Translations under genes and position numbers: made by a program
The notes under the pieces: generated by a model
The model's database searches: none
Told to the model about the DNA's origin: nothing
What the model saw: the letters and a program-made list of their open reading frames with translations, nothing else
From: a plasmid
Strand: one strand, 5' to 3'
Sequence record: NZ_CP118109.1
Length of the DNA stretch: 64,000 bases
Part shown: in pieces, positions 1 through 64,000 of the stretch
Position numbering within the stretch: the stretch's first letter is position 1
Layout: each line of letters opens with the position of its first letter

Positions 1-304
1 GATTGAAGAGAAAAAATTTATTCAAGCATTGATCGAGGAAAGGAATCAAAATCTCCAACAAATTGCTGAACTTCAAAATCAAATTAGTACGATGAACGAT
101 ACAATTAACGAGATGAGTTCAAAGAAAAACAAGAATGGCGATATAGAGCAGAAAGCAAAAAATATATATCAAAGCCTTCTTTTTATTGTTGATAATTTCG
201 TTGATCAGCCAGCCCATACTATGTTTTTACAGAAAACGGAGTTCCGTAAAGACATTGGCGAAAGAGTTAAGGAGCTGTTCTTACTAGCTGTCCGCAAGGA
301 GTAA
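1..304 (+). CDS. hypothetical coiled-coil protein, 5' partial (frame open to window start)
   Basis: ORF track 29..304; frame stays open upstream to position 2; Q/E/K-rich. Confidence 0.45.
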   Translation, partial: IEEKKFIQALIEERNQNLQQIAELQNQISTMNDTINEMSSKKNKNGDIEQKAKNIYQSLLFIVDNFVDQPAHTMFLQKTEFRKDIGERVKELFLLAVRKE

Positions 305-305
305 C

Positions 306-335
306 AGGCCGCCTTACGCCGGCAGGGGCTTTTTG
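306..335 (+). terminator. rho-independent terminator
   Basis: imperfect GC hairpin ggccgcc-ttac-gccggc followed by ggggcttttt; paralogous to hairpin at 15021. Confidence 0.5.
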
Positions 336-360
336 AAAATTGAATAAGGAGGTGCACCCA

Positions 361-1728
361 GTGTCTGCATTTTACCCAGATAATTTTAAGTCAGAATTGA
401 AAGAGAAAGCTGATATTGTCCAAGTCATCAGTCAGTTTACAACACTTACTCCTATGGGAAGTAATGTATTTGGGATATGCCCATTTCACAACGATCATTC
501 ACCTTCGATGCAAATTCGTCCAGATACTCAGACGTTTTATTGTCATGCTTGCGGAGCTGGATCGAAAAACCATAGTACGGTACAAGCATCCGATGTTTAT
601 GGCTTTTTAAAAGGCATCTTAAATGTGAATATGGGCGGTGCGATCGAATGGCTCTCCAGTTTTCTGAATATTCCATTGCCGCCGATGAATCCCGAAGAAG
701 CAAAAAGAGAAAATATTAGATCTCAGTGGGTGCAATATTGTGAAGAATCTGGCAGGCGGTTTCATGACCGCTTGCTAGAGAGCACTGAAGGACTTAATTA
801 TCTATACAATCGGGGTTTCGATATTAATGATATCAAACTTTGGAATTTAGGATTAGGCGATGACCAAGTTTATGATTTTCGGAATACCAAGGATCGCATT
901 GTCTTTTCACTTTATGATTATTGGGGAAATCTGGTCAGTTTTACGGGTCGAGTGCTGCTTCCTGATAATGTTCTCAAAGCAAAAAATGATCAACTTAAAT
1001 CTGATAATAAGCCGACTATTGTTAAATACTTAGATCGAATCGGCCTTAAGAAAGACGATGCAAATTATGCTAATCACCCTTATCCTGAGTTTGTAAAAGG
1101 CGATCATCTATATGGTATTCACATTGCTAAAGATTTTATACGCAGATTCGGTGTTGCTATTATTGTTGAAGGTTGGACTGATATAATTAAGCTTCATAAA
1201 TACGGGGCGCAGCATGCCGTTGCTACAATGGGCGTGGCGCTTACATTAAATCAGGTCAAGTTATTAAAACGGGCAGGAGCAAAGAGTGCGATAATCATGC
1301 GTGATGGTGATCCTGCAGGTGAAGCTGCCATACAGCGTGATTCTAAAATATTAAAAGAAAATGGTATTGAGCCACTCGTCCTTGCGCTCTCTCCAGGACT
1401 TGATCCTTGCACTGTTTGCGATAACTTCAATATGGTGGATGATTCATTTGCTCGTTTTATTGAGCGTTATACCATGCAACTAAATCAGTATCGGCTTAAA
1501 CGGATCTATCAAGAAACGCATGAAGATATCGTTTATCATCAGTCAAGAATAAGTGGCTTGCAGAATGAGCGTATGCGTAAAGTAATTGAAGTCCTTAGCA
1601 GTATAGAGAATCCTGTTGAAAAGGATATCTATGTCCGTCAAGCATCTGAATTGTTTGGCGTAAACTATGAATCTATCCAGGCACATGTTTCGCATTATCA
1701 GGAGAAAGGTGTGTTCATGGTCAGATGA
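361..1728 (+). CDS. dnaG: DNA primase, DnaG family
   Basis: CHC2 zinc finger CPFHNDHSPSM...YCHACGAGS plus TOPRIM IVEGWTDIIKLHKYG; RBS aataaggagg precedes GTG at 361 (track start 340 is alternative). Confidence 0.85.
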   Translation: MSAFYPDNFKSELKEKADIVQVISQFTTLTPMGSNVFGICPFHNDHSPSMQIRPDTQTFYCHACGAGSKNHSTVQASDVYGFLKGILNVNMGGAIEWLSSFLNIPLPPMNPEEAKRENIRSQWVQYCEESGRRFHDRLLESTEGLNYLYNRGFDINDIKLWNLGLGDDQVYDFRNTKDRIVFSLYDYWGNLVSFTGRVLLPDNVLKAKNDQLKSDNKPTIVKYLDRIGLKKDDANYANHPYPEFVKGDHLYGIHIAKDFIRRFGVAIIVEGWTDIIKLHKYGAQHAVATMGVALTLNQVKLLKRAGAKSAIIMRDGDPAGEAAIQRDSKILKENGIEPLVLALSPGLDPCTVCDNFNMVDDSFARFIERYTMQLNQYRLKRIYQETHEDIVYHQSRISGLQNERMRKVIEVLSSIENPVEKDIYVRQASELFGVNYESIQAHVSHYQEKGVFMVR

Positions 1729-2114
1729 GCATAAAGATTGAAAGATATCTAATGCATTGCAAAGACTGCAATAATAAATTCTGGGCGCTTAAAGATATGA
1801 AAAACAATCTGCCAGATGACTGCATATATTGTGGAGCTAAGAATAGTAGGAATCCAAATATAGAGCCACATACTATTGATTTTATATCGCTCGATTCTGA
1901 TCTCTATGAGATTGACATTGATCAGGAAACTGGAATACCATTCATGAAGCACCACGAGCAAATACTTCGGAGTGCTGAAATCTTAGCAAATCTTTCTCAG
2001 AATTACGGCCAAGTTATTGATGGTTTTAGAGTAAGAGAATGTATTATTGCAATTCGAGAAGAACTAAGAAATCTTAATGGAAAATCCGAAAATATAATTG
2101 CAGGGGAGAAATGA
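1725..2114 (+). CDS. Zn-ribbon protein (CxxC...CxxC)
   Basis: ATGA overlap with primase stop; HCKDC...CIYCG. Confidence 0.5.
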   Translation: MSIKIERYLMHCKDCNNKFWALKDMKNNLPDDCIYCGAKNSRNPNIEPHTIDFISLDSDLYEIDIDQETGIPFMKHHEQILRSAEILANLSQNYGQVIDGFRVRECIIAIREELRNLNGKSENIIAGEK

Positions 2115-2347
2115 TTATGGCTGTGACTTTGGCTCAGCTTCATGTAATGAAGCCAGGAACCGTATTACAAAAAGGTAAAAGAAAACGCATATATCTTGGC
2201 ATGCAAGGAATCATGGTCTTTTACAAAAGGCCATCTTCCAAACAACTGCACGGTGAACATATTGGCCATTTCCGAAAATGGCTTTTAGATGCTGAAATTT
2301 TGCCGACCGAAAATGCATCAAAAACCGATCTTAATATTTCTTTGTAA
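2111..2347 (+). CDS. hypothetical protein
   Basis: ATGA-coupled ORF. Confidence 0.35.
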   Translation: MIMAVTLAQLHVMKPGTVLQKGKRKRIYLGMQGIMVFYKRPSSKQLHGEHIGHFRKWLLDAEILPTENASKTDLNISL

Positions 2348-2388
2348 CACATTACTTTTTCATAATATAATAATGAGGTGTAGCACAT

Positions 2389-3066
2389 ATGGATTTGAAT
2401 GCATTGATCAATCAGCAGTTAGTAAATCTACAGGAAGAAGGATATATTGAAACTGTCGTAAAGGAGCAGCTAAAAAGCACAATTAAATCGGTTATCGAAA
2501 ACTCCCTGCGCTCCTACAGTAATTTTGGCAAGGAATTAGAAAAACAAGTAGAAGAATCGCTTAATGTTAATCTTAAGTCTCTCGACGTGCCATCATATAA
2601 TCATGTCGTTCTCAATATGATCAAACAGGAGATTGATCGTTCTATCCATGAAGTTGGTTCTGCTAAATTAAAGGAGCAGCTTGAAGACATGCTTGGAACC
2701 GGCAAGAATGAGTATAAGCTATCCGAATTGATTCAAGAAATGGTTGAATTTGAAATGGAACTTGGAGAGCTTGAATATGATGAAGTTGCTGAGATTTCAG
2801 TTCATGTAAAAGAGACCGGCGCAGGGCTTACTTGGATCTATTTAGATCCCAATCCAGATAAGGAAGCATACGAATGCAAGTACCGAATATATCTGGATGA
2901 TAATGTTGTAACTAGCGCTATGCTTGGTGAGAAGAGTTTTGATAATAGCGTTATTCTAGGTGGTCTTTACGGTCTTGAAGAAACGATCTTCAAAATGTTT
3001 ATTCACGGTTCCAGACTCATCATTGATGAGTATACGACAGAGTTCTCAAATCCCTCTTTCGATTAA
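2389..3066 (+). CDS. hypothetical protein
   Basis: RBS aatgaggtg; 225 aa ORF. Confidence 0.55.
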   Translation: MDLNALINQQLVNLQEEGYIETVVKEQLKSTIKSVIENSLRSYSNFGKELEKQVEESLNVNLKSLDVPSYNHVVLNMIKQEIDRSIHEVGSAKLKEQLEDMLGTGKNEYKLSELIQEMVEFEMELGELEYDEVAEISVHVKETGAGLTWIYLDPNPDKEAYECKYRIYLDDNVVTSAMLGEKSFDNSVILGGLYGLEETIFKMFIHGSRLIIDEYTTEFSNPSFD

Positions 3067-3079
3067 AGGAGTTTTTTCG

Positions 3080-3427
3080 TTGTACGACAAAGTAGATTGC
3101 CCATATTGTGGCAGAAAAAACGATATGCGTGATGCTCTTACTGAAGGGCTGTCTGATGACAACACTACCGATTGGGAGTGCGAGCATTGCGGACAAGAGT
3201 TCACGGTTCATGTTGACTTTATTCCAACTTTCACTGCGTCTAAAATTATCATTGTAGAATGTGATCTCTGCAAATTTGAAACTAGCGACATTAAGAATAA
3301 GGATAATGTCTGGCCTTTCCCCGAAGCATTATTAAAACTGGGAAAGAACTTTTGCCATTCTTGTTGGCTTAAATACATGGGTAAGGAGATGGATACTAAA
3401 TATGGAACTAACAGAGACTCAACGTAA
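3080..3427 (+). CDS. Zn-ribbon protein
   Basis: TTG start 8 nt after aaaggag; CPYCG...CEHCG; track ORF 2960..3427 is over-extended upstream. Confidence 0.5.
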   Translation: MYDKVDCPYCGRKNDMRDALTEGLSDDNTTDWECEHCGQEFTVHVDFIPTFTASKIIIVECDLCKFETSDIKNKDNVWPFPEALLKLGKNFCHSCWLKYMGKEMDTKYGTNRDST

Positions 3428-3644
3428 TCAAATGAAACATGCTCTTGGGTTGAATTATCATGAACATGAAACACGGAATTATTTCTTTACTCGTGCGAAC
3501 AACGCAGACTGGAACGATCTTGTTGATAAAGGCTATGCCAATAAGCGTCCAGGTTGGGATGATGAAGATGCTTATTTCTCAGTGACTGATGAAGGGCGCA
3601 AAGCGCTCGGATTGCCTGAGAAAAGAACAGAGGATGCTCAATAA
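3402..3644 (+). CDS. hypothetical protein
   Basis: ORF with RBS ggtaaggag. Confidence 0.45.
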   Translation: MELTETQRNQMKHALGLNYHEHETRNYFFTRANNADWNDLVDKGYANKRPGWDDEDAYFSVTDEGRKALGLPEKRTEDAQ

Positions 3645-3720
3645 AAAGGAGTTTATATGAAAACATTACATCCTCACATATGATCCCCTTACGCTTGTAA
3701 GGATTGCTCTCGAAAGTCAT

Positions 3721-4215
3721 GTGGAGAACAATATACAAGGGAAATTCTATAAGGCTAAGCAATTTGCCTGCTATGATTTTTTGAACAAAATGGATGACCA
3801 AACTTTGGAAGTCATATTGCTGAAATTTATGGAGAACGAAGGTTTAGAGGTCATCACATTAGAGAATTGGAAAAAAGATGCGCGCTTAATATTCGATGTA
3901 ATTTTCCAAAGAGAAGATTATAAGAATTTAGAAATTAATTTTAAAAAAAGAGGATATGGTTCAACCGGTTTAGGTGTTTACGATAAGCAGGCCAATAAGT
4001 TTTATGACTGCACATGGACAAATCACTTTCCAACTATAATGACGATAGTTGAATCTGAATACCCTGATAAATTCCCTGCCTTGCGTGAATTTTACGCAAT
4101 GCCAAGTATTGACCAACATGAGAATTATACAAGGGAAGAAATTGAACGATTTGTTATGGAAAACTTCGAACTCATCGGACAAACAAAACAACTAGATGAT
4201 TATTTAAAGGATTGA
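3721..4215 (+). CDS. hypothetical protein
   Basis: 164 aa ORF; start uncertain (no clear RBS). Confidence 0.45.
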   Translation: MENNIQGKFYKAKQFACYDFLNKMDDQTLEVILLKFMENEGLEVITLENWKKDARLIFDVIFQREDYKNLEINFKKRGYGSTGLGVYDKQANKFYDCTWTNHFPTIMTIVESEYPDKFPALREFYAMPSIDQHENYTREEIERFVMENFELIGQTKQLDDYLKD

Positions 4216-4247
4216 GGCTGCCTACCTCTTTCCTCTGGGGGAGATAT

Positions 4248-4412
4248 AAACCTTGTTTATACTAATAGAATTAGATCGGGATTGGACAGTAGGTCTTGAC
4301 TGGTACAAGCACAGTAAAGGTGTACGATTAGGCTATTTCGCCATACACATCGTTTTTGTAAAGCATTCTGAATTTGTAAATAGATTAGCCAAGCACTATG
4401 CAGAGGAGCGAT
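4248..4412 (+). CDS. small hypothetical protein (TTG start)
   Basis: 54-codon ORF filling the gap; RBS ctgggggagat 9 nt upstream. Confidence 0.25.
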
Positions 4413-4417
4413 AACAG

Positions 4418-4675
4418 ATGAGCCAAGAGGGGCAAGTGATTAAACATTTAGTTGAACAAATGAAGGCACTTAATGCAGATAATGCACACACGCAGCTTCA
4501 AAACATTGAACAGACTCAAGGACTGACTGTTGTTATATCTATTTATGACAATTTAAAGCCGGCACACGAAGTATTGGATGAATTATATGAATGGGCGGAA
4601 GAAAACAACGAAGAAGTAAAGGAACTCATTGAGCAACTGGAGCAAGATATGAGTTGGAACGCTGAGACGGATTGA
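4418..4675 (+). CDS. hypothetical acidic protein
   Basis: RBS gaggagcga; 85 aa. Confidence 0.5.
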   Translation: MSQEGQVIKHLVEQMKALNADNAHTQLQNIEQTQGLTVVISIYDNLKPAHEVLDELYEWAEENNEEVKELIEQLEQDMSWNAETD

Positions 4676-4711
4676 GGCCATCAGTCTCTTTCCCTGGGAG
4701 GGGAGAACACA

Positions 4712-4876
4712 TTGAAGAATTTTGACATATACGAGTATTTAGCTGACTTTGTTAGTGATGGGAAATCAAAAGACGGAGATGAAATTCTTATAAACATTGA
4801 TGGTCGGAAGATATGTGTAGTTACTCCTCAATTTAAGGAAGAAGAAATCAGTTTCAAGATTGTAAAACGGTATTAG
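4712..4876 (+). CDS. small hypothetical protein (TTG start)
   Basis: strong RBS gggaggggagaa; 54 codons; below track cutoff. Confidence 0.3.
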   Translation: MKNFDIYEYLADFVSDGKSKDGDEILINIDGRKICVVTPQFKEEEISFKIVKRY

Positions 4877-4999
4877 GGAGGGGAGAACAACAGATGATTA
4901 AAAATCAGCGAGTTGTAGTTGAGTACTTAACCAATACCGGACATGACTTTTTTAATAAAGAAACAAAGGAAAAACGAAAGTATGGTGGAAAGGTAGACT

Positions 5000-5332
5000 A
5001 TGAGTAAACAAGAGCACCTTATATCAGCAGATAAGCTGAAGGAATGGTTTTTAAATAATGACAAAGCTGAACCTTTTATGGAATCTGAGTATTCTGGTGA
5101 TGCATTCGTAGACCTTTGCGCAGCAATTGATTCAGGATTGCTCAATCCTGATCCAGTACCCACCATTAAGCCGGGAGATAAGGTGCGATACCACGGATGG
5201 CAATACAATCTATCTAATGTTGCAACAGTAGATCATTTGATAGAGAGAAATGGCACATATGCAACCATAATACATGACGAAGCACCTTATATTGTTCCAC
5301 TTGAACATTTGGAGGTAGTAAAGGATGAATGA
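5000..5332 (+). CDS. hypothetical protein
   Basis: ORF track; RBS ggtggaaaggtag. Confidence 0.5.
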   Translation: MSKQEHLISADKLKEWFLNNDKAEPFMESEYSGDAFVDLCAAIDSGLLNPDPVPTIKPGDKVRYHGWQYNLSNVATVDHLIERNGTYATIIHDEAPYIVPLEHLEVVKDE

Positions 5333-5552
5333 AGAAGTAGAAACAATCGGTGATTACCTTGAGCGAATGATTACAGAAGGTTACATTGACAAAGACTGTC
5401 GCCCGATAAAGTGTCACATCTGTGAAAGCACTGATATAGAAGGACGTAATTATATGTACGAAGATTTCGCGCTTATCATTGAATATGAAATGTTCTGCAA
5501 GCCTTGCAATGTATCAATTGGGCGATGGTCTTATGGAAACTGGGAGGCGTAA
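5325..5552 (+). CDS. hypothetical Cys-containing protein
   Basis: ORF track, overlapping start. Confidence 0.45.
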   Translation: MNEEVETIGDYLERMITEGYIDKDCRPIKCHICESTDIEGRNYMYEDFALIIEYEMFCKPCNVSIGRWSYGNWEA

Positions 5553-5555
5553 AAA

Positions 5556-5792
5556 TTGAGTAAAGAGAAAAAACTCTTATATAGGGTATATGGTCAAAGC
5601 AATAACACTACAGCAAAGGTGTCAGTTGATAAAGAGATGACACTTGAAGAATGCAAAAGCGCTGCTGCTAATGAAGTCTTTAAAACCACATATCACCAAT
5701 TAGACAAACTTGTTGCTCTGCCAATTGGAACTAAAGATGATTATGATCGAGGAATTATTCTTTTCTGTCCAAGGTGCGGGGGAACCTGTTGA
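5556..5792 (+). CDS. hypothetical protein
   Basis: ORF track. Confidence 0.45.
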   Translation: MSKEKKLLYRVYGQSNNTTAKVSVDKEMTLEECKSAAANEVFKTTYHQLDKLVALPIGTKDDYDRGIILFCPRCGGTC

Positions 5793-5860
5793 GGATATGG
5801 GTGCTTCGGAAGCGAATTTTGATTGCTACCAATGTGATGCCAGTATTTATGTAGATATAA

Positions 5861-6115
5861 GTGTATCCCAGGAGGAGGAGTATGAATGACTTTCTCTTAT
5901 TTTATAACAGCATAAGTCATAATTTTTCCTGGACGCTTGATATTTACCACTCAAGCATAGTGGGCTGGATTATAACCATTGGCTATAAACCTGCACATGA
6001 AATGCATGGCCAAAATGTAATTCATGTTCAGGATGATTGCGATATGCAGCTCTGCTTTGCGAAAGCGCAGATTGCGCTTAAAGAGTGGCTTTGTGAAAAT
6101 AATGGCGGCTATTAA
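5861..6115 (+). CDS. hypothetical protein
   Basis: strong RBS ccaggaggaggag. Confidence 0.5.
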   Translation: MYPRRRSMNDFLLFYNSISHNFSWTLDIYHSSIVGWIITIGYKPAHEMHGQNVIHVQDDCDMQLCFAKAQIALKEWLCENNGGY

Positions 6116-6127
6116 GGGCGGTGAATT

Positions 6128-6370
6128 ATGAAAGACAAGGACGAAGTGTGCGAAGATCACGGCCGGCTTCGTTGTGATATATGCGCCTATGTTGAAGAAT
6201 TAAGAGAGCGTGCTGAAAAAGCAGAGCGTAAAGAGGAGAAGCTTAAAGAGGCGATAGGGCATGCTATTTCTCAATACCCTCAGTTCGATTCTAGTGCTAT
6301 TTATGGGATAATGATGCACGATTACTTGGTATCTATTATGGCCATTCTATATCCCGAAAATAAGGAGTGA
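6128..6370 (+). CDS. hypothetical protein
   Basis: ORF track; RBS gggcggtga. Confidence 0.5.
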   Translation: MKDKDEVCEDHGRLRCDICAYVEELRERAEKAERKEEKLKEAIGHAISQYPQFDSSAIYGIMMHDYLVSIMAILYPENKE

Positions 6371-6378
6371 ATTATATA

Positions 6379-7050
6379 GTGGCATACAATAACGGCAACG
6401 GAGGAAAACGCTCCAGCTTTGATCCATCTAAATATGAGACTGTTAAACGAAGAAAAGAACGCTTACGTATTGATTATCCCAATTCCATCATTTATCCAAT
6501 GCAAATATCTGGCGTTAACTATGCTAATCATTATGTAGTCTATATTTCCTTAATCTGGCTGGATAAGGAAAAGCGCATCCTTTCACCCGAAGCGGTTACT
6601 GCAGTAACAGAACTATGTAAGTCCGTTACTCCGGATAACGCAGCGATCGTTGCTTCAAGTATTGGTCTGCTCTTAGGTGCAGATTCTATCGGCTATTCTC
6701 TTTCTATCGCCGGTGGTCGCCAAGCGGATCAATATGCTTGGGTAGAAAACTGTGAAGAGTCGGCTAGTGGCCGTGCTTTAGATAATCTTGGCTATCACAG
6801 CGGCAGCGCAAGCCAAGAGGAAATGCAAAAAGTAATTGAGACAGAAAATATAGCAAAAAGACGCATTGATATTGAGAGTCAAATCACGTTTTATTTGCAA
6901 CAAATGTACAATATGGATATCAATGTCCAGAATGTCTTTAACCAATGTGCGAGCGCAGTAGGCCACAGCTTTAATTATCTAACCGAATTGGACATTGATG
7001 AATTGCAAACTGTTCATAAAATCGTTAAGAGCGCCATGCCAGCGGCATAA
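6379..7050 (+). CDS. hypothetical protein
   Basis: GTG start 12 nt after aaggag; the track start at 6367 abuts the RBS. Confidence 0.5.
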   Translation: MAYNNGNGGKRSSFDPSKYETVKRRKERLRIDYPNSIIYPMQISGVNYANHYVVYISLIWLDKEKRILSPEAVTAVTELCKSVTPDNAAIVASSIGLLLGADSIGYSLSIAGGRQADQYAWVENCEESASGRALDNLGYHSGSASQEEMQKVIETENIAKRRIDIESQITFYLQQMYNMDINVQNVFNQCASAVGHSFNYLTELDIDELQTVHKIVKSAMPAA

Positions 7051-7137
7051 TTCGACACAATTCGTATATCCTATATCATATGAAATATTGACCTCAGCCT
7101 CATGCTTATTTATAATCATGACTGAGGAGGTGTACAT

Positions 7138-7650
7138 ATGGGTGCACAAGATTTAATGAGAGCGGCCGCGAACGCAAGTGGGCAGAGCCGGCTTCAGCCG
7201 CAAAAACCGAAAATGGGAACTGCAGCAGCTCAGCCACCAACACCTGAGCCAGAACAAGAAGAAAGCAATATTCGAGAGGATATTATTGAAACTGCCCAAT
7301 CTCAGGTTGCAGCAACACGACAGACTGAACAGAGGGTAGTTCGTCCACGTCTTCCTAGGCAAGAGACAAGCACTGCCAAGCATCGGTTTGTTAAGCGTCC
7401 AGAGCTGCCTGACGATCTCTATCGTGAAGTTCCTTCAACCAGCAGTTATCAAATCTATAATAAAGATATTGATAAATTTATTAAAAATTTTTCATCGGAA
7501 AATTCTCAATATCGTGGTGGGGCTAAAATCACCCCTTCTATGCTGATAGAAGCTGTTCTAGATTTCACTTTTTACGATATGGATATCCGACCGGATGGCT
7601 ATATTGATCTCGAAGAGCTACGTGAACATATGCGCAGCAAATTGAAGTAA
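7138..7650 (+). CDS. hypothetical protein
   Basis: RBS gaggaggtg. Confidence 0.55.
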   Translation: MGAQDLMRAAANASGQSRLQPQKPKMGTAAAQPPTPEPEQEESNIREDIIETAQSQVAATRQTEQRVVRPRLPRQETSTAKHRFVKRPELPDDLYREVPSTSSYQIYNKDIDKFIKNFSSENSQYRGGAKITPSMLIEAVLDFTFYDMDIRPDGYIDLEELREHMRSKLK

Positions 7651-7664
7651 AACATTGCATAATG

Positions 7665-7704
7665 TAAGACGTTACATTTTTCTGCCTGTAACGTCTTTTA
7701 TTAT
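7665..7704 (+). terminator. rho-independent terminator overlapping a variant of the recurrent palindrome
   Basis: stem taagacgttaca / tgtaacgtctt followed by ttattat. Confidence 0.6.
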
Positions 7705-7753
7705 GCTCAAAACATGCTATAATAGCTTATGTTACTGAATGGAGGCCCATACT

Positions 7754-8218
7754 ATGGAGCTTATGAAAGCTTATTTATATAATCAATTCCCTTTTCAAAC
7801 TACGGACATTTCTGCAAGAACGATTTCAAACCTGCTGACTTGCAATTGGTTTGAGGATGATCGAAAATCGGCAGCTTATACAATATTGCATCGAAGACTG
7901 TTAATCAGTTCACAGTGGTACAAGATTACATTACGCTTTAAAAAAGAAGGTCCTGAATTATTGTCATTAGATACGCCTGCCCCTTTTATGGTTGTTCTCA
8001 GTGAAGTGAAAGAGGCAGACAATAAAAATTCTCGTTTTGTAGATAAGCAGGTTTATCATTCTAAAACTGTTGGCACTGTATCAGGATACCTTGAGAAAGG
8101 TATACCTGCAGAGCTAATTGATGCAATGATTGAAGAGTTCAGGATCAGTGTGCAATACGGCATTCCTATGGTTGAAATCGCTTCTGCTAATAGTAAACTT
8201 TCAGAAATACCATTTTGA
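7754..8218 (+). CDS. hypothetical protein starting MELMKAY
   Basis: GGAGG 7 nt upstream of the second ATG; MELMxxY N-terminus. Confidence 0.5.
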   Translation: MELMKAYLYNQFPFQTTDISARTISNLLTCNWFEDDRKSAAYTILHRRLLISSQWYKITLRFKKEGPELLSLDTPAPFMVVLSEVKEADNKNSRFVDKQVYHSKTVGTVSGYLEKGIPAELIDAMIEEFRISVQYGIPMVEIASANSKLSEIPF

Positions 8219-8232
8219 GGAGGAGATTGATT

Positions 8233-9495
8233 ATGAGTTTTCCATCACAAATTAACGCTGCCTTGTCTGGACATACGGCAAGGCGTTTACATAGTTTTCT
8301 TGAGTTCCCTGAAGGCAAGTCAATTACTGCCCTTGATTTTAAAGCTTTTAATGGCAAGACATTAGATGAATTAACTTACTTTGCGAGTGAACGCTACCTA
8401 TATGGCGCCGAAGCAAGTGAGTATATGGCGAAGGAAGCCAGTACTTTCTTTGAAAGAGTTGCCCTTTCTCATTACAAGAGAGAGATGAAGATAAGTAATG
8501 ATGCTTTTTCGCTAGCAGTTGTTGATCCTTATATTCACCCGCAATTCATTGAAGATATCTTTATGTCCTATGATCCTTTTCAAATCCCTGACTTTGAGGC
8601 TGAGATACGGCAGCAACAACAATCGCTTCAATCTACTGCAGATAATTATCTCGATCTGAATCAGCTTGAAATGACGGAGGAAGAAGTTGAAAAGCGCAAA
8701 GTAGATATGGAAGAGCGGATTCAGAAAGCAATCGAAGATAGAAACATTGCATATCGTAAGGCATTACGTGAACAAGAGAAACGTACTTCTGCCTTGCGTG
8801 ATGATAAGCTCCTTTTAACGAATGCTGCTCGTTATTTAAAGCCTGGCGGCATTCTTATCATGCTTACTCCGAAGGAATTTATTGATGCACATATTTCATT
8901 TAAGTTGGCCAACGCCTTTGAAGATATTCAAATTTTCCGCCTGGATGATAGCGAATATGAGAAGCACAGAAAGTGCGTTATTATCGCTAAGAAACGCCTA
9001 AGAACAGAGAAGCAAGATACGCTCCCTTACGAGATCATGCAGACGAAATACAAGCCTTACAAGGATATTCCGGTTATCTCTGTACAAGAGAAACCTCTAT
9101 ATAAAGTTCCTGAAGGAAAGAAAGAAGATGTAGTCAGCTTCCGGATCGGACCGATTACACCAGAAGAAGTTCAACAAGTCATGAGAAAGTCTATGCTCGT
9201 CGAAAACTATGCTGTTCAGCATGGAATAACCCTGGATAATATCACACCAAAACCACCCACGCAGCTGCATAAAGGACATGTATCATTAACCCTTGCAAGT
9301 GGACTGCTAAACGGATATATCGGCACTGGTGCGGATCGCCACTTGGTTAAAGGATCGGTTGTCAAAAAGAATAGTGAGTTTACTGAAGAGGAAGAAACGG
9401 ATCGCGGAACTGAGATTAAGACCGTAGATCGTGAATACTTCCATATCGGAATCAAATATTTAGATCGGCACGGTGATTTTCACAAATTATTATAG
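8233..9495 (+). CDS. methyltransferase-like protein (LKPGG motif, catalytic motifs not recognisable)
   Basis: ARYLKPGGILIMLTPKEF resembles the post-motif-IV segment of SAM methyltransferases; VVDPY is a possible degenerate motif I; RBS gaggagga. Confidence 0.45.
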   Translation: MSFPSQINAALSGHTARRLHSFLEFPEGKSITALDFKAFNGKTLDELTYFASERYLYGAEASEYMAKEASTFFERVALSHYKREMKISNDAFSLAVVDPYIHPQFIEDIFMSYDPFQIPDFEAEIRQQQQSLQSTADNYLDLNQLEMTEEEVEKRKVDMEERIQKAIEDRNIAYRKALREQEKRTSALRDDKLLLTNAARYLKPGGILIMLTPKEFIDAHISFKLANAFEDIQIFRLDDSEYEKHRKCVIIAKKRLRTEKQDTLPYEIMQTKYKPYKDIPVISVQEKPLYKVPEGKKEDVVSFRIGPITPEEVQQVMRKSMLVENYAVQHGITLDNITPKPPTQLHKGHVSLTLASGLLNGYIGTGADRHLVKGSVVKKNSEFTEEEETDRGTEIKTVDREYFHIGIKYLDRHGDFHKLL

Positions 9496-9506
9496 GAGGT
9501 TGTGTC

Positions 9507-12500
9507 ATGGCCACAAGAGTATCGGACAAACTCTTTGAACTCGTCCTGCATAATAAAGGTCGTGGACCTAGAATCAGTACTTTTATTGATTTGATCGTCC
9601 TCGAAAGAATAGGTAGAAGCGCCAATAATATGTATTTGGTTAATACCATGAATGCAGGACCGAAACAAACACTTTTAGCTTATGAGATGAATGAGCATAA
9701 AAGCGGAACGATCTCTCCATTAGGTGAAGGGGTAAGCCGGGATGAAATCATGAACGTCTTTGTTCCAGAGAAAGACTTTTATGACTCATCGGAGCAAAAG
9801 ATTGATGATATCGTTAACACTCTTTATGTAGCAAAAGCTGCCAAGAATGATATCAAGAAGAAGGAAATGCGCATTTTAGAAAACAAGCAACGCGTTGAAT
9901 CAGGCATACAGCCACTAGGGCCACATCCTGAACTTATCTTAGCTTGGGATGGCGATATCTTCTCAGAAGTGTATCGAGTACTGAATGATCGATATAATAC
10001 GCCAATGCTTCCTGAATGGAAGGAAGAGATCGTGCAGGCTTGTTATGATCATGGTCTCCTGACTAACCTTGAAGTAAAGAGCTATGGTAAGGATTATGAT
10101 CTTGAAGCTGCTTTGCTTCGAATCACTGAAGAGAACCTGGAAGCCATTATTTCAGAAGGTATTCGGTCTTATTCCATGCCATTCGCTATTCTGGACGATG
10201 GTCCAACTGAAGAAGAATCTGTACTCAAGAACTGCACGACGTTGGATGTGTATCTCGAGAACTTTGCAGGAGAGCTTGGCCAGCGGATTCAGGAAAACTC
10301 TGTATTGCGCTTTGATCCTACAAAGGAAGAGCATCATCGTTCTTTATATCATGCGAATCTTCATGCAAACACCAAAGGTGTTACCGGATTGTTCCCGCCA
10401 CAAGCAGATGTCGTTATGGGCTGTGCTAATACGATCAAAGACGATGAGGATGACTACGTATTTGTCGTCGGTGAGATGGGATCTGGTAAATCACCAATGG
10501 GCGCCCTAATTCCTTATGTTACTCATGCTATTCGATCAGGCATGGAGAAACCTAAGCCTTATCGTGCACTCGTATTTGTGCCAGCAATAATGGTCGAAAA
10601 ATGGAAGCGGGAGATAGAGGAGCGTATTCCTGATGTGAAAGTATATCAAATCAATAACTGGCGGGATGTACATCGCTTAAGAAATATGCCGTATCGCCCG
10701 ACAGAGATCGAATACTATGTCATGAGTTCTGATGCAGCAAAGCAGACATATCCGATTGAACCGGTTATGGATTTCCGCAAAGGATATGTCAAAAATCATG
10801 ACTATGAAGAAGTCATTGCACAAAAGAGAGCGGGTAAGAAAATCCGCATTCGTATGACCAAAGAAAATTCCTTTAGAAATGGTGCAGCGATAACACGAAC
10901 TGCTATTGGCCCTGAAGCTATGTATTGTCCTCAATGCGGACAGCCGATTAAGAAGACGAAAGAGAAGTACTCTGATGAGCATTACTTCCAGCTTCGCCGC
11001 GGTAAAGACAAATGGGCTTGGAATCAAAACCGTGAAAACTACCGCTGTCGCAATAAAGTCTCAAAAGATGCTCTTCCTAAGCATCAGCGTCTTAAGGGCG
11101 ATTCTCCTGATCAAGAGTGCGGCTTTATTTTTTGGAGTGCTAAGAAGCTCCCTGCTCGCTCTCTCGAGAGAAAGGTATCTCCTGCATGGTATCTGAATAA
11201 ACATCTTCGTCGTGGATTCTTTGAATACTTGATCGCAGATGAGGTTCATGAATACAAGAGTGGAGACTCGGATCGTGCGAATGCCTTCGGTCAGTTGATC
11301 AATCATACAAATAAGCAGATTTTGCTGACAGGTACACTTCTCGGTGGTATGGCAAGAGATATCTTCTATCTTCTGGCTAGACTGGACGCGAAGAAGCTGA
11401 AATTGGAAGGTATTACGTATGATGATGAAAGCCGCTTCGTTGAGAACTATGGCGTATACGAACGTTCTATGACAGAGTTCACCGATGATCGTAAGGGCAA
11501 GAAGAGAAAGAAGCAGTTGCCTGGCGTTTCGCCACTTGTATTCCCGCGCTTCTTAATGAGTAACTGTGCCTTTATCGAGCTGGGTGACCTAGGCTATGCA
11601 CTGCCGCCGTATCGTGAGATTCCAATGTTCATCGAGATGGAAGACGAGCATCGCAGAATGTATGACGAGTTGGAAGAAAACATCATGGATGCGATGGGGC
11701 AAGGCGGGATGAAGCATCTTTCCTCGTATATCACAAAGCTCTATCAGTATGCAGATATGCCATTCAAACACGAGCCGATCACATATCTTGATGAGCATGA
11801 CAAGGTTAAGGAGCTATGTCAGCCGTATAATTTCCCTGAAGATTACACTCCAAGTAAATATTATGCGCTCCAGAGCCTTCTGGAGGAGCAGATCGAGGAA
11901 CGCGGCCGTAAAGTACTTGTCTATGGACGTTTTACTGGCGGAGATAATGGAGTCGATACGTGGCTGTATGAGCGGCTTAAACAGGATGGCTATAATGTTG
12001 GTATCCTACGTTCATCTGGAACCTATGATGGAATGAAGATGCCGAAGCAAGAGGATCGGGAAACCTGGCTGCGTAAGAATATGGAACGCTATGATTGGGA
12101 TGTTCTTGTAACCAACTCTCGTCTGGTCGCTGTTGGTCTTGATCTGCTTATGTTCCCTCATATTCATTTCTATCAAATGGATTACAGTGCTTATAACTAT
12201 ATGCAGGCTTCACGCCGATCTTGGCGGATTAAACAGACTGAGGAAGTTGAAGTTAGTACGTCGGTCTATCGCAATACAATCCAGGCAGATGTGCTAGAAA
12301 GCATTGCGAAGAAGATTGATGCGGCAATGGCTCTGCAAGGCAAGTTCTCTGAAGAGGGTCTTCGTGCAATGGCAGACTCTGGCGATGGCATCAATGCACT
12401 GGCTAAGAAGCTTATGAGTGAAGGAAGACTGGATAATATCAATTCCATTGAAGATCGATGGAAGCGAATCAATGCTTCCTATGAGCAGCTGCAGAACAGC

Positions 12501-12752
12501 TCCTATGAGGGTTATGACTCTTATGAAATGAATCCACTTGGTATTGATAAAGTGCGTGAGATTCAGAAAGGCCTTGTTAATAAGATGCGTATTGATGTGG
12601 CTTCCGGCAAGATTACTCAGAACGATCTAAACAGTTATATGGATCATATCGAAGAAATCTTCCGTGTCGTTGAGGATGTGCGTGAGTATAACAAAGGGCT
12701 TCGTAAGAACGATAGAATCGTGGAAGGACAAGGCGCTTTTGCCTTCTTTTAA
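9507..12752 (+). CDS. SF2 (DEAH/SNF2-like) helicase with internal Zn-ribbon insert
   Basis: GEMGSGKS P-loop, LIADEVHEYK motif II, LTGTLL motif III, QASRRSWR motif VI; CPQCG...CRNK insert. Confidence 0.75.
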   Translation: MATRVSDKLFELVLHNKGRGPRISTFIDLIVLERIGRSANNMYLVNTMNAGPKQTLLAYEMNEHKSGTISPLGEGVSRDEIMNVFVPEKDFYDSSEQKIDDIVNTLYVAKAAKNDIKKKEMRILENKQRVESGIQPLGPHPELILAWDGDIFSEVYRVLNDRYNTPMLPEWKEEIVQACYDHGLLTNLEVKSYGKDYDLEAALLRITEENLEAIISEGIRSYSMPFAILDDGPTEEESVLKNCTTLDVYLENFAGELGQRIQENSVLRFDPTKEEHHRSLYHANLHANTKGVTGLFPPQADVVMGCANTIKDDEDDYVFVVGEMGSGKSPMGALIPYVTHAIRSGMEKPKPYRALVFVPAIMVEKWKREIEERIPDVKVYQINNWRDVHRLRNMPYRPTEIEYYVMSSDAAKQTYPIEPVMDFRKGYVKNHDYEEVIAQKRAGKKIRIRMTKENSFRNGAAITRTAIGPEAMYCPQCGQPIKKTKEKYSDEHYFQLRRGKDKWAWNQNRENYRCRNKVSKDALPKHQRLKGDSPDQECGFIFWSAKKLPARSLERKVSPAWYLNKHLRRGFFEYLIADEVHEYKSGDSDRANAFGQLINHTNKQILLTGTLLGGMARDIFYLLARLDAKKLKLEGITYDDESRFVENYGVYERSMTEFTDDRKGKKRKKQLPGVSPLVFPRFLMSNCAFIELGDLGYALPPYREIPMFIEMEDEHRRMYDELEENIMDAMGQGGMKHLSSYITKLYQYADMPFKHEPITYLDEHDKVKELCQPYNFPEDYTPSKYYALQSLLEEQIEERGRKVLVYGRFTGGDNGVDTWLYERLKQDGYNVGILRSSGTYDGMKMPKQEDRETWLRKNMERYDWDVLVTNSRLVAVGLDLLMFPHIHFYQMDYSAYNYMQASRRSWRIKQTEEVEVSTSVYRNTIQADVLESIAKKIDAAMALQGKFSEEGLRAMADSGDGINALAKKLMSEGRLDNINSIEDRWKRINASYEQLQNSSYEGYDSYEMNPLGIDKVREIQKGLVNKMRIDVASGKITQNDLNSYMDHIEEIFRVVEDVREYNKGLRKNDRIVEGQGAFAFF

Positions 12753-12755
12753 TCT

Positions 12756-12914
12756 ATGGACCTAATGCAACATTATCTTGAAAAGAAATACTTGATCGGT
12801 GAAGCATGGATGTGCCGCCTTCGATGTTATGAATGCGGCAGGTCCTACCATTACTTTGAGTATATTAAAAAATATTGCTGTTTTTCATGCTATTCAAAAT
12901 ATGCTGCTGTATAG
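12756..12914 (+). CDS. Cys-rich micro-protein starting MDLMQHY (52 aa, 8 Cys)
   Basis: ORF below track cutoff immediately after the helicase stop; CxxC x3 pattern. Confidence 0.3.
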   Translation: MDLMQHYLEKKYLIGEAWMCRLRCYECGRSYHYFEYIKKYCCFSCYSKYAAV

Positions 12915-12940
12915 CTAGCAAGCAAAAGGAGAGATATTCT

Positions 12941-13414
12941 ATGTCGGCTGTAAAGATTCCAGAGGGAGCAATACGCTGCTCCGTTTACGAAGCATTTCGT
13001 GCAATGCGAGAAGAAGGAAAAACGATAGTCGCTGTATTGCAAGATGAAGACAATATTAACTACGCTGCTCACTGTTTCTATCCGTGGGAGATCGACAATG
13101 AACGAGGATACAGGTGCTCATTTTCTGAATTATCTGAGTACATTGAAAAAGGTAAATGGCATGTGCTTCAGGAGAAGAGCGCAGCTCCAGACGAGCGCAT
13201 CTATGATCAAGATTATATTAACGTTTATCTTGTCGGAGGCATTGTGGATGGTGTTTCGAAATTTGATACAGAGAAGGAGGCTATGGAAGACATTCGTGAG
13301 CGATATTCTCAAGATCCTTTTGATCCTGACGAAGATGATGCCACAGTATGGAAGCGAGAGCCCGATGGCTCCTATGAGGTCATCCATAATGAAGACGCGG
13401 TGGAGATAGCATAA
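12941..13414 (+). CDS. hypothetical acidic protein
   Basis: RBS aaaggagag; track ORF 12875 is over-extended. Confidence 0.55.
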   Translation: MSAVKIPEGAIRCSVYEAFRAMREEGKTIVAVLQDEDNINYAAHCFYPWEIDNERGYRCSFSELSEYIEKGKWHVLQEKSAAPDERIYDQDYINVYLVGGIVDGVSKFDTEKEAMEDIRERYSQDPFDPDEDDATVWKREPDGSYEVIHNEDAVEIA

Positions 13415-13416
13415 AT

Positions 13417-13551
13417 ATGGAAGCCGTTTTAGTAAAGAAATGTTTTCACTGCGATGATGAGATCTCCAGCAATAAACATAAAAACTTTTGCTCGGATTCT
13501 TGCAAATATTTGTATGCTGGCAATGAAGATGGGGAGGAGAGAGAGTGCTGA
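13417..13551 (+). CDS. small Cys-rich protein (44 aa)
   Basis: CFHCDD...CSDSC; below track cutoff. Confidence 0.3.
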   Translation: MEAVLVKKCFHCDDEISSNKHKNFCSDSCKYLYAGNEDGEEREC

Positions 13552-13778
13552 TGCAGATCAAGGCAAAAAGATGGATCAGAGAGAGATTTAAACCTTGGAT
13601 AAACAAGAATAAGGGGTCTGTGGAAATATGGTTTACAGCCAACAATAAAGCACACGCCCTTGCATTTGAGTGTGCCAAGCCTATATTTTGGTTTCCGAGG
13701 ATAGATAGGAGGCCAAGACTCATCCGATTCGGCTTTCTACTGTTTTCAATAATATATTACAAAAGAACAATCGAATAA
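13551..13778 (+). CDS. hypothetical basic protein
   Basis: RBS ggaggagag before ATG at 13551. Confidence 0.4.
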   Translation: MQIKAKRWIRERFKPWINKNKGSVEIWFTANNKAHALAFECAKPIFWFPRIDRRPRLIRFGFLLFSIIYYKRTIE

Positions 13779-13791
13779 GGGGGAATCTTGG

Positions 13792-14685
13792 ATGGCAAAA
13801 GCCAAGAAGCGCCAGGACCTGTATCAAATGGATCGTTTTCTTCCGGAGCAGCTCATAAAAGTGCAGTCTAGCATTCAAAGCTATGCTTCAGCGGTAAACG
13901 GTCTTCCAATGAATCATTCGGAGGTATTTGAGAAGAGGGGGTGGCTTTTGCCATTCCTATTCTCCTTCGATGATTTGCTTTGGGGTAGATGGAACTACTG
14001 GCATGAGATATTGCAGAAGAAAACGATCGAAGGCAGTGGGCCAATTCCTCAGATTGAATGGAAAGACCGAGGCAGAGAAGGTGTCGAAGAGACTCAAAAG
14101 ATGCTGCGCACTTGTCTCGATCATCACGAATCAACGATTGATCACTTTGCAGATTGGCTGATGTGGGGTCTAGCGGCTTCACCGGAAGACCAAAAGCTCA
14201 ATATATCACCAGAGCTGAATGAGCATTACTATAGAAAGTTTGATATTTTTTTAGTTCAAAATTATCCGACCGATTACTTGTCTCAGACGCTCTCAGAAGA
14301 AACTGGAAAAGGTTATAAGTCTGGATTGGGCTACTTCCCTACACCATTTAATATAACTTGCATGATGACCAAAATGACCATGGGTGGAGATCCCGAAGAG
14401 GAAAAGCGCCAGACTGTATACGATGGCTGTGTAGGCTGCGGAGCTACCATACTTCCAGCATCTAATCATACTCTTCGAATGTTCGCCCAAGATATCAGCC
14501 AGATTGCTGTTAAGCTCTGCAAGATTCAAATGTATTGGTATGCTCCATGGTATGCTTTCCATCCACAATGGCTTAAGGGCTTTGAGCAAAGCAAAACAAT
14601 TTCTCTTGTTCCTGCATCACCTGGTAAGAAGATTCTCGAAGGACAACTTGCATTTGATTTAGACTGGGCAACCACGCCCGTATAA
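13792..14685 (+). CDS. hypothetical protein
   Basis: RBS taagggggaa; 297 aa. Confidence 0.55.
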   Translation: MAKAKKRQDLYQMDRFLPEQLIKVQSSIQSYASAVNGLPMNHSEVFEKRGWLLPFLFSFDDLLWGRWNYWHEILQKKTIEGSGPIPQIEWKDRGREGVEETQKMLRTCLDHHESTIDHFADWLMWGLAASPEDQKLNISPELNEHYYRKFDIFLVQNYPTDYLSQTLSEETGKGYKSGLGYFPTPFNITCMMTKMTMGGDPEEEKRQTVYDGCVGCGATILPASNHTLRMFAQDISQIAVKLCKIQMYWYAPWYAFHPQWLKGFEQSKTISLVPASPGKKILEGQLAFDLDWATTPV

Positions 14686-14713
14686 AAAACTAACTTATTG
14701 GAGGAATTTTATT

Positions 14714-15019
14714 ATGCATAACCCTGAATTGGTAGTCCAAAAACTAGAAAAACAATCGGTGATTTCTCAAGATCAACTACAAAATCTAATTGATACATTT
14801 CCATATAACCAAAACGAAGGCTTTGTTCCATTTGCTGCTGCGTCTGATGACTTCTCTCTGTTTGGTTTTATGCGTAGTGAAATTGCAATGAGCGAGCGCG
14901 TTAACGAAGGCATGCTTTCAGCTTTTCAAGAAATGGTTCTACAAGAGGGAGCGAAACTTCCCGCAGGAGCCATTAAGCATATTTCTCCATTTGGCATTCT
15001 AACAAACATCATTGGGTGA
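14714..15019 (+). CDS. hypothetical protein
   Basis: RBS ttggaggaa. Confidence 0.5.
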   Translation: MHNPELVVQKLEKQSVISQDQLQNLIDTFPYNQNEGFVPFAAASDDFSLFGFMRSEIAMSERVNEGMLSAFQEMVLQEGAKLPAGAIKHISPFGILTNIIG

Positions 15020-15020
15020 C

Positions 15021-15049
15021 GGCCGTCTTACGACGGCGAGGGCTTTTTG
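15021..15049 (+). terminator. rho-independent terminator
   Basis: ggccgtc-ttac-gacggc then gagggcttttt. Confidence 0.65.
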
Positions 15050-15064
15050 GAAATGAGGTGCTTT

Positions 15065-15298
15065 ATGGATAAGAATTACTATTTCCGTTTTATATATAAA
15101 TCAAAGAATTATAGATGGGGGATCTACCTTCACACTCTTTCATATTGGAAGATAAAAAGAAAAGAGATAGATCCGATTCCTCTATTTCGATTGAATGTTG
15201 TTCGTCCTTATAAATATTCGGACGACTCCAATCAGTTTATCGCTATTGGCACCTATATATTTCCCTTTGTTATTCGTAAACTCAAAATGAAAAAATAG
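15065..15298 (+). CDS. hypothetical basic/aromatic small protein
   Basis: RBS gaggtg; low-complexity composition. Confidence 0.3.
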   Translation: MDKNYYFRFIYKSKNYRWGIYLHTLSYWKIKRKEIDPIPLFRLNVVRPYKYSDDSNQFIAIGTYIFPFVIRKLKMKK

Positions 15299-15311
15299 TG
15301 GAGGCGTAGAA

Positions 15312-16652
15312 ATGACTATGACACTTGAACATGATATTGATTTAGATAAGAAGGTTGACCTGCAGCTGGCTGATGATGCGAATAAGGTAAGAAAGATAAC
15401 AATTAAGACTGCTGAGCTATTAAAAGCAGTGAGACGAGCTGTATCCATTGTTAACCATAATCATTCAACTCTTGTATTGCAAAATATATTCTTTGCTACT
15501 ACAGATAACGGAATTATTTTACGAGCTGTAAACGACAGCTTTTCTGTAGAAACAACAATCGATCCGGCACATTGCGTGATTGAAGATGATCCGAGATCTG
15601 TTTTGTTTCCAGCTAAGCGTCTTTTAGATATTGTCAGTAAAATGAGCGGAAAGAATACGACGATCTTTATTCGGGATAATTTCATTCGAATCAAGTCAGG
15701 TCGAGCTAATATGGATATTGGAGTCCAGGATGCAGACGAGTTCCCAAAACTGCCTCAGATCAAGAAAGGAAACACTTTCGAAATCGCTGCTGATGCATTG
15801 CTTGATATGTACACTCGTACAGTATTTGCAACCTCTAAGCTTGAAAGCATGCCTGTTTTGCAGGGCGTACTACATGACATTGAAGATCAAAGATTCCGCT
15901 GTATTGCAACGGATCGTCATCGTTTTGCGCAGGTCTATCATCCGACAACTATTGAGTGTGAGCCAATGCGTGTCAGCGTTCCTGCAATAACAATCAATGA
16001 AGTTATGAAGCATCTGAAAGAAAAGAAGGCTGATACGATCAAGGTTACAGTCAAAGACACTCGTGTAGTATACGATATGAACGATACTGTCCTTTACTCC
16101 CAGGTATTAGAAGGCACATATCCGGATACAAATCGAATCATCCCTACTGGAGCTAAGGCTACTGTGACAGTTCCTAATTCAGAGTTCCTAGGCGCAGTGA
16201 AGCGGGCAGCTATCTTTTTGGATGATTCTAATTCTTCTAAAATAACAATCATGATTGATGGCGAAAAGAACCAGATGCGCATTCAATCACTGGATAGTGA
16301 TGAAGGCACAATGTTAGAAGATATGGTAACACTAAAAGGAGAGGGCGGGTTTGCTTCATCCACGATGAATGGTCGTTATCTGCTTGAGTCCCTAAGCAGG
16401 ATTGGTGGCACTGCTCATGTTGAGATTAAGATGACATCAACAATGCCTTTTCTCTTAAGAGAAGCTAATGCTCTTGAAGGTAATGTAAATGTCGTTGTGC
16501 CTGTTAAGCATAGACTTGATAGCTCGAAATCTATCGAAAACTTTACGTCAAATTATAACGAAGAAGAAGCTGATCCTTTTGCTGGTCGTGCAGAGGAATA
16601 CGCTGAGCAGCAAGCTTCTGAGGCTACTGAAAGCCAAGAAGGAGCAGCTTAA
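15312..16652 (+). CDS. dnaN: DNA polymerase III beta subunit (sliding clamp) with acidic C-terminal tail
   Basis: ATDRHRFA (ATDGHRLA motif), RYLLESL; RBS gtggaggcg. Confidence 0.8.
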   Translation: MTMTLEHDIDLDKKVDLQLADDANKVRKITIKTAELLKAVRRAVSIVNHNHSTLVLQNIFFATTDNGIILRAVNDSFSVETTIDPAHCVIEDDPRSVLFPAKRLLDIVSKMSGKNTTIFIRDNFIRIKSGRANMDIGVQDADEFPKLPQIKKGNTFEIAADALLDMYTRTVFATSKLESMPVLQGVLHDIEDQRFRCIATDRHRFAQVYHPTTIECEPMRVSVPAITINEVMKHLKEKKADTIKVTVKDTRVVYDMNDTVLYSQVLEGTYPDTNRIIPTGAKATVTVPNSEFLGAVKRAAIFLDDSNSSKITIMIDGEKNQMRIQSLDSDEGTMLEDMVTLKGEGGFASSTMNGRYLLESLSRIGGTAHVEIKMTSTMPFLLREANALEGNVNVVVPVKHRLDSSKSIENFTSNYNEEEADPFAGRAEEYAEQQASEATESQEGAA

Positions 16653-16674
16653 TCAATTTATCTTAAAATAACGC

Positions 16675-16702
16675 TTGATTTTAGCTTGTAACGTGTTATA
16701 AT
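16675..16702 (+). promoter_or_regulatory. sigma-A-type promoter TTGATT-16-TATAAT
   Basis: consensus-like hexamers; palindrome motif lies just downstream. Confidence 0.5.
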
Positions 16703-16705
16703 TCA

Positions 16706-16722
16706 AAATGTAATGCGTTACA
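16706..16722. promoter_or_regulatory. copy of recurrent palindrome AAATGTAATGCGTTACA
   Basis: direct read; embedded in a larger inverted repeat cttgtaacg...cgttacaag. Confidence 0.6.
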
Positions 16723-16750
16723 AGCTCATGCTAATAGGGGGCTAATAACG

Positions 16751-16969
16751 ATGACAGCAATGACAGTTGAAGATATGTATGCAATGAAACCAGTAGGCAG
16801 TGTGATTCCTTTCTTTAATTTCACCGGATATAAATCAGGTGATTCTGTGCAGGTGGCTGACGGCGCTTATGACTACGACAACAAGGTGTATGTCGTAGAA
16901 GGAAGCCGAATACAGCATATCTGGCATAATGAAGAGAATCAAATGGCATTTGAATTTGAAGGGATTTGA
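16751..16969 (+). CDS. hypothetical protein
   Basis: RBS aggggggct. Confidence 0.5.
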   Translation: MTAMTVEDMYAMKPVGSVIPFFNFTGYKSGDSVQVADGAYDYDNKVYVVEGSRIQHIWHNEENQMAFEFEGI

Positions 16970-16974
16970 AGTAC

Positions 16975-17208
16975 ATGAACTTCGACGTTCAGCGTTCAAT
17001 ATTTGCAACAAATGCATTCGCTTCAGAATTTCCGGAACAGCATACTCAGCTCTGGAAAGAGTTTGAAGAAAAGGTTCCACAGGTAAATCGGATTGGCTAT
17101 TATGGCGCAGATAATGTGGCTTATATAGGCTGGCTCCGTAGCACGAAGAATGCACTCTTTAATTCATTTTTGCAATCCAATATTGCAACAAAGCATTTTG
17201 ATGCATGA
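16975..17208 (+). CDS. hypothetical protein
   Basis: ATG with gaaggga RBS; track start 16966 is alternative. Confidence 0.45.
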   Translation: MNFDVQRSIFATNAFASEFPEQHTQLWKEFEEKVPQVNRIGYYGADNVAYIGWLRSTKNALFNSFLQSNIATKHFDA

Positions 17209-18790
17209 TATAAGAATGTGGTGGCGGAAGAGAGACGCTTAGGTCTAAGGCAGATACGACTCGGTGAGCCCCGGCGCAATTCTCAGAGAGGCGGACTAGA
17301 AACCGCGCTGTAGAAACGTAGAGCCGGATTAGGGCCGTGGGAACCTGTAAGGGGAAGTCAGTTAGGCTGCTACCCGTGATGATGAAATGCTGCTATGCAA
17401 GGGAGAATGGCCCTTGCCCACATTCTTGCTCTCATTCAGCGCACAAGAGTACTGTCCCCCCGGTCTTGAGGACAGCGGCTTGCAACTGAAACCGGTAAAG
17501 GAGCCGACCTTGTGCGTTGAATGAGGGTCTTTTATTCACCCTTTTTTTCCCCTCATCTAAGAACTATAAAGGGTAGGTTATCTGATTTAGCCGTAGGAAG
17601 TCTGGAGTTATTCGTTAGTAGGTTTGTAGGCGCTGCAGAGCCGATCACTGAGGACGGTAGCCTGGATGGACTATTCAAAAATCAGACGACAGTATGCAAA
17701 AACTGACGTTACACAACAGCCAGGACCGAACCTGCAAAAAAGGCGATGAAGAGAGGCAAAAGATGGGCCCTCCGCGACAACCTAGGGGTGTGATGAGGGT
17801 TGTCATGATCATACTGGATGTGAGTCTGCCATGATAGCTTAATTGGGAAAGCGCATGACTGAGAATCATGAGATGCGGTTCAATTCCGATGTGGTGGCAT
17901 TCTAGTATGATTCACTTATGTAGGCGCACTGATGATCTTGTCCGGTTCCGCAAGCCACGCTGATGCGGGTAGACTGGTCTTGTATCGAATCTGAGAGAGT
18001 AAATAGTGGATTAGAAACGGGCGGCTTAAATGACCGGCAACGCGTGGCTTGCCGGCATCATAAGCTGGAGTGTTTCGGCTCCGTTTGCATCCCTTGCTTT
18101 GCGACAGCAGTTAGTCACACGAAACGCAGAACCCTTAGTGACTTTCAGTGCGCTACATAGATTTGTCCGGAATAGCTTAACGGTAGAGCGCTCGTATAAA
18201 CCCATACGAGAGATCAGAGGTTCGATTCCCGTTTCCGGCTTCTGCATTTAGCATACAAGTAAAGACCGTAGATCAGCCAGAGACCTCTGTATTATTTACT
18301 TGAAAAGGTGCGTTGTGTACGAAACTTTTCAAGTAAACAATATAGGCAAGTAGCGAAAGCTATTATAAGTCCAATTGTTTTCTGGTGCATGGATGCTTAA
18401 ATGGGATCAGGTGCAACAAGTGCCAATGGCAGGGTAGAAGACTCGAATCGGTTGCTTTAAGTTTCCGTTTATCGGATCGGATGGATGCTTGAACAGTAAT
18501 GTTCTTGATCGTGAAAAACACCTTTCATCCTATATGCTTAAAGACCTGCAGCTTGTATGTTAAATGGAGAAAGTTTGTGGGGCGGATTAAGTCTCAATGG
18601 ATTGGACGAGGGCGAAGCTTACTATTAATTTCAGGTAGGATCTTCAGGCATCGAGCAGTTGGGTGTCTGAAGACTATCTTTAAATCCTATATGCCGAAAG
18701 GCCAAGGCTTAATGACCCTAACGAAAACTTTCCGAGACTCACAGGTGATCTGCAGTCGGGTAAGCGGTAAAGACCGGCGTACATAATATA
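17209..18790 (+). ncRNA. about 1.6 kb ORF-free, GC-elevated, structure-rich region: candidate large non-coding RNA(s) with tRNA-like fragments
   Basis: only short both-strand overlapping ORFs without RBS; many GC hairpins; internal intrinsic terminator at 17523; tRNA-like D-arm TAGCTTAACGGTAGAGCG and GGTTCGATTCC T-loop near 18170-18245. Confidence 0.5.
17523..17551 (+). terminator. intrinsic terminator inside the non-coding region (likely 3' end of a roughly 330-nt RNA)
   Basis: gggtg-cttttattc-caccc followed by TTTTTTT, nested in atgaggg/ccctcat stem. Confidence 0.55.
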
Positions 18791-18803
18791 AAGGAGGCTT
18801 CCT

Positions 18804-19109
18804 ATGAATATCCCTGAAATTAGGCTCCGTAATGGAAAATTAGCTACATATAAATCATCCAGGCAAACGCGGATTCCTGATATGGGTATTAACGAATTAA
18901 CGGAAGTCCATAGTTTTCGTATCCCTTGCCCAGTATGTGATTACAATGAAGATAATATTGCCGTTTCACAAGACGGCATTGTCTTTCTAAATAGCCAGAT
19001 TGTCTGCCGGTTCTGTGGAGTATTTTTCCGTCCGGTAATAGATCCTGCATTCATAAAAGAGCAGCGGCTTGTCCGCTCGACTATATCCCAAAATGAAGCC
19101 GCCAAATAA
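18804..19109 (+). CDS. Zn-ribbon protein
   Basis: strong RBS aaaggaggc; CPVCD...CRFCG. Confidence 0.55.
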   Translation: MNIPEIRLRNGKLATYKSSRQTRIPDMGINELTEVHSFRIPCPVCDYNEDNIAVSQDGIVFLNSQIVCRFCGVFFRPVIDPAFIKEQRLVRSTISQNEAAK

Positions 19110-19125
19110 GCCGGCTTTTTATTAT

Positions 19126-19374
19126 GTTGAAGGAGATGAATTAATGGATCTTTTTGATTTTGCCGATCAGCAGGAAGAAAAAGAGGAAGTTTACTTACCA
19201 GTAGAAGGAGATCGTGTTTTTATCCCCTCTATTGAGCAGAATGGAGTAGTAGATTATATAGATCAAAAGACTCTCTTTGTTGATGAATATTTTCCGAATC
19301 AAGTAATATTAGATGTTCCTTATGATTACTCAGCACTAATTCGCACTAATTTGAGAGATATTAAAAAAGAATAA
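19126..19374 (+). CDS. hypothetical acidic protein
   Basis: ATG after ggagatgaa; the track start at 19069 sits inside the upstream gene. Confidence 0.4.
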   Translation, partial: VEGDELMDLFDFADQQEEKEEVYLPVEGDRVFIPSIEQNGVVDYIDQKTLFVDEYFPNQVILDVPYDYSALIRTNLRDIKKE

Positions 19375-19436
19375 CTTGCCATTTTTGCAAAAAAGTTTTA
19401 TTCTAACTGTTGAGAATTGTCGAGGGGAGAATAGAA

Positions 19437-20270
19437 ATGATTAATAATATTGATGCCAGTGACTTAGACTCTCTCATAAGTCAGCTAAAAAACACTTTTT
19501 CATTTGGTGACTGGGATAAGATTATACTTTTAGCTGAAAAACTTATAGAGAAAACTAATGTTATTAATAATATAACGAAGATGACTGGTGTTAATTTTAA
19601 TCAAGCAGAGAGAAGCCTGGTTTATTATTATGGCTTCGCATATATGGCTATTGGATCAGCTTACGAACATAAGTGTGATTTCTCTAGGGCCAGAGAATGG
19701 GCTCTTAAATATAGGGACTGGTCTTCTGTTTCATCGCCAACTTCTGAGGATATCAGATGGATGAATCATTGGACTAAATTGTCTGAAATTAATGTGATTG
19801 TTGTCGATCTCCTTATGGGAAAAAATGAAGCTCTTGATCAAATTGCTGATTATATATTGGAGCATCCTGAAGATGCCCTAGCCGGATTAATCACAATGCT
19901 CGATGCTGCAAACAAAAATGATATAAATATTGATCATGTCCTTGCTCGTATTCCAGATGATTTCTGGCAGAACGATAAAAGCACAGGTGTTGTCAACATG
20001 TCTTATCAGTATAGATTTTTTCGCCAACTATCCCTTTACAAACAAAAATGTAATGAGTTACATTTTTGTTTAGAAAATCTCTTGCGCGCTTTATCATTAG
20101 CTGATAAAATGAAAAACGTAGATGACTTTAAGGAATGTATTCAAGTTTTTGAATCTCTTAAAGATCACGCCGACAAGCGTCAAGAGAAAAAATATAACCG
20201 GATAGTAAAGGGAGCGATTAGGCATGAAAAAGTTGTTTCTATCAGCATTGCTAACATTAGGGATTCTTAG
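19437..20270 (+). CDS. alpha-helical TPR-like receptor candidate (RRNPP/Rap-like)
   Basis: RBS gaggggagaatagaa; helical repeats such as YYYGFAYMAIGSAYEH...AREWALKY; 3' end overlaps a secreted pre-peptide gene. Confidence 0.5.
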   Translation: MINNIDASDLDSLISQLKNTFSFGDWDKIILLAEKLIEKTNVINNITKMTGVNFNQAERSLVYYYGFAYMAIGSAYEHKCDFSRAREWALKYRDWSSVSSPTSEDIRWMNHWTKLSEINVIVVDLLMGKNEALDQIADYILEHPEDALAGLITMLDAANKNDINIDHVLARIPDDFWQNDKSTGVVNMSYQYRFFRQLSLYKQKCNELHFCLENLLRALSLADKMKNVDDFKECIQVFESLKDHADKRQEKKYNRIVKGAIRHEKVVSISIANIRDS

Positions 20271-20376
20271 CGTAACAGCAGGCGCTGTGAGCGCATCGGA
20301 CGTAACTAAGCCTGTGGTTGTATCTAACCAAGAGGATGCAGTTATTACTACTATGACCTTTGGTTGGGGTTCTTAA
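20224..20376 (+). CDS. secreted pre-peptide (signal peptide plus short pro-region), Phr/PapR-like
   Basis: RBS agggagcg 7 nt before ATG; MKKLFLSALLTLGILSVTAGAVSA signal then SDVTKPVVVSNQEDAVITTMTFGWGS; overlaps the receptor gene out of frame. Confidence 0.5.
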   Translation: MKKLFLSALLTLGILSVTAGAVSASDVTKPVVVSNQEDAVITTMTFGWGS

Positions 20377-20400
20377 TTCAAACCACATATTCTATATAAA

Positions 20401-20437
20401 AAGAGCTGATCGTTTATTGTTCGGCTCTTTTTTATTT
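20401..20437 (+). terminator. rho-independent terminator
   Basis: aagagc-N17-gctctt then ttttattt. Confidence 0.55.
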
Positions 20438-20474
20438 CATATTGGAATGCATTACATATAAGGAGGTTTTGTAG

Positions 20475-20702
20475 TTGAGTGATAAGAGATACATCCTATT
20501 TACAAGAGAAGGTAGTAGTGAGGTTCGTGCAGACGATACCCAGAAGCGTTATTTCGATCCGCCAGGAAGAGATCATATTATTTTTGGATTTGATAATCAG
20601 AAAGCTATGGCTAGAAAGGCTAATGAACTCCTACGAGATGGTTGCACATTGCTTACCCGCGGAGGAAGAGAGCAGCTGAGGATTTTTAAATCCTATATAT
20701 AA
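20475..20702 (+). CDS. hypothetical protein (TTG start)
   Basis: RBS taaggaggt; half-site of the palindrome motif upstream (ggaatgcattacat). Confidence 0.45.
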   Translation: MSDKRYILFTREGSSEVRADDTQKRYFDPPGRDHIIFGFDNQKAMARKANELLRDGCTLLTRGGREQLRIFKSYI

Positions 20703-20907
20703 CCAATTCATTTGATATGCCTTCCTTATCATGATAAAATATCCCTAGTATTGGAGTGTATGCCTAGCGCTTCAAACTTGTCATCACAATACGCCATATT
20801 GTTTTTGACAATTGATGTTTATGGATGTCTCAGATCGGTTGAGTCAACAGTTTCGCTATAGGCTGTTCGACATACGAGCTGAGGATCATGATTTGACATC
20901 AGCATAT

Positions 20908-20936
20908 AACCCATCTTTTATGATGGGTTTTTGCTT
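20908..20936 (+). terminator. rho-independent terminator
   Basis: aacccatc-ttttat-gatgggtt then tttgctttg. Confidence 0.55.
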
Positions 20937-20956
20937 TGTAAGGAGGGAATATCAAA

Positions 20957-21268
20957 ATGGTTCCAAAATCACCTTTTATTTTGGAAATGTGTCAAGACAT
21001 AGCCCGACACATGCGGGCAAAAGGTGTTTGGCCAGATTGCTCAGCTGAAGATATACACAAATCTGCTGATGTTTATGAGCAGATCCCTTCGTGGTGGTAC
21101 GATGCCCTTGCCTACTTTAATGAAAGGGATTATTATTACACTTTAGATGATGTCCAGAGCCCACAGGAAGGCCAATACGTTTCTGTACGAAAGCCAGGAT
21201 ACATAGATGGATATCAGTATAGAAATGGCAAATGGGTAGAAACTGGAGGCTTTAGCACTTATTCATAA
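20957..21268 (+). CDS. hypothetical protein
   Basis: RBS gtaaggaggg. Confidence 0.5.
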   Translation: MVPKSPFILEMCQDIARHMRAKGVWPDCSAEDIHKSADVYEQIPSWWYDALAYFNERDYYYTLDDVQSPQEGQYVSVRKPGYIDGYQYRNGKWVETGGFSTYS

Positions 21269-21280
21269 TAAGAGAGGAAT

Positions 21281-21619
21281 TTGCAAATGTATTTCTATAG
21301 TGAATCTCATGAAACTAATTACAAAGAAATGCTCAAGAGGTATCCTACAGCATTAAAGGATGCGGAATATAAATTAGGCTGCTATATCGTAGCTCATCCT
21401 GAAATTTATCTTGCCGCATCTGAGCAAGATTGGCCAGATATTTTCGATGATTGGACTGAGAAGTCATTCTCAAGAGGAGGACGACTGCTCATTGATCTCG
21501 GCATGCACCTCTTCGGGGGCGGACATACTGAGCTTAATCTAACAGATGCCATTAACACATGGGATGATAAGAATTACAAAGTGTTTTTACAAGCAGTTGA
21601 TATTCGAAGAAATGGTTAA
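21281..21619 (+). CDS. hypothetical protein
   Basis: RBS agagaggaa. Confidence 0.5.
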   Translation: MQMYFYSESHETNYKEMLKRYPTALKDAEYKLGCYIVAHPEIYLAASEQDWPDIFDDWTEKSFSRGGRLLIDLGMHLFGGGHTELNLTDAINTWDDKNYKVFLQAVDIRRNG

Positions 21620-21648
21620 GTCGCCTAATATGGCGGCTTTTCTTTTTC
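21618..21648 (+). terminator. putative terminator
   Basis: tcgcc-taatat-ggcgg then cttttctttttcc. Confidence 0.4.
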
Positions 21649-21740
21649 CCATATTTTACGTGTTACTATGAAAATATTAGTAACATTAGTTCAAAATACC
21701 TGCTATAATGAAAAGCGGAAAATTAAGAGGAGGAAGAAAG

Positions 21741-22517
21741 ATGGAAGACTTTAGTGCTATTTTATTGTTTGTTTCACTCATTGCTATGGTCGCATTTTTA
21801 GTTTTATCAGTGGTTTCTAAGATTAAGAAAGATGGCAAAGCTAAGCGGAAGCTAATGTATGCGGGTGGATCTTTCGTCGTAATGATCGCATCTTTTATTA
21901 TGTTTGGTAGCGTGACTTCTGGCACGACTACAACCGCTGATCCTGCTCCTGCTGTTGAGCAACCAAAGGCTGAAACAGTAAAGCTTTCACCTGAAGAAGA
22001 AGCGGCCATAAAGGAAGAAGCAGAGGCAGCTGCGAAGGCTAAAGCAGAGGAAGAGGCTAAAGCGAAAGCTGAAGCTGAGGAAAAGGCAAAGGCTGAAGCA
22101 GAAGCTAAAGCAAAGGAAGAAGCTGAAGCAAAGGCTAAAGCAGAAGCGGAAGCTAAGGCTGCAGCTGAGGCGGCGGCTCAAGCAGAGGCTGATAAGAAAG
22201 CAAATGCTCAAACAATTGAATATCCGCATCTTTCAAAGAATCCTGACCGTTACGCAGGGGAGTATGTTACATACACCGGCGAAATTGTTCAAATATTAGA
22301 GAGCGGCGAGTTTACTAATATCAGACTTGCTGTAACTCAGGATGAATGGGGATATAACTACAACGACCTCATCTTCATTGAATACGAGGGATTAACTGAC
22401 TTTGTTGATGGTGATGTTGTAACGGTCTATGGTGAGATCTACGGGGCTTATTCGTACACATCACAGGCAGGTTGGGAGATCACCCTGCCTGGTCTAGTAG
22501 CTGACACTGTAGAATAA
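21741..22517 (+). CDS. membrane-anchored protein with long E/A/K-repeat helix and C-terminal globular domain
   Basis: RBS aagaggaggaagaaag; N-terminal TM; EAKAKAEAEAKAKEEAEAKAKAEAEAKAAAEAAAQAEA. Confidence 0.55.
   Translation: MEDFSAILLFVSLIAMVAFLVLSVVSKIKKDGKAKRKLMYAGGSFVVMIASFIMFGSVTSGTTTTADPAPAVEQPKAETVKLSPEEEAAIKEEAEAAAKAKAEEEAKAKAEAEEKAKAEAEAKAKEEAEAKAKAEAEAKAAAEAAAQAEADKKANAQTIEYPHLSKNPDRYAGEYVTYTGEIVQILESGEFTNIRLAVTQDEWGYNYNDLIFIEYEGLTDFVDGDVVTVYGEIYGAYSYTSQAGWEITLPGLVADTVE
22015..22200 (+). repeat. tandem 9-12 bp GCTGAAGCA/GAAGCTAAA-type repeats encoding the EAKA tract
   Basis: direct read. Confidence 0.7.
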
Positions 22518-22542
22518 AATGATAAAGAAACTCCCTCCAAGG

Positions 22543-22570
22543 AAGCCGTCCGATCGGGCGGCTTTTTTAT
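22543..22570 (+). terminator. rho-independent terminator
   Basis: gccgtcc-gatc-gggcggc then ttttttat. Confidence 0.65.
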
Positions 22571-22571
22571 A

Positions 22572-22599
22572 TTTATATTGCACTAAAATATGGTATAAT
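22572..22599 (+). promoter_or_regulatory. promoter TTTATA-16-TGgTATAAT (extended -10)
   Basis: direct read upstream of 22692 gene. Confidence 0.5.
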
Positions 22600-22691
22600 T
22601 AAAAATGCATCAAAATACTGACAGGTATTATCATGGTGAGGGCCGCCTTTGTGCGGCTTTTCCCATGTATATCATCATATGGGGGATTCCT

Positions 22692-23738
22692 ATGTCAAAT
22701 AAGGTATATAATGACTCATTGTATAACGAGGATGTGAAATTAAAGTTCCTAGAGTTAATGAAAAAGAATGGTTGTTCTGAAAATACATTAGTTACATATA
22801 AGCGAGTTTTTCTACGCGCATCTGGATTAGAAAAAAGATTTAAGACGGATCTGTATGATTTTACATTCGAATATATAGAAAAACTCTTAATCAAGATGAA
22901 TCATACAACATTAAACTCCGCAATAAGCAGCATTAGCATCATAAGAAGTTACATTGATTGGGCGATACAGAACAAGTACAGAAAGGTGCCTTTAAGCCCA
23001 CTGGACGTATTCACTACGAAGGAATTGGCCCAGCGATACAAGAACAAACGAGTAAGAGTATATTTTACACATGCTGAAGTGCAAAAGTTTGCAGATAGCG
23101 CTGTGAATGCGCAGGATAAGGCTCTCATTTGGGCAATGTTTCATGGTATATGTGGAAATGGGATGGCAGAACTAAGGAATCTTACGTTGTATGATATTGA
23201 TCAGCATAACTATAAATTGACTCTTAAGGACGATGATTCAGAGAGAGTTATTGAACTCATCTCAGATGAACAAAAAAAATTGATCGACCACCTTCTTAAA
23301 GCCCATGAGCAAACTCATTATCTAAAGGGAAACGGAAAGTCTGTTGCTAAAAACCCTATCGGTTTCTTAGCAAAAAATAACCATGTATTTAGGCCTATGA
23401 TTCGTGGAGACAGTTCTACTGCTTCTTATCATGTTTTAAGAAATAGACTTGTAGATATATCAAAAATCAACGAAGAGCCGCAACTAACTTCCCCTATTTC
23501 GTTAAGATATAGTGGGATGCTTTATATGGCTTATTGTGAATATCAAAAGCATGGGGCGTTGAGTCTTGAGTCCATAAAGAGAATTTCAGATTTCTATGCT
23601 ATCAGTAAAGTAACTGATTCCAAATATGACAACTTCTTTATTCGAAGAGAATTTTTAACCGAAGAAACGATCATAAAGGAATATCTCTCTGGAGACGAAG
23701 GAGAAGAAGACTATGGAGTTGATGCAAAGATATTTTGA
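22692..23738 (+). CDS. tyrosine-recombinase/integrase-like protein (tentative)
   Basis: N-terminal SAM-like segment TLNSAISSISIIRSYIDWAI; C-terminal SYHVLRNRLV (HxLR-like) and downstream Tyr; motifs weak. Confidence 0.4.
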   Translation: MSNKVYNDSLYNEDVKLKFLELMKKNGCSENTLVTYKRVFLRASGLEKRFKTDLYDFTFEYIEKLLIKMNHTTLNSAISSISIIRSYIDWAIQNKYRKVPLSPLDVFTTKELAQRYKNKRVRVYFTHAEVQKFADSAVNAQDKALIWAMFHGICGNGMAELRNLTLYDIDQHNYKLTLKDDDSERVIELISDEQKKLIDHLLKAHEQTHYLKGNGKSVAKNPIGFLAKNNHVFRPMIRGDSSTASYHVLRNRLVDISKINEEPQLTSPISLRYSGMLYMAYCEYQKHGALSLESIKRISDFYAISKVTDSKYDNFFIRREFLTEETIIKEYLSGDEGEEDYGVDAKIF

Positions 23739-24006
23739 TAATCTTTATCCCAAGGTTCAGGTTATATCAAATCGATTCAAGTGTACCCTAGATTATCACA
23801 CGATAAAAAGATGGCTAAATGCTAATGTTCCAAGACAGTTTACTCATAAGTATGGGGGCTATACTTATACCACAACAGGTCTTGGCAAAGAGATTGTTGC
23901 TAAGGTTGTATGTGAAGGAAAGATTAACGGCGATGCAGTTTACTGTGCTATCGTTTTTCATAATTCGATTCGCATATATCTAAAGCAGGGGTTAAATTAT
24001 TTGTGA
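23713..24006 (+). CDS. hypothetical protein starting MELMQRY
   Basis: overlapping start; MELMxxY N-terminus. Confidence 0.45.
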   Translation: MELMQRYFDNLYPKVQVISNRFKCTLDYHTIKRWLNANVPRQFTHKYGGYTYTTTGLGKEIVAKVVCEGKINGDAVYCAIVFHNSIRIYLKQGLNYL

Positions 24007-24011
24007 TTGGA

Positions 24012-24203
24012 TTATTCTCTTAATTCAACACGGCCATCATTATATATGTTCATTCGCAGTAGCCGGCCATCACGAACTCTGTAATTGTACACGCAGTATT
24101 CATAGTTGAGACCGGATCGACCAAAATATATAAGCTCACCATATTTTTCATAATACTTTACAGCTTCGTCCAGTGAGTCAAATTGTGGCAACGGCTTATT
24201 CAT
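24012..24203 (-). CDS. hypothetical protein (convergent)
   Basis: RBS gaggtgg before second ATG. Confidence 0.4.
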   Translation of the reverse strand: MNKPLPQFDSLDEAVKYYEKYGELIYFGRSGLNYEYCVYNYRVRDGRLLRMNIYNDGRVELRE

Positions 24204-24278
24204 ACAAACCACCTCGATACAAGTATAACATATGTAATATAATGCAATTCTTGAATTACAGCAGGAGGAAGATAATAA

Positions 24279-24569
24279 ATGAGCATGCAGAAAAAGTTAG
24301 AGGCAGCAAGACTAGAAGGATATAAGGCAGGGTTTGAAGCTGGTCTTAAAGACAGTGCTTCGCAGAAGGAAATTCAGACATCTTTTCTGAATGGTATCAA
24401 AGTGGGGGCAGATGCTGCAAATGAAGCATGGTCCTCAGCCGTTCAAAATGCCCCAGGCGTAGGTCCAAAAACCATGAAAAAGATATACGATCAAGCCGAG
24501 AAGGAGCATAAAGAACGAAAAGTGGAGCGTGAAATGCTTGCAAAGTCTTCCGTAGCCAAAGGTGCATAG
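24279..24569 (+). CDS. hypothetical protein
   Basis: RBS caggaggaag. Confidence 0.5.
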   Translation: MSMQKKLEAARLEGYKAGFEAGLKDSASQKEIQTSFLNGIKVGADAANEAWSSAVQNAPGVGPKTMKKIYDQAEKEHKERKVEREMLAKSSVAKGA

Positions 24570-24581
24570 GTTGCTTTGCAA

Positions 24582-24660
24582 TGACATAAAGTTGCCTACT
24601 CGGCTAGAGAATTGACATAAAGTTACCCACCAGACTGGAGAGTGACATAAAGTTACCTAC
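24582..24660 (+). repeat. three direct iteron-like repeats TGACATAAAGTTRCCYAC at about 30-31 bp spacing
   Basis: copies at 24582, 24613, 24643. Confidence 0.8.
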
Positions 24661-24675
24661 CAGAAGCTGCCTAGG

Positions 24676-24716
24676 CCGCCGGTAAACTAGCTCAAGTTTA
24701 CTCGGCGGTTTTTTTG
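24676..24716 (+). terminator. rho-independent terminator
   Basis: ccgccggtaaac-N8-gtttactcggcgg then ttttttt. Confidence 0.65.
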
Positions 24717-24755
24717 GTAATACTATCTTCATAATAGTTCTTGGAGGAAACACAC

Positions 24756-24845
24756 TTGAAGGAAGATGCTAAGATCGTATTCAGTATTATTGCATTAGGT
24801 TTTTTCATCATTGCATTAGTCATACTAGTATTATACTGGGCCTAA
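24756..24845 (+). CDS. 29-aa hydrophobic membrane peptide (TTG start)
   Basis: RBS ttggaggaaa; sequence KEDAKIVFSIIALGFFIIALVILVLYWA. Confidence 0.25.
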   Translation: MKEDAKIVFSIIALGFFIIALVILVLYWA

Positions 24846-24927
24846 GAGGGCCGATTTCTCATCCTCAGACATTTAGTCAAAATTCAGATTTTGTGCACAT
24901 GTCTAACATAAAATACTTTATGTAAAC

Positions 24928-24949
24928 CAAAAAGCCGCCTATTGGCGGT
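24928..24949 (-). terminator. secondary terminator downstream of hag
   Basis: A-run then gccgcc-tatt-ggcggt on + strand. Confidence 0.4.
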
Positions 24950-25003
24950 TTCCTGGACCCAATGAACCAATGATTATTATCACCAATAAAATGTTTTTCA
25001 TAC

Positions 25004-25044
25004 ATAAAAGCCGCCCTATACAGGACGGCCTTGTTTTTGCTTTT
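25004..25044. terminator. bidirectional terminator at hag 3' end
   Basis: aaaa-gccgccc-tataca-ggacggc-cttgtttttgctttt. Confidence 0.6.
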
Positions 25045-25048
25045 AATA

Positions 25049-26092
25049 TTAACGAAGCAATTGAAGAACTGCTTGTGGTTGTTGGTTTGCTTGAGCCAAC
25101 ATTGCTTGAGCTGCTTGGGAAAGAATCGAGTTCTTAGTTTGCTCAACCATTTCTTTCGCCATGTCAACGTCACGAATACGGGATTCAGATGCTGTCAGGT
25201 TCTCTGCTGTTGTACCCAGGTTATTTACTGTGTGCTCCAAACGGTTTTGTACGGAACCCAATTTAGAACGCTCAGCAGATACGCTCTCGATCGCTGCGTT
25301 AATTGTAGTGATTGCTGTATCAGCGTCTTCTTGGTTAGAAATGTTGATACCAGCGTTTACTTTTGCTTCATCAGCATATGCTTCGTCAACTTTGACAACC
25401 ATTTTGTCGCCATCGTAGTAACCAGCTACAACAACATCATCTTCGGTTGCCTTTCTAGTTGTACCATTACCACTGCCATCGTCAATGTCGTCTCCGACAT
25501 TAACTGCTTCTTTAAAAGTAAGTGTAGTTGTTCCGGCAGTCAAAGTTGCAGTAGTGCCATCGTTATCAGATGTGTACTCTGTGCTTACTTTCAGCGCTTC
25601 AGCGCCCATGTCACTAATTGAAAGACTAATGCTTTGACCTGCATTTGCTCCGATTTGGAATGTAACATTTTCAGCAGAACCATTGATCAGCTTTTTCGTA
25701 TTGAACTCAGTGTCTGTAGAGATACGAGTCAATTCTTCAGCTAATTGGTTTACTTCTTTTTGAAGCTCTGCGCGGTCGGAATCCGTGTTTGTGTCAGATG
25801 CTGATTGAACTGCCAGCTCACGCATACGTTGCAGGATAGAATGAGATTCATTCAATGCACCTTCAGCTGTCTGGATCAGTGAGATACCATCTTGAGCGTT
25901 ACGAGAAGCTTGCTCAAGACCGCGGATTTGTCCACGCATTTTTTCGGAGATTGCAAGACCCGCTGCGTCATCACCAGCACGGTTGATGCGAAGACCGGAA
26001 GACAATTTCTCCATGTTTTTTCCTTGTGCAGAGTTAGCTGCGCCCAGGCTGCGTTGAGTGTTAATCGCCGCAATGTTGTGATTGATAATCAT
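25049..26092 (-). CDS. hag: flagellin
   Basis: N-terminal [17 protein letters not shown]...[30 protein letters not shown] and C-terminal flagellin helices; RBS GGAGG. Confidence 0.9.
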
Positions 26093-26109
26093 TTTTAACC
26101 TACCTCCAT

Positions 26110-26131
26110 GTAGTTACGTCAAGGAGAGTCC
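26110..26131 (-). promoter_or_regulatory. hag leader hairpin with GGA in loop (CsrA-binding-site-like) next to the GGAGG Shine-Dalgarno
   Basis: minus-strand caaggaga-aaggac-tctccttg; architecture matches B. subtilis hag leader BS1/BS2. Confidence 0.45.
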
Positions 26132-26150
26132 TTTCTCCTTGCGTTAAGAT

Positions 26151-26348
26151 TTAGAGCGGCAGTCCATTTTGTCTGCAGAGCTCTTTTTGTTCGTCTGACA
26201 AGATCTCTTCCCTGAGTATCTTAACGTCATTCGGAGCAGTTATTTCTAACTTTGGATTGCCGTAATCATCGACCTTCACTTTAATATGTATGGAATTGCC
26301 GATAATGATCGACTCACCCGCTCTTCTGTTGACTGTTAATTTTCCCAT
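26151..26348 (-). CDS. csrA: carbon storage regulator CsrA
   Basis: MGKLTVNRRAGESIIIGNSIHIKVKVDDYGNPKLEITAPNDVKILREEI; track ORF over-extended upstream. Confidence 0.75.
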   Translation of the reverse strand: MGKLTVNRRAGESIIIGNSIHIKVKVDDYGNPKLEITAPNDVKILREEILSDEQKELCRQNGLPL

Positions 26349-26382
26349 GCCGACTACCAACTTCCCTATTGTGATAGTTATT

Positions 26383-26409
26383 TTATCGGCGGGATCCGGA
26401 AATAGTTTA
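26383..26409 (-). promoter_or_regulatory. sigma-D (sigma-28) type promoter TAAA-N15-GCCGATAA driving csrA-hag
   Basis: minus-strand tggtaTAAActatttccggatcccGCCGATAAaa, close to B. subtilis sigma-D consensus TAAA-N15-GCCGATAT. Confidence 0.6.
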
Positions 26410-26445
26410 TACCATTTTAAAAAAATTTTATTGGAGCTGATAAAT

Positions 26446-26790
26446 ATGAAATATAACCCTACTCTACTCAACGTTTTTAATCTTAATAAATTTGATCCTC
26501 GTGAGTTAACGTATAGCGAAAAAATGCTGGTCGAGGAATATCTTGGCGAAATCTTAGAGGAACAATATTCCGGAGACATCCAAGAAATTATCCATTATCA
26601 AGATAAACGCATTACATTTAGCGAGGATTCTGAAGGCTTCAAACTGCCCCTAGCAAACGATCTACCACTTGAATATAACCTATGGAATATAAATAGTTTA
26701 TTCGCCTATGGAGAGGCTGATATGGAGCTTGTGGCGGTCTTAGAGAATCCCGAAAATACAATGAATCAGGTGATGGTTAGTATGTATTAA
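26446..26790 (+). CDS. hypothetical protein
   Basis: ATG with ggag 8 nt upstream; track ORF 26290 is over-extended. Confidence 0.5.
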   Translation: MKYNPTLLNVFNLNKFDPRELTYSEKMLVEEYLGEILEEQYSGDIQEIIHYQDKRITFSEDSEGFKLPLANDLPLEYNLWNINSLFAYGEADMELVAVLENPENTMNQVMVSMY

Positions 26791-26841
26791 TTATCTATTT
26801 ATTGGTATAATTTAATTAGAACATCGAGGTGATTTTGCTAA

Positions 26842-27102
26842 ATGAAAATAATATCTATCTATCTGGCGATAGGTTCCATTATCGCTTTTCTATTTTTAAT
26901 GTCTCTATACGGCTTTAGTTGGTACACCCAAAGAAATGAGCCTGATGATTTTGAAGAGGAGCTGGAAAGAGAGCAGCTGCAAGGATCGTGGGATAAAGCA
27001 TCAAGAGAATTTGGCGGAGACATGCGTACTGTATTCTTGATGTTCGTTACGATCTGTCTGGCTTGGCCAGGTTTTATTATTTATGCTTTCAAGAAAGACT
27101 GA
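26842..27102 (+). CDS. small membrane protein (two TM segments)
   Basis: RBS atcgaggtga. Confidence 0.5.
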   Translation: MKIISIYLAIGSIIAFLFLMSLYGFSWYTQRNEPDDFEEELEREQLQGSWDKASREFGGDMRTVFLMFVTICLAWPGFIIYAFKKD

Positions 27103-27130
27103 ACATCGTATTGCAGGAGTGTAAAGAAAA

Positions 27131-27367
27131 TTGAAACAGATTGAAGAATGCTTTGACCGGTATTTTGATAATATGTCACCGCTCAAAAAGAAATGGCAAA
27201 TCGTCGATGCGCCAGGAAATAGTCTATGGCTTTTTCATTACCACCATCTTATTCTTGTCTTTAATAAGACCACTAGAGAGATTATTCATGAGTGGGCGGA
27301 AACATCTGCTGATAAGCGCGGTTTGAGAGCTGCAAAAGAATATCTTACAAGACGTTATGATCTGTAG
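27131..27367 (+). CDS. hypothetical protein (TTG start)
   Basis: ORF track. Confidence 0.35.
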   Translation: MKQIEECFDRYFDNMSPLKKKWQIVDAPGNSLWLFHYHHLILVFNKTTREIIHEWAETSADKRGLRAAKEYLTRRYDL

Positions 27368-27481
27368 TATAGTATAGCAACGAGGAACGCTTGTATGCTT
27401 AGGCGCTGTCTCCGATTTTGATGTTTCATTATTGGAATCATGGGGTAATATATTCTTTTACATTCATCACGAGGTGAGGAC

Positions 27482-28009
27482 ATGATTGGCCTGCTTAGAC
27501 AGCGACCTGCGTTAATTGTTGGATTTATTGTAAATAGCGATACCCACATTGAAGCTGTACGTAATTTATTTCCTGTCGAGTACCATAAAAGGATGATCTT
27601 TCTTTCGCTAAGCGCGCTTGATCTAACCGATAATATGAAGCGTTATGTAACCATGCTAGGCAATCTTACTCATCATTTAATTATTTGCCTAGATCCTGGC
27701 CAAATCGCTGATGCTCTTACTCCTGTATTTAAGGAGTGGGTGCCTTCTGCCGAAGAAGTTGTTCTCAACGTTCCTTTGCTCGAATGCGAAAAAGAATATT
27801 TGGGTCTTCAAATTTTTGAAGCATACCGTTTTTCTGTTTGTGAGAAGAAACGTGCTAAAGAATTAATACCCTGCATAAATTGTACCAAGATGACCTATAT
27901 TATCGACTCTAGCTGGAATGTGCCTTTATGTAGTGATGCATGCTTTGAAGAATGGGAATCGAATCATGCGAAGAAGCTGCGCTCAAAACGCCATAAGCAA
28001 AAATTATAA
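27482..28009 (+). CDS. hypothetical protein with C-terminal Cys cluster
   Basis: RBS cacgaggtgagg. Confidence 0.55.
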   Translation: MIGLLRQRPALIVGFIVNSDTHIEAVRNLFPVEYHKRMIFLSLSALDLTDNMKRYVTMLGNLTHHLIICLDPGQIADALTPVFKEWVPSAEEVVLNVPLLECEKEYLGLQIFEAYRFSVCEKKRAKELIPCINCTKMTYIIDSSWNVPLCSDACFEEWESNHAKKLRSKRHKQKL

Positions 28010-28159
28010 TATCTAAGCGGATGATTGGATGTTTTCAGTTGTCCGCTTCTTTGTTTTTCGATTTTTATCTACCTTCTTCCCTCTCATTTTTACCGCCTCC
28101 GTTTGATAGTTTCTACTCTTTTTATACCCTATTTGCTAGGACGAACACAAGTCTTTTGT

Positions 28160-28470
28160 CGATTCACTTATCCACAGCTCTGCCTATTATTTATATATGG
28201 TGGAGAAAAGATTTTATTAAAGAAAGTACTTCTTTGCGTTAAATTTTTTAACCCCCCTCTTTAAAATTTTTAACGTAATAGCCTTTCGTTAAAATTTTTA
28301 ACGTAATGTTTTTGCCTAAAATCGTTACGTTAAAAATTTTAACATAAGGGTTATCCACAGATCGATCTACTACGTTAAAATTTTTAACGTAATGAGCTTC
28401 AACTCTCAAATTCGTTACGTTAAAAATTTTAACGTAAGAGATAACCACAAAATCTGTGGATAACTTTTCA
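28160..28470. other. oriC-like replication origin: three perfect DnaA boxes plus AT-rich palindromic repeat array
   Basis: TTATCCACA at 28168 and 28351, TGTGGATAA at 28455, degenerate ATAACCACA at 28441; sits next to initiator-like gene. Confidence 0.6.
28245..28436. repeat. five to six copies of 23-bp AT-rich palindrome TTACGTTAAAAATTTTAACGTAA
   Basis: copies near 28261, 28288, 28325, 28371, 28414; each is self-complementary. Confidence 0.8.
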
Positions 28471-28475
28471 ATAAA

Positions 28476-28510
28476 AAAAGCAGAAGGATGTCTCCCTCTG
28501 CTCTCTTTTT
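28476..28510. terminator. bidirectional terminator
   Basis: aaaaaaa-gcagaagg-atgtct-ccctctgc-tctcttttt. Confidence 0.5.
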
Positions 28511-29501
28511 ACAAAAATTTTTCTGCTGTAGTAACACAAATAATTGCATCATTATTGTTGGTCAAATCTCTAAAGATGTTAAGAATTTGCTTCGAATGAT
28601 AATTATCAATCCATTCTGCAGCGAATGGCGCAGGCGCAAGCACCACCAGTTTGTTATCTTCGAAGAACCCAAAAGTCTCTTTAAACCATGTGCCAAATGT
28701 AACGGCGCTTATAGATCGTTTCAAGATATCTTCGATCTCACTCCATAAGTGAATGTCTTGAGGTGTTCGATTCAGGAACAGCTCTTCACGTTTTTTGTTG
28801 ATCCTTACTTCCAACGGAGCGGTGACTTCAATTGATCCAGGTGTTCTAGCTCTCCCCTTCTCATGCAGCTTCTTAATCTCGTCTTCATGATCATTATTCT
28901 CTGGGAGCATAACCTCGTTAGACTCAAAAAGTTTTTCCATAAAGCGATTATGTTGAAGGAGTAGCCACTCAGGCAGCTGCTTCAGCTCTGCCTCACTTAA
29001 GAAAGGAACGGTCTGTCTTACTTTCACTCGAGTGCTATCATTCATTCCCTTTTTCTTTTTACTCTCTGCCCAGAACCGCATAACAAAACCGTAGTCTTCA
29101 AGTTTACTTAGGTATTTAATCAGTGTAACACGACTGATCCCCATCATTTCTGCCATGTGTTCTTGTGACATATGAGGGATTGATTCGTTGAATGAAAGGC
29201 TCAGATAATTTATGTAGGTCATGGTAGCTTCTGGCCCAAGAAAGTATTGCCAAAATTTAATCAGATAATTGTGAACGGTGGTTTTGTTGCCTGGTGTGTA
29301 AGGCAGTGAAAGACCCAAGTTCTCGAGCGAATAACTAGTGACATCTTTTTCAGTGTAATAGATCTTCCTCGTCTCCTCGACCATTTCCTCAATGCTCTCC
29401 CCGTTAACTTTTCTTTTTCGCGGCACCTTATTTCCCGTCTTTTCATAGCGGAAATAATGTATGTCATTCGTGCTGTCGCCCATCTTCAAAGACCTCCTCA
29501 A
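28509..29501 (-). CDS. replication-initiator/organizer-like protein with central HTH
   Basis: MAEMMGISRVTLIKYLSKLEDYGFV helix-turn-helix; adjacent to DnaA-box origin. Confidence 0.5.
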   Translation of the reverse strand: MRRSLKMGDSTNDIHYFRYEKTGNKVPRKRKVNGESIEEMVEETRKIYYTEKDVTSYSLENLGLSLPYTPGNKTTVHNYLIKFWQYFLGPEATMTYINYLSLSFNESIPHMSQEHMAEMMGISRVTLIKYLSKLEDYGFVMRFWAESKKKKGMNDSTRVKVRQTVPFLSEAELKQLPEWLLLQHNRFMEKLFESNEVMLPENNDHEDEIKKLHEKGRARTPGSIEVTAPLEVRINKKREELFLNRTPQDIHLWSEIEDILKRSISAVTFGTWFKETFGFFEDNKLVVLAPAPFAAEWIDNYHSKQILNIFRDLTNNNDAIICVTTAEKFL

Positions 29502-29507
29502 GTAATT

Positions 29508-29536
29508 GACAGGAATAGGAGGCTCCGATATACTAG
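29508..29536 (+). promoter_or_regulatory. promoter TTGACA-17-TATACT
   Basis: direct read. Confidence 0.5.
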
Positions 29537-29733
29537 ACCTAACGTAAAAATCATATTCCTCTATATCTCTCTGATGATTCTCTCAATTTTCAAGGAGCCA
29601 TGACACTAAAGTCTAGGTATAGCAGGAACCTTTAAGCCACCTGACCACGGGTGGCTTTTTCCTTTTATTGATATTAACATACATTCTTAGACTTTGGAAA
29701 CTCCCCCAGTACTTTTATCACCAAGGTATGATT

Positions 29734-29762
29734 TGACAACGACTTGACACTAAAAGTTTGGT
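29734..29762 (+). promoter_or_regulatory. promoter TTGACA-17-TATACT (tandem TTGACA)
   Basis: direct read upstream of 29804. Confidence 0.5.
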
Positions 29763-29803
29763 ATAATATACTAAACCCAACAAATGGATGTTGGGTGGTC
29801 ATT

Positions 29804-30352
29804 ATGAAATATGTCAAAGGCTTAGACGAAAAATACTACGGAGAGATGATCGTAGAGATCGACCAAAAGTTCCAGGCGCTCCATGCAAAATTGAATCTGT
29901 ATTGCCCTGGGCTGCATTTAATGCCCACGCCGGTTACTGTAGAGGGTGTTCAATATCCTTATCCTCTTGCAGCACAAATACGAGAGATCTATCTCTATAT
30001 GATCGGTCAAAGAGAAATGCCGCAAGACATAGTAAGCATGCTAGAAAGTATCTGCTCTCTAATTTGGGAGAACAACTTTCTGAATGAAACATTCTTTACT
30101 ATCGACTGGCTAAAGTGGGAAAAAACCTTGATCGGAAGGTTTGTAAGATGCACCTACATAAGAATTACACTAGATGCTGGCGAACCGATCACAGCAAAAC
30201 AATTGGCGCTTATGACTGGCCTTACACCGGCTGGTATAGTAAAAGCCATAAATACCAAGAGGCTTCATGGGCGGAAGATCAAGAGCGAATGGTCTATTCC
30301 AGCGGAAGATGCCACCACTTTTATTTGGAAGCACGTCAATACATCAAGATAG
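29804..30352 (+). CDS. HTH DNA-binding protein
   Basis: RBS gggtgg; ITAKQLALMTGLTPAGIVKAINTKRL; track start 29744 is over-extended. Confidence 0.5.
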   Translation: MKYVKGLDEKYYGEMIVEIDQKFQALHAKLNLYCPGLHLMPTPVTVEGVQYPYPLAAQIREIYLYMIGQREMPQDIVSMLESICSLIWENNFLNETFFTIDWLKWEKTLIGRFVRCTYIRITLDAGEPITAKQLALMTGLTPAGIVKAINTKRLHGRKIKSEWSIPAEDATTFIWKHVNTSR

Positions 30353-30365
30353 GGGATTGAGCTGC

Positions 30366-30518
30366 ATGTACATTGTAACCTGGGTTGAAAATGATCAAGT
30401 CCAAGATAGAGGATTCAAAACTCCTTCAGAGCGAGATACTTTTATTAGCAATCTTAAAGAAGAAGGCATTGAATCTGATTGGTACTCTGACGAAGAAGCC
30501 AAGGAGGAAAATCGTTAA
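30366..30518 (+). CDS. small acidic protein
   Basis: RBS aggggattgag. Confidence 0.35.
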   Translation: MYIVTWVENDQVQDRGFKTPSERDTFISNLKEEGIESDWYSDEEAKEENR

Positions 30519-30790
30519 TGAATGATATGGTAGTTCAAATGGAGATTGCTGACTTAACCGATCACACAGATTTGCAAAAGCAAATCATCATTGAACGACT
30601 ACAGACTGACACGAATTTGCGAGACGATCAGTACAATGTAATAGGAAGAATAATTCTGCCTTATCTTGATGGTGACAAGTTAAAGGCTACCGTAAAAGTG
30701 CACTCATCTTCTATTATCACTAGGTCAATAGCAGAGGCTTGCAAAAATATATCATCTGAAATACGAAATATGAAATTTAATCTGCACTAA
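30518..30790 (+). CDS. hypothetical protein
   Basis: ATGA overlap; RBS aaggagg. Confidence 0.5.
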   Translation: MNDMVVQMEIADLTDHTDLQKQIIIERLQTDTNLRDDQYNVIGRIILPYLDGDKLKATVKVHSSSIITRSIAEACKNISSEIRNMKFNLH

Positions 30791-30820
30791 AAAAACCTGC
30801 CAACACGGCAGGCTTTTTTA
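30789..30820 (+). terminator. rho-independent terminator
   Basis: cctgcc-aacac-ggcagg then ctttttta. Confidence 0.65.
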
Positions 30821-30897
30821 TAGGGAAAATAAGTCAAAGAGAGAAAAATCAAGGAGCAGGAAAAAAGGTCATTTGTTCCTATAGCTAGTATATAATG

Positions 30898-30916
30898 AAA
30901 TGTAATGCATTACAAT
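30898..30916. promoter_or_regulatory. orphan copy of palindrome AAATGTAATGCATTACAAT flanked by TATAAT boxes on both strands
   Basis: lies between convergent terminators; possible promoter for an sRNA or a 42-codon ORF. Confidence 0.5.
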
Positions 30917-31054
30917 ACATATAATTATTTCAGTGTATGAAAAATTCATAATAGAAAGACATCCAATGTTAAAAGAAGCAATCATGCCACATTCTACCTC
31001 TCGGCGTCAAACCTTTTTTAGCTGCCCCTCTCCCTTTGCCGCCTATCGGCGGAA

Positions 31055-31078
31055 GAAAAAAACCACCATTGCTGGTGG
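31055..31078 (-). terminator. terminator for tmk operon
   Basis: A-run then ccacca-ttgc-tggtgg on + strand. Confidence 0.5.
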
Positions 31079-31085
31079 CTTAGTA

Positions 31086-31703
31086 TTATAGGATGTCCTC
31101 GTCTTTAAGTCTTGCGATGACTTCCTTCTTAATTTCTTCATGAACATCCTCGATCGGCGCATTTCCATCTATAATTGGATGATCTTTTCTTCTGAAGATT
31201 CGATAGGCAAAGCTAACTTGATGAAGCAAATTAAGATCAGATTCATAACGATCATTAACACCGCCATTATGCTTTCCTTTTCGCTCCATGCTGAGCTCTG
31301 GTGGAATTTCAATAACAATATCCATATCTGGCTTACGTAAAAGCTCCTGAAGCTTTTCGCACCAATCATATGGCATTTCATTCACTATGCCATAAACAAA
31401 TTGACTTAGAGTATAGCGATCTAGGATTAGTACATCTACACCGGCAGCTTCTAGTTCATTGAAGTATTCTTGTTGAGCATGCTTATCGGCTGCCATGATC
31501 AGCTCGATAGTAGCTTGGCTAACAGGGTATTCCTTACGAAGCCATTTTGCGATGAGCTCTCCGGTTGGCGTATCATACCGATGAAACTCACTCTGCTCTA
31601 CCTTGAGACCTTTCTCCCGCAATGCTTCAGTAAGCAGCTTTGCTTGAGTGGCTTTCCCACTCTTATCAAGTCCCTCAAGGGCTATGATGAACATTTTCTT
31701 CAT
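31086..31703 (-). CDS. tmk: thymidylate (dTMP) kinase
   Basis: P-loop IALEGLDKSGKATQ; size and layout of Tmk. Confidence 0.8.
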   Translation of the reverse strand: MKKMFIIALEGLDKSGKATQAKLLTEALREKGLKVEQSEFHRYDTPTGELIAKWLRKEYPVSQATIELIMAADKHAQQEYFNELEAAGVDVLILDRYTLSQFVYGIVNEMPYDWCEKLQELLRKPDMDIVIEIPPELSMERKGKHNGGVNDRYESDLNLLHQVSFAYRIFRRKDHPIIDGNAPIEDVHEEIKKEVIARLKDEDIL

Positions 31704-31709
31704 ATCACT

Positions 31710-31940
31710 CTACCCTTTCATCTCTTCTGTCTTTTCTATAACGAGCTGCAGTATTTCTGCCTGGACAGCGAGTGCAGCATTCATCATTTCCCTAATGTTT
31801 AATTCTTTGTCTTCTGATATCTTACGGATCTCTTCGAACATCAAGTCAGCTGCTTCAGCTGAGTTTTCCTTTTCTTTGTCCGTAAGCATGCTTTGCAGGA
31901 TTCCTAGAAACCCTTTCGATTGGTTAAGAAACTCTTCCAT
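31710..31940 (-). CDS. hypothetical acidic helical protein
   Basis: RBS cggaggaaag. Confidence 0.5.
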   Translation of the reverse strand: MEEFLNQSKGFLGILQSMLTDKEKENSAEAADLMFEEIRKISEDKELNIREMMNAALAVQAEILQLVIEKTEEMKG

Positions 31941-32119
31941 GTTTTTCTTTCCTCCGTTAACTCATCCATGTCTTCATTCAGATCGGCAATATCTACCAAG
32001 ATGCAATATAAGGCAAAACCGAAAGCCCACATCGGATCGATGAAGTGGTAAACGGCAATAAATATGCCAACCATGATTAAAATTCGAATGCGATTGATCA
32101 ACGTTTTGCTAATCTCCAT
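31904..32119 (-). CDS. small membrane protein
   Basis: RBS ggagtt; hydrophobic core. Confidence 0.45.
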   Translation of the reverse strand: MEISKTLINRIRILIMVGIFIAVYHFIDPMWAFGFALYCILVDIADLNEDMDELTEERKTWKSFLTNRKGF

Positions 32120-32173
32120 ACTGATAACTCCTTCTTCAGCGGCTGGGCAGATGACAGCAACCTCTCTCAGAGG

Positions 32174-32449
32174 TTACTTTCTATTTTTCTTTCTTGATGC
32201 TTTAGCATGAGCAGACTGCTTCTTGCTCTTATCTTTTTTCTTCTTCTCAGCTGCACGACGATTCTCAACATCTTCAATGCCATTAAACTTGCGCCATGCT
32301 TTTGCAATTGATCGCCTTTCTTCCCTGGTCTCGGCAACCAACATTTCATCGATTTCCTTTGGATAGCCCCATTCGTTATATTCGTCCTGAGTATTTTCCG
32401 GCTCACCAAAGGCAAAACGTGTAAGCTCCCTTGAATCGCGTGTATCCAT
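32174..32449 (-). CDS. hypothetical protein with basic C-terminal tail
   Basis: RBS gggggaga. Confidence 0.5.
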   Translation of the reverse strand: MDTRDSRELTRFAFGEPENTQDEYNEWGYPKEIDEMLVAETREERRSIAKAWRKFNGIEDVENRRAAEKKKKDKSKKQSAHAKASRKKNRK

Positions 32450-32469
32450 CCCCTGTATCTCCCCCTGTG

Positions 32470-32769
32470 CTAATTTGGCCTATGGAATCGAAGAATCTTC
32501 TCCGTGCTCCAGTCTTCAAACAGATCCACCCCTGCTTCACCAAGGGTCAATGAAAGGTCGATCAATGCATCGAGGTCATCCTCCGATCGGTGATGTTTAA
32601 TCTGGTTCCAAGAGAAGCTATCAGATATTCCATCATCAAATCGGACGAGATATCTCATCTTCTCATTTGAAGCTTCATAGATCGTACCGATCATCCCTTC
32701 AAGTGGATGCAATGGACAAACGACAGCAACAATGTCCCTAGGCTCGTAATGAACAAAGTCCTTCTTCAT
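32470..32769 (-). CDS. hypothetical protein
   Basis: ATG after gaggtga; track start is upstream GTG. Confidence 0.5.
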   Translation of the reverse strand: MKKDFVHYEPRDIVAVVCPLHPLEGMIGTIYEASNEKMRYLVRFDDGISDSFSWNQIKHHRSEDDLDALIDLSLTLGEAGVDLFEDWSTEKILRFHRPN

Positions 32770-32862
32770 CAGGCTCACCTCACAGTGTCCTGCTACTTTC
32801 TTTTTAGGCTGCCTTTCTTCTTCCCTGGAATAAGGATAGCCGTGCCAGTGGTCATAGCCATG

Positions 32863-33858
32863 CTATTCACCAAAAACAAATTTAACTTGTGATATAGATT
32901 GGCTCCACTGAGCAATCATGCCGATCGCAGCTGCAACATCTCTGGAAGGCGCATAAGCCACACCATTTTCAACAATCGTATTATCAAGTACGACTTCGTT
33001 TATTGATGCTTTCTTTGTTTTGTTATCAAATCCAACAGACTTACCGGCAACAATAGATACAGCTTTCACCGGAACATATGAAGTGCCTTTGTTAATAAAT
33101 CCAGGTGTTGAGAGAGGTCGAAGAGACCCATTTTCTTTTTCTACTACAACAGTTGCTGGTGGGTATTTAGATGCCTCTTCTTCTTTCTTAGAAGTAGAGA
33201 TACCACCTACTGCCGTATTCTCAATAAATGTAACACCAAGATATTCGCATATAGCTTGGGCTACTTCTTTACCGGTTTCGCGTCGGTAGTTATCATCAAT
33301 GAGCAACTTTGCTTCTTCGAGGTTATCCATGAAGCCGCATTCGATTAGGACGGAAGCCATATGCTCGTGAGTCTCACGAAGAACTTGATAGCTGTTCGAT
33401 TTAACGCCACGACTGGATTGTTTCGTTCCCATCAACAGATGCTTTTGCATGATATTTGCAAGCTTGATGCTGTCAGATCCAGCGCCTGTTTGATAATAAG
33501 TCTCTACCCCTTTAGCGCTATTCCATTTGCCATTATTAGCATTAGCATGAACGCTTACGAATACATCTGCTTTAGCATTGCGTGCAATCCAAGAACGTGT
33601 AGCCAGCGGAACATCGCCATCACCTGCAGCTGACTCAATAACTTTGATACCACAGCGCTCCAGATGATCCTTTGCATACTTCACAACAGCGCGATTAAAT
33701 TCGTTCTCATGCATGAAGTTGCCCGTTTCGCTCTTCATCCCGCTTCCTGCAGGGAAGATCGGTGTGCGCTTGCCAATTGTCTGCATACCGTGGCCATCAT
33801 CTAGGACAACCACATATTGTTTCAAGGCAGCTGCAATAAATTCGCTTTTGCTCAACAT
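32863..33858 (-). CDS. N-acetylmuramoyl-L-alanine amidase (Amidase_3-type) with C-terminal binding domain
   Basis: VVLDDGHG...ADVFVSVHANA amidase motifs; RBS ggagtgagg. Confidence 0.8.
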   Translation of the reverse strand: MLSKSEFIAAALKQYVVVLDDGHGMQTIGKRTPIFPAGSGMKSETGNFMHENEFNRAVVKYAKDHLERCGIKVIESAAGDGDVPLATRSWIARNAKADVFVSVHANANNGKWNSAKGVETYYQTGAGSDSIKLANIMQKHLLMGTKQSSRGVKSNSYQVLRETHEHMASVLIECGFMDNLEEAKLLIDDNYRRETGKEVAQAICEYLGVTFIENTAVGGISTSKKEEEASKYPPATVVVEKENGSLRPLSTPGFINKGTSYVPVKAVSIVAGKSVGFDNKTKKASINEVVLDNTIVENGVAYAPSRDVAAAIGMIAQWSQSISQVKFVFGE

Positions 33859-33880
33859 TGAGCCTCACTCCTTTTTAGTT

Positions 33881-33900
33881 ATAATGTAATGCATTACATT
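33881..33900. promoter_or_regulatory. palindrome TAATGTAATGCATTACATTT between a TATAAT box and the amidase RBS
   Basis: direct read. Confidence 0.6.
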
Positions 33901-33940
33901 TTTGATTATACTACTTATTTATCATAAATTCGACATGTCA

Positions 33941-34393
33941 TTATACTTTTGTCTCAATATGAACTGCCTCAAGGTCGGTATAAATGGATCCATCAAAGAC
34001 GAGCGTGCCAACAATGATTCCTCTTATGAAATGCTGCTTAGTAAGTATTTCAATGGAGGTTCTATCTTGCCACTCTATAAATTTTCTCATATCTTTTAAA
34101 TTGCTAAATGTAAAAGGTATGCTTGCGATTACTCTTGAAGTTGTGAATGCACTCGAAGGACGCAAGTGCATATCAAACGAGCCAGTCGTATTTGAATATA
34201 TGTGATCATTAAGTTTCTCGATCTTTACAGAAGTAGCATAGCCTTTAATAATTTCATCCGTCATTGGATTATAAATAAGCGCCATGTTTTCTTCATGCCA
34301 ATGCTTTTCACTTTCAGGAACATTCAGCTTCATAGAGAATAGCCATTTATATACATCCAGATCTCTTTTTAGATAAGTGCTCATCAATTCCAT
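33941..34393 (-). CDS. hypothetical protein
   Basis: ORF track. Confidence 0.5.
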   Translation of the reverse strand: MELMSTYLKRDLDVYKWLFSMKLNVPESEKHWHEENMALIYNPMTDEIIKGYATSVKIEKLNDHIYSNTTGSFDMHLRPSSAFTTSRVIASIPFTFSNLKDMRKFIEWQDRTSIEILTKQHFIRGIIVGTLVFDGSIYTDLEAVHIETKV

Positions 34394-34737
34394 TATTCGT
34401 ATTCCTTACAATTGAATGTGAGCAGCCAGCTACCGTCCATTTGCCGGCCAAGCCTATGATAGACAATTTGATATGCCCGCTCTCCCCCGCCTATGAATTT
34501 CATCATCAAAACACGCATGCGATCTTCCCATCCATCCATAGATGGATCGTCTTTAAGTTCTTCCATGACCCACTCTTCAATAATGACTTTGCCCTGTGTT
34601 ACATCTGAATAGTCCGGATGGGGCCTAAACTCCTCTAATCGTGACACCGTCAGAGATACGGTTTGCTTCCTTTTATTTACTATCCAGAGCATAAAGCTCT
34701 CGACAGTTTGATCTAAATAGACTTCCATGAGATTCAC
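34393..34737 (-). CDS. hypothetical protein
   Basis: ATGA-type overlap with downstream gene. Confidence 0.5.
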   Translation of the reverse strand: MNLMEVYLDQTVESFMLWIVNKRKQTVSLTVSRLEEFRPHPDYSDVTQGKVIIEEWVMEELKDDPSMDGWEDRMRVLMMKFIGGGERAYQIVYHRLGRQMDGSWLLTFNCKEYE

Positions 34738-34755
34738 AGATGACTCCTCCTCTTA

Positions 34756-37700
34756 TTAGCTAAATTCCACCTGGAACTGATTCATTATTTCCTCTTCCGA
34801 TTGTTCGGCATGATCCATGTACGTAATTTTATCTACGATGAGATCTGAACCGCTTCGTTTGCCGACGACTTTAATCTTGCGTCCGATAATGAAGTCATCT
34901 GCATTCTTGCTCCATATCTTATTGAAGATGACTAGACTCAATTCATCCTCTGCCGTCTCTATCTTCGCCTTACCTGTTACCTTGCCGCTACTCTTGGCTG
35001 TGAAAGGCTTAGACTCTATAATGTAGCCGGTGAACGTGATATTCTCTCTGCCATCTTCAATGCTATCCCACCGAGAACGAATGCTTACATTTGTGCCGAG
35101 CATTTCACGCTCATAGGCGATAATGTCCTTCTTCGTTGTTTTGGATGGCATATGTTCAAACTCTTCGCCGCGGTATTCGAAATATCTGCGCAATAAGAGA
35201 TTGCGGTTGTCGGATATTGTATCGAAACTTCCGGACTTAATGAGATTGGATGTTTTTGTTTTATTGAGTTTCATTGTTCTATTGGCCAATAAGAAATCAT
35301 CAAATTCTTTGAATGGTCGGCATTCCGTAATGACATCAAGATCTTTGCTGCTGACTCCTGCGATACTTGCAAGGCCATACAAAATCTTACCAAGACCTTC
35401 TTCGCCCTCTTGAGCATTGATTGGTGTCCAGCTGTCGTTAGAGTAGTTGATATCTGGTGGCAGGATGCTGATTCCCATTTCTTCGCATTCTTTCATGTAT
35501 GCAACGTTACGGGGAACACCATCTTTCAGCTTGCCCTCTGAGATTGTCATGAGCGCAGCCATAAACTCTGTTGGATAGTAAGCCTTCAGATAAGCTGTCA
35601 TAACAGAGAGTACTGCGTAGCAAGCGCTATGCGCATAGTTGAAGCAGTAGTCACCGAACTTGATCCAGTCTTCTTTGATTTTAAGAAGTGTTGCCTCGTC
35701 ATATCCAAGGGAAATAGCTCCTGGAATGTTAAGTGGCTCTTTGCCTTTAGCGATTAGCTCAGCATCTTTTTCAGCGCTGCCATAGATCATGTAGTTGATC
35801 CATTCTTCCATTAGTGCGTGATTCTTTTTCGAGATGGCTTTACGCAGGATATCAGATTGACCGGTAGTGAATCCTCCAAGAATCATGGAAGCTTTCATGA
35901 TCTGCTCTTGGTAGACCCAAATACCATAGGTCTTTCCAAGAACCGGCTCTAAGCTATCGAACGGATAAGTAACTCTCTCTTGTCCTTTCTTTCTTCGGAT
36001 ATAAGAGGGAATAAGGTCGAGTGGTCCTGGTCTGCCTAACGCTACGATAACGGAAATATCCTCTACATTTGAAGGCTCCATGTCTTTGATGATTCCGCGG
36101 AATAGATCAGACTCGCACTGGAAGATTCCTGAGAGATTCAGCTTATTATAAATTTCTTCATAAATCTTCGGATCATTAAAGTTAATTGTATTCAGATCAA
36201 GCTCCATAATCCCTGCATTCTGCTTCGTCTTCTTGATCAGGTCGAGGGTAGACAGCTTAAGAATGTCGAATTTAACTAGGAACTTTTCGATCCACTCCAT
36301 ATCGTATTGAGTTGTCGTAAGTCCTTCCTTATCCAGTCGAAGAGGTACGGTGTTCGTAAGCGGCTTAGGTGAAAGAACGATGCCTCCAGCATGCACTCCT
36401 GCACTTCTGACGTGCCCCTCAAGTGCTTTGGCAGCTTGCCACCATTCAGGATATCTATCTGCATACATCCGAGTTTCAGGTGATATCTGATAAGCACCAT
36501 CCACTTCTTTTCCGTTTTTATTAATATACTTGTCTAATGTAATGCCTGGCGTTTCGGGAATAGACTTCGCAAACCGGTCTTGATCCTGCGCACCGTATCC
36601 AAGTGCCTTACCAACTGCACGAATAACCGATCTACCTGCAAGAGTTCCATAGGTGCCAATCTGAGCTACGTTAAGATCACCGTATTTCTGCTTCATGTAT
36701 TCCTGTACAGCTCTAGCGCCTTCATAGGAGAAGTCTACGTCGATATCTGGATAGCCTGCGCGTTCTGGATTCAGGAAGCGCTCAAACATTAGATCCCATT
36801 TAATCGGATCGATCGTTGTAATGCCAATAACGAAAGCAACGAGTGAACCGGCAGCGGATCCCCTTCCAGGTCCTACTTCGAATCCATTTTCCTTCGCCCA
36901 GTTAATATAGTCAGATACAATCAGAAAGTAATCAGCAAATCCAAGTGGATTAATAACACTCAGCTCATATTGAAGCTGTTGACTGTATTGCTCCAGATCA
37001 ATCGGCGTCTTTAATGCGTAGGTGAACAGCCGGTTCCATGCCAGCTTCTCTAGCTGCTCTTCCGCTGTATCATTCTCATCAACAATGTATTTAGGGAACA
37101 AAGGATCTTTGGGCAAGTCTACATCGACCAACTCTGCAATTCTGAGCGTATTTTCAATGGCTTCATCATCGTTAATAATCTCACGAATCTCATCCTCTGA
37201 TTTCATCCAGAACTCATGAGCGTATACCAAGCGATCATTATCATGAATACATTTATTCATACTGGATGCAACTAGAATATCGTGGATGTCACGGTCGTCT
37301 TTATTGGCATAGTGAACATCTGTTGTTACGATTTTCGGCGTGTTTGTTTCCAGAGCCAGCTGGTCAATGATTTCATTAAGCCTGATTTGCTCTGGGATGC
37401 GCGTTGCCTGCTTCTCCAAATAAAATGAGTGAAACGTCTCTTTGCACTCCTGTATGAATGAGCGACACTCTGCCAGATCACCAGCAAGGGCAAAGCGAGC
37501 AAGGTAACTACCAAGACAAGCAGAGGTAGCAATAATGTGCTTGCCAAGACCACGATCACGAATAAAGGCAAGATCGGTACGAGGATTACTATAAAAACCG
37601 CTGATATGAGCATCTGAAATAATTTCATATAAGTCCTCCAATCCTTGTTGGTTAGTGGCCATCAGGACAATATGAAAGTTATCATGCTTGATTAGTTCAT

Positions 37701-38211
37701 AGAACTCTTTCCGGAAGTCTTCAAGCGCATCGTCTGGCGAAAACCCTACAACGAGTGGTTTCTCTTCTTCCATCATGCCGAAACCAAACAAGTCTAATTC
37801 TTCTTCTGATCCACTAGCCATAGACTTAAGATCTTCACGCATGATGTAGTCCTTTAGCAGCTCCCGAGCTTCAAGCATAAAGTTATCAGGATTGTTTCTC
37901 ACTGCTTTCCGAAATGCCTTCCAAGCCTTGTCCTTGATGCCGTATTTCTCTAAAAAAATAGCTTTTGAAGCTTTATGGAAATCACTTTTAAGGTGGCGAT
38001 TCTTCGTCATATAAGCTTCGCAGCCTGGGATCGGTTTGATCCCTTCCTCTTTGCATGCCGTTATAAAATCGGGAATAGCCCCGCAAACGCCGTGATCCGT
38101 AATGGCGAGCGCGGAGCTACCGATTTCCTTTGCACGCTTGACGAGGTCTTTTACGGTAGAAAGACCATCAAGCTCTGAGTATTCACAGTGTACATGTAAA
38201 TGATTGATCAT
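34756..38211 (-). CDS. dnaE: DNA polymerase III alpha subunit (DnaE-type, N-terminal PHP domain)
   Basis: PHP HVHCEYSELDG...ITDHG; GFEVGPGRGSAAGSLVAFVIGIT; RBS aaggagag. Confidence 0.9.
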   Translation of the reverse strand: MINHLHVHCEYSELDGLSTVKDLVKRAKEIGSSALAITDHGVCGAIPDFITACKEEGIKPIPGCEAYMTKNRHLKSDFHKASKAIFLEKYGIKDKAWKAFRKAVRNNPDNFMLEARELLKDYIMREDLKSMASGSEEELDLFGFGMMEEEKPLVVGFSPDDALEDFRKEFYELIKHDNFHIVLMATNQQGLEDLYEIISDAHISGFYSNPRTDLAFIRDRGLGKHIIATSACLGSYLARFALAGDLAECRSFIQECKETFHSFYLEKQATRIPEQIRLNEIIDQLALETNTPKIVTTDVHYANKDDRDIHDILVASSMNKCIHDNDRLVYAHEFWMKSEDEIREIINDDEAIENTLRIAELVDVDLPKDPLFPKYIVDENDTAEEQLEKLAWNRLFTYALKTPIDLEQYSQQLQYELSVINPLGFADYFLIVSDYINWAKENGFEVGPGRGSAAGSLVAFVIGITTIDPIKWDLMFERFLNPERAGYPDIDVDFSYEGARAVQEYMKQKYGDLNVAQIGTYGTLAGRSVIRAVGKALGYGAQDQDRFAKSIPETPGITLDKYINKNGKEVDGAYQISPETRMYADRYPEWWQAAKALEGHVRSAGVHAGGIVLSPKPLTNTVPLRLDKEGLTTTQYDMEWIEKFLVKFDILKLSTLDLIKKTKQNAGIMELDLNTINFNDPKIYEEIYNKLNLSGIFQCESDLFRGIIKDMEPSNVEDISVIVALGRPGPLDLIPSYIRRKKGQERVTYPFDSLEPVLGKTYGIWVYQEQIMKASMILGGFTTGQSDILRKAISKKNHALMEEWINYMIYGSAEKDAELIAKGKEPLNIPGAISLGYDEATLLKIKEDWIKFGDYCFNYAHSACYAVLSVMTAYLKAYYPTEFMAALMTISEGKLKDGVPRNVAYMKECEEMGISILPPDINYSNDSWTPINAQEGEEGLGKILYGLASIAGVSSKDLDVITECRPFKEFDDFLLANRTMKLNKTKTSNLIKSGSFDTISDNRNLLLRRYFEYRGEEFEHMPSKTTKKDIIAYEREMLGTNVSIRSRWDSIEDGRENITFTGYIIESKPFTAKSSGKVTGKAKIETAEDELSLVIFNKIWSKNADDFIIGRKIKVVGKRSGSDLIVDKITYMDHAEQSEEEIMNQFQVEFS

Positions 38212-38233
38212 AGATGACTCGCTCTCCTTGCGA

Positions 38234-38530
38234 TTAATCTTTCGACTGGCCTTCCCCGATCACGTCGAGCGATGAAATAATTGGCCCAAATCTTCCATCT
38301 GCGCGCTTTACAACAGTAGTTGGAGCTACAGGCGATCCAATAACAACCATGCCTCCTACGCCGCTAGTTAGAATGATGGAGCGTGTTTTTCTTCCTTGTG
38401 TCATGTCCACATAGCGCCCATCGTCTTTAGCTTGAGTCATCATGCGACGTATTGGTGAGCTGTCTGGACGACTGATTGAAATGATCTTGCTTTCTTCAAT
38501 GAAATTTCCAAAACCGATATCGATGTACAT
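38234..38530 (-). CDS. remA: RemA/YlzA (DUF370) family DNA-binding regulator
   Basis: IDIGFGNFI, SRPDSSPIRR, GRKTRSII, EGQ: matches RemA hallmark segments. Confidence 0.65.
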   Translation of the reverse strand: MYIDIGFGNFIEESKIISISRPDSSPIRRMMTQAKDDGRYVDMTQGRKTRSIILTSGVGGMVVIGSPVAPTTVVKRADGRFGPIISSLDVIGEGQSKD

Positions 38531-38533
38531 AAG

Positions 38534-39397
38534 TTAATCCACCTTTGAGAAAGTTATATTTTTCTCAGCTACTTCGCGCACAAGATCTCCATTTGTGTCG
38601 CCGGTGATTACGTCGGGGATAGGTCTGCCTTCTTTTATAGCAGCTCTGATATTTTCGACATCCTTATAAGCTTCGCTGCCGAAGTTAAACGGATTAGGAT
38701 TACGGATACTACCATCATTCTTGGCACTATCTGAGTGGCAGTAGATATTAAAAGGGCAATCTTTGCACTTATAATTGCTCGGCGTATATCCTTTTTCAAG
38801 CGGAGGGAGCATTCTGTCTTTGGCCAGCTGTATACATTCGTTTGCTTTTTGCTCTAGCTTCTTGCCGTATACAGGGTCGTAATTCATGTGGTATTCCCAA
38901 ACGTCTTGTGTATCCTTCTCTTCAACGAAAATGATTCCTTTGTGGATGCCAGATAAATGCATGTAAAACGTAAGCTGCGCTTTATGTTCAGCCTTTGGTT
39001 TATTGTTTTCTTTCATCCACTTAAAGCTATGACTGAATGCGCTCTTTAGTTCCACCAAGAACTTTTCCCCAAAGGGATTTAGAAAGCTTGGAATACTGAT
39101 AAGCGCATCCGTATGTCCGCTGATATCGTCCCGCTCTAACTTCATTTCTGCCTGAACGAGGACTCCCATATCAGCGAACAATTTCTCGTAACGGTGATGC
39201 ATGCTATGACCATTTTCGAAGATTCGGATGAGCTGCGGATCAGTTTCTGGCTTCGGAACCATAAGCATATCGAATACGATTTTCCGCTTACACATGCCGA
39301 TCGTAGAAGGATGAAGCTTTCTCATCGGCCTTGTTTCATTGGCTAGTTTCTTTTTTTGATGTCGTTCGATATAGGTTTGAAGCAATCCCGCCATCAT
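38534..39397 (-). CDS. Cas4/RecB-like PD-(D/E)xK nuclease with Cys cluster
   Basis: GHTDALI, FLVELK (ExK), QLTFYMH, CKDCPFNIYC. Confidence 0.55.
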   Translation of the reverse strand: MMAGLLQTYIERHQKKKLANETRPMRKLHPSTIGMCKRKIVFDMLMVPKPETDPQLIRIFENGHSMHHRYEKLFADMGVLVQAEMKLERDDISGHTDALISIPSFLNPFGEKFLVELKSAFSHSFKWMKENNKPKAEHKAQLTFYMHLSGIHKGIIFVEEKDTQDVWEYHMNYDPVYGKKLEQKANECIQLAKDRMLPPLEKGYTPSNYKCKDCPFNIYCHSDSAKNDGSIRNPNPFNFGSEAYKDVENIRAAIKEGRPIPDVITGDTNGDLVREVAEKNITFSKVD

Positions 39398-39412
39398 CCG
39401 ACCCCCTCCATG

Positions 39413-39432
39413 AAATGTAATGCGTTACATTT
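39413..39432. promoter_or_regulatory. palindrome AAATGTAATGCGTTACATTT between TTTATAAT and RBS
   Basis: direct read. Confidence 0.6.
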
Positions 39433-39482
39433 CAATTATAAACGAGATAATAGAAGGAATCAAGAGAAAAACGGAGATAAAC

Positions 39483-39731
39483 TTAATTATCTCCGCTTAC
39501 TGCCTCTTCATCTTCGGTTGTGAGATCTGAATACATTTCTCGGTTGCATAAGACAATTTGATTAAAGAACTTACTGGGTACAATTAGATTTCCTGCAACA
39601 ACATAGTTATCTCGTTCAGTGATTTCTTTCAGTCTTAGTTCCAATGGAAAATGATTTAAGTTGTTCGAACAATCCAAGGTGGCAACTCCAGCAATCATAG
39701 TGTTCTCGTTAAAGTTCATCATCGTAGACAT
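39483..39731 (-). CDS. hypothetical protein
   Basis: ORF track. Confidence 0.4.
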   Translation of the reverse strand: MSTMMNFNENTMIAGVATLDCSNNLNHFPLELRLKEITERDNYVVAGNLIVPSKFFNQIVLCNREMYSDLTTEDEEAVSGDN

Positions 39732-40498
39732 TTTATTTCTCCCTTTACACGTTTTTCGCGGAAGCTATCAGCGATTCGTTTTCGAATGCGATAAACAGAT
39801 CGATGATGGAGCCCGTTAATTCGAGCAATCTCTCTATCTGTCATGCCTTCATCGTAAGCCTTAAGAAGAATAAATCTTTCGCTATAACTCAGTTCTTTGA
39901 ACAAATCGCTACCTACTATGCCGTTCAACCACAGAATATTGTCCAGTTCAGTATACTCATCAACCTCCATATTTAGAGGCTCATAATAATACTTGTTTTC
40001 TATGATGCTGTCTATGGCTCGATCGTCATTTATGTAGCGGTCATCTTTGTAAGAGTACTGTTCTTCTTCCATACTCTCGAACATCTTATTATCCACAAAC
40101 CGCTTTACTCGGTATCTAAACACACTGTATACATATCGGCTAAAGCCGAATCCCATTTCTTTATAGGAGTGCGCACATTCTAACAATACGATTAGCAGCT
40201 CATGCTCAATCTCCGCTATATCATAGACGGAGAAAGTGTCTCGAATGTTCTTGATGACATCATAAACCTTCTCGATCGTTTCGCTTTTGCATCCTCCAGC
40301 TTTACAAAGATCATTGATGATTTCAGCTTCCCGAATGAAGCAGGATAAAAATCGCTTAGAATCATAGCTTTTAAAATCCATTTCTCCGTAGACGAGAAGC
40401 CTGCTGTATCTTCGTATCATCTTGTGATATCTTCTCATCAGAGGATTGGCATCGCCTTCTTCAAGATAACTATGAAGCGGATCGTGTTGCTTCTTCAT
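39719..40498 (-). CDS. sigma-70-family sigma-factor-like protein (region 4 HTH)
   Basis: MTDREIARINGLHHRSVYRIRKRI; RBS gaggaagg. Confidence 0.5.
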   Translation of the reverse strand: MKKQHDPLHSYLEEGDANPLMRRYHKMIRRYSRLLVYGEMDFKSYDSKRFLSCFIREAEIINDLCKAGGCKSETIEKVYDVIKNIRDTFSVYDIAEIEHELLIVLLECAHSYKEMGFGFSRYVYSVFRYRVKRFVDNKMFESMEEEQYSYKDDRYINDDRAIDSIIENKYYYEPLNMEVDEYTELDNILWLNGIVGSDLFKELSYSERFILLKAYDEGMTDREIARINGLHHRSVYRIRKRIADSFREKRVKGEIKCLR

Positions 40499-41054
40499 AT
40501 TCCTTCCTCACGTCCTCCAGATCAATCTCGTCAGCTTTCCGAAAGATCCGAAGCTCGAAGTAAGGCTGAATGCCGGAATCTTTTTCTAAATAGTGAAAAT
40601 CTTTTACTCTTGGCAGGGCATAGTGGTCGTTCTTGTAAATGACGCCTTCTAAAGCATCCATCATTAGCTTGAAGACATTATGAGTATCACGTTTCTTCTC
40701 ATCTGGAAAGTAGGCTGTAAGTTCAAGCACGACTTTATCTTTTGTCGTCATTTTCCAATCATTTTTTAAGCTCCAGGCGTAAGCCAAAGCGTGCCATTTT
40801 TCAAATAGATCTTCTGCCGGCTTCGTCAGCTTCTTGCCGCCTCTGCCCGTATTTTCATAGATATGGTTAACGGAAGGGTAGAAACCAGGGTCTCCAAGTG
40901 CCTCTACATGGGTGTAAACTTTCTTCACTGGCTTTAGCTTGCCCTTGCCGTTTAACTCCTTTTTAATCTTCCATCTTCCAGTGACGGGGTCCTTTTCTTT
41001 CTCATAAGACTTATAGCTCCCGAACATCATCATCGGCAGGATAAGTGTTTCCAT
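40470..41054 (-). CDS. rusA: RusA-family Holliday junction resolvase
   Basis: PSVNHIY and DTHNVFKLMMDALEGVIYKNDH; RBS aaggaga. Confidence 0.65.
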   Translation of the reverse strand: METLILPMMMFGSYKSYEKEKDPVTGRWKIKKELNGKGKLKPVKKVYTHVEALGDPGFYPSVNHIYENTGRGGKKLTKPAEDLFEKWHALAYAWSLKNDWKMTTKDKVVLELTAYFPDEKKRDTHNVFKLMMDALEGVIYKNDHYALPRVKDFHYLEKDSGIQPYFELRIFRKADEIDLEDVRKEYEEATRSAS

Positions 41055-41067
41055 GATCGGTATCTCC

Positions 41068-41322
41068 TTAGTAGTAAATAATGCGAATATCGAAGTCGTC
41101 GTGGATCAATACTAATGGCTTGATAATCTGAAGCACCTTTATATGACCCTCGGACTCCCTCATTGATAAAGGAAGTAACACTTTGTCGTATTGCTTACCC
41201 CTCATTGCTTCTTTCGTGAGACTATCGAATCCGATCACATCTATATGACTTAGCTTGGTTACTGTTTTAACACAGGAGGTTTCGCCCTCTATGATCATTA
41301 AGATGTCTGTATTTTTAGCCAT
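41068..41322 (-). CDS. hypothetical protein
   Basis: ORF track. Confidence 0.45.
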   Translation of the reverse strand: MAKNTDILMIIEGETSCVKTVTKLSHIDVIGFDSLTKEAMRGKQYDKVLLPLSMRESEGHIKVLQIIKPLVLIHDDFDIRIIYY

Positions 41323-41696
41323 TATTTATTCACCTTTATTGCCATCGTGGGAATGTGCATACATGTGATAATTAATGCTTCACCAATGAAGCGTCCTTCA
41401 CTATCGTATCGCTTGTTGTAATTAAGATCACGGCCAGTAAATTTTTCTGGATCAAGTCCGTATTCTTGCTTTACATACTTCAAGACTGTCGCCTCTAAGA
41501 TAGCGTCACGAGTAATATTCACCTGATCTTTCATTCGGAGCTCGTCCCATTCAGCTTCTTCCTCGTCAGCGATCTTATTCATAACAGCGCAGAACTCATC
41601 GAAGGTTAGTCTGCAGGTGCGGCCAAGTTCATCAAACTGCTCCGGCTCCAAGATAAAGTCAATGTTCGTGACTCCTTGTTCGGACTTTTTTGACAT
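41322..41696 (-). CDS. hypothetical acidic protein (start uncertain; track extends to 41786)
   Basis: internal ATG 14 nt after stop of the upstream small ORF. Confidence 0.4.
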   Translation of the reverse strand: MSKKSEQGVTNIDFILEPEQFDELGRTCRLTFDEFCAVMNKIADEEEAEWDELRMKDQVNITRDAILEATVLKYVKQEYGLDPEKFTGRDLNYNKRYDSEGRFIGEALIITCMHIPTMAIKVNK

Positions 41697-41709
41697 CTTT
41701 ACAAGTTTC

Positions 41710-41880
41710 TCATCTTCCTTGCTCTCCGTCTGCTGGCTTTCCACTGCCCAATTCCTTTTCGGACCGATCCTCATTCTCTTTGACATCTCCTTTCTTAGGT
41801 GCTAAATCTTCCGTGAATACACCACGACCTAGGTCTTCAATAATACGATATCCTCCCATGTTTTCACCACCATTCTCCAT
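41710..41880 (-). CDS. small protein MENGGENMGGYRIIEDLGRG... (57 aa)
   Basis: first ORF after palindrome/promoter; overlaps the track ORF 41322..41786 in another frame. Confidence 0.3.
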   Translation of the reverse strand: MENGGENMGGYRIIEDLGRGVFTEDLAPKKGDVKENEDRSEKELGSGKPADGEQGR

Positions 41881-41907
41881 TATAGTCTCTATATCTCTTG
41901 TTTACTT

Positions 41908-41936
41908 AAAATGTAATGCGTTACGTTTTACATTAT
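41908..41936. promoter_or_regulatory. palindrome variant AAATGTAATGCGTTACG+TTTTACATT downstream of TGTTATAAT
   Basis: direct read. Confidence 0.55.
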
Positions 41937-41952
41937 AACACAATTTCTGCAT

Positions 41953-41978
41953 AAAAAAAGAGGGGATTTCACCCCTCC
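41953..41978 (-). terminator. terminator after protease gene
   Basis: A-run then gagggg-atttca-cccctc. Confidence 0.6.
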
Positions 41979-41980
41979 TA

Positions 41981-42874
41981 TTAGCCGATTAATTTTTCGA
42001 GATCGATAAGCCCATCGCCAGTATAAATGTCTCTGCCTGGAATACTTAAATCCTCACAGGATTCTTCTAGCTTTGCATGAACTTCTTCTAGCGTGGGCTC
42101 TACTCCTTGCCCTCTGCAGAAGCTAATATACAGTGCAATACATCCAGAGATAATAGGCGCTGCCATGCTGGTGCCGGATAGCTTCGCATAACCTCCATCT
42201 TTATACGTAGAGAAGATGTCTACACCAGGAGCCATGACTTCATTCTTGATGCCATAGTTACTGAATGGAGCTCTCTCTTTCCCTGGAGACATTGCAGATA
42301 CAGCGATTACTTCGTCATACATGGCTGGCCAACATACACCTGTATTTTCATTGCCTGTAGCAGCAACAACTATAATACCTGCGGCAGCCGCTTCTTTAAT
42401 GGCTTTGTGTAATTCCAGAGGCGGCTCGCTTGCACAGCCGAGACTCATGTTGATGATATCTACATTTTGCTCAATTGCCCACCGCAAGCCATTGATAATG
42501 GATTGAAAGTTGCCTCCTCCATTGTCTCCAAGGACTTTTGCGACATACAGCTCTGCATCAGGTGCGATCCCCACAACTCCTATTCCGTTGTCTGCCGCTC
42601 CAATGATGCCAGCAACATGTGTTCCATGCCCTTGTTTGTCTTCAGGTCCATACGGAGAGCGAGTGAAGTCTGCATAGACTTTCAAGTTCGGCTGCAGGTC
42701 TGGATGATCACGATCCACGCCCGTATCAAGGACAGCCACTTTGACTCCTTTACCGGTTGTGGTATTCCATACATCGGGTGCATTTACGGCTTCAATACCC
42801 CAATCAATAATGTCATCGCGCATCTCTGCGCCATGGGTTTGGACGATTTTATAGTCCGCCTGGGTGTCACTCAT
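41981..42874 (-). CDS. subtilisin-like serine protease (peptidase S8)
   Basis: catalytic D (VAVLDTGVD), H (HGTHVAGII), S (GTSMAAPIISG). Confidence 0.85.
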   Translation of the reverse strand: MSDTQADYKIVQTHGAEMRDDIIDWGIEAVNAPDVWNTTTGKGVKVAVLDTGVDRDHPDLQPNLKVYADFTRSPYGPEDKQGHGTHVAGIIGAADNGIGVVGIAPDAELYVAKVLGDNGGGNFQSIINGLRWAIEQNVDIINMSLGCASEPPLELHKAIKEAAAAGIIVVAATGNENTGVCWPAMYDEVIAVSAMSPGKERAPFSNYGIKNEVMAPGVDIFSTYKDGGYAKLSGTSMAAPIISGCIALYISFCRGQGVEPTLEEVHAKLEESCEDLSIPGRDIYTGDGLIDLEKLIG

Positions 42875-42915
42875 AGTTTCCTCCTATGTTTTCACCCTGT
42901 ATCCTATCTTCTATA

Positions 42916-42934
42916 ATTGTAACACGTTACATTT
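42916..42934. promoter_or_regulatory. palindrome variant ATTGTAACACGTTACATTTT
   Basis: direct read upstream of protease gene. Confidence 0.5.
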
Positions 42935-43302
42935 TACTTTTCAGTAGTTTGTGAAAAATCTATAAAGAGGTCTTGTTCTTTGATTTGATCCATATAAGCC
43001 TGGAGTTCTTCATCGGTAACAGCTATATATACTCCACATGATCGGTCGGTGATACTGCATTTTCTTCTTTCTTCAACTCTTACTCTTCCGGACATTGTCA
43101 TTTCTGTTAGTCTCGGATGAACCAGATTGCGATCCCATCCTTTTAAGAGGTCGGCCTCGTACATTTTAGCTGCAATTTCGTTAGCTGTTAAGCCATCTTC
43201 ATATTGAAGAAGAAAGCTATGTATGATGTTCTGACGAGTTGCTACATCCTGTTTAACCAGATCGAAAGACTCTTTGCGGGTGCTGCTTGTTATTGTTGAC
43301 AT
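42934..43302 (-). CDS. winged-helix DNA-binding protein (candidate regulator)
   Basis: LTANEIAAKMYE...VHPRLTEM pattern. Confidence 0.45.
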   Translation of the reverse strand: MSTITSSTRKESFDLVKQDVATRQNIIHSFLLQYEDGLTANEIAAKMYEADLLKGWDRNLVHPRLTEMTMSGRVRVEERRKCSITDRSCGVYIAVTDEELQAYMDQIKEQDLFIDFSQTTEK

Positions 43303-43317
43303 GTTAATTCGCTCCTT

Positions 43318-43812
43318 TTATGAGTTTAGAAATGCATTTATGACTGACGATAATATCAATAAAGATCCTGTAACTATTGCCATTCGCCATAATCGGTCTT
43401 CTTTCTTTTTTGTGGCTTCCCTTGTCTTTGCAGCTTTTTCTAAGTCAGCAAGTGCCTTGGCTGCTAATTCTTCTCTTTCTTGCGCCCGTCGCATGGTATC
43501 TTCGAGCCTTCTATCTTCGAGTATTCTCTCAGCTTCTCGATTATAATCTACAATGTCGGAACCTCCGGAACGACGCTGCTCTTCTTCCAGTAGATCTTGC
43601 CAGTTGCGTATTTCTTCCGGTATATACGTAACACTTCCAGGATCCTGAAGAATAGTCGCAGGCCGTATGGATATTCGCTCCATCTCTTCTCTCGCATCAA
43701 CCGGCACTGGTATATTCCAACCTATAATCTGCCCAGTGCCTTTGTGTCCTCTTAAATATATATCTTTAATTTCATCCCTTACCTTTTGCTGGTAGTTTGA
43801 CAATAGCTCCAT
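43318..43812 (-). CDS. hypothetical protein starting MELLSNY with C-terminal TM
   Basis: RBS ggggag. Confidence 0.5.
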   Translation of the reverse strand: MELLSNYQQKVRDEIKDIYLRGHKGTGQIIGWNIPVPVDAREEMERISIRPATILQDPGSVTYIPEEIRNWQDLLEEEQRRSGGSDIVDYNREAERILEDRRLEDTMRRAQEREELAAKALADLEKAAKTREATKKKEDRLWRMAIVTGSLLILSSVINAFLNS

Positions 43813-43816
43813 ATGA

Positions 43817-44083
43817 TTACTCCCCCAAATTCTGAACAATAAACGAAATGATAACGAGTATGCCGATCCCTACCATTGTCCATCCAAATCTCCGAAACGC
43901 CTTATCCACTTCTGGCCACCCGCATGTATTTACTTTCTTCGTTCCTCTGCCTCGCGGACGTACTCCTTCATGCACAATAGTACCCTTTGGCCGATCCATG
44001 CCTAGCGTTCTTGGTGTAGACGCAGGAACCTTTATCACATTCCTATGACGATCTTGATATCTTTTCATCATCTCCATGGGCAT
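43817..44083 (-). CDS. small protein with C-terminal TM
   Basis: ORF track. Confidence 0.45.
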   Translation of the reverse strand: MPMEMMKRYQDRHRNVIKVPASTPRTLGMDRPKGTIVHEGVRPRGRGTKKVNTCGWPEVDKAFRRFGWTMVGIGILVIISFIVQNLGE

Positions 44084-44452
44084 TTACCATTGAACCGCAT
44101 ATCTTGGAGTAACGCCTTTTTTGTTATAGTGATTAAGTGCATTACTGCTCATGACTCCTGTTAAATCCCCTTTCGTCTTGGAAGATACATAACGAACAGA
44201 GTGAGTGATTTCTGGCGATGAAGTATCTATTATTACTTGGATATGATCGATAAGCGCTGCTTTTTTCAGTTCACCATGAAGTTCTTCTAACATATTTGTA
44301 ATCCTATATACTCTTTTTTTACCATGCTCATTAATTTCCACAAATTGATTCAAAATGTTATCGACTATAGTCTTTGCCAAGTTTAATTTTACTTCGTTGC
44401 TAGTTAATTCAGCTTCAAAGCCATTTATATAATATTTTTTCATCAATTCCAT
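44084..44452 (-). CDS. hypothetical protein starting MELMKKY (paralog of next gene)
   Basis: shared KGDLTGVM motif and terminal W. Confidence 0.5.
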   Translation of the reverse strand: MELMKKYYINGFEAELTSNEVKLNLAKTIVDNILNQFVEINEHGKKRVYRITNMLEELHGELKKAALIDHIQVIIDTSSPEITHSVRYVSSKTKGDLTGVMSSNALNHYNKKGVTPRYAVQW

Positions 44453-44458
44453 GAGGCT

Positions 44459-44821
44459 CTACCACCTAATCCCATGAATTGGAATTATCCCTTCTTCTTT
44501 GTAACGCTCAATATCATGCTCATTCATCACGCCTGTTAAATCTCCCGCTTTTTTGGAACGCATATATCGTAATTGACAGTTAGTACAAGTCTTATTTATT
44601 ACGACGCGGACATGATAGGCAAGATCAGCAACAAGCAGCTTATCATATATTTCTTTTTCCATAGCCCTTGGGTCACTTACAGAGGGAGTTCTGTAGCGAT
44701 CCATTACGAGATGACTTTTCAATACATCTGAAACGATGTTTCCGGCTAACCTCATTATCTGGTCGTTTGTTTTTTCTTCTGCCTCGCTAATATTTAGCCT
44801 ATATCTTCTCATTAATTCCAT
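44459..44821 (-). CDS. hypothetical protein starting MELMRRY (paralog of previous)
   Basis: shared motifs; TAATG overlap. Confidence 0.5.
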   Translation of the reverse strand: MELMRRYRLNISEAEEKTNDQIMRLAGNIVSDVLKSHLVMDRYRTPSVSDPRAMEKEIYDKLLVADLAYHVRVVINKTCTNCQLRYMRSKKAGDLTGVMNEHDIERYKEEGIIPIHGIRW

Positions 44822-45564
44822 TAGCGCCACTCCATGCAATATTTTTGAGTCGGGCAGCTATCACAGTGGAAGCCTTCCCGAGGGTAGTACCAGCCTTCGT
44901 CCATCGACTTCTTAAGCATTCGAGCTGACTTATACAGTCTTTGATAGTCTGCACGCTTCCGATCTACATAGATGGACTGAGAAGTCTTTAAATGGTGTAA
45001 TACATACGTATCTACTTCTTTTCTATACATTGAATGAAAAGCTAACGCCTGCAGCGTAATACCCATATCTGTTCGCTGATAAAACTCAGTTGGACGCTGT
45101 GCTCTGGTTTGAAAGTTTACAATCTCATGCTTACCTCCTGGTGTCTCTCTGATCACAGGAATACGGCCGACAATATGAAAGTCTGGATCAATCTTTAGTC
45201 GGAAGTCTACATTAACGCCCACAGTCTTATCCGGATTGTACTGTTGCTGTCGATGGAATAGTGCGAGCATACTGAAAGCCTCCAGTTCTTTCTTGCGCTG
45301 ACTCTGCTTCTGATCGAACTTGATCTTATAGATTTTATCCTTGTCATACCAAAGGCCGGTAAACTTATCCTTCAGCTGACTCAGTGTAAGAAATTTACCT
45401 TCATGAAGATTCACATAATAATAGCTGATCGTGGCTAGCATAACCTCACGAAGCCCTTTGCTCTCCTCTGTCTTCAAGCGAGGTAGCTTATCGATATTCG
45501 TAAACTTATATTGCAAAGGGCAGGTTTTGAAATCGTAGAGCTGTTCTATTGTAATTTCTGTCAT
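44821..45564 (-). CDS. second Cas4-like PD-(D/E)xK nuclease
   Basis: N-terminal Cys plus C-terminal CDSCPTQKYC cluster. Confidence 0.5.
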   Translation of the reverse strand: MTEITIEQLYDFKTCPLQYKFTNIDKLPRLKTEESKGLREVMLATISYYYVNLHEGKFLTLSQLKDKFTGLWYDKDKIYKIKFDQKQSQRKKELEAFSMLALFHRQQQYNPDKTVGVNVDFRLKIDPDFHIVGRIPVIRETPGGKHEIVNFQTRAQRPTEFYQRTDMGITLQALAFHSMYRKEVDTYVLHHLKTSQSIYVDRKRADYQRLYKSARMLKKSMDEGWYYPREGFHCDSCPTQKYCMEWR

Positions 45565-45866
45565 AGTATCAACCTTTCTACCTCTACTACATTACCTTCC
45601 CAATCCCTGACGTCCCAAATTATATTTGCGCTATTGTTCTGTCCTAATACGACCATGACGTCAAAGTAAAGCTTATCATCCATAAGACCATACAGTCTTT
45701 CTCTTGCTCTCTTTGATATCTCTTTACCCATGATCTGCAAGTTTTCGGGAGTCAACATAAGATATTGCATGTCTATAAACGTTTCATTGGCGATTTCAAA
45801 AACCATATTTCTGATCCCCATATAGTCATAGACGTGACTCTTTAAATACGGGCGGAATAGCTCCAC
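45561..45866 (-). CDS. hypothetical protein starting (V)ELFRPY
   Basis: ORF track, GTG start. Confidence 0.45.
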   Translation of the reverse strand: MELFRPYLKSHVYDYMGIRNMVFEIANETFIDMQYLMLTPENLQIMGKEISKRARERLYGLMDDKLYFDVMVVLGQNNSANIIWDVRDWEGNVVEVERLIL

Positions 45867-46158
45867 GCAGGTTTCCCCCTCTTAATTCTTCAAGTGTTCT
45901 TTGCACTTCGCCCGTTAATCTTGCTCTATTTAGTTCATTGTTCGGCATGCCTACATAAGGAAGCTCAATAGCGTCACTCACTCTTCTGGTCAGACTTCTT
46001 TCAAGTTCAGCTCGAATCTCCTCTTCAAACATACTTTTTCCATATTCATAACTTCTTTTCATTCTTCCTTCGATGACACCGCTCGATCTAATTCTCTCCA
46101 ATATTTCCGAAGCAGTTGACTGCCTGAAACGTTTCCTGTATTCCTGCATTAACTCCAT
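45826..46158 (-). CDS. hypothetical protein starting MELMQEY
   Basis: RBS ggaggg; track ORF over-extended. Confidence 0.5.
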   Translation of the reverse strand: MELMQEYRKRFRQSTASEILERIRSSGVIEGRMKRSYEYGKSMFEEEIRAELERSLTRRVSDAIELPYVGMPNNELNRARLTGEVQRTLEELRGGNLRGAIPPVFKESRL

Positions 46159-46389
46159 AAGTAGCCCTCCTACGTTATTGATTCTGGCTTGCCTTCTCAA
46201 ATTTTTCTTGTCTGCTCTGAGCTGCTTTAAGGACGCAAACGGAAGATTCCATTTCTCTAATCCTTGCATTGATGTTATAGCTTGTTCTCATATGTCGATC
46301 TCTCATGCGGCGATATACGCTGATTCGCTCCTCAAGGCAGCGGATTGCATTTTCGTGAGCCATGCGGCCTCCTATGTACCAAGAGGAGC

Positions 46390-46839
46390 CTAAGCTCCCA
46401 CAAGGTTCTTTCTTGCTGTGTCATATTGACGGGCAATCGCTGCTGCGAGTTTATCATAAGGATCTTCCCATCCTTCTGGCTTCATTACTTTGCCGTCTTC
46501 TTTGTAATGAGGCTTGCCGTCTGGCCACAATTTGCTCATGTTTGCATGCTGAACGACATCCATGAGTTCTTGAGGTTTTACACCCAGCTCTACCAGTGTA
46601 CCGATAGCAAAGTAGATCACGTCAATCATAGCGTCAGCTTGATCGACAACAGTTTTAGCATCCAAAAATTCTTGTACTTCTTCATTAACCCAATTCATGC
46701 GCTTTGCCGCGCGTTCCGCATTCATGAGTGTTGGCAGCTCACTTACCGGATGATTAAATGCTTCCTGGAAAGCTTTCACCTGATCGTAAGCGTAGTCTAG
46801 CCCCTTGCCTTCATATTGATATGGTTGCATTAATTCCAT
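46390..46839 (-). CDS. MazG-like nucleotide pyrophosphohydrolase (tentative), starts MELMQPY
   Basis: EExxE...D acidic motif pattern. Confidence 0.4.
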   Translation of the reverse strand: MELMQPYQYEGKGLDYAYDQVKAFQEAFNHPVSELPTLMNAERAAKRMNWVNEEVQEFLDAKTVVDQADAMIDVIYFAIGTLVELGVKPQELMDVVQHANMSKLWPDGKPHYKEDGKVMKPEGWEDPYDKLAAAIARQYDTARKNLVGA

Positions 46840-46866
46840 GCTGTATATCCTCTTTTCTATATATTT

Positions 46867-47907
46867 TTATAGATCATCGAAGCCGTTATCGTCACTGGTT
46901 TTTCCGTAGTTACGAGACTTGGTTTCGAAGAAGTCAGATTTAGTAGCGTTCAATGCTTCATCAGAGAATGGCTTGATCCAAGGCATGCAGTTTACATCAA
47001 CGCCTTCGTAAGCTTTCTCCAGACCGAGCATCTTCAGACGGCGGTTGGCCATGTATTTGATATAGTCAGACAGCTCTTCAAGATCGATGCCGCGGACTTC
47101 TTTTAGTGTGTAGTAGGCCCAGTTAGTTTCCAGCTGTACAGCACGATCAATAGTGTCGTAGGCATACTGAATGTTCTCAGGCGTGTTCAGCTCAGGGAAG
47201 TCTGCAAGCAGCTGCTTGAATACCTCTGCGAAGAAGTAGCAGTGCTGATTTTCATCCCGTTGGATATATGAGATCATCTGGCTAGTGCCGATCATCTTTT
47301 GGTCTCGAGCCAGGTTATAGAAGAATGCAAATGTACTGTAGAAGAAGATACCTTCAAGGATCAGGTCAGCCACCATGGCCTTGAAGAAGGTTTGTGGCGT
47401 CTGCTCATCACGGAACTCTTGGTAGATTTCTGAGATAAATGTATTGCGCTCCAACAGAACCGGATCATGCTTCCAATATTCAAAGATTTCTCGCTGCTCC
47501 TGCTCAGAAACCAAGGACGACAGTACATAGGAGTAGGACTGATTATGAACAACTTCCTGCTGTCCGATAATGGCCGAGATTGCTTCTAGTGAAGAGTCCG
47601 TAAAGTAACGCTTTACATCGCCGACAAACATGGTCTGCATGGAATCCAAGACTGCCAAGAGGCCGATATTGATCTTGAATGTACGCTGCTCTTCTGCATC
47701 CAGAAGCGGGAATTGCTGAGCATCCTTACTCATTGGGATTTCATCAGCGATCCAATGATTCAATAGCAGAACCTTGTAGAGCTTGTACATATGCGGCATG
47801 CGGATATCGTTCCAGTTGAGAATCCCTGAGTTCTCGCCTTCGATAATCCGAGTTGATTTATTTGGTGCTTCTGTATTGAAGATTTTTTGCATTTTCATCT
47901 TATTCAC
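46867..47907 (-). CDS. nrdF: ribonucleotide reductase class Ib small subunit
   Basis: ferritin-like RNR beta fold; operon with nrdE and nrdI. Confidence 0.85.
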   Translation of the reverse strand: MNKMKMQKIFNTEAPNKSTRIIEGENSGILNWNDIRMPHMYKLYKVLLLNHWIADEIPMSKDAQQFPLLDAEEQRTFKINIGLLAVLDSMQTMFVGDVKRYFTDSSLEAISAIIGQQEVVHNQSYSYVLSSLVSEQEQREIFEYWKHDPVLLERNTFISEIYQEFRDEQTPQTFFKAMVADLILEGIFFYSTFAFFYNLARDQKMIGTSQMISYIQRDENQHCYFFAEVFKQLLADFPELNTPENIQYAYDTIDRAVQLETNWAYYTLKEVRGIDLEELSDYIKYMANRRLKMLGLEKAYEGVDVNCMPWIKPFSDEALNATKSDFFETKSRNYGKTSDDNGFDDL

Positions 47908-48133
47908 TCTTCTTTCTCATTTTCTTTTCCCTGTAATAATCCGTTATAAATTGAACGAATAGCTTTTTGACTTTAAACATGATTAATATTGCACTAAACG
48001 TGTGGTCCCAAGCCCAAATCATGAACCATATCAGCAGACCCAAGGTTGTAAGGCCACCAAGGATAAAGGTGGCCCATACATACCAGATCAAGATTTCGCT
48101 TGATGGATCTATCATGAAGCGCAGTTCTCGCAT
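47900..48133 (-). CDS. small membrane protein inserted between nrdE and nrdF
   Basis: overlaps both neighbours; hydrophobic. Confidence 0.3.
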   Translation of the reverse strand: MRELRFMIDPSSEILIWYVWATFILGGLTTLGLLIWFMIWAWDHTFSAILIMFKVKKLFVQFITDYYREKKMRKKSE

Positions 48134-50445
48134 TCTTCAATTGTCAATGCGCGGCTGCGGAGATAGTAGCTCGTCTTGATTCCGTTCTCCCAAACAGCCA
48201 TATGCAAATCCAAAAGATCACTTGCTTTGATGTCTGGAGTTACATAAAGGTTGAAGCTTTGAGCCTGGTCAATATGTCTCGATCGAGCACCGGCCATCTT
48301 AATGCTAGCGTGTTGATCAATCAAGAACGCAGTCTTGTAATACCAAAGTGTATCGTTATTCAGATCCGGAGCAGGATTGGCCACTTTATACGTTGTCTTT
48401 TCTTCATAAGAAACAAGTTCGTAAATCGGATCAATGGTTGCTGTAGAGCCGGCAATAATGGATGTGGTACCATTTGGCGCTATTGCTATCAGGTTCGCAT
48501 TGCGGATACCGTATTTACGGATCTCACCGGCAAGCTCCGCCCACTCAGTGCTGTTGTATCCTCGATCGGTAAAGTAGTTCCCGTTTTGCCATTCGCTGCC
48601 TTCAAACTTCGGATAGGCTCCTTTTTCTTTGGCCAAATCCATACTTGTCTTAATCGCAAGGAAGTTGATTTTCTCATAGAGCTTGTCGTTATAATCAACA
48701 GCAGCATCGGATTCCCATCGAATCTTCAGCAGGGCAAGTAAGTGATGAAGACCAAATGTTCCTAGACCAACGGCACGATACTGGTTGTTTGTGTGCTGTG
48801 CCTGAAGCACTTCGATGTTGTTGATGTCGATAACGTTATCTAGCATCCGAATTTGGATTGGAACAAGGCGTTCTAGCACATTGTCCGGAACCGCTCTGGA
48901 TAGATTAATTGAGTTCAGGTTACATACAACAAAGTCACCTGGAATTTTAGTAATGATGATCCGTGTTTCTCCATCCTTAGTTACAAGCTCTTCGGACTCA
49001 ACTACTGTTGGAGATTGGTTTTGCATGATCTCTGTACAGAGGTTTGAAGAATATATCATGCCGTGAGCTTTATTCGGATTCGTCCGGTTTACTGTATCAC
49101 GGTAGAACATGAACGGCGTGCCTGTCTCAAGCTGGGACTTCATAATGCGCTTCATAACATCAATAGCTTGAACAGTAATACGTGGCAGCAGTGGGTTTGC
49201 TACAGCTTCAGCATATTTCTCACGGAACGCTCCGCTTCCAAGCTTCTCATCATAGAAGTCTTCTAAGCCCAATTTGCGCCCCTTCTCATCTGTCCAACCC
49301 ATAATACTCTTCACTTCGTGAGGGCAGAACAGGTGCCATTCTTCGCGCTCACGAACAGCTTCCATGAATAGATCCGGCAGACATACGGCGTGGAAGATGT
49401 CATGCGCTCTCATACGCTCGTCACCGTTGTTCAATTTAAGATCCAAGAAGGACAGAATATCTTTATGGAAAACATCCAGATAGACAGCTACAGCGCCTTT
49501 ACGAGTGCCAAGCTGGTCAACGCTGACTGCCGTATTGTTCAGCTGGCGGATCCAAGGGATAACGCCGGAACTTGTATTCTTGTGCCCGCGGATATCGGAG
49601 CCTCTGGAACGTACTTTTCCAAGGTATACACCGATACCGCCACCCATTTTGCTGAGACGTGCTACATCGGTATTGGAATCAAAGATACCTTCAAGAGAGT
49701 CGTCAACCGTATCAATGAAGCAGCTGGACAGCTGTCCGCCAGAAGCTTTACCTGCATTAGATAAAGTCGGTGTAGCCACTGTCATGTATAGGTTGCTCAT
49801 AGCCCAGTAAGATTCTTTAACTAGCTCGATTCGCTTCTCTGCAGGCTCCTGGTGCATCAAGAACATAGAAATAATCATATAGCGCTCTTGCGGCAGCTCC
49901 ATTACCTTACCGTCATAATCGCTAGTCAAGTAGCGTTCATTGAGTGTCATGAGGCCAATGTAGTCGAACAGCAGATCTCTTTCTGGAGCGATAGTAGCTT
50001 CAAGCTCTTCGATTTCTTCTTTGGTGTAAGCTTCTAATAGTTCTTTTCTGAATAGCTTCTTCTCGACCAATGTCGTGATCAAGCTGTAGAAGGATCCATA
50101 AGGCTTATCTGTATATGATTTATAATTACGATTGAAAGCTGCCTTTTTATATAAGGATGTTAAAAAGGAACGAGCAGCCGCAAACTTCCAATTCGGTTCT
50201 TCTTTCGAAATCAATTCCAATGCAGACATAGTAAATGCATTTGTAATCTCATCGGCGGTTACTTCTTTGTATCTAAGCTTAGATAATACGCCACGAATTA
50301 AGCGTTGAATATTCAGGGGTTCTCCCTGCGAATCTTTTAAGTCTGCCATGATGCGTTCTGCGAATGCTTGGATTCGGTTAACGTCAAATGCCAGTTCTCT
50401 ATTATTGGGCTTTGTAACCTTTAGCGGTGTTGCGCTCAATTTCAT
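48112..50445 (-). CDS. nrdE: ribonucleotide reductase class Ib large subunit
   Basis: 777 aa; ATP-cone-less N-terminus; between nrdI and nrdF. Confidence 0.9.
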   Translation of the reverse strand: MKLSATPLKVTKPNNRELAFDVNRIQAFAERIMADLKDSQGEPLNIQRLIRGVLSKLRYKEVTADEITNAFTMSALELISKEEPNWKFAAARSFLTSLYKKAAFNRNYKSYTDKPYGSFYSLITTLVEKKLFRKELLEAYTKEEIEELEATIAPERDLLFDYIGLMTLNERYLTSDYDGKVMELPQERYMIISMFLMHQEPAEKRIELVKESYWAMSNLYMTVATPTLSNAGKASGGQLSSCFIDTVDDSLEGIFDSNTDVARLSKMGGGIGVYLGKVRSRGSDIRGHKNTSSGVIPWIRQLNNTAVSVDQLGTRKGAVAVYLDVFHKDILSFLDLKLNNGDERMRAHDIFHAVCLPDLFMEAVREREEWHLFCPHEVKSIMGWTDEKGRKLGLEDFYDEKLGSGAFREKYAEAVANPLLPRITVQAIDVMKRIMKSQLETGTPFMFYRDTVNRTNPNKAHGMIYSSNLCTEIMQNQSPTVVESEELVTKDGETRIIITKIPGDFVVCNLNSINLSRAVPDNVLERLVPIQIRMLDNVIDINNIEVLQAQHTNNQYRAVGLGTFGLHHLLALLKIRWESDAAVDYNDKLYEKINFLAIKTSMDLAKEKGAYPKFEGSEWQNGNYFTDRGYNSTEWAELAGEIRKYGIRNANLIAIAPNGTTSIIAGSTATIDPIYELVSYEEKTTYKVANPAPDLNNDTLWYYKTAFLIDQHASIKMAGARSRHIDQAQSFNLYVTPDIKASDLLDLHMAVWENGIKTSYYLRSRALTIEECENCAS

Positions 50446-50743
50446 TCACCTCTTTTATAAATTTCTCAACAGAATCTGATGAGATATATGGAACAGCCTG
50501 GCTCAATTCATGAAGTTCTTCCCTGCTGTATCGGCCGATAATGCTGCACCCAACCATAAGATTATGGTTATGTATAAGAAAGTCAGATACTTCTTCGGGC
50601 ATTTTACCTGTTTCTTCGGTGCTTGTAATCAGCACATAGGGCTGCTGCATTCGAAGCGCAGGGCCGATCCTTACGGCATGCATTCCCGTTTTCTTAACGA
50701 AACTCTCTGCTTTGCCAGATAAAGAATAATAACTCAATAACAT
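50402..50743 (-). CDS. nrdI: NrdI flavodoxin-like protein
   Basis: MLLSYYSLSGKAESFVKK flavodoxin start; RBS ggaagg. Confidence 0.75.
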   Translation of the reverse strand: MLLSYYSLSGKAESFVKKTGMHAVRIGPALRMQQPYVLITSTEETGKMPEEVSDFLIHNHNLMVGCSIIGRYSREELHELSQAVPYISSDSVEKFIKEVNEIERNTAKGYKAQ

Positions 50744-50755
50744 GTGAAACCTTCC

Positions 50756-50777
50756 TTTTTGTAACGCATTACATTTA
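50756..50777. promoter_or_regulatory. palindrome TTTTTGTAACGCATTACATTTA upstream of nrd operon
   Basis: direct read. Confidence 0.55.
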
Positions 50778-50880
50778 TCGTGCAATAGTTATTGTATTCT
50801 ATATTTCTCTTCATTTAAAGTCTTGACATTCGAAAAACCCCAACATGTAGTGCTGAGGTCTTCCGAAATATACAAGGTTT

Positions 50881-51258
50881 CTACTTTTTCACAAGCTGTT
50901 CAAGGTATTCTCCTTCAGCATCACAAACTTCTCTGATTTGTTCCATTGCTACGGTTGATCCAATCGACCGCAGCTTCTTAAACACAAATAGATCACGTTC
51001 CTCTTCATTATAGACAGGATCGCCTTCTCCATCCTCGGGAGCATTTCTGACAAGTCCTTCAGTCAACTGAATCATTTCAATCTTAAGTACTTTTCCATCC
51101 ACGGAATGGTTGAATACCTCCAAGGCGCGAGTCAGGTACCCACCATAAAAATGATTGCTGAAAGTTTCTTCAGTAAGGGCGCCGATCTCATCGTACATTT
51201 CATCCATGTTCTTGATTTTCTTTAGATTACCCAAGTATTCTTCTAACACTGATTTCAT
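50881..51258 (-). CDS. hypothetical acidic protein
   Basis: ORF track. Confidence 0.5.
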   Translation of the reverse strand: MKSVLEEYLGNLKKIKNMDEMYDEIGALTEETFSNHFYGGYLTRALEVFNHSVDGKVLKIEMIQLTEGLVRNAPEDGEGDPVYNEEERDLFVFKKLRSIGSTVAMEQIREVCDAEGEYLEQLVKK

Positions 51259-51279
51259 CTAAACAACCTCGCTCTCTAC

Positions 51280-51759
51280 TTATTGGTATAGGTTTGCTAC
51301 AAAGATTCCGTCTTCATCAGTCGGACGAATGACATATCGCTTTGCTTCTGCCCCTTTTTCATTTATCCATTTCACAAGTCCAGCACTGAAGCATTTAAAA
51401 CCGCTACCTTTGTTGTTACCTTTTATAGCTCTAAGACGCATGCCGTCTTCTGATTTTCTTAGTACGATTTGACGAGGGCTGCCTCTGAATCCAATCTGAA
51501 CCTTGTCACCTTCTTTAATCCCTAGAAGTGCGCCAGCCTCTTTATTAATATGGATTCCTCCAGATTTTTGAAAACCAATGCTTGGATCTTTGACATTGAT
51601 ACTATTGGAATACCACTCAACTTCTTTGCTCGGAATATCGCTCATCTTGATACCATACCTTTCCGCTTCTTCGGGCGTCACTTGCCTAGTCTGCAATCCT
51701 TGCTGAAAAGGGAGTTTACCTGGATCGCTCGGATTTTTCCGCGGCCTGCCTCTTGTCAT
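51280..51759 (-). CDS. hypothetical protein with GRPRK N-terminus
   Basis: ORF track. Confidence 0.5.
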   Translation of the reverse strand: MTRGRPRKNPSDPGKLPFQQGLQTRQVTPEEAERYGIKMSDIPSKEVEWYSNSINVKDPSIGFQKSGGIHINKEAGALLGIKEGDKVQIGFRGSPRQIVLRKSEDGMRLRAIKGNNKGSGFKCFSAGLVKWINEKGAEAKRYVIRPTDEDGIFVANLYQ

Positions 51760-51764
51760 AGTGA

Positions 51765-51881
51765 TTATTCCTCCTCTTCTTCCTCTTCAATATCCTCTTC
51801 ACGCTTCTGACAGTCTGGACAGAAGCTCTCATTGCAGCAGGGACAGCTAACAAAAAAAGACATGCAATCTTTGCAATACAT
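51765..51881 (-). CDS. Cys-rich micro-protein (38 aa, 8 Cys, acidic tail)
   Basis: RBS gaaaggtga; CKDC...CPCC...CPDC; below track cutoff. Confidence 0.35.
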   Translation of the reverse strand: MYCKDCMSFFVSCPCCNESFCPDCQKREEDIEEEEEEE

Positions 51882-52127
51882 ATTCATTCACCTTTCTTAA
51901 AATGTAATACATTTCATTTAGGTAATATTATGAAGGAAGGTGGTCTTCCAGTATGTTGAGTATTTGTTCGGCGTACTTACTACTCCATCTTTTTGGATAA
52001 AAATAGTCATACATCTCTTTAATTTCTCTATTGGAAAGAGTTAGCTGATAAAAGGGTTTATCAAGCCCTTCTTTCTGAACGATTTTTACGTCCAACTGCC
52101 CGCCTCCTCAGAAAAAAATCGCTTAAA

Positions 52128-52165
52128 ACTAAAACTGCGTAAAATCTTAATTATACGCAGTTTTT
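52128..52165. terminator. bidirectional terminator
   Basis: aaaactgcgta-N13-tacgcagtttt. Confidence 0.6.
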
Positions 52166-52457
52166 ATAGTTCGCTAAACGGCGTGACGTTCGTTATATGA
52201 ATTTTTCCATCTGAATCTATACGCTGTTCCAATGATATGTTTTCCAATCGACTACCTGGATAGACTATTGGAAACCTCTCATCTTTGGTCTTCACAGCGA
52301 ACCCGATGCAATCTGCATAGTATAAGCTTTCTGCGTGGCTTACTTGGACCTGCACACCCAACTTCTCACTTAAGATGTGAGATAGCAATTCGCGAGAGAT
52401 GGGGATTACCCCGCCTCGTGTTATCGGCAGGCTCTCTTTTCTCTTCTTTTCTCCCAT
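52164..52457 (-). CDS. hypothetical protein
   Basis: RBS aaggaagagg. Confidence 0.45.
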   Translation of the reverse strand: MGEKKRKESLPITRGGVIPISRELLSHILSEKLGVQVQVSHAESLYYADCIGFAVKTKDERFPIVYPGSRLENISLEQRIDSDGKIHITNVTPFSEL

Positions 52458-52473
52458 ATATACCTCTTCCTTT

Positions 52474-52638
52474 ACCCCCAGATTTCTTTGAGACGAGCCG
52501 CAACTAATAGCAAATAAACAATCGTGAAAGCTAAAAAGACCCATTGAATTTTTAAATTGCGCTTACGGCTATCCCCATAAAAATGTGCACTAAGACTTAA
52601 AATTAAAATATTGACTGCAAGCATAATGTGATCCATTT
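52474..52638 (-). CDS. small membrane protein (54 aa)
   Basis: RBS aaggagc; stop overlaps next RBS. Confidence 0.35.
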
Positions 52639-52651
52639 AATTAATTGCTCC

Positions 52652-52975
52652 TTAATATGGCGTTTGCTTGGTTGCATACCAGTCTGAGGCAAACAAATCC
52701 GCCTGAGCAGGAAGCCAGCCTGGCTGCCATTCATCCGTTTCGCCATTAAAAAATGCGATATACGGCTGCGAATTAAGAGGCGTATTTACACCAATATGTT
52801 TTGCTGTGCGATCGTTAACCTTCAAAAATGTACTAGCTGTACTAAAAGGCGGCAGATAAAGAGAAGGCATCATTACAATGAAGCTGCCAGGTGCCCAAGA
52901 ATCGCGTCTTAACTTTTCTTCTTTCTCTAAGAGCTCAAGTGCATGTCCGAATTTCATTTCTTCCCCTGCTTTCAT
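52652..52975 (-). CDS. hypothetical protein
   Basis: ORF track. Confidence 0.5.
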   Translation of the reverse strand: MKAGEEMKFGHALELLEKEEKLRRDSWAPGSFIVMMPSLYLPPFSTASTFLKVNDRTAKHIGVNTPLNSQPYIAFFNGETDEWQPGWLPAQADLFASDWYATKQTPY

Positions 52976-52982
52976 TTAAACT

Positions 52983-53312
52983 TTACTTGATTTCTTTTTC
53001 GTATTGCGGATGACTGCTTCTGTAATGATCTATGAAGATGCTATCTGCAATTTGTATTGCATCCTTGACTGAATCCATCATTCGTCTCGTATCATGATCC
53101 TGCGGCATCTTTTTTAAGATGATTAAAGCATTCGCTAATTGATCAACCACGTTTTTATGAGCAATCGTAAAGTCAAAAGTATATTTTTCTATCAGCCCTT
53201 TTATTTCTTCGCTATTGTCATCAGCATCAACTTCCAAGATGACTTTGCCAGTTTCCACTTCGATTAGAGAGATGCGATCAACTACTTTTTTTGCTACAAC
53301 ATTTTTGTCCAT
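52983..53312 (-). CDS. hypothetical protein
   Basis: ORF track. Confidence 0.5.
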   Translation of the reverse strand: MDKNVVAKKVVDRISLIEVETGKVILEVDADDNSEEIKGLIEKYTFDFTIAHKNVVDQLANALIILKKMPQDHDTRRMMDSVKDAIQIADSIFIDHYRSSHPQYEKEIK

Positions 53313-53326
53313 TTAAATACAGCTCC

Positions 53327-53842
53327 TCAGTCTTTAAATTCAATGAAATTGAAGCGTGCAACCTTGTTGGCCATTGCCAATAAAAAAGCGGAATTTGTTG
53401 GCTTTGGTTCCAGCAACGGGGACGGAGATTGATCGGCCTCATGGCTTTCGACCATGCCAAGAATGGCATCAAAGATATTAGTCTGAAGATCTTTTTTCAG
53501 AGGTGCAAGGAAGGTGCGGACCATAACCGGATGAATACGACGATACGCATCGCCAGTTTCATTGAAGCACAGATCCTGAAGTAAAGCTCCTGCACGGAAT
53601 GCATCGGCTAGGCCTCGAATCTTGGACTCTTCCCCCAAGAAACCCATAAGTATGCGGTATACGTTCTTTGTATAAGTAACGAGCTCCTCATCATTGTAGA
53701 AGCTTTCTGGCGCCATAGATAATGCATTCTGAGTAAAACTTTGAATCTCAGGATCGTTAAATTGCTCCAATTCCTCTTTAAAAATAAGTACGGCTGGCTT
53801 TACTTCTGACATGTTAGCGTCCTCCTTGATTTTCGCTTGCAC
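53327..53842 (-). CDS. hypothetical protein
   Basis: ORF track. Confidence 0.5.
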   Translation of the reverse strand: MQAKIKEDANMSEVKPAVLIFKEELEQFNDPEIQSFTQNALSMAPESFYNDEELVTYTKNVYRILMGFLGEESKIRGLADAFRAGALLQDLCFNETGDAYRRIHPVMVRTFLAPLKKDLQTNIFDAILGMVESHEADQSPSPLLEPKPTNSAFLLAMANKVARFNFIEFKD

Positions 53843-54035
53843 ATTTTACATGGCAATGATTTTTAATTTCCCAATCCAAATTTCTTCTCCAAGCTCCATT
53901 ATTTCCTCCTGGAGAATTGCTGCTTGGGGTTTTTACATTCATTCCGCAAAAGCGACAGTACACAGGTTGCTCAACGCTTTGATAAGATTGCTGGATCATA
54001 ATCTGCTCAAAGCTCATAGGGCTATTCTTTTTCAC
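53814..54035 (-). CDS. Zn-ribbon small protein
   Basis: CRFCG...CHVKC. Confidence 0.4.
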   Translation of the reverse strand: MKKNSPMSFEQIMIQQSYQSVEQPVYCRFCGMNVKTPSSNSPGGNNGAWRRNLDWEIKNHCHVKCASENQGGR

Positions 54036-54195
54036 TAGGTCTTACCTCTGGCTCTTCAAGTTTCGGTGGCCTGATATATCTGCGATCGAATAGAATAATC
54101 GCGTTCCTAAGAGGACCCTCAGCATCATGAAGCCCCGAAATTGCGAGCATCTATGAGCAGTTGAATATAATCCATGTGTTCTTTTACTGTTAGAT

Positions 54196-54789
54196 TCATT
54201 TTGCGTTAACCTCCTTTAAAGAGAAGACGCCTAAATGGTCAGCATCTTTCAGGATGAATTTGCCTTGGGATTCGTTATTAACGAAGTACTCAAGCTTCTG
54301 CCCGATGAATGGGATCATCGTTGATGTATCAGCATCCGACTCTTCTTCGCTGCGTAAAATAACTTTGCCACCAGGCAAGATAATCTTGTGCACCCCGCTG
54401 TGGCCATCCTCGCAATGCACATCAAATAATTTGAAGTCAGTTCCATCCAAATCAACACGCTGCCTGCGGATCATCATGTTCAGAATCTTCTCGTTATGCT
54501 TTTCTGTATTGCAAATGGAGCCCTCTTCAAAGAGGATACAGCTGCGGCATTCGGAGTCAGAAGAATTGAAGTTTCTGCATTTAAAGCACAGCGGGCATTC
54601 GTGGAAACGAATGCACTCGCCGTACACTTGATGTCTTGGCATATTCAGCGGATCTTCTTTGGATAGTACCTTCCCTTTCGGTGCCTTAAAGCTTTCCTGC
54701 TTCATCATGCCAGCTTTGTATTGTTCCAGCATCTCTCTGCGATCGCTCTCTGTAAGGCCGCCTTGATAGGCTTTCTCCATAAAATCCAT
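54196..54789 (-). CDS. Cys-rich protein
   Basis: CIRFHECPLCFKCRNF...CRSC. Confidence 0.5.
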   Translation of the reverse strand: MDFMEKAYQGGLTESDRREMLEQYKAGMMKQESFKAPKGKVLSKEDPLNMPRHQVYGECIRFHECPLCFKCRNFNSSDSECRSCILFEEGSICNTEKHNEKILNMMIRRQRVDLDGTDFKLFDVHCEDGHSGVHKIILPGGKVILRSEEESDADTSTMIPFIGQKLEYFVNNESQGKFILKDADHLGVFSLKEVNAK

Positions 54790-54804
54790 GAACTTAAATC
54801 CCCT

Positions 54805-55170
54805 TTATTCTTCGTTTTCTACAACAGGCTCTTCCGGATCTTCAACACCTAGGCGGAGCATGTCGTTTAGAGACAACATTGTTTTTTGGCTGGCTACATT
54901 AGGATCTTTTTCGATGGCTTTTTCAGCTTCATCGACTTTTTGCTCTAGCCAAACTCCTTCATTCATTTTGTCTTCAATGATCTCCCTAAGCTGCTTCAGC
55001 TTCATAGGGCGTTCGTCATCTTTATTCTTCTGAGGTGGATTAGAAGCCATATCTTTGTTTAAATCGTTGTACTCTTTTTGCAGCTTACGAGTCTCCATAT
55101 CCAGATCCGTAATCTTGTCTTTCATGATTGTCATAAGCTCTTCGGTTGTAAAATGTTTACCAATTAACAT
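54805..55170 (-). CDS. coiled-coil protein
   Basis: ORF track. Confidence 0.5.
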   Translation of the reverse strand: MLIGKHFTTEELMTIMKDKITDLDMETRKLQKEYNDLNKDMASNPPQKNKDDERPMKLKQLREIIEDKMNEGVWLEQKVDEAEKAIEKDPNVASQKTMLSLNDMLRLGVEDPEEPVVENEE

Positions 55171-55181
55171 TGTGATTCTCC

Positions 55182-56933
55182 TTATTTGTAGAATTTAATG
55201 ACCAGGTTATCGAGGTAAACCGGAATACGATTTCCCCATTCAATTTGGGGATCATCCAATGTAAAAGTAACAGGCTCACTGGATGGAGATACGATAGATC
55301 CTGATTTTGCTGTAACCTGAATGCTGTATTCTTTGTCCTCAATCAGATTAGAAAGAATCGCCTCATTAACTCCTTCCACTTCTATCCCAAGGAATACTCC
55401 ACGGTTATAAATACGGAAGGTAGCATCTGGACCATCATAAGTCCATGTGAGCTTGACGGTGTTATCCTCTTGGATAATTGCCTGCAGGTCGCTTGGAGCC
55501 GGAAGTGACTCTTCTAGCGCCTGATACATTTCAACTTCATGAATGATCCAGGATTGATCCACCATGCGCGCTTCCCAAGCTTCCCCGGTATCAGGGAAGC
55601 TGACGATCGGTGAGGCAGCTACTAAGCGCCAGTATCTTGCTATGGCATTGACGCTTAGATCGATAGATACAAGTGGCTGACTGTGGGTGCTGACAGATTC
55701 AACATAAGTCCATGTGTTGCCATCTTCAGATGTTTCGATATCTATAAGGTCTACCCCACAATCCTCTGACTGCTTAAATGTAATGTTCCGCAGTCCGGTT
55801 GGCACCTTTAGATCAAAACCAATCCATGCCAGACCGTCTACGTTACCGGCTTGCACTGATCCCCAAGCTGTAGTTTCATTGTTATCAATTGCATTCTTGG
55901 CATCCCATTCACCAGCAATGCCAAGTCGATCCCCGCCGCTGAACACTTCAGATCCTTCAGTTAGATCGATATCTGTCGCAGCTGCCATCGTTTTAAATGC
56001 CATAGCGTTAATTTCGGCTTCCTGTGCAATCAGGTTGACGAACTGAATTGTTTGGCCGGCATTGTAATCCACGATAAATTGCTTGTTAAAATAAGTGATC
56101 GTGAGCTTGCCAGTGCCGTTGCCGGAGATTGTAAGCTTCGATGCAGGAACAAATGCATTATTATAATAGAACAAATCTGGAGTAAGTCTTGTTTCCAGAG
56201 GGATCTTAATAGCATTGTTGTAATCATCCCCTTCGTTCACATACACCATGTTCTCTTTTTGGAAGTCAAAGCGACCGACGCCATCAATATTTATCCAGAA
56301 GATTGAATTTCCTTTAGGAACTACATTGCGCGGAGCAATGTTCATCTCAACAGAGAAAGCAGTATAAGCATCGATTTCCTGCGGGAGGATCTGTTCGAAT
56401 CCTTTCAACTGATACATTAAGCGCTGACTATTATATTCAGCCGTTTCGGAGCTAAAGCCAATCGGGTACTCAGGTGTAGCAAACGTTGTATACACAAGCG
56501 TTTGTGTGAGCACTGGCGGCTGATACTCCTGTTCAAGGACGGCCAAGTTGTTTGCTTTCAGCTCTGCCTTATAGCTTGGAGTATCATGGTAAATGTCTTC
56601 TCCTAATGGGTTGGCAGCAGCCGTCTTACTAATTAGCCCTACAATCACATCTTGAGAGGCATTCTTATTGTTTTTCACATGGAAGACCCATTTGTTTTGC
56701 TCAGCAATTCGGATGCGCTGCAGATCAACGTCATGACTTGAATTACCGGCAGGAAATACGAAAGTGCCTGTCTTTGATTCTGTTCGAGCTTGTGTGTTAT
56801 CAATGAACTCAGTTACACGAGCAATAAAGACTAATTCAATGTCTCCATTATTTCTAGCTCGATAGCTTTGGACTTCGAATGAGTAATCAATGCGGTGTGA
56901 CTTTTCTTCATTAAAGAAGTAAGAGTATCTCAA
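55182..56933 (-). CDS. large protein with F5/8 type C (discoidin) and fibronectin type III domains
   Basis: NAIDNNETTAWGS...WIGFDL; FN3-like PAPSDLQ...TWTYDG. Confidence 0.55.
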   Translation of the reverse strand: MRYSYFFNEEKSHRIDYSFEVQSYRARNNGDIELVFIARVTEFIDNTQARTESKTGTFVFPAGNSSHDVDLQRIRIAEQNKWVFHVKNNKNASQDVIVGLISKTAAANPLGEDIYHDTPSYKAELKANNLAVLEQEYQPPVLTQTLVYTTFATPEYPIGFSSETAEYNSQRLMYQLKGFEQILPQEIDAYTAFSVEMNIAPRNVVPKGNSIFWINIDGVGRFDFQKENMVYVNEGDDYNNAIKIPLETRLTPDLFYYNNAFVPASKLTISGNGTGKLTITYFNKQFIVDYNAGQTIQFVNLIAQEAEINAMAFKTMAAATDIDLTEGSEVFSGGDRLGIAGEWDAKNAIDNNETTAWGSVQAGNVDGLAWIGFDLKVPTGLRNITFKQSEDCGVDLIDIETSEDGNTWTYVESVSTHSQPLVSIDLSVNAIARYWRLVAASPIVSFPDTGEAWEARMVDQSWIIHEVEMYQALEESLPAPSDLQAIIQEDNTVKLTWTYDGPDATFRIYNRGVFLGIEVEGVNEAILSNLIEDKEYSIQVTAKSGSIVSPSSEPVTFTLDDPQIEWGNRIPVYLDNLVIKFYK

Positions 56934-57452
56934 TTAGTTCCCCTCCCGTATTAGGGTTATTTTTAGCTGAGAGCTGTCCTTCCAAGAGGTTAGGGATGTA
57001 CCGATAATAGATTCAACGCTGCCCCCTGGCTCGAATGTGAGCCCTTGTGATACTGGCTCAAATTCTACATTGTCTCGAAGGCCAAACAGGAGTGCAACAA
57101 AGCCTCCTTGTTCTATTTCGATTTCAGATAAAGCAACCATGTGAGCCTGGCTATCTTCTACCATTTCATGATTCCGCTCTTTCAAATGCTGCAAATACTT
57201 TTGAACGGTGAATTTCATGAGCTCCATACGGCTCAATCGGCTTGACGCTTTATCAGCCATCTCATCATTCTTCATAGCCCGCATGGTTTCCGCCTGATCA
57301 ACGACTTCCTCAGTTAGCTCGTCCAACTGCACCTCATAAAGCTTAATGGTTTCTTCTAGCCGAATCTTTTGGGAGATTTCTTCCTGTAGGTAAGTCCGGA
57401 GATAGTTCCGGTTCTGGTCTGGCGTGTTGGCCATGATCTTAATTTGATCCAA
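56934..57452 (-). CDS. hypothetical protein
   Basis: ORF track. Confidence 0.5.
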   Translation of the reverse strand: MDQIKIMANTPDQNRNYLRTYLQEEISQKIRLEETIKLYEVQLDELTEEVVDQAETMRAMKNDEMADKASSRLSRMELMKFTVQKYLQHLKERNHEMVEDSQAHMVALSEIEIEQGGFVALLFGLRDNVEFEPVSQGLTFEPGGSVESIIGTSLTSWKDSSQLKITLIREGN

Positions 57453-57464
57453 ATCAATTCCTCC

Positions 57465-58568
57465 TTAGTTTTGATAAATCTTAGAGGCGAATCGGCGCTG
57501 AGCTTCATCTTCCGCTTGGATAAACAGAGAGTAATCGGGAATAAAATTAAAGAACTTAGTACTCTTCATGGATGCGTGCTTATTCTTAGCGAACTTCACT
57601 TCCACGACAGGCATCTTCAAGTCTTCATCTTCATCGACCCAATAGATTTCAGCATTCTCTTCCTTGATGCCGACTTCGTTGTACATAAGGCAGACCATTG
57701 TTGCTTCATAACGAAGAGTGATTGTATCCTTCAGATCATCCTCTATCGGACGCTTGCCGTTCGTTTTACGCAAGTGAGCTGTACACATAACGACAACATC
57801 AAATCTTGTAGCCCAGCCTTTGATCGTTTTAGATACGTGAGCCGTCTTATCATCATTGTTGCTGAAGGTCTTGCTCTCTACTGTCAAGTCATTGAAGGAG
57901 TCAATTGCAATTACGATTCGAGTGCCTTCAGGCATCGTCATCTTAATATCCTTGATGTGCTCTTCAATGGCTTCAACGCTGGTCATATCATTGGAATCGA
58001 ACATGCCGAAGCGGTCTACTCTGCGATACAGGTTCTTGATTCCTTCATTACGCTTATTGATAATCTCTTCATCGTCTTCATACTTAGCTGGCGACTTTGC
58101 TTGGCCGATCGTGATTTGTTGATCGTTGGCAATATAGCGCGGCATAAGATCGTTATTGGCATCATCAAGCGAATGATACGAAACATAGACCTTTTCATTT
58201 CTCTCTGATATTCCTTTACATACTTGAAGCATGTAGGCGGATTTACCGACGTTTGGTGCAGCGGCAAATAAGATAAGCCCAGGCTGAGCCCCGCCTTCAA
58301 AGGCGTCATCGAATGATTGCAACCCTGAAATTAATCCCCCGTTTTTCCCTCTGGCCCATGAGTGAGCATCCATATTCATGATATTGCGGAGCATCTTTTC
58401 TTCGATTCTGTTTAACGGACGACCAAGTATTCCCTCGACATTTGTAACAATAACCTTTTTTCTCATTTCGGGCTCAAAGCCGAATGCATTTGGATCTTGC
58501 TGCATTTGTCTTTCAACTTGATGCATGATGTCCGTAAAACTAAATTGTCCTGGCTGTGTATTGCTCAT
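57465..58568 (-). CDS. DnaB-family replicative helicase (RecA-like C-terminal domain)
   Basis: LILFAAAPNVGKSAYMLQV Walker A in DnaB-C context; RBS ggaaggag; track ORF over-extended. Confidence 0.75.
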   Translation of the reverse strand: MSNTQPGQFSFTDIMHQVERQMQQDPNAFGFEPEMRKKVIVTNVEGILGRPLNRIEEKMLRNIMNMDAHSWARGKNGGLISGLQSFDDAFEGGAQPGLILFAAAPNVGKSAYMLQVCKGISERNEKVYVSYHSLDDANNDLMPRYIANDQQITIGQAKSPAKYEDDEEIINKRNEGIKNLYRRVDRFGMFDSNDMTSVEAIEEHIKDIKMTMPEGTRIVIAIDSFNDLTVESKTFSNNDDKTAHVSKTIKGWATRFDVVVMCTAHLRKTNGKRPIEDDLKDTITLRYEATMVCLMYNEVGIKEENAEIYWVDEDEDLKMPVVEVKFAKNKHASMKSTKFFNFIPDYSLFIQAEDEAQRRFASKIYQN

Positions 58569-58742
58569 AGCTGCTCCTTCCATACGGCTTATCTCTCTCC
58601 CGTGTAATACCTGCGAGTGTTCGTAAGCATTACACAGGGAGAGATCCCTGTGTGTTGTGTGTTGGGTGAAGTTGAGGTTCGAGCAGGGTCCTAAGCTGCC
58701 CCTTACAAGGTGCGTATAAAAACACAACCCTCTAAGGGACGC
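58569..58742. other. GC-rich structured intergenic element with about 20-bp imperfect hairpin and split palindrome half-sites
   Basis: atctctctcccgtgtaatac ... gtaagcattacacagggagagat; CA-rich tract. Confidence 0.4.
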
Positions 58743-59840
58743 TTAGGCCTTTTTCTCTTCCTCTGCTTTTTTATTCAACTCTTTATTAAAGAGAGGACAT
58801 TTATCTTTATCGCATACGCCGCTCAGTCTAGCAAAAGCTTCACAGCCGTATCGGTATTGTCCGTTATAAACTGAGTTCACAATAGTTTCGATATCTCTTC
58901 TGTTCAATCGAGGCATGCAGTTCTCTTCGCCCCATATGAGCATCCGCGCCATTGCTTCATCTCGTTCCATTCCTTGCTGCATATAGAAGCTGGTAAGTGC
59001 AGTCCCAGAGTTATTACGCTCGTCCACAGTTTCTTTAAATGTACGCTCAAGCATGGTCTGAATGCATGGCGGCAGAGTTTCTAGCTTGCGAATCTTCCCT
59101 TGGTATTCCTTTGCTTTTATATTCCGTTCGGTCCATTTTTGGATGTACCGATCAAGGGATAACTTAGCTCTATTTGATGTTACCAGTGGAGCAGGTTGAA
59201 GGAATCTCGGTTCTTTTGCCAGTTCCTTAATTTGTTCTAGTGTACAAGTGCGAAGCTCCTGCTGCGTTATGGGTATCTTATAATGACCACCCTTCTTATT
59301 GAAGGAGTTGACCATTCGAAACATGCGCTTATCATCGTATATTGCTGTATCCATTGTTCCAAACAGTGTGTACTTCGCGATATCAAGTGCAATCTCACGG
59401 TAGATTTGATTCAGGGATACGTGCGGATTTAGCCCAAGCACATGTCCGCTGACAGTCAAGTGAATCCCTTTGTGTCCCGAATAAAATACATTGATCTGAT
59501 CAGGCTCGATTGAAAGAATATGCTTAAGATAACGAAAGGCAATATGCACGTCATACTTTAATTTGGTGTAATCCTCTTCTGTCTCTAATGGCTTATCAAA
59601 GTCCAGATAAAGATCGCCCCATTTCAGAGCATCCCTTGCATTCAATACCCATTTCCCTTTTTCATTTTGAAAGAACTCAGGGTTAATGTATTGCATTACA
59701 GTCTCATAGACGCCTATGTTGTTGTAGTAATTCCGAAACTTGATGGTCTCGGAAGGATGCATATAATGCTTTCGTGTAAATGGAAACTTTTCCGAATTGG
59801 TGTCCGCTCCGCATTCCACAAAAAGCTGGAACTCATTCAC
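58743..59840 (-). CDS. archaeo-eukaryotic-type primase-polymerase (AEP/PrimPol) with C-terminal Cys motif
   Basis: LYLDFD (DxD), SGHKGIHL (SGxGxH), YDDKRMFRMVNSFN motif III. Confidence 0.7.
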   Translation of the reverse strand: MNEFQLFVECGADTNSEKFPFTRKHYMHPSETIKFRNYYNNIGVYETVMQYINPEFFQNEKGKWVLNARDALKWGDLYLDFDKPLETEEDYTKLKYDVHIAFRYLKHILSIEPDQINVFYSGHKGIHLTVSGHVLGLNPHVSLNQIYREIALDIAKYTLFGTMDTAIYDDKRMFRMVNSFNKKGGHYKIPITQQELRTCTLEQIKELAKEPRFLQPAPLVTSNRAKLSLDRYIQKWTERNIKAKEYQGKIRKLETLPPCIQTMLERTFKETVDERNNSGTALTSFYMQQGMERDEAMARMLIWGEENCMPRLNRRDIETIVNSVYNGQYRYGCEAFARLSGVCDKDKCPLFNKELNKKAEEEKKA

Positions 59841-60523
59841 TGTGCGATCACCTGTTTTCGAATCACTCGGTTAATCCCATGTATCTGATGAATATTCTTC
59901 TTTTGTGATATCGTCTCTCTAGCTTCATCTACATATTTCTCAATATCAAAAGCGTTTCGAAGAAGGCTCCGTTGCCAGCTTAAGCGAATGCGCTTTGCTT
60001 CATCGATGGCAAACAGGATTTCGTCCAGATCATAGATGCCGAGTAAGTAATTAAATTTTCCTTCATCCTGCTTAATCATATGAGGATTGCTCTGAATGTT
60101 CATCTTTTCATACCAGTACTCAAGCAGTTCTTCCATCGTAAAGCGTTTCTTCATCTCCAAGAAGAACGGCTCCACTTCTTGAATATATTTGCCGTCCGGT
60201 CCTTTACGCATCTTAGGCGCAGGAGAAGTTTCCCTCAGCCGGTTGTGATAGTAGAAGATATCCGGATTCATGATATTCTTCGGTGGTTTCTTTGTGGCGA
60301 AAATCTCTTCAAGCATATAAATTCGTTTGACCATATCCGGGTAATCTTGGGCAAACTTCTCGATCTCTGCTTGAATCTCTTCCAGCTCCCATCCATCCTT
60401 AACTAATTTCTGAATAGATGATATGTTAGTCCGGATACGAGAGTCGGCATTCTGTATCGGAATACCGACTATCGTGCATACGAACCATCCTGAGAGCTGA
60501 TAAATCAACCCATCTCGATTCAT
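59837..60523 (-). CDS. hypothetical protein
   Basis: ORF track. Confidence 0.5.
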   Translation of the reverse strand: MNRDGLIYQLSGWFVCTIVGIPIQNADSRIRTNISSIQKLVKDGWELEEIQAEIEKFAQDYPDMVKRIYMLEEIFATKKPPKNIMNPDIFYYHNRLRETSPAPKMRKGPDGKYIQEVEPFFLEMKKRFTMEELLEYWYEKMNIQSNPHMIKQDEGKFNYLLGIYDLDEILFAIDEAKRIRLSWQRSLLRNAFDIEKYVDEARETISQKKNIHQIHGINRVIRKQVIAQ

Positions 60524-61725
60524 TAGGCGGCAAACTTCTCCAAGAAGATATTAAATTCAGCTAAATTCCCCGGAGTTAAATCGCCTGGAACTGCATCCTC
60601 TTTCTTCAAGAACTCTCTGAGTAAAGGAAGCATGTCGTTATCGGTTTGTATATTGAGCCTTGCCTTGTGCTGATGTATCTTTTGTATCTCAACCTGATCC
60701 CATTGCGGCGGAATAGCACTTTGCTGCGGAGCACTCTGTGCCTCAGTTTGAACCGGCGCGCCAACTGGTTTAGCTTCAGCCTTGAATGCTTGCGGCGTTG
60801 CTTCCGCTTGAGGGGTCGCTTGGAACGACTGCTCTTTAGCAGCTTCTGGTTGCTTGTTCGGCAGATTGCGCTGATCCCAAGCAATGGCTTCTGGTGTGTT
60901 TGGCTCATGAGGATTAAATGGATATTGATCTTCATGAAGCTCTGGCGCTACATTAAAATTTCCGTTAGCCTCGTTATTTACATCTACAGCCCAGTTCGTT
61001 TGCTGTTGTGGTGCGCCCCACTGTCCGTTAAAGCCACCTTGCTGTTGTTGTGAAAACTGCTGCTGCTGTTCAGGCGTAGGTTGGAAATAAGCTTGCTGTT
61101 GCTGTTGTTGATACGGATCAGTATAAGGCTGTCCGAAGCTTTGCTGAGGCTGAGCATAAGTTTCTTGCGGCTGCTGGAACCCACCTTGCGGTTGGTGTTG
61201 GAATTGATACTGTCCGCTTTGCTGCATTTGATCATAAGCGTTTTGTTCCTCATCAGCATCCGTTTCGACTTTAATTTTGGAATAGATAGACTCGCCTACG
61301 CCAAAGAGTGATGCCGCTTTTACTAAGACATTAGAAGCAGCTGCCTTATAAGCACTGTCTTGATTATCCTTGCCGCCGACAGCAATTTTGCAACCATATT
61401 GCTCACGCTGGCCAAGTCCGGGAATGAACAGGAAGCCGCGAGCGTGATAAACATATCCATCAAAGGACCATGTCTTGGAATCCTTATCATACTTGTAGAC
61501 TTCTTCTCTCCAATTATCAATCAAGCCGAAGTCCCAATACGTATATCCTGACACAGCGTTATCTAAAATTTGGCGAACGGTGTTTACGCCCATATACTTA
61601 CTTGCAGGTTTCTTTCCGCTCCCCGGTTTGGTTTCTAGCCATTCGTCCTTACATTCCTTCAAAGACTCACGGATCTTTTTGATCTGATCCATGTCCGGAA
61701 GGTATTTCTCAATTGTAGGTCTCAT
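60523..61725 (-). CDS. Rad52/22-family single-strand annealing protein with long Q/P-rich C-terminal region
   Basis: SKYMGVNTVRQILDNAVSGYTYW and AYKAAASNVLVKAASLFGVGESIY resemble Rad52 N-domain; RBS caggaggc. Confidence 0.65.
   Translation of the reverse strand: MRPTIEKYLPDMDQIKKIRESLKECKDEWLETKPGSGKKPASKYMGVNTVRQILDNAVSGYTYWDFGLIDNWREEVYKYDKDSKTWSFDGYVYHARGFLFIPGLGQREQYGCKIAVGGKDNQDSAYKAAASNVLVKAASLFGVGESIYSKIKVETDADEEQNAYDQMQQSGQYQFQHQPQGGFQQPQETYAQPQQSFGQPYTDPYQQQQQQAYFQPTPEQQQQFSQQQQGGFNGQWGAPQQQTNWAVDVNNEANGNFNVAPELHEDQYPFNPHEPNTPEAIAWDQRNLPNKQPEAAKEQSFQATPQAEATPQAFKAEAKPVGAPVQTEAQSAPQQSAIPPQWDQVEIQKIHQHKARLNIQTDNDMLPLLREFLKKEDAVPGDLTPGNLAEFNIFLEKFAA
60950..61240 (-). repeat. CAG/CAA-rich low-complexity coding tract (poly-Q/P)
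   Basis: direct read. Confidence 0.7.
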
Positions 61726-61789
61726 AGACGCCTCCTGTATACTGACTGCTTTCTTATTATATTCTTCAACAGATGCCGAAGCAACACCT

Positions 61790-61809
61790 AAATGTAATGC
61801 GTTACATTT
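61790..61809. promoter_or_regulatory. palindrome AAATGTAATGCGTTACATTT upstream of SSAP operon
   Basis: direct read. Confidence 0.6.
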
Positions 61810-61850
61810 GTATGATAGCACGCTGAATTTTAGGAATCAAGAGAAAAATT

Positions 61851-61882
61851 GAAAAAACGCAAGATATCGAGAGATATCTTGC
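61851..61882 (-). terminator. terminator
   Basis: A-run then cgcaagatatc-gaga-gatatcttgcg. Confidence 0.6.
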
Positions 61883-61902
61883 GCTAGAAAGAGATAGAAG
61901 TA

Positions 61903-62181
61903 TTAAGCTTCTTTCTTTTTAAACGTGCCAACGAGATTATGGAAGCTGACAACAATATCGACAGTGCTTCCTGCAACTCTCAGAACGAACGACTCAGAGA
62001 CTTTAAGTGCGAACACTCCATTAACCTCTGCGTAGACTACTCTGACAGTATCAAGAACAGCCTGTTTCTTCTCTGCACCGTTGCCCTCTGTTTCGAAAAG
62101 AGCAACCAAGGTGAAGACCAATTGAACGACAGCCGGCGTAATTGCTAGATATTCAAGAGCTTTGCGAACGCTTGTTAACAT
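61903..62181 (-). CDS. small membrane protein
   Basis: ORF track; hydrophobic segments. Confidence 0.45.
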   Translation of the reverse strand: MLTSVRKALEYLAITPAVVQLVFTLVALFETEGNGAEKKQAVLDTVRVVYAEVNGVFALKVSESFVLRVAGSTVDIVVSFHNLVGTFKKKEA

Positions 62182-62192
62182 TTCGTTTCCCC

Positions 62193-62690
62193 CTATTTCT
62201 CTTCCGTATTTTTGGAAGATCGATTAGATTTATTTTCAATCTCAGATTGAACAAAGTTAATGATGCTGTTTGGAATCCACTTCTCCCATCCAGCTCGTAC
62301 AGAGTTAGCCGTTAAGCTGTTGAAGGTGTGGAAGATCAAGCCCGTCGTTACAAAATAGAAGATAACGCCTGGCGTGTTTAATACATAGTCAAGCATGTTG
62401 GCTGCTGCCGGAAAACAAAGTATGAATAAAGTCCTCAGTACGCCATTGATACCATATTCGGAAGAATAACTTCCATCTTTCTTGGAAGCGGCGATCCCAC
62501 TGATCCAGTCCATAAAGATAAAGAATGCATAGATGGCAATCATAAATTTCCGCTCTTCTCCGCCGCCGTATACGGTTTCTACGATCGACCCGAAAACTCC
62601 ACCTATTGTTGCCCATACTGCAGTAGATGAAGAAGCTATATTATCTAAGCTAAGTGTTTTTCCGAGCTCAAAGCGACTCATCGGTTTCAC
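62193..62690 (-). CDS. holin-like membrane protein (LL-H-type family)
   Basis: FIFMDWISGIAASKKDG motif and TM pattern. Confidence 0.5.
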   Translation of the reverse strand: MKPMSRFELGKTLSLDNIASSSTAVWATIGGVFGSIVETVYGGGEERKFMIAIYAFFIFMDWISGIAASKKDGSYSSEYGINGVLRTLFILCFPAAANMLDYVLNTPGVIFYFVTTGLIFHTFNSLTANSVRAGWEKWIPNSIINFVQSEIENKSNRSSKNTEEK

Positions 62691-62697
62691 CTCTTTC

Positions 62698-63936
62698 TCA
62701 TCGAGAATAATTAAGCCTTACCGCATGCAGGCATGGATTCACGCCGTTGTACATCAGCAGCTTTGTACGAACCCATATCCGCTCCGAAAACTGACCTGAC
62801 CATTCAGTATTCTTGAGGGGAGTAAGGAAGCCATCTGCTTCCTCTCTCAGTAATTCGTACTCAAAAACTCGTCCTTCCATAAGCTGATCCAAGTTGCGAT
62901 CAATACCAAATGCATCACGATTGAGAAAGACGTGTTCTACAGATTCAATGTTATAGATGCCTTCCATATCGAATGGTGTTAATATTGTGCCGCCGCCTGG
63001 TTCAAACATCGTCAAGTAAACGCCGATCTCTTGCGCTCCGAGAACGAATACCTTCTTACCGCCAATATCAAGGGGATTTTTTTGAACCAGCGTAATGCGA
63101 ATCTTCTGAACGGGAACGCCAGGGAAAAACCATTTCTTGCGAGGTGTATATTCGTTGCTGTTTACAGCGGCCATATCTGGTTGAATAAATCCCTGAATGG
63201 TATTCCAAGCGCTATTATAATGAATCTCCACATTCTTGACCTGAACGCCTCTTTCCGGATGTGGATGGATTTGCACCGTGTTGATGTTGAGATTGTTTAC
63301 TAGATGGCTAGGAAGTTCAATCTCAAGGATGACATCTTCTTGATCCGGACATTCAGCAATATTATATGTTACTGTTCTGTGCCAGTAAGACTCATTATCT
63401 CCGTTGAAGGCATTAAGCAGGTTATTGTCGATGACTTCACCCTTGGTATTTGTGCGACCTACTTGAACCTTCAGCTCCGTAGGAACCACCACAGTACCGG
63501 TCTTTTCATTGACCGTGTGTGTCTTTGGTATCTGATGAATCAGAGGAACAGTCGCATAGCGATAATTCAGGTCTACATCACAACGTAGGCTCGTCTCTCC
63601 GTTCTCTTGGGAGATGTTTGGGTAAACTGTCGTCATGTCTTGTACGAAGCCGGTCTTAAAGAAGATCGGATCGTAAGGCCCTGCTGATTCAATTCGATTC
63701 ATCTGTGCTTCTAACTCTACGGTCTTACGCTCAAGCATCATCGCATAGTTGTGTAGGGCTGTATTCGCTGCAAGGATGATCTGATGGGCTTCCGAAAGAT
63801 TCTGGATATTCAGATTGCTTTGACGATACAGCTCTACAAGCTCTAGGTATTTATTATCTTCGTTGTTATTGTAATCCGAGGAAGAAGTAGCTCCCCTAAA
63901 CTGGGCGCCTCCTGGTTTACTTGTAGGCATTCTCAT
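62698..63936 (-). CDS. protein with F5/8 type C-like domain
   Basis: NAFNGDNESYWH motif. Confidence 0.5.
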   Translation of the reverse strand: MRMPTSKPGGAQFRGATSSSDYNNNEDNKYLELVELYRQSNLNIQNLSEAHQIILAANTALHNYAMMLERKTVELEAQMNRIESAGPYDPIFFKTGFVQDMTTVYPNISQENGETSLRCDVDLNYRYATVPLIHQIPKTHTVNEKTGTVVVPTELKVQVGRTNTKGEVIDNNLLNAFNGDNESYWHRTVTYNIAECPDQEDVILEIELPSHLVNNLNINTVQIHPHPERGVQVKNVEIHYNSAWNTIQGFIQPDMAAVNSNEYTPRKKWFFPGVPVQKIRITLVQKNPLDIGGKKVFVLGAQEIGVYLTMFEPGGGTILTPFDMEGIYNIESVEHVFLNRDAFGIDRNLDQLMEGRVFEYELLREEADGFLTPLKNTEWSGQFSERIWVRTKLLMYNGVNPCLHAVRLNYSR

Positions 63937-64000
63937 AGCTCTGAAGTCTCCTCTCTAATTCAGACAGATGCTCATTCATCTGATTCATCCTTTTTGCCAC
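63917..64000 (-). CDS. coiled-coil protein, 5' partial (continues beyond window)
   Basis: open frame from window end to TAA overlapping next start. Confidence 0.4.
   Translation of the reverse strand: MAKRMNQMNEHLSELERRLQSYENAYK

Follow-up and report, generated by a model that had tools for sequence, protein, structure and literature searches.

The receptor-peptide locus

The window analysed here (the whole stretch of plasmid DNA, 64 kb) contains a cassette of two overlapping genes, one for a putative peptide receptor and one for a small pro-peptide with a predicted signal sequence. The features of the locus are listed below.

19376..19404, plus strand: sigma-70-like promoter match TTGCCA-17-TATTCT, a tentative call based on its position in the 62-nt gap ahead of the receptor gene
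19422..19429, plus strand: Shine-Dalgarno sequence GAGGGGAG of the receptor gene, 7 nt ahead of the ATG, read from the sequence
19437..20270, plus strand: aloR-like receptor gene; the product of 277 aa has TPR-like helices throughout and no helix-turn-helix (HTH), and corresponds to AloR13 residues 188-456
20207..20214, plus strand: Shine-Dalgarno sequence AAAGGGAG ahead of the peptide gene; it falls within the 3' end of the receptor gene and is kept in relatives
20224..20376, plus strand: aloP-like gene for a pro-peptide of 50 aa; it overlaps the receptor gene by 47 nt and is read in the +1 frame relative to it
20224..20295, plus strand: codons of the predicted Sec signal peptide MKKLFLSALLTLGILSVTAGAVSA, with predicted cleavage after V-S-A
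20356..20373, plus strand: codons of the C-terminal hexapeptide TFGWGS, the predicted mature signal, its probable length taken from alignment
20398..20433, plus strand: intrinsic terminator, stem GAGCUGA/UCGGCUC followed by a run of six U, closing the two-gene operon

The receptor ORF extends from the ATG at 19437 to the stop at 20270. The first-pass annotation of this DNA had described an all-helical, TPR-like protein of 278 aa. Its helical TPR character agrees with the predicted fold, but the length is 277 aa and becomes 278 only when the stop codon is counted. The homologs start at the equivalent methionine, which makes initiation at the TTG at 19410 improbable. Structure prediction returned a TPR superhelix and not the enzyme fold that would have spoken against a receptor. 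The fold matches were generic TPR proteins, the Rap protein of pLS20 among them, and a Foldseek search of the receptor gave no PDB match at E ≤ 0.001. Neither the receptor nor the peptide had significant hits in Pfam, PHROGs or NCBIfam. Relatives of the AloR7 type (P0006) and of the long form (P0023) found nothing specific there either, and these three collections seem to lack an Alo model.

The small ORF proposed at first pass, 50 aa long and overlapping the receptor gene out of frame, is present as described. Its Shine-Dalgarno sequence lies 9 nt before the ATG, not 7 nt as had been claimed. The product begins with MKKLFLSALLTLGILSVTAGAVSA and continues with a 26-aa region ending in TTMTFGWGS, exactly as the earlier reading had it. 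The signal peptide is predicted to be of the Sec type from its hydropathy (2.38 over 10 residues), its MKK n-region and its V-S-A cleavage motif, and the c-region is kept as SAGAVSA/AGAVSA in the related loci L002 and L005. Of the ORFs in the window that reach 150 aa or more (49, counting both strands), the receptor gene is the only one accompanied by such a small ORF, defined as a 3'-overlapping or adjacent ORF of 30-60 aa that has a Shine-Dalgarno sequence, a hydrophobic core and two or more K/R among its first five residues.

The terminator suggested after the peptide ORF is well supported by RNA folding of positions 20377-20445 (-18.6 kcal/mol, z = -6.1 against 200 shuffles), with a T-run following the hairpin. 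A simple hairpin scan missed it because its loop exceeds 8 nt. Equivalent hairpins lie 3' of the peptide gene in L002 and L006. The promoter candidate agrees with the consensus at 9 of 12 positions, and matches of this kind are as frequent in the region as expected from shuffled sequence.

Conservation and selection on the gene pair

All four close relatives with available DNA have an equivalent of the small ORF, as do 26 of the 31 homologous loci, so the earlier concern that homologs might lack a paired peptide gene is not borne out. In L002, L005 and L006 the peptide gene likewise overlaps the receptor gene by 47 nt, and across five clade members, at 43-83% identity, the receptor ORF is intact and begins at the same position. 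The dN/dS ratio was 0.13 for the receptor and 0.08-0.48 for the part of the peptide gene outside the overlap. Indels in the peptide ORF measure 3 and 9 nt and preserve the frame, the GWG codons vary at third positions only, and [H/F]-G occurs close to the C-terminus in 14 of 14 distinct peptide types. Both genes are under purifying selection, and the pair is not a chance ORF arrangement; the frame-preserving indels and the ratios below 0.5 point to selection on the frame of the small ORF.

All 21 genome loci found come from Paenibacillus, and an identical receptor protein is recorded from a Paenibacillus urinalis plasmid, in keeping with the Paenibacillaceae hosts of Alo systems. The plasmid collection gave no DNA match, and nothing was found in the metagenome scan or in the first scan of genome contigs with the close-clade alignment. 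When the ORFs within 3 kb of the receptor were clustered across 20 loci, receptor and peptide were the only genes in common, apart from phage-backbone genes, which members of the close clade share, and a gene for a long AloR at two loci.

Assignment to the Alo family

On homology, the cassette can be assigned to the Alo (AloR/AloP) quorum-sensing systems, a family of the RRNPP type; an RRNPP-type cassette is what the first-pass annotation had suspected, and the homology is to the validated AloR13/AloP13 pair of Paenibacillus polymyxa. The receptor aligns with AloR13 (sequence from Supplemental Data 1 of PMC7425212) at 25% identity over 274 aa by BLASTP (E = 1e-15), its residues 6-272 matching AloR13 188-456, and hhalign gave 99.3% probability with E = 4e-20. 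Similarity to the AloR7 ortholog P0006 was 28% identity over 272 aa (E = 4e-37); loci of this type encode a peptide that agrees with published AloP7 at 34-35 of 35 residues. A profile search retrieved 182 relatives at E < 1e-10, among them long forms that have an HTH; the family set as a whole comprises 246 representatives. Alo receptors have been delimited operationally as AloR homologs of at least 250 aa with E < 1e-10 (PMC7425212), and the window receptor falls within these limits. It also has the C-terminal TPR or TPR-like peptide-binding domain of the family, and its 50-aa partner with the MKK n-region fits the pattern of a downstream or overlapping ORF of 32-50 aa with an N-terminal hydrophobic signal helix.

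AloR13-AloP13 of P. polymyxa ATCC 842, a long form with an HTH, is the only experimentally validated Alo system; AloR13 directly activates the promoter of an adjacent spo0E-like gene, and the peptide turns this activation off (Voichek et al. 2020, PMC7425212). The TPR-like region of AloR13 is homologous along the whole window protein, a short pro-peptide gene with a Sec signal follows directly downstream in both cases, and both hosts are Paenibacillaceae. The predicted hexapeptide TFGWGS aligns position by position with the validated AloP13 signal SHGRGG and with NFGWGA and NHGWGV of relatives; the last residue is Ser in the window, Ala or Val in relatives and Gly in AloP13. However, AloR13 is 467 aa long and carries an HTH at its N-terminus as well as roughly two additional TPR-like units; the window receptor lacks these ~187 residues. 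Furthermore, the spo0E-like gene next to AloR13 has no counterpart beside the window receptor, which is carried by a phage-like plasmid.

AloR7-AloP7 of P. polymyxa is closer in architecture. AloR7 is short (285 aa), aligns end to end with the window receptor and falls in the same neighbor-joining (NJ) clade, and its peptide gene overlaps the receptor 3' end by 44 nt, compared with 47 nt in the window. The two differ in that AloR7-AloP7 is chromosomal and kept across P. polymyxa (AloR7 in 14 of 14 strains examined, PMC7425212), that the AloP7 peptide ends in FYHGANH and that receptor identity is only 28%. The pair was catalogued but is uncharacterised, and the paper does not point out that AloR7 lacks an HTH (PMC7425212).

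Table S2 of PMC7425212, which lists AloR homologs, includes a 277-aa entry from Paenibacillus sp. TCA20. Our relative P0002 is 83% identical to the window receptor and corresponds to this entry by strain and length only; it is probably an ortholog of the window receptor that already stands in the table. Alo signalling has been described since 2020, and the cassette itself is therefore no discovery. We consider it very likely that the two genes are a real receptor-peptide signalling pair of the Alo family.

Comparison with Rap, AimR and PlcR/NprR

The family is Alo and not Rap, PlcR or AimR. Rap proteins, known from the B. subtilis chromosome, plasmid pLS20 (Rap/Rco) and phages phi3T and phi105, have ~375 aa, with an N-terminal three-helix bundle that forms the output part and about seven TPRs, an arrangement that the window receptor does not share, and Phr signals are different pentapeptides. 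No Pfam or NCBIfam match to Rap was found, nor any Rap among the PDB sequence matches. The likeness to Rap-Phr, namely the missing DNA-binding domain and a downstream, often overlapping pro-peptide gene, is one of layout and logic, not of descent. The first-pass view that the cassette is closer to Rap holds for architecture but not for ancestry.

The arbitrium system AimR-AimP of SPbeta-like Bacillus phages resembles the cassette as a phage-borne pair whose hexapeptide has Gly at position 5, as in the peptide predicted here. Arbitrium-type hexapeptides end in G-G or G-A; the relatives have GWGA and GWGV and the window GWGS, assuming the predicted processing. The window receptor has neither the N-terminal HTH of AimR nor AimR similarity, and a terminator follows the peptide gene where arbitrium loci have a downstream aimX effector and a conserved link to a repression module. 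Nor does the receptor resemble PlcR or NprR in sequence or share their build as HTH-TPR transcription factors.

A clade of short receptors without an HTH

The remark at first pass that no N-terminal HTH is obvious was confirmed: Pfam finds no HTH in the receptor, which begins at the equivalent of AloR13 residue 188, and an HMM of the N-terminal 200 aa of 38 long forms detected no such module in the six-frame translation of the 64-kb window. A hidden or split HTH upstream of the receptor was also searched for, and none was found. The module was likewise absent from the short-form loci except L017 and L029, where it occurs in separate genes.

Lengths of 253-293 aa were observed in 42 of 84 aligned representatives, and 38 of these 42, the window receptor and AloR7 among them, form one NJ clade; AloR7 has no N-terminal HTH either. 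All Alo receptors were reported to have an N-terminal HTH (Voichek et al. 2020, PMC7425212), and Rap is the only RRNPPA group known without one (Felipe-Ruiz et al. 2022, PMC9765709). The short HTH-less forms are a coherent clade that is unrecognised in the literature. One point that goes beyond the literature consulted is that about half of the closest family representatives, AloR7 and the window receptor included, belong to an HTH-less clade with cognate secreted peptides under selection. Most of the short-form relatives found are encoded on contigs from Paenibacillus genome assemblies, which range up to whole-chromosome length, and not on the phage-like replicon of the window.

We speculate that the clade is a second, independent RRNPP lineage with HTH loss that signals through peptide-controlled protein-protein contact, here serving a ~215-kb jumbo phage-plasmid to count its carriers and set induction or lysogeny; taken as a whole, this proposal is rather unlikely. 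If true, it would be an independent case of a TPR peptide receptor rewired from DNA binding to protein-protein output, and an example of quorum sensing in a jumbo phage or phage-plasmid whose output would work differently from that of arbitrium. If the receptor turned out to have no partner or phenotype, this would be merely another uncharacterised Alo locus.

The host replicon

Judged by its gene content, the host replicon of ~215 kb is a distant relative of jumbo phages such as 0305phi8-36 and Moorella MTATph1. It encodes a virion protein, a holin and an endolysin, its PolIII-alpha, primases and helicases are related to jumbo-phage counterparts, and a relative contig is classed as viral in IMG/VR, in agreement with the phage setting assumed at first pass. 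The cassette is stably retained in a family of phage-like replicons of ~206-214 kb and lies in a regulatory or variable region beside tRNA genes. We estimate a probability of about 0.78 that it is a functional two-gene Alo peptide quorum-sensing operon, with the short HTH-less architecture of AloR7, on a ~215-kb jumbo-phage-like plasmid of P. urinalis. The second point beyond the literature consulted is the stable place of this copy in a jumbo-phage-related replicon family of ~210 kb, which makes peptide communication testable in a phage-plasmid of very large size and in a host other than Bacillus.

On the same strand, 2.2 kb beyond the cassette, the gene at 22605-23738 encodes a homolog of the MrpR/YopR-like master repressor (Pfam E = 2e-23; PDB 8bj6/8a0a E = 1e-27). 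Another neighbouring gene of the cassette occupies 18804-19109. The next gene after the cassette (20475-20702) matched no known family in Pfam, PHROGs or NCBIfam, and the genes between the cassette and the MrpR-like gene gave no matches to known families. In SPbeta, a repressor gene of the MrpR/YopR family lies further along the strand of aimR. We rejected the similar order (receptor-peptide-...-MrpR versus aimR-aimP-...-yopR) as evidence, since the 20.9-24.2 kb block with the MrpR-like gene is absent from L002 and L005, which retain the cassette, and since the genes in between match no known family.

Proposed mechanism and alternative explanations

The layout suggests that the receptor and peptide genes would be co-transcribed up to the terminator and that the 50-aa pre-peptide would be translated from its own Shine-Dalgarno sequence inside the receptor gene. 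The sequence, together with mass spectrometry of other AloP peptides (Voichek et al. 2020), points to Sec export with loss of the 24-aa signal peptide. The 26-aa pro-peptide may then be trimmed outside the cell to the C-terminal TFGWGS of ~6 aa, as the alignment with SHGRGG implies. RRNPP systems generally re-import their peptides through an oligopeptide permease, and the hexapeptide would return in this way and bind the concave face of the TPR superhelix. Residues Y64, Y92, N119 and Y136, near which a peptide in the concave groove would be expected, are conserved in the family. Binding would alter the contact of the receptor with another protein, following a Rap-like logic, rather than DNA binding. 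The feature that explains output in the known Alo system is absent here because the receptor has no N-terminal HTH. Since it has no DNA-binding domain, we lean towards output by protein-protein contact. That the process controlled is the element's own lytic/lysogenic or maintenance state is possible but rather unlikely.

The alternative that survives best is an arbitrium-like function, in which the cassette senses the density of phage-plasmid carriers and sets the lytic/lysogenic or induction state, for example with the receptor as a peptide-inhibited anti-repressor. The Rap of pLS20, which acts on Rco, offers a precedent for an anti-repressor and is among the fold matches; the stable place of the cassette in the regulatory region of a phage-like replicon family, the MrpR/YopR-like homolog downstream and the predicted hexapeptide with Gly at position 5 also agree with it. 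However, the MrpR-like block is missing from two loci that bear the cassette, there is neither an aimX-like target nor an HTH, and a spo0E-like gene is the target in the one Alo system that has been characterised. Moreover, the function of the short clade is not phage-specific, because most of the relatives found lie on Paenibacillus genome-assembly contigs, outside the phage-like replicon. This explanation is possible, but we would not expect it to hold.

It is less likely still that the short receptor interferes with Alo signalling of the host by forming inactive heterodimers with full-length AloR or by buffering peptides, as truncated TrlR does to TraR in Agrobacterium. The receptor is equivalent to the C-terminal 270 aa of a long AloR, comprising the peptide-binding and C-terminal parts, long AloR genes are numerous in Paenibacillus genomes, and in L017 and L029 the short-form pair lies ~2-2.5 kb upstream of a long-form gene. 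However, identity to the long forms is ~20-25%, low for specific heterodimerisation, the 64-kb window contains no long form, and the short clade is old with its own co-diverging cognate peptides, which looks like a private channel.

A non-signalling role, with the TPR protein as a scaffold or chaperone and the small ORF as an unrelated secreted peptide (e.g., bacteriocin-like) or untranslated, draws on the multifunctionality of TPR folds and on the absence of a curated family for either protein in Pfam, NCBIfam or PHROGs. It is very improbable in view of the whole-length homology to AloR13, which is validated, and to AloR7, the pairing in 26 of 31 loci, the C-terminal motif common to these peptides, which can be aligned with active AloP13, and the selection on the peptide frame. 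The receptor gene might also be a 5'-truncated pseudogene of a full-length AloR, since the first ~187 residues of long forms are missing, but this is effectively refuted by the dN/dS of 0.13, the intact ORF with the same start in five clade members, the single clade of 38 short forms, the presence of AloR7 in 14 of 14 P. polymyxa strains and the lack of an N-terminal remnant upstream. There is scarcely any prospect that the pair truly belongs to Rap-Phr or AimR-AimP.

An AloR-like gene in a sequenced phage

The only phage record with a detectable homolog of the receptor was that of Brevibacillus phage SecTim467 (Jenstvirus), at 26% identity (E = 2e-13). Its gene differs from the window receptor in encoding a long form of 474 aa with the N-terminal module and in adjoining a Spo0E-like gene. 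No signal-peptide ORF was found downstream of it, and an ORF overlapping its 3' end was rejected as a peptide gene because the product is not signal-peptide-like; the locus looks like an orphan receptor. Alo-type receptors thus occur in sequenced phages of Paenibacillaceae.

Organization and conservation of the cassette

The first-pass annotation described a receptor gene overlapped out of frame by a small ORF encoding a secreted pre-peptide, and both ORFs could be read from the sequence:

19437-20270, + strand: receptor ORF from ATG to stop, 277 aa, with GAGGGGAG 7 nt upstream
20224-20376, + strand: small peptide ORF, 50 aa, in the +1 frame relative to the receptor, with a 47-nt overlap

The ribosome-binding site of the small ORF had been placed 7 nt before its start, which we correct to 9 nt (AAAGGGAG). 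Its translation matched the proposed product, consisting of MKKLFLSALLTLGILSVTAGAVSA followed by 26 residues with TTMTFGWGS at the end. A signal peptide is predicted from the basic n-region, hydrophobic core, and V-S-A cleavage motif, and since the product contains no cysteine it is not a lipoprotein. The proposed intrinsic terminator was also recovered by RNA folding of 20377-20445 (-18.6 kcal/mol, z = -6.1 vs. shuffles, followed by a T-run); a simple terminator scan overlooked this hairpin because its loop exceeds 8 nt. The window has 49 ORFs of 150 aa or more on its two strands, and only for the receptor ORF was the 3' end overlapped by a signal-like ORF of 30-60 aa with an SD site in front.

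Five close relatives of the receptor came out of a search across 5.8 billion proteins:

Paenibacillus urinalis plasmid, 214,846-bp contig: identical receptor
Paenibacillus sp. TCA20, 206,307-bp contig: receptor with 83% identity (P0002)
Assembled contigs up to 210-213 kb: two receptors with 63-64% identity
Short contig: one receptor with 43% identity

All relatives with available DNA (loci L002-L006) carried an ORF of 48-51 aa with the identical 47-nt overlap with the receptor 3' end, and in each the product began with MKK and had a hydrophobic core. The lengths of these ORFs differed by 3 and 9 nt, thus preserving the frame. The peptides ended in KPLNFGWGA (L002, L005) and KPLNHGWGV (L006), and the GWG codons showed only third-position changes among the close relatives. 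The hairpin and T-run closing the operon were present in L002 and L006 as well. The NG86 dN/dS ratio was 0.13 for the receptor (L002 vs. L005, the remaining pairs being saturated) and, in the peptide ORF outside the overlap, 0.08-0.48. These sequence comparisons show that the receptor-peptide pair is real and conserved, with selection acting on both genes.

The cassette belongs to the Alo family

The receptor had been described as all-helical and TPR-like. Its AlphaFold2 model, built from a five-sequence alignment, was confident (pLDDT 86, pTM 0.76) and comprised 13 helices. Confidence was low over one longer stretch only, residues 264-277; residues 1-3 also fell below 50. Because the peptide ORF overlaps the codons of this C-terminal tail, the tail may be conserved for the sake of the signal-peptide frame and not of the receptor. 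The Foldseek search with the model gave no match at E ≤ 0.001, and sequence searches against Pfam, NCBIfam, PHROGs, and PDB gave no specific match. The predicted structure confirmed a TPR fold, yet the family was not assignable by fold alone.

The profile search against 1.84 billion cluster representatives identified 246 receptor relatives (182 at E < 1e-10) with two architectures. Short forms (~255-295 aa) matched end to end, and long forms (~440-490 aa) matched from residue ~190 on and had an N-terminal Xre-type HTH, detected as Pfam HTH_3 or HTH_26 in several of them. Locus searches turned up 21 loci on Paenibacillus genome assembly contigs, as well as four IMG/VR contigs. A small signal-peptide ORF followed the receptor in 26 of the 31 distinct homologous loci, usually with an overlap of 44-50 nt, so that pairing with a peptide gene holds in the homologs. 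In two loci (L023 and L027), the peptide was fused in frame to the receptor with no stop between; the receptor of L027 is possibly disrupted too. Close to the C-terminus, every one of the 14 distinct peptide types had [H/F]-G (HGANH, HGAEH, HGVGSV, HGIF, FGEHY, FGWGS, and others). In L029, a locus on a 154-kb IMG/VR contig, the C-terminal motif of the peptide gene (4818-4955) was duplicated in tandem (NNHGANS...YNHGANS).

The Alo systems were defined as RRNPP-like receptor-peptide pairs of Paenibacillaceae, whose AloP pro-peptides were shown by mass spectrometry to be secreted and to lose a C-terminal peptide (Voichek et al. 2020, PMC7425212). In the validated AloR13/AloP13 pair, AloR13 activates the neighbouring spo0E-like gene, and synthetic SHGRGG (mature AloP13) turns this activation off (PMC7425212). 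We compared the window receptor with AloR13 (sequence from Supplemental Data 1 of PMC7425212) and found 25% identity over 274 aa by BLASTP (E = 1e-15; residues 6-272 aligned with AloR13 188-456) and a probability of 99.3% by hhalign (E = 4e-20). Identity with P0006, the AloR7 ortholog, was 28% over 272 aa (E = 4e-37). Furthermore, loci of the P. polymyxa group encode MKKLISRPLSLSLFSLLVFVTSHDLI(S/T)VFYHGANH; in Table S1 of PMC7425212 this peptide appears as AloP7, next to a receptor of 285 aa ("Alo7"). The validated signal S-H-G-R-G-G aligned position by position with the predicted N-H-G-W-G-V, N-F-G-W-G-A, and T-F-G-W-G-S. By homology, the cassette is thus a member of the already described Alo family, which supports the proposal of an RRNPP-type receptor with a secreted pro-peptide. 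Among the AloR homologs in Table S2 of PMC7425212 is a protein of 277 aa from Paenibacillus sp. TCA20; judged by strain and length alone, this is probably P0002, in which case an ortholog had already been catalogued.

A clade of Alo receptors without HTH

The window protein starts at the position of AloR13 residue 188 and therefore lacks the HTH and about two TPR-like units. We modelled the N-terminal 200 residues of 38 long forms as an HMM, which had no match at E ≤ 10 in the six-frame translation of the whole window, in agreement with the earlier remark that no N-terminal HTH was obvious, and only one AloR-like ORF was present in the window. Across all fetched loci, the N-terminal module occurred only in genuine long-form genes and in one small separate HTH ORF (L029). 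A quick, approximate neighbour-joining distance tree of the region common to both architectures placed 38 of the 42 short forms in a single clade, which includes the window receptor and AloR7. This clade, together with the absence of the N-terminal module from the window, rules out a truncation artefact, and the short form is, as judged from sequence, an established architecture.

All Alo receptors were said to contain an HTH (Voichek et al. 2020, PMC7425212). Within our incomplete coverage of the literature, Alo receptors without an HTH were not discussed in any paper, and recognition of the HTH absence in this clade is new relative to the available literature. AloR13 acts on a promoter; its mechanism, the one known for Alo systems, cannot hold unchanged for a clade that lacks the HTH.

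Short and long forms also occurred together. In L017 (7347-8750) and L029 (6853-8271), a long-form AloR with HTH lies ~2-2.5 kb downstream of the short-form pair, which hints that the two forms may at times work together. Brevibacillus phage SecTim467 carries two long AloR-like genes (2461-3840 and 4422-5846) on either side of a Spo0E-like gene; neither is followed by an obvious signal-peptide ORF, and these receptors may therefore be "eavesdroppers".

Proposed mechanism and output

Our results establish how the operon is laid out, that it is homologous to a validated receptor-peptide system, that the receptor has a TPR fold, and that both genes are under selection; the family suggests how signaling would proceed. 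The pro-peptide would be exported by Sec, its 24-aa signal peptide removed, and the remainder trimmed outside the cell to a C-terminal peptide of ~6 aa (TFGWGS), which would be re-imported and bound in the TPR groove. Having no DNA-binding domain, the receptor would have to act on another protein instead of a promoter, as Rap proteins do. We put the probability of output via protein-protein contact at roughly 0.55. Other Alo systems and the Rap systems of phages make the Spo0A pathway a candidate target by analogy.

The controlled process could instead be the lytic/lysogenic state of the element itself. A homolog of MrpR/YopR, the SPbeta master repressor, lies 2.2 kb downstream of the cassette on the same strand (22605-23738, +; tyrosine-recombinase fold; Pfam MrpR_N_CB, E = 2e-23; PDB 8bj6/8a0a, E = 1e-27), which initially suggested an arbitrium-like module. 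However, its ~3.5-kb block (20900-24250) is missing from related replicons that retain the cassette and flanks; we therefore do not count the MrpR-like gene as evidence for such a module. Lysis-lysogeny control is possible but rather unlikely. The MrpR-like gene suggests a temperate lifestyle, though it is part of a variable insert. Interference with the host Alo network, via heterodimer formation or peptide buffering, is more doubtful still.

A jumbo-phage-like plasmid

The phage setting claimed for the cassette was upheld by a virion protein, an endolysin, a holin-like protein, and replication genes in the window:

32863-33858, - strand: endolysin
34756-38211, - strand: PolIII-alpha-like polymerase, 38.6% identity to that of Moorella phage MTATph1
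46867-50445, - strand: class I ribonucleotide reductase subunits
62193-62690, - strand: holin-like protein
62698-63936, - strand: virion structural protein (PHROG E = 1e-104), related to ORF175 of Bacillus jumbo phage 0305phi8-36

Primases, helicases, DnaN, a Cas4-type exonuclease, RusA, and a sigma-factor-like protein were also encoded. The best phage relatives of the virion protein and polymerase were MTATph1 and 0305phi8-36-like jumbo Bacillus phages, and the contig of the L005 relative is listed as viral in IMG/VR. On the evidence of these genes, the 215-kb "plasmid" is most likely a jumbo phage kept extrachromosomally. A member of the cassette clade on such a replicon is new relative to the available literature.

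Other than the peptide gene, no gene was conserved beside short-form receptors in general. Within the close clade, the gene directly upstream of the cassette (18804-19109, +) was the sole neighbour retained beside the receptor at each of the four loci, even at the most divergent one, L006. Its 101-aa product has a CPVC...CRFC zinc-ribbon motif and matched no known family apart from a weak YnfU-like match; the protein may act as a partner or just belong to the phage backbone. The variable block of the MrpR-like gene also encodes a 269-aa predicted membrane-anchored protein (21708-22517, +) with one long repeat region rich in Ala, Glu, and Lys, whose C-terminal domain matches PHROG 26645 (E = 2e-34). 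Upstream of the cassette lies an ORF-poor stretch of ~2 kb (16700-18800) containing two tRNA features:

17827-17898, + strand: tRNA-Leu(GAG), found by ARAGORN and Rfam
18166-18240, + strand: second tRNA-like sequence, found by Rfam only (36.9 bits)

The latter is probably a divergent tRNA-Gly, given its 84% identity to tRNA-Gly(UCC) of L002 and L005. Non-coding blocks of this stretch are conserved with the same two loci (82-84% identity over 17412-17644, ~75% over 18243-18800), and Rfam found no family in it besides the tRNAs; it may contain regulatory or non-coding RNA sequence.

The phage-like plasmid also carries a full-length flagellin gene (25049-26092, -; Pfam Flagellin_N, E = 6e-47; Flagellin_C, E = 1e-29) adjoining a gene for a CsrA-domain protein (26151-26579, -). 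A flagellin and a CsrA-type regulator are unusual on a jumbo-phage-like replicon. In L006, a CsrA gene lies ~1.3 kb downstream of the cassette.

Follow-up and report, generated by a model that had tools for sequence, protein, structure and literature searches.

A flagellin gene preceded by csrA on a phage-like replicon raises the question of whether such an element supplies its host with a second flagellin, a second regulator of flagellin synthesis, or both. The locus was analysed within a 64-kb stretch of DNA (i.e. the window) whose source record is labelled '(plasmid) [Paenibacillus urinalis]' and extends over 214,846 bp. The original prediction was of a host-like cassette, consisting of a sigma-D promoter, csrA and hag with a CsrA-binding leader, that lies in a phage-like element, may deliver a CsrA unopposed by FliW together with its own flagellin, and would thereby rewire host motility, flagellin antigenicity or, for a flagellotropic phage, the flagellum receptor. 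The genes of this cassette are referred to below as csrA* and hag*.

Replicon and anatomy of the cassette

The window encodes a DnaE-type polymerase, RNR, DnaB, primases, a clamp and a Rep initiator with iterons, together with an endolysin, a holin, a virion structural protein, tail-like giant proteins and an MrpR-like repressor. As judged from these phage hallmark and plasmid replication genes, and in agreement with the predicted phage-like element and the plasmid label of the record, the window is part of a jumbo phage-plasmid and not of the chromosome. The alternative of ordinary chromosomal DNA with fliW and a flagellar operon alongside was examined; a complete flgM-flgN-flgK-flgL-fliW-csrA-hag-flaG-fliD-fliS-fliT locus was found on the host chromosome instead. 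A replication-initiator-like gene (28509-29501, minus strand; DnaA_N plus HTH; phrog_26369 'replication initiation protein') and five 22-nt iterons of repeat family D2 (28258-28449) point to a probable origin of the plasmid type, 2 kb away from the cassette. The cumulative GC-skew reached its maximum at ~26-28 kb. No relatives of this initiator or of a 114-aa flanking ORF were detected in IMG/VR, and the TCA20 copy was the only match in the protein collection. A megablast of positions 24000-27500 found no near-identical DNA in the phage collection and, in the plasmid collection, one 392-bp flagellin stretch from a Brevibacillus megaplasmid. A protein with a tyrosine-recombinase fold that resembles MrpR is encoded at 22605-23738 on the plus strand (Pfam MrpR_N_CB, 2.2e-23; MrpR_C_cat, 3.4e-14), 1.3 kb from the cassette. 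MrpR is the master repressor of SPbeta (PMC10516654), and MrpR-like homologs are present in large Bacillus siphophages.

The elements of the cassette were where they had been predicted, with the correction that all of them lie on the minus strand, in the 5' to 3' order of promoter, csrA*, a 58-nt spacer, hag* and two terminators. The csrA* gene (26151-26348) encodes a divergent CsrA paralog of 65 aa (WDI05031.1/WP_274338653.1) and hag* (25049-26092) a flagellin of 347 aa (WDI05030.1/WP_274338652.1). Pfam searches confirmed a full-length flagellin with both terminal helical domains (Flagellin_N, 6.4e-47, 159.5 bits; Flagellin_C, 1.2e-29, 102.9 bits) downstream of a csrA gene (PF02599; 48.1 bits, gathering threshold 27; E = 1.1e-12). 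Hag* also exceeded the threshold of the NCBIfam model NF009446 'flagellin Hag' (369.3 versus 352 bits). The ribosome-binding site of csrA* is weak (i.e. GGGAAG, 13 nt upstream), suggesting that CsrA* may be scarce. Behind hag*, a first terminator (GGCCGUCC-loop-GGGCGGC followed by UUUUAU; 25004-25030, minus strand) was recognised by eye and was uncalled in the consensus scan, and a second (CCGCC-AAUA-GGCGG followed by CUUUUUGGUU; 24925-24948, minus strand) was detected by the terminator scan.

The near-consensus sigma-D promoter anticipated upstream of csrA was located at 26383-26409 on the minus strand and is of the sigma-D (FliA/sigma-28) type, TAAA-N15-GCCGATAA, with the -35 element TAAA at 26406-26409 and, after a 15-nt spacer, the -10 element GCCGATAA at 26383-26390. 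This promoter agrees with the B. subtilis sigma-D consensus TAAA-N15-GCCGATAT at 11 of 12 positions, and dependence on sigD is predicted; the promoter of host hag (i.e. TAAA-N15-GTCGATAT) also agrees with this consensus. An exact search for TAAA-N15-GCCGATAW returned the csrA* promoter as the single match within 64 kb, and three matches were obtained versus 0.89 expected when one mismatch was allowed. In a 78%-identical relative (i.e. L002), both promoter elements are unchanged and variation is confined to the spacer. A phage-encoded sigma factor was considered as the driver of this promoter and rejected as the simplest reading, the ORF at 39719-40498 being ECF-like, weak and not FliA-like.

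Upstream of hag*, the expected GGA-loop hairpin next to a GGAGG Shine-Dalgarno was present in the two-site form described for CsrA. A BS1-like hairpin at 26120-26141 (minus strand) has an 8-bp stem (CAAGGAGA/UCUCCUUG) and the loop AAGGAC, with the GGA at 26129-26131. The BS2-like site is the GGAGG itself (26103-26107, minus strand), located inside CAYGGAGGUA and 10 nt from the ATG. RNA folding of the 71-nt leader gave a dG of -18.3 kcal/mol (z = -3.8), and none of 200 shuffled sequences was as stable. In L002, two base pairs of the hairpin have changed in a compensatory manner and the AAGGA loop is intact. The host hag leader has a like layout of a GGA hairpin loop and a GGA Shine-Dalgarno, and there is thus no sign in the leaders that CsrA* spares hag*.

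Comparison with the host proteins and FliW-contact positions

The 'host-like' character of the cassette held for the flagellin and not for csrA. The best non-self match of Hag* is the chromosomal Hag of the host, with an identity of 74%, whereas CsrA* is 36% identical to host CsrA. The D0/D1 regions of Hag* are 85-91% identical to those of host Hag and under strong purifying selection (dN 0.06-0.12, dS 0.8-2.2); identity falls to 44% in the middle (surface) domain. The N-terminus, which is the FliW-binding part (PMC6070490), matches host Hag at 58 of 72 residues, and the FliS-binding C-terminus at 56 of 60. Hag* hence looks compatible with host factors, and the identity at both ends suggests that it would be exported and polymerised into a filament.

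CsrA* scored below the NCBIfam equivalog cut-offs (41.8 and 40.0 bits versus 73 and 70.1 for NF002469 and TIGR00202). Only 226 representatives among 1.84 billion were related to it at E<=1e-3, and a single close homolog (97% identity) was present among 5.8 billion proteins. Selection against change is strong, with a dN/dS of ~0.025 in comparison with L002. The PDB entries matched were E. coli CsrA (1Y00) and RsmE (2JPP). Searches of deposited records found no such protein in plasmids, and in phages no more than weak matches to CsrAs of E. coli phages; IMG/VR matches with ~40% identity proved to be ordinary phage CsrAs without flagellin. A scan of GTDB genomes with the CsrA* alignment retrieved ordinary CsrAs alone (fliW-linked or proteobacterial/planctomycete), which served as controls. 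CsrA is an intertwined dimer, and mutagenesis of the E. coli protein established the weight of the residues in L-x-L-x-R-R/K and APxxVxIxRxE, which includes Arg44. CsrA* keeps these motifs as LTVNRR and APNDVKILREE and is predicted to bind RNA; the Arg44 equivalent is invariant in 11 of 11 phage CsrA* proteins.

The absence of fliW upstream of csrA was verified on a larger scale. With host FliW as a tblastn query, and with a FliW profile HMM run at E<=10 (positive control, 6e-38), no fliW was detected in the 64-kb window, nor was one present in the 9.5 kb of the element beyond it, giving ~73 of 215 kb inspected in all. The same two methods detected no fliW in L091 or in any phage cassette locus, and none lies beside any of 15 phage flagellin loci. 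The residues through which FliW acts were then compared by alignment. In B. subtilis CsrA, Asn55 contacts Gln124 of FliW and is required for FliW binding, which is abolished by N55D, and the charge reversal D41K abolishes inhibition by FliW (10.1101/2020.07.02.184341). The Asn55 position is occupied by Cys58 in CsrA*. Asparagine was found here in 12/12 fliW-linked CsrAs versus 0/11 phage hag-linked CsrA* and, for the whole sample, was a perfect marker of fliW linkage (12/12 versus 0/22). The acidic residue at position 41, an Asp in Bacillales CsrA that forms a salt bridge with FliW Lys123, is replaced by Lys43 in CsrA* and by K, R, Q or S across the phage set. These substitutions, added to the missing linked gene, strengthen the prediction of an unopposed CsrA.

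The C-terminal tail may provide a residual contact. Several phage CsrA* proteins stop 8-11 residues past Arg44 without any tail. In the subclade of the window, however, a tail of the form C(R/E)xNG(L/I) is conserved and places an asparagine (i.e. Asn61) 4-6 residues past the expected position, with which CsrA* could still contact FliW. The CRxNGL tail was also considered as a mere artefact of an RNA hairpin; this holds for one cassette (L004) and not for the window or L002, where the hairpin follows the stop codon and the motif persists nonetheless, indicating retention at the protein level.

Recurrence in other phages

In total, 16 csrA*-flagellin cassettes were found; of the 15 IMG/VR contigs with flagellin that could be assessed, 11 carried one. 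Genes for an endolysin, terminase, portal or sigma factor lie next to the phage cassettes. A sigma-D-like promoter precedes csrA* in 12/16 cassettes, a GGA lies within the Shine-Dalgarno region in 15/15, CAYGGAGGTA is common to the cassettes, and GGA-loop hairpins were present in 13/15 phage cassettes versus 3.1/15 in shuffles. In five cassettes (L005, L070, L078, L085 and L086) the Shine-Dalgarno of csrA* itself sits inside a small GGA hairpin (CAUC-AAGGAG-GAUG), which suggests autoregulation. Departures from the common arrangement were observed. In L072, hag* has its own promoter, 224 nt after csrA*, and L002 carries fliS in addition. At 4/15 phage flagellin loci csrA is missing, indicating that it is not obligatory for phage flagellins; gut contigs labelled 'Bacteriophage sp.' (unverified) with flagellin also had no csrA. 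Among related phages, flagellin alleles differ while csrA* is 97% identical, which points to the flagellin as a selected, functional product.

Proposed function and alternative readings

The best reading of these data is that the cassette is a portable FliW-independent module that would remodel the flagella, or the flagellin homeostasis, of the host. Its full form, i.e. a self-contained flagellin module of a temperate jumbo phage-plasmid working by a chain of five steps, is given roughly an even chance (about 0.5). In motile, plasmid-bearing cells (i.e. sigma-D ON), host RNA polymerase with sigma-D would produce one bicistronic csrA*-hag* mRNA. Since its D0/D1 regions are host-compatible, Hag* should be chaperoned by host FliS, leave the cell through the host's flagellar type III system and be built into the host filament, which would gain a different surface domain. 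CsrA* would bind the GGA hairpin and the GGA Shine-Dalgarno before hag* and repress translation, and by a like rule would bind and repress the two-site leader of the chromosomal hag mRNA. With Asn55 and Asp41 lost and no fliW in the inspected part of the element, this repression would not be relieved by the Hag-FliW-CsrA partner switch of the host. The net outcome would be an altered flagellin homeostasis and filament composition in which the phage allele is favoured or at any rate represented. Even an undetectable excess of CsrA inhibits motility in B. subtilis (PMC6529632). A bias towards hag* could arise, speculatively, if ribosomes on csrA*, which stop 7 nt before the hairpin, open it in cis, an opening that would not be possible on a monocistronic host hag mRNA; such coupling cannot apply to L072, given the separate hag* promoter. 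The more ambitious version, in which an undescribed and widespread device of Bacillales/Bacillota phages combines a FliW-blind CsrA with a sigma-D-driven flagellin, so that host hag is silenced, the phage flagellin escapes by csrA* coupling and filaments are rebuilt, is put forward tentatively, as a proposal we consider somewhat doubtful.

A narrower possibility, unlikely though deserving of serious attention, is that the action of CsrA* is in essence confined in cis to its own operon, leaving host hag practically unaffected. The cassette would then be an incoherent feed-forward or negative autoregulatory loop that keeps Hag* low and independent of copy number and avoids a toxic build-up of cytoplasmic flagellin. 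The single promoter for csrA* and hag*, the CsrA sites at every hag* and the many csrA* leaders with their own Shine-Dalgarno in a GGA hairpin fit such a loop, as does the damage to B. subtilis cell architecture caused by Hag hyperaccumulation (PMC6529632). However, a free protein that binds a GGA hairpin and a Shine-Dalgarno has no obvious way past a host hag leader of the same design, and the host system is hypersensitive to extra CsrA. It is less probable again that host FliW still antagonises CsrA* in trans and the module simply adds a second flagellin allele to normal homeostasis. Host FliW does have the K-Q pair (GKQIVL) that contacts CsrA, the displaced Asn-Gly is conserved 4-6 residues past the Asn55 position in the window subclade, and Hag*, with an N-terminus identical to host Hag at 58/72 residues, probably binds FliW. 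Set against these points are the missing Asn55, the perfect marker of fliW linkage (12/12 versus 0/22), a lysine at position 41 equivalent to the D41K change that abolishes FliW antagonism in B. subtilis, the several tail-less phage proteins that end 8-11 residues past Arg44, and best PDB matches to the FliW-independent enterobacterial/pseudomonad CsrA/RsmE.

Rated slightly lower than FliW control in trans is a shut-down of motility, in which CsrA* is the payload and blocks all flagellin synthesis in lysogens, for example removing the receptor of flagellotropic phages, and the flagellin is a by-product or decoy. Precedents exist, as a small excess of CsrA abolishes motility in B. subtilis (PMC6529632) and a plasmid-borne CsrA homolog, RsmQ, turns Pseudomonas from motile to sessile (PMC9928087). 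A by-product is nevertheless hard to match with a flagellin that is complete in every case, strongly conserved by purifying selection and host-tailored, with the fliS added in the L002 relative, and with flagellin alleles that vary while csrA* remains 97% identical. Passive capture of chromosomal flagellar DNA, or a window of ordinary chromosome, would fit the 74% identity that makes host Hag the closest relative of Hag*. This reading is already contradicted and is very improbable: the window is rich in phage replication, lysis and structural genes on a record labelled plasmid, dS against host hag is saturated, meaning that any capture was not recent, csrA* is just 36% identical to its host counterpart, and a like architecture occurs in at least 16 elements.

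The preferred reading, a FliW-independent flagellin module, has partial parallels in known systems. In Salmonella fljBA, a flagellin is co-transcribed with FljA, which blocks the other flagellin via its mRNA leader. The cassette would likewise place an alternative flagellin and a leader-acting repressor on one transcript, but in Salmonella the flagellin comes first, FljA is unrelated to CsrA, the locus is chromosomal and controlled by DNA inversion, and FljA clearly spares its own operon. The cassette resembles the Hag-FliW-CsrA switch of B. subtilis (Mukherjee 2011/2016; Oshiro 2019 PMC6529632) in its sigma-D promoter, CsrA repressor and leader with BS1 and BS2. It differs in being phage-borne, in lacking a linked fliW and in a CsrA* without Asn55 and Asp41; moreover, csrA of B. 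subtilis is coupled to fliW and hag has its own promoter, whereas the cassette is predicted to form one csrA*-hag* transcript.

The FRphi tldR-fliCP prophages and the csrA-tldR-fliC loci of Oscillibacter/Flavonifractor (PMC13418256; PMC10705468) likewise combine an alternative flagellin with a repressor that acts on flagellin expression. Prophage fliCP and TldR remodel the flagella of Enterobacter, and in Oscillibacter a locus-encoded CsrA binds the 5'UTR of the rival fliC (PMC13418256), the CsrA of csrA-tldR loci recognising a fliC 5'UTR hairpin with the motif CAAGGAUG. The cassette shares with FRphi a flagellin encoded on a phage-like replicon. No ORF for a TldR/TnpB-like protein and no guide RNA were found in 24000-27500, where the neighbours are genes for proteins of 66-175 aa without Pfam matches and the MrpR-like gene. 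Regulation by the cassette would, in contrast to FRphi, be purely post-transcriptional and its hosts are Bacillales; the CsrA-linked Oscillibacter/Flavonifractor loci are chromosomal, whereas the csrA*-hag* cassette is phage-borne. Element-borne CsrA regulators with host cross-talk that includes motility are represented by RsmQ of pQBR103 (PMC9928087), phage and plasmid csrA alleles (PMC7366521) and CsrT on Legionella ICEs, but these are proteobacterial, controlled by sRNA sponges and unlinked to a flagellin gene. The 2020 survey of csrA reports neither a phage of Bacillus, Paenibacillus or Brevibacillus nor any linkage to a gene for flagellin (PMC7366521).

Flagellin is the subunit of a motility organelle; flagellotropic phages use it as a receptor, and it is a major signal in immunity and plant defence. 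Replacement of host flagellin by a phage was recently demonstrated in Enterobacter, where the repressor is RNA-guided. Something similar may be achieved by phages of Gram-positive spore-formers via a re-engineered translational checkpoint of the host, in which CsrA is freed from FliW; if true, this would put an RNA-binding protein in the role that an RNA-guided repressor (TldR) has in flagellar remodelling, an outcome reached independently. Such cassettes would also explain the tiny ORF upstream of most viral-contig flagellin genes, which is often missed or unnamed in annotation pipelines. A simple system is at hand in the plasmid-bearing P. urinalis strain and the deposited B. pumilus phage EZ-2018a, and the phage proteins would provide a natural series of FliW-insensitive CsrAs useful for dissecting the allosteric control of CsrA.

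Anatomy of the csrA*-hag* transcription unit

The strand of the original prediction required correction, as the whole feature lies on the minus strand. The predicted arrangement of a full flagellin gene preceded by csrA was confirmed: the divergent paralog csrA* (65 codons, 26348-26151; Pfam CsrA, 1.1e-12) is followed by the flagellin gene hag* (347 codons, 26092-25049; Pfam Flagellin_N, 6.4e-47, and Flagellin_C, 1.2e-29). Hag* passed the NCBIfam 'flagellin Hag' cut-off, and CsrA* scored far under the NCBIfam CsrA equivalog cut-offs. A sigma-D-type promoter (TAAA-N15-GCCGATAA, 26409-26383) was read from the sequence within the 97-nt gap between the csrA* start and a divergent 114-aa ORF (26446-26790, plus strand). 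A motif scan with TAAA-N15-GCCGATAW returned this promoter as the sole exact match in 64 kb, in agreement with the near-consensus sigma-D promoter predicted upstream of csrA. The 58-nt csrA*-hag* spacer holds a hairpin (CAAGGAGA-AAGGAC-UCUCCUUG, 26141-26120) and then CAUGGAGGUA, which contains the Shine-Dalgarno GGAGG (26107-26103). Folding of the hag* leader gave -18.3 kcal/mol (z = -3.8), a value equalled by 0 of 200 shuffles, and the predicted hairpin with GGA in its loop next to a GGAGG Shine-Dalgarno was thereby borne out. Two terminators, each a G+C hairpin followed by a U-run, lie downstream of hag*, the first identified by eye (25030-25004) and the second by a terminator scan (24948-24925). 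These computations show a delimited transcription unit in which two selected genes follow a sigma-D-type promoter, and a conserved two-site CsrA-type leader on hag*.

The replicon carrying the cassette

Hag* and CsrA* were 100% identical to WDI05030.1 and WDI05031.1, respectively, both named '(plasmid) [Paenibacillus urinalis]' and derived from a 214,846-bp contig. The window was checked for being ordinary chromosome with a fliW and flagellar context; it is plasmid and not chromosome, and the host chromosome carries a canonical flagellin locus (i.e. flgM-flgN-flgK-flgL-DUF6470-fliW-csrA-hag-flaG-fliD-fliS-fliT). The window codes for a DnaE-type polymerase, a class I RNR, a DnaB helicase, two primases and a clamp, and also for a Cas4-like exonuclease, an endolysin, a sigma-like protein, a protease and a virion structural protein. 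The phage replication, endolysin and virion genes, together with the plasmid-labelled record, support the placement of the cassette inside a phage-like element. The sigma-factor-like ORF (39719-40498, minus strand) belongs to phrog_351 with a weak ECF-type match; the same family is found again at another compared locus, L065, 3 kb away from its cassette, and probably also at the near-identical L068 (320-aa ORF).

Five 22-nt palindromic units (ACGTTAAAAWTTTTAACGTAAK; 28258-28449, spacing 28-45 nt) lie directly upstream of a Rep-initiator-like gene (28509-29501, minus strand), coincide with the cumulative GC-skew maximum and mark a flip in gene orientation; this region is probably the iteron-type origin of a phage-plasmid. 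An MrpR-like protein is encoded at 22605-23738, MrpR being the master repressor of prophage SPbeta (PMC10516654). The sole phage relatives of the virion structural protein (62698-63936) were Moorella phage MTATph1 and 0305phi8-36-like jumbo Bacillus phages, at 21-29% identity. A Logan contig (L091; 1-9600) identical to the window's right edge codes for a holin and three giant VWA/PKD/discoidin proteins beyond the window. The virion structural protein links the 215-kb 'plasmid' to these phages, and the phage collection seems to contain no MrpR-bearing, plasmid-borne member of their lineage. Three direct repeats (TGACATAAAGTTRCCYAC; 24582-24664, spacing 30-31 nt) between an ORF (24279-24569) and the hag* terminators are a candidate MrpR-type operator or partition site; 82% identity with a relative from Paenibacillus sp. 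TCA20 was seen in the stretch beside them (24676-24753) but not in the repeats.

Probable loss of FliW control and recurrence in phages

CsrA* has one close homolog, at 97% identity, among 5.8 billion proteins, and just 226 of 1.84 billion representatives matched at E<=1e-3. Purifying selection on csrA* is strong (dN/dS ~0.025 against the TCA20 copy), and its product retains the RNA-binding motifs LxxxRR and APxxVxIxREE, the latter including the Arg44 equivalent. The predicted absence of fliW upstream was confirmed for the whole 64-kb window, in which none was detected by tblastn or, at E<=10, by a profile HMM built from 11 diverse FliWs (independent control, 6e-38); none was found in the 9.5 kb past the right edge. 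In B. subtilis, CsrA Asn55 is needed for FliW binding and is invariant among sampled organisms encoding both proteins, and charge reversal of Asp41 abolishes inhibition by FliW (10.1101/2020.07.02.184341). In our alignment Asn55 was present in 12/12 CsrAs with an adjacent fliW, in 0/11 CsrAs without a nearby fliW and in 0/11 phage flagellin-linked CsrA* proteins. The window CsrA* has Cys at the position 55 equivalent and Lys at position 41. The translated host FliW retains the Lys-Gln pair (GKQIVL). On sequence grounds, these residue changes are more telling than the missing fliW gene; with Asn55 and Asp41 lost, CsrA* is probably unopposed even with host FliW in trans, as the original prediction of an unopposed CsrA had proposed from gene content. 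An Asn located 4-6 residues later, in the conserved C(R/E)xNG(L/I) tail of the window subclade, might substitute for Asn55. A Moorellaceae MAG (L024, 5998-7156) carries a csrA without Asn55 (Lys at 41, 15-residue tail) followed by a flagellin gene, with no fliW detected nearby, and this pair may be prophage-borne or a second flagellin locus of the same csrA-flagellin type.

The nearest further relatives of CsrA* (58% and 43% identical, on metagenomic contigs) each lie directly upstream of, and overlap, a flagellin gene. In Bacillus phage EZ-2018a (CP027117), a CsrA-like ORF lies 21 nt upstream of flagellin, with a rap gene adjoining. In this unannotated 118-kb B. pumilus phage the Rap-family gene (RapH_N and TPR; 4402-5547) is divergent from the pair, such that host-signalling genes cluster with the flagellin module. 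Two flagellin scans of IMG/VR yielded 17 contigs, 15 of them assessable. A CsrA-like ORF was immediately upstream of flagellin in 11/15, a FliW profile HMM matched 0/15, and the flanks contained endolysin, terminase, portal and the window's sigma-factor PHROG. Among the cassettes, 12/16 had a sigma-D-like promoter upstream of csrA*. A GGA-in-loop hairpin was found 15-75 nt upstream of hag* in 13/15, as compared to a mean of 3.1/15 (maximum 8) in dinucleotide shuffles, and GGA was present in the Shine-Dalgarno region of all 15/15, mostly as CAYGGAGGUA. The csrA*-flagellin cassette is thus a family recurrent in phages, with a diagnostic, probable loss of FliW control. Viral-contig flagellin genes without an upstream CsrA-like ORF (L066, L088, L089 and the 329-kb L084, i.e. 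IMGVR_UViG_3300010167_000010) are a different way for phages to carry flagellin.

Flagellin alleles and a proposed function for the cassette

The 'host-like' label of the original prediction held for the flagellin, as the P. urinalis chromosomal copy was the second-best match of Hag* (74%), and failed for CsrA*, which is 36% identical to host CsrA. Hag* and host Hag were 84.8% identical in N-terminal D0/D1 (dN 0.12; dS ~2.2, saturated) and 90.6% in C-terminal D1/D0 (dN 0.056, dS 0.76), as compared to 44% in the middle surface-exposed domain (dN 0.57, dS 1.69). Near-host termini, a divergent middle and high dS indicate that Hag* is an old, selected paralog. Identity was 58/72 over the first 72 residues, which suffice for FliW binding (PMC6070490), and 56/60 over the last 60 (FliS-binding D0-C). 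Hag* should therefore be compatible with the host's apparatus for export and assembly and show a different surface.

A 9.9-kb TCA20 contig (BBIW01000029) is syntenic with window 20428-28279 (~78% DNA identity) and has csrA* at the same place, encoding a 97% identical protein. The csrA-promoter-leader stretch is 93% identical, with the same -35 and -10 and two compensatory pair changes in the leader hairpin. The TCA20 flagellin is 258 aa long, lacks the middle domain, is 62-69% identical to the window's in D0/D1 and is directly followed by fliS (3022-3387; Pfam 7.4e-36), a gene not found in the window. Hence the regulator was conserved and the flagellin allele swapped. In another compared locus (L004, 6945-6975) the GGA hairpin itself encodes the conserved CsrA* tail (TGCAGGGAGAACGGACTCTCCCTA, CRENGLSL); in the window (26117-26175) and in TCA20, the sequence for the tail (CRQNGLPL) is followed by a distinct copy of the hairpin, which looks like a short tandem duplication uncoupling protein and RNA constraints.

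With the anatomy confirmed and its interpretation supported, we infer the following function. Host sigma-D would transcribe the operon in motile-state lysogens, and Hag* would be exported and built into the filament. CsrA* would repress translation at the hag* GGA sites. The same rule would extend the repression to the host hag leader (CCACAUGGACGUGG and GGGAGG), and FliW would not lift it. Stoichiometry in the B. subtilis system is 1:1:1 at rest, and motility is inhibited by 'even undetectable increases of CsrA' (PMC6529632), so that extra FliW-blind CsrA should matter. Escape of hag* could come from cis-coupling, in which ribosomes ending csrA* would open the hairpin GGA site on phage mRNA only; in the window, 7 nt separate the csrA* stop codon from the extended hairpin downstream, and in other cassettes the stop codon overlaps the hairpin or the hag* start (spacers -11 to +69 nt). 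In the main rival explanation, CsrA* would simply limit, from within the operon, the dose of a foreign flagellin gene carried by a replicon whose copy number varies. In many cassettes the csrA* leader hides its own Shine-Dalgarno in a GGA hairpin, which suggests autoregulation of csrA* translation and fits either the repression of host hag or dose control. This takes the form of a small hairpin (CAUC-AAGGAG-GAUG) in five compared loci (L005, L070, L078, L085 and L086); GUCAGGAUGAC-like hairpins occur just past the promoter in EZ-2018a, L065, L068 and L069, and the motif is degenerate in the window.

The cassette is built from components of the Hag-FliW-CsrA checkpoint, in a different wiring and with FliW missing. 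The nearest concept is the flagellin-remodelling prophage FRphi, in which fliCP and the RNA-guided repressor TldR alter motility, TLR5 recognition and gut colonisation; in chromosomal csrA-tldR-fliC loci of Oscillibacter, CsrA binds a fliC 5'UTR hairpin (PMC13418256). Unlike these, the csrA*-hag* cassette is without TldR (none was found at the window cassette) and is on phages or phage-plasmids of Bacillales hosts. CsrA homologs on mobile elements are known from RsmQ (PMC9928087) and a phage/plasmid survey (PMC7366521), but those are proteobacterial and not flagellin-linked. In a non-exhaustive search of full-text literature, no account of a csrA-flagellin cassette from Bacillota phages came up. 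The cassette falls with phage flagellin remodelling and mobile-element CsrA, both already known, and the family with probably lost FliW control is the added finding.

Follow-up and report, generated by a model that had tools for sequence, protein, structure and literature searches.

A probable pBS72 RepA-type replicon with palindromic iterons and host DnaA boxes on a phage-like plasmid of Paenibacillus

The interval from position 28168 to position 28463, together with the adjoining rep gene and its leader, probably constitutes the plasmid-maintenance replicon of a phage-plasmid and belongs to the pBS72 RepA family. Positions are those of the window, by which we mean the whole 64-kb stretch of DNA that was analyzed (sequence record NZ_CP118109.1), and the individual features are collected in Table 1. 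Origins of this type, in which sites for a plasmid initiator are mixed with perfect sites for the host DnaA, are already known from the Bacillus plasmid pBS72. The original prediction had described a replication origin served by the adjoining helix-turn-helix (HTH) protein, which is very likely correct, given that this protein (Rep) is a homologue of pBS72 RepA and that layout and boxes are kept in relatives. The label "oriC-like" is not supported, since the initiator is of the RepA type, no dnaA gene was found next to the origin or elsewhere in the window, and the sign of the GC skew is opposite.

Table 1. Features of the origin locus and replisome genes, in order of position in the window
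Feature	Position	Strand	Remarks
DnaG gene	340-1728		Replisome gene apart from the origin
DnaN gene	15312-16652		Replisome gene apart from the origin; dnaN-like gene 12 kb away
Terminator of the convergent gene 27482-28009	28015-28048	+	-19.5 kcal/mol, z -5.2
DnaA box A, exact TTATCCACA	28168-28176	+	Outermost box
Box A module	28168-28192	+	Exact box, spacer GCTCTGC (28177-28183), CTA TTA TTT (28184-28192)
Candidate DNA unwinding element	28184-28235		Least stable duplex of the locus (nearest-neighbor ΔG)
Two partial iterons	28256-28278 and 28234-28255		Half-degenerate; C6 run 28252-28257 between them
Iteron 4, TTTCGTTAAAATTTTTAACGTAA	28284-28306		1-2 positions off the 23-mer
Iteron 3, TTACGTTAAAAATTTTAACATAA	28325-28347		1-2 positions off the 23-mer
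DnaA box B, exact TTATCCACA	28351-28359	+	Inside the iteron array
Iteron 2, CTACGTTAAAATTTTTAACGTAA	28370-28392		1-2 positions off the 23-mer
Iteron 1, TTACGTTAAAAATTTTAACGTAA	28415-28437		Palindromic; only exact copy of the originally predicted 23-mer
Degenerate DnaA box, ATAACCACA	28441-28449	+	2 mismatches; inverted pair with box C
DnaA box C, exact TTATCCACA	28455-28463	-	First element past the rep terminator
rep intrinsic terminator	28473-28508	-	Fold -22.2 kcal/mol, z -6.2; A-tract before stem, U-tract after
rep, 324 aa	28509-29483	-	Likely start ATG 29483, preceded by GAGGAGG; same 324 aa annotated by NCBI
Promoter, TTGACA-17-TATACT	29506-29534	+	11/12 positions matched; would drive the candidate countertranscript
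Candidate countertranscript, ∼124 nt	29541-29664	+	Antisense to the rep mRNA leader; fold z -3.4
Candidate extended -10 of the rep promoter, TGTTAATAT	29671-29679	-	Putative; upstream of the leader hairpin
Near-consensus promoter	29744-29772	+	
DnaE gene	34756-38211		Replisome gene apart from the origin
DnaB-like gene	57465-58727		Replisome gene apart from the origin

DnaA boxes, iterons, and the AT-rich region

All three exact DnaA boxes of the original prediction are present and lie within 296 bp. Given the base composition, chance would place 0.71 exact boxes in the window and 0.0033 in 296 bp, and the Poisson probability of at least three in such an interval is 6e-9 (∼1e-6 after correction for 216 windows). 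The only other exact copy of TTATCCACA in the 64 kb is isolated at 40089, ∼11.6 kb from the origin. Boxes with one mismatch showed no excess across the window (13 observed versus 16.4 expected), and the DnaA signal therefore lies in the perfect boxes clustered at this locus. The degenerate box at 28441 was recovered as well and forms the inverted repeat CCACAAAATCTGTGG together with box C. A published description of oriC calls for at least three DnaA boxes with a mean spacing below 100 bp (PMC7561715); here, the exact boxes are spaced by 183 and 104 bp, with a mean of 143 bp, or of 96 bp if the 2-mismatch box is counted.

Six palindromic repeats, four of them full and two partial, occupy positions 28234 to 28437 and are absent from the rest of the window. 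A search for ACGTTAAAAWTTTTAACGT with up to 3 mismatches yielded 5 matches in the window, all within 28258-28435, versus 0.02 expected, and the sixth, partial copy (28234-28252) was found by a repeat search. The prediction of five to six palindrome copies thus holds in number, although the exact 23-mer occurs only in iteron 1 and the other copies are diverged or half-degenerate. The center-to-center spacings are 45, 45, 41, 26, and 26 bp, and the array starts 72 bp and ends 275 bp past the rep stop. Rather than as the DNA-unwinding element originally proposed, the palindromes are best read as putative Rep binding sites (iterons), because their flanks shift from clade to clade (ACGTTAA, ACCTTAA, TGGTTAA, ATCAAAA, CTCAAAA, and TATGAAAAA) in parallel with the recognition helix and wing of Rep, with the DnaA boxes staying exact. 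At the same time, the central A/T tract of the iterons is kept (AAAAWTTTT in most clades), and this pattern of co-variation indicates sequence-specific protein binding.

Duplex stability also argues against unwinding within the palindromes, since the minimum of the locus lies outside the array. The 30-bp segments at 28184-28235 have a ΔG of -30.7 to -31.0 kcal/mol, as against a window-wide mean of -38.1 (standard deviation, 3.1), and fall in the least stable 1% (above -31.2 kcal/mol); the array itself is AT-rich and fairly unstable, with ∼-33 kcal/mol per 30 bp. An AT-rich stretch is found at the equivalent position in relatives, and the related loci L004 and L005 keep the box, the GC-rich spacer, and the AT-rich DNA 367 to 369 nt past the rep stop. 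In the box A module, the complement of CTA TTA TTT reads 3'-GAT AAT AAA-5' and is DnaA-trio-like; the box-to-trio orientation was judged against the R1/13-mer arrangement of Escherichia coli. DnaA-trio modules have been defined by a box, a spacer of at most 16 bp, and at least three DnaA-trios beside the unwinding site (PMC8287927). With box A, its 7-nt GC-rich spacer, three trio-like triplets, and the least stable DNA of the locus, the origin region partly resembles the basal unwinding system of oriC (PMC8287927, PMC6669920); L004 and L005 have just two triplets of this kind. Unlike in oriC, box A is single and not part of a tandem pair, relatives keep the triplets only in part, a second initiator has iterons of its own, the dnaA/dnaN context is missing, and the skew has the opposite sign.

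The Rep protein and its relatives

The open reading frame and the HTH of the predicted 330-aa gene at 28509-29501 are present, with the correction that the likely start at 29483 gives a protein of 324 aa. Rep consists of an N-terminal β-hairpin, a winged HTH (∼aa 90 to 160, with the HTH itself at ∼aa 90 to 140), a helical linker, and a C-terminal region resembling DnaA domain I (∼aa 246 to 318). Pfam models detected DnaA_N with an E value of 1.6e-8, above the curated cutoff, as well as HTH_36/HTH_Crp_2, and the PHROG match of Rep is 26369, "replication initiation protein" (E, 2e-31). In a tblastn comparison, Rep matched pBS72 RepA (KX711616, positions 135-1115) with 26% identity and 93% query coverage (E, 1e-28). 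Since pBS72 RepA also contains DnaA_N (E, 3.7e-13) and HTH_36, and Rep aligns with the RepA family including its invariant motifs, these comparisons identify Rep as a full-length homologue of RepA from the Bacillus subtilis theta plasmid pBS72. The family comprises 42 cluster representatives at an E value of ≤1e-30 among 1.84 billion proteins.

Profile searches matched the C terminus of Rep to DnaA domain I (4tps_B, from B. subtilis, and 8btg_A; E, 3e-15), and 4tps is also the best Foldseek match of an AF2 model of Rep, which is of moderate confidence (pLDDT, 72; alignment of 9 sequences). Residues T265, W266, and F287 of Rep align with T26, W27, and F49 of DnaA, and alanine substitutions at these DnaA positions abolish DnaD binding and DnaD recruitment (PMC10201431). 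As judged from this alignment, the C-terminal copy of DnaA domain I in Rep keeps the residues that DnaA uses to bind DnaD. The presence of this domain copy suggests that Rep itself may stand in for DnaA at the recruitment step of helicase loading. The original prediction had overlooked the domain.

Nucleotide searches with the 3-kb locus gave no match in phage records and, in plasmids, only a 142-bp stretch with 73% identity, so comparisons were made through the Rep protein. Nine related loci came from a scan of genome contigs and further ones from plasmid records. Relatives with a 26 to 52% identical Rep share a common order of elements, namely, the rep stop, a terminator, a DnaA box, palindromes with one or more boxes, a G/C run, and an AT-rich stretch. 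Exact DnaA boxes occur within ∼400 bp past the rep stop in 12 of the 21 related loci and nowhere else in these 4- to 13-kb loci, except for two inside rep of phage Jenst. Like box C, an exact box lies 46 to 50 nt from the rep stop in L004 and L005; relatives also have exact boxes within the array, in positions and orientations that vary by clade. The half-degenerate repeat pair around the G/C run recurs in L004, L005, L007, L008, L012, L013, L017, L019, L025, and pBS72. Several family members, e.g., L017 and L023, keep iteron arrays without any DnaA box; hence, not every member of the family requires DnaA.

The closest known system is pBS72, on whose replicon the vectors pHT01 and pNDH33 are based. 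It reportedly replicates in theta mode with host primosome proteins, and Titok et al. are said to have found in 2006 that it needs RepA, DnaB, DnaC, DnaD, DnaG, DnaI, DnaE, and PolC, but not DnaA. The two initiators are homologous over their full length and combine a winged HTH (HTH_36) with a C-terminal DnaA domain I (DnaA_N), and in both systems an iteron origin adjoins rep, with its elements in the same order: in pBS72/pHT01, a terminator comes after repA, and then GATTAAAATTTAAT as the AT-rich palindromic repeat, a G-run, and a single exact TTATCCACA. The window differs in the low sequence identity, in its iteron (ACGTTAAAAWTTTTAACGT versus GATTAAAATTTAAT), in having three perfect boxes and one degenerate DnaA box instead of one, in the GC spacer and AT-rich stretch accompanying the outermost box, and in its carrier, which is a ∼215-kb phage-like element with replisome genes of its own and not a conjugative plasmid.

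Other plasmid origins show parts of the same layout. P1 oriR, F oriS, pSC101, and RK2 oriV have an array of Rep sites flanked by DnaA boxes, an AT-rich unwinding region, and an adjoining rep, and P1 is a phage kept as a plasmid. The window likewise has these elements side by side, whereas its initiator is unrelated, its repeats are palindromic instead of directly oriented iterons, and its Rep carries a copy of DnaA domain I. Assignment to the Rep_3-type iteron plasmids was rejected on the grounds that the Pfam search of Rep gave no Rep_3 match at an E value of ≤1 and that the repeats are palindromic. RepA_N initiators, known from plasmids of staphylococci and enterococci (pSK41 and pTZ2162), bind iterons with an N-terminal winged helix and engage host replication proteins with a C-terminal domain. 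Rep follows the same domain logic, with a weak fold similarity of its winged HTH to 4pql and 4pt7 (Foldseek E, ∼0.01; probability, 0.97 to 0.99), but it differs in lacking a sequence-level match and in having DnaA domain I as its C-terminal domain. RepA_N plasmids have their origins inside rep; this class was also dismissed, since Pfam returned no RepA_N match for Rep and both repeats and boxes lie outside the gene.

Transcription around the origin and the carrier element

Flanking terminators and promoters were found as predicted, with a strong hairpin on either side of the origin and near-consensus promoters on the plus strand at 29506-29534 and 29744-29772. The rep terminator may be active in both directions, because its stem is preceded by an A-tract and followed by a U-tract; a counterpart hairpin follows rep in L004 and L008. 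On the far side, the terminator of the convergent gene marks the outer boundary of the origin region, which should remain untranscribed because it sits between convergent terminators. Within the candidate countertranscript, a terminator hairpin (29634-29657) is followed by a T-run, and the conservation of an antisense promoter and hairpin upstream of rep in L004, L005, L007, L008, and L012 suggests countertranscript-based copy control of rep. An Rfam scan assigned the RNA to no family, with subthreshold matches only, due to the palindromes, and when six candidate countertranscripts were analyzed with RNAalifold, the terminator hairpin alone was supported and compensatory changes were absent. 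The candidate extended -10 element, TGTTAATAT, is kept in L004 and reads TGGTAATAT in L007, L008, and L012. An 18-aa leader ORF (ATG at 29554, TGA overlapping the rep Shine-Dalgarno sequence) was considered for translational coupling of the tap-repA type and discarded, as it is not conserved in L004.

The source record is labeled a plasmid by NCBI, and the Rep protein is 100% identical to an entry from Paenibacillus urinalis named [quoted passage not shown] The element encodes a virion structural protein (PHROG 19670; E, 4e-105) related to phage 0305phi8-36 and an endolysin of the Amidase_3 type, and a close relative (L003/L027) is present in IMG/VR. By its gene content, the carrier is a ∼215-kb phage-like plasmid of Paenibacillus, i.e., a 0305phi8-36-like phage-plasmid, in which virion and lysis genes share one extrachromosomal element with a plasmid replicon. 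Given such a carrier, maintenance in the plasmid state would be the natural role of the origin, as originally proposed. No match to Rep was found in phage 0305phi8-36, which fits the plasmid replicon being an add-on module. The positions of the DnaG, DnaN, DnaE, and DnaB-like genes (Table 1) confirm that the origin is separate from the DnaE/DnaB/primase module. The GC skew of the window is positive up to about 27 kb and negative beyond, and the genes on both flanks converge on the origin locus; at the dominant bidirectional origin of Firmicute chromosomes, skew and gene direction show the opposite pattern. The skew gives the origin no support, being opposite in sign and tracking the coding strand.

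For the ∼210-kb phage-like plasmids of Paenibacillus and Bacillus, distant relatives of the jumbo phage 0305phi8-36 whose maintenance in the cell has not been described so far, the region at ∼28.0-29.75 kb is a candidate minimal replicon. Rep extends the small pBS72 RepA family, which provides a natural series of matched iteron/Rep specificities useful for work on initiator-DNA recognition and incompatibility. The retention of DnaD-binding residues in a plasmid initiator makes the idea that Rep substitutes for DnaA addressable by point mutation, and the replicon is a possible large-capacity, low-copy vector backbone for Paenibacillus.

Proposed mechanism and alternative readings

In the mechanism that we propose, Rep dimers would bind the six 23-bp palindromic iterons via the winged HTH, as suggested by the co-variation of iterons and protein and by the homology to pBS72, and host DnaA would bind the three perfect boxes bracketing and interrupting the array, consistent with their exact matches and their conservation in relatives. 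The resulting nucleoprotein complex would melt the AT-rich DNA at 28184-28235, to which both its duplex stability and its position between the array and the outermost box point. The DnaA domain I copy of Rep would then recruit DnaD and hence either DnaB/DnaI-DnaC helicase loading or the DnaB-like helicase of the element, and replication would run in theta mode. Copy number would probably be limited by iteron handcuffing and by the ∼124-nt countertranscript against the rep leader. Lytic replication, which may start at a different origin, would rely on the DnaE, DnaN, primases, and helicase that the element itself encodes.

It is possible, though rather doubtful, that the origin is as described but fires independently of its DnaA boxes. 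Rep alone would then assemble the complex and replace DnaA through its domain I copy, and the boxes would serve to adjust timing or copy number, to titrate DnaA, or to tie the plasmid to the cell cycle of its host. Such independence would agree with the box-free arrays of several family members, with the variation of box number, position, and orientation between clades, with the DnaD-binding residues on Rep itself, and with the dispensability of DnaA that was reportedly found for pBS72 by Titok et al. in 2006. Yet the window's own clade keeps three or four perfect 9-mers at matching offsets amid diverged DNA, and box A is followed by a GC-rich spacer, which is conserved, and by the least stable DNA, in an arrangement resembling the DnaA-driven unwinding module of oriC. 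In addition, a passage in one report describes the pBS72 derivative pNDH33 as "thought to" be DnaA dependent (PMC5615212).

Far less credible is a DnaA-driven, oriC-like origin that would unwind at the AT-rich palindromes and have the HTH protein as a mere accessory. The three perfect boxes and the fairly unstable array would suit it, but the palindrome flanks co-vary with Rep around a constant central tract, the stability minimum lies elsewhere, Rep is homologous to a plasmid initiator of proven function, dnaA is missing from the neighborhood, and the sign of the skew is wrong. We also regard it as very unlikely that the array is no origin at all but a transcriptional operator or partition centromere bound by the winged-HTH protein. 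Palindromic arrays bound by such proteins are also found at plasmid centromeres and operators, and L007 and L008 have an actin-like (MreB-like_C) gene close to rep. The array of the window, however, lies between convergent terminators and contains only weak promoter-like matches (9/12, at chance level) with no gene to drive, and no partition gene adjoins it in the window; moreover, Rep matches pBS72 RepA in both architecture and sequence, DnaA domain I included, and array and DnaA boxes occur together across the family.

An extension of the preferred reading, a plasmid-maintenance replicon of the pBS72 RepA family, is that the DnaA domain I copy of Rep acts as a switch between the plasmid and lytic replication modes of the jumbo phage, which we consider unlikely. 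In the plasmid state, the Rep domain would dock DnaD or pair with domain I of box-bound DnaA, and the host replisome would, if this holds, be loaded once per cell cycle. Upon induction, the origin would pass, by way of this domain or of its displacement, to the phage's own replisome of DnaB-like helicase, primase, and DnaE. Part of the DnaA surface used by SirA-type regulators is preserved in the domain I copy of Rep, and host regulators of DnaA could therefore switch off replication of the element as well.

The probable origin locus and Rep protein

The original prediction of a replication origin beside an initiator gene proved right in outline, but its oriC-like character did not hold, since Rep, the product of the adjoining rep gene, is homologous to RepA of plasmid pBS72 and shares its architecture. 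The DnaA-box cluster and palindrome array first seen there were both confirmed in the noncoding stretch at 28050-28470, which is flanked by two convergent hairpin terminators. The probability of three exact boxes within 296 bp is 6e-9 under a Poisson model (∼1e-6 with position correction), base composition giving an expectation of 0.0033 per 296 bp and 0.71 per window. One further exact TTATCCACA in the 64 kb lies isolated at 40089-40097 (+), inside the open reading frame (ORF) 39719-40498 and ∼11.6 kb from the origin, in keeping with the 0.7 copies per window expected by chance. Box C and a two-mismatch box at 28441 make up an inverted pair. Between the boxes lie six copies of a 23-bp palindrome, four full and two partial, whose core ACGTTAAAAWTTTTAACGT is unique to the array (5 matches versus 0.02 expected in the whole window); the exact 23-mer quoted earlier occurs only once.

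Features of the origin, the rep control region, and the replisome genes
Feature	Position	Strand	Remark
Terminator hairpin	28015-28048	+	Closes gene 27482-28009
DnaA box A, TTATCCACA	28168	+	Exact
DnaA box B, TTATCCACA	28351	+	Exact
DnaA box C, TTATCCACA	28455	-	Exact
Full palindromes	28415, 28370, 28325, 28284
Partial palindromes	28256, 28234
Terminator hairpin	28473-28508	-	Closes gene 28509-29483 (rep)
Promoter TTGACA-17-TATACT	29506-29534	+	Near consensus; upstream of rep, directed away from it
Candidate countertranscript, ∼124 nt	29541-29664	+	Predicted; antisense to rep leader
Countertranscript terminator hairpin	29634-29657		Plus T-run
Putative rep promoter	29679-29671	-	Extended -10 TGTTAATAT; beyond hairpin 29634-29657
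DnaG primase	340-1728
Beta clamp	15312-16652
DnaE polymerase	34756-38211
AEP-like primase and DnaB-like helicase	57465-59840

Rep probably has 324 amino acids, starting at the ATG at 29483 after the ribosome site GAGGAGG, and is identical to the NCBI entry [quoted passage not shown], which is indexed to a contig of 214,846 bp. Pfam models place a winged helix-turn-helix (HTH_36, HTH_Crp_2) at amino acids 90 to 140 and a C-terminal DnaA_N domain at 252 to 311 (E value of 1.6e-8, scoring above the curated cutoff), and PHROGs returned a replication initiation protein (2e-31). Searched against the PDB, the family profile matched domain I of Bacillus subtilis DnaA (4tps_B, 3e-15; also 8btg_A), and 4tps was the top Foldseek match of the AlphaFold model of Rep (pLDDT 72). 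The central portion of the model is similar to winged helices of the MarR type and, more weakly, to the N-terminal domain of RepA from staphylococci (4pql, 4pt7). In a pairwise alignment, T265, W266, and F287 of Rep pair with DnaA T26, W27, and F49, whose replacement by alanine is lethal and eliminates both the binding of DnaD and its recruitment to oriC (PMC10201431). Rep has a DnaA domain I of its own, through which it probably recruits DnaD.

Using tblastn, we found Rep homologues on 42 plasmid records from Bacillus, Paenibacillus, Cytobacillus, and relatives, mostly of 80 to 390 kb, including pBS72 itself and the pBS72-derived vector pHT01. Brevibacillus phage Jenst has a homologue too, and PJN02/FADO-type Bacillus phages have a relative of the N-terminal part only. 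With 42 representatives among 1.84 billion proteins (E ≤ 1e-30), this is a small family, and the HTH_36 plus DnaA_N architecture is common to it, including pBS72 RepA, which is encoded by the first gene of KX711616 (26% identity, 93% coverage, E value of 1e-28). pBS72 is a theta replicon with experimental study behind it. According to Titok and colleagues in 2006, it reportedly depends on RepA, an iteron origin, and the primosome and polymerases of its host, with DnaA dispensable, and RepA is said to carry a domain homologous to the helicase-binding domain of DnaA. A later paper describes a pBS72 derivative as “thought to” be DnaA dependent (PMC5615212). Judged by these homologies, the origin very probably belongs to the pBS72 family of plasmid origins and is no oriC; it would provide a defined replicon for jumbo phage-plasmids.

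Predicted iterons, DnaA boxes, and the probable unwinding site

We inspected the stretch downstream of the rep stop codon in 21 loci encoding Rep relatives. Exact DnaA boxes occur within ∼400 bp of the stop in 12 of them, and nowhere else in these related loci of 4 to 13 kb except for two inside the rep homologue of phage Jenst. The offsets are 46, 150, and 333 nt in the window and 49, 184, 226, and 367 nt in its closest relatives, L004 and L005 (Rep 51 to 52% identical). The conserved order is terminator, box, palindrome array with one or more boxes, two half-degenerate repeats flanking a G/C run, and an AT-rich stretch; in the window's clade, a GC-rich spacer and then an outer box follow.

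Common to the palindromes is a central A/T tract (AAAAWTTTT in most clades), but their outer bases are clade specific: ACGTTAAAAWTTTTAACGT in the window, ACCTTAAAWTTTTTAAGGT in L004 and L005, TGGTTAAAAATTTTAAC in L007, L008, and L012, ATCAAAAATTGAT in L013, CTCAAAATTTGAG in L023, TATGAAAAATTCTTTCATA in plasmid pBP1 (L025), GATTAAAATTTAAT in pBS72, and TAGTATTAAATTTTTTAACAC in phage PJN02. The recognition helix and wing of Rep vary in parallel with these outer bases. Invariant DnaA boxes beside repeats that drift with the plasmid's Rep are what would be expected if the repeats were Rep sites and the boxes real DnaA sites, and the palindromes are therefore best read as predicted iterons, offering a natural set of matched Rep/iteron specificities. 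The proposal that they form the unwinding element, as merely easily melted DNA, is disfavored by this covariation and by the location of the least stable DNA, at 28184-28235, in the interval that separates box A from the last partial iteron (-30.7 to -31.0 kcal/mol in 30-bp nearest-neighbor windows, against a window mean of -38.1, within the least stable 1%). This AT-rich stretch beside the outer box is probably the unwinding site.

On the 3' side of box A, GCTCTGC is followed by CTA TTA TTT (complement 3'-GAT AAT AAA-5'), in what we take to be the orientation of E. coli R1 and its 13-mer. Loosely defined, the oriC basal unwinding system consists of a box, a spacer no longer than 16 bp, and three or more NAN triplets (PMC8287927), and the arrangement here agrees with that. 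In L004 and L005, the box and GC spacer are retained with only two such triplets, and the resemblance is suggestive only.

A run of 5 to 7 C (or G) beside an iteron half-site, at 28252-28257 near the array end in the window, also occurs in pBS72 (L010/L011), L004, L005, L007, L008, L012, L013, L017, L019, and L025. It is kept across the whole Rep family though the iteron flanks are unrelated. In pBP1, five tandem DnaA boxes (one exact, four with one mismatch; period of ∼9 to 10 bp) lie 24 to 70 nt past the rep stop, followed by nine copies of TATGAAAAATTCTTTCATA. The Jenst boxes (L001) lie 417 and 444 nt before the stop, with no exact box downstream; the origin of that phage may be internal to the rep homologue, which a “partition protein” gene adjoins.

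The putative rep control region

The region upstream of rep resembles the countertranscript copy control of other plasmids. Given that the probable rep promoter lies beyond the hairpin, the small RNA would be antisense to the leader of rep over its full length. The antisense promoter, hairpin, and -10 element are kept in five relatives from two clades, the countertranscript promoter and terminator being conserved in L004, L005, L007, L008, and L012. Outside the terminator, the aligned relatives showed no covariation, and no Rfam family matched the candidate.

The 5' end of the candidate antisense RNA covers the start of an 18-amino-acid leader ORF (MIFTLGLVYRSLLFLSIT, 29554-29498, minus strand), whose TGA stop overlaps the Shine-Dalgarno sequence of rep (TGAGGAGG); conservation of this ORF does not extend to L004. 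A 21-nt direct repeat occurs at 29601-29621 and 29745-29765 (TGACACTAAAGTCTAGGTATA / TGACACTAAAAGTTTGGTATA), the second copy being the near-consensus promoter of the divergent gene 29744-30352 (182 to 202 amino acids), which neighbors rep in L004 and L005 too.

The carrier element

Much of a replisome is encoded by the element itself, and its two-primase arrangement, with an AEP-like primase adjoining a DnaB-like helicase, matches that described for phage 0305phi8-36 (PMC2147016). Also encoded are a ribonucleotide reductase, thymidylate kinase, endolysin, tyrosine recombinase, and a virion protein akin to its counterpart in 0305phi8-36 (219 kb); IMG/VR lists a close relative. Given that 0305phi8-36 itself gave no match to Rep, the rep-ori unit appears to be a module for plasmid maintenance that a jumbo-phage genome has acquired. 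GC skew switches sign near 27 kb, from positive to negative, and the genes on either side converge on the origin locus; the skew tracks the coding strand, lends no support to a dominant bidirectional origin, and argues mildly against one.

Flagellin and CsrA-like genes lie close to rep (25049-26092 and 26151-26579, both minus strand), and pBP1 carries the same hag and carbon-storage-regulator pair beside its rep homologue (L025 1095-2267). Three tandem ∼30-bp units, each starting with TGACATAAAGTTRCC, lie at 24582-24664, between the genes for tyrosine recombinase (22605-23738) and flagellin, and could be a recombinase site, a partition site, or stacked promoters.
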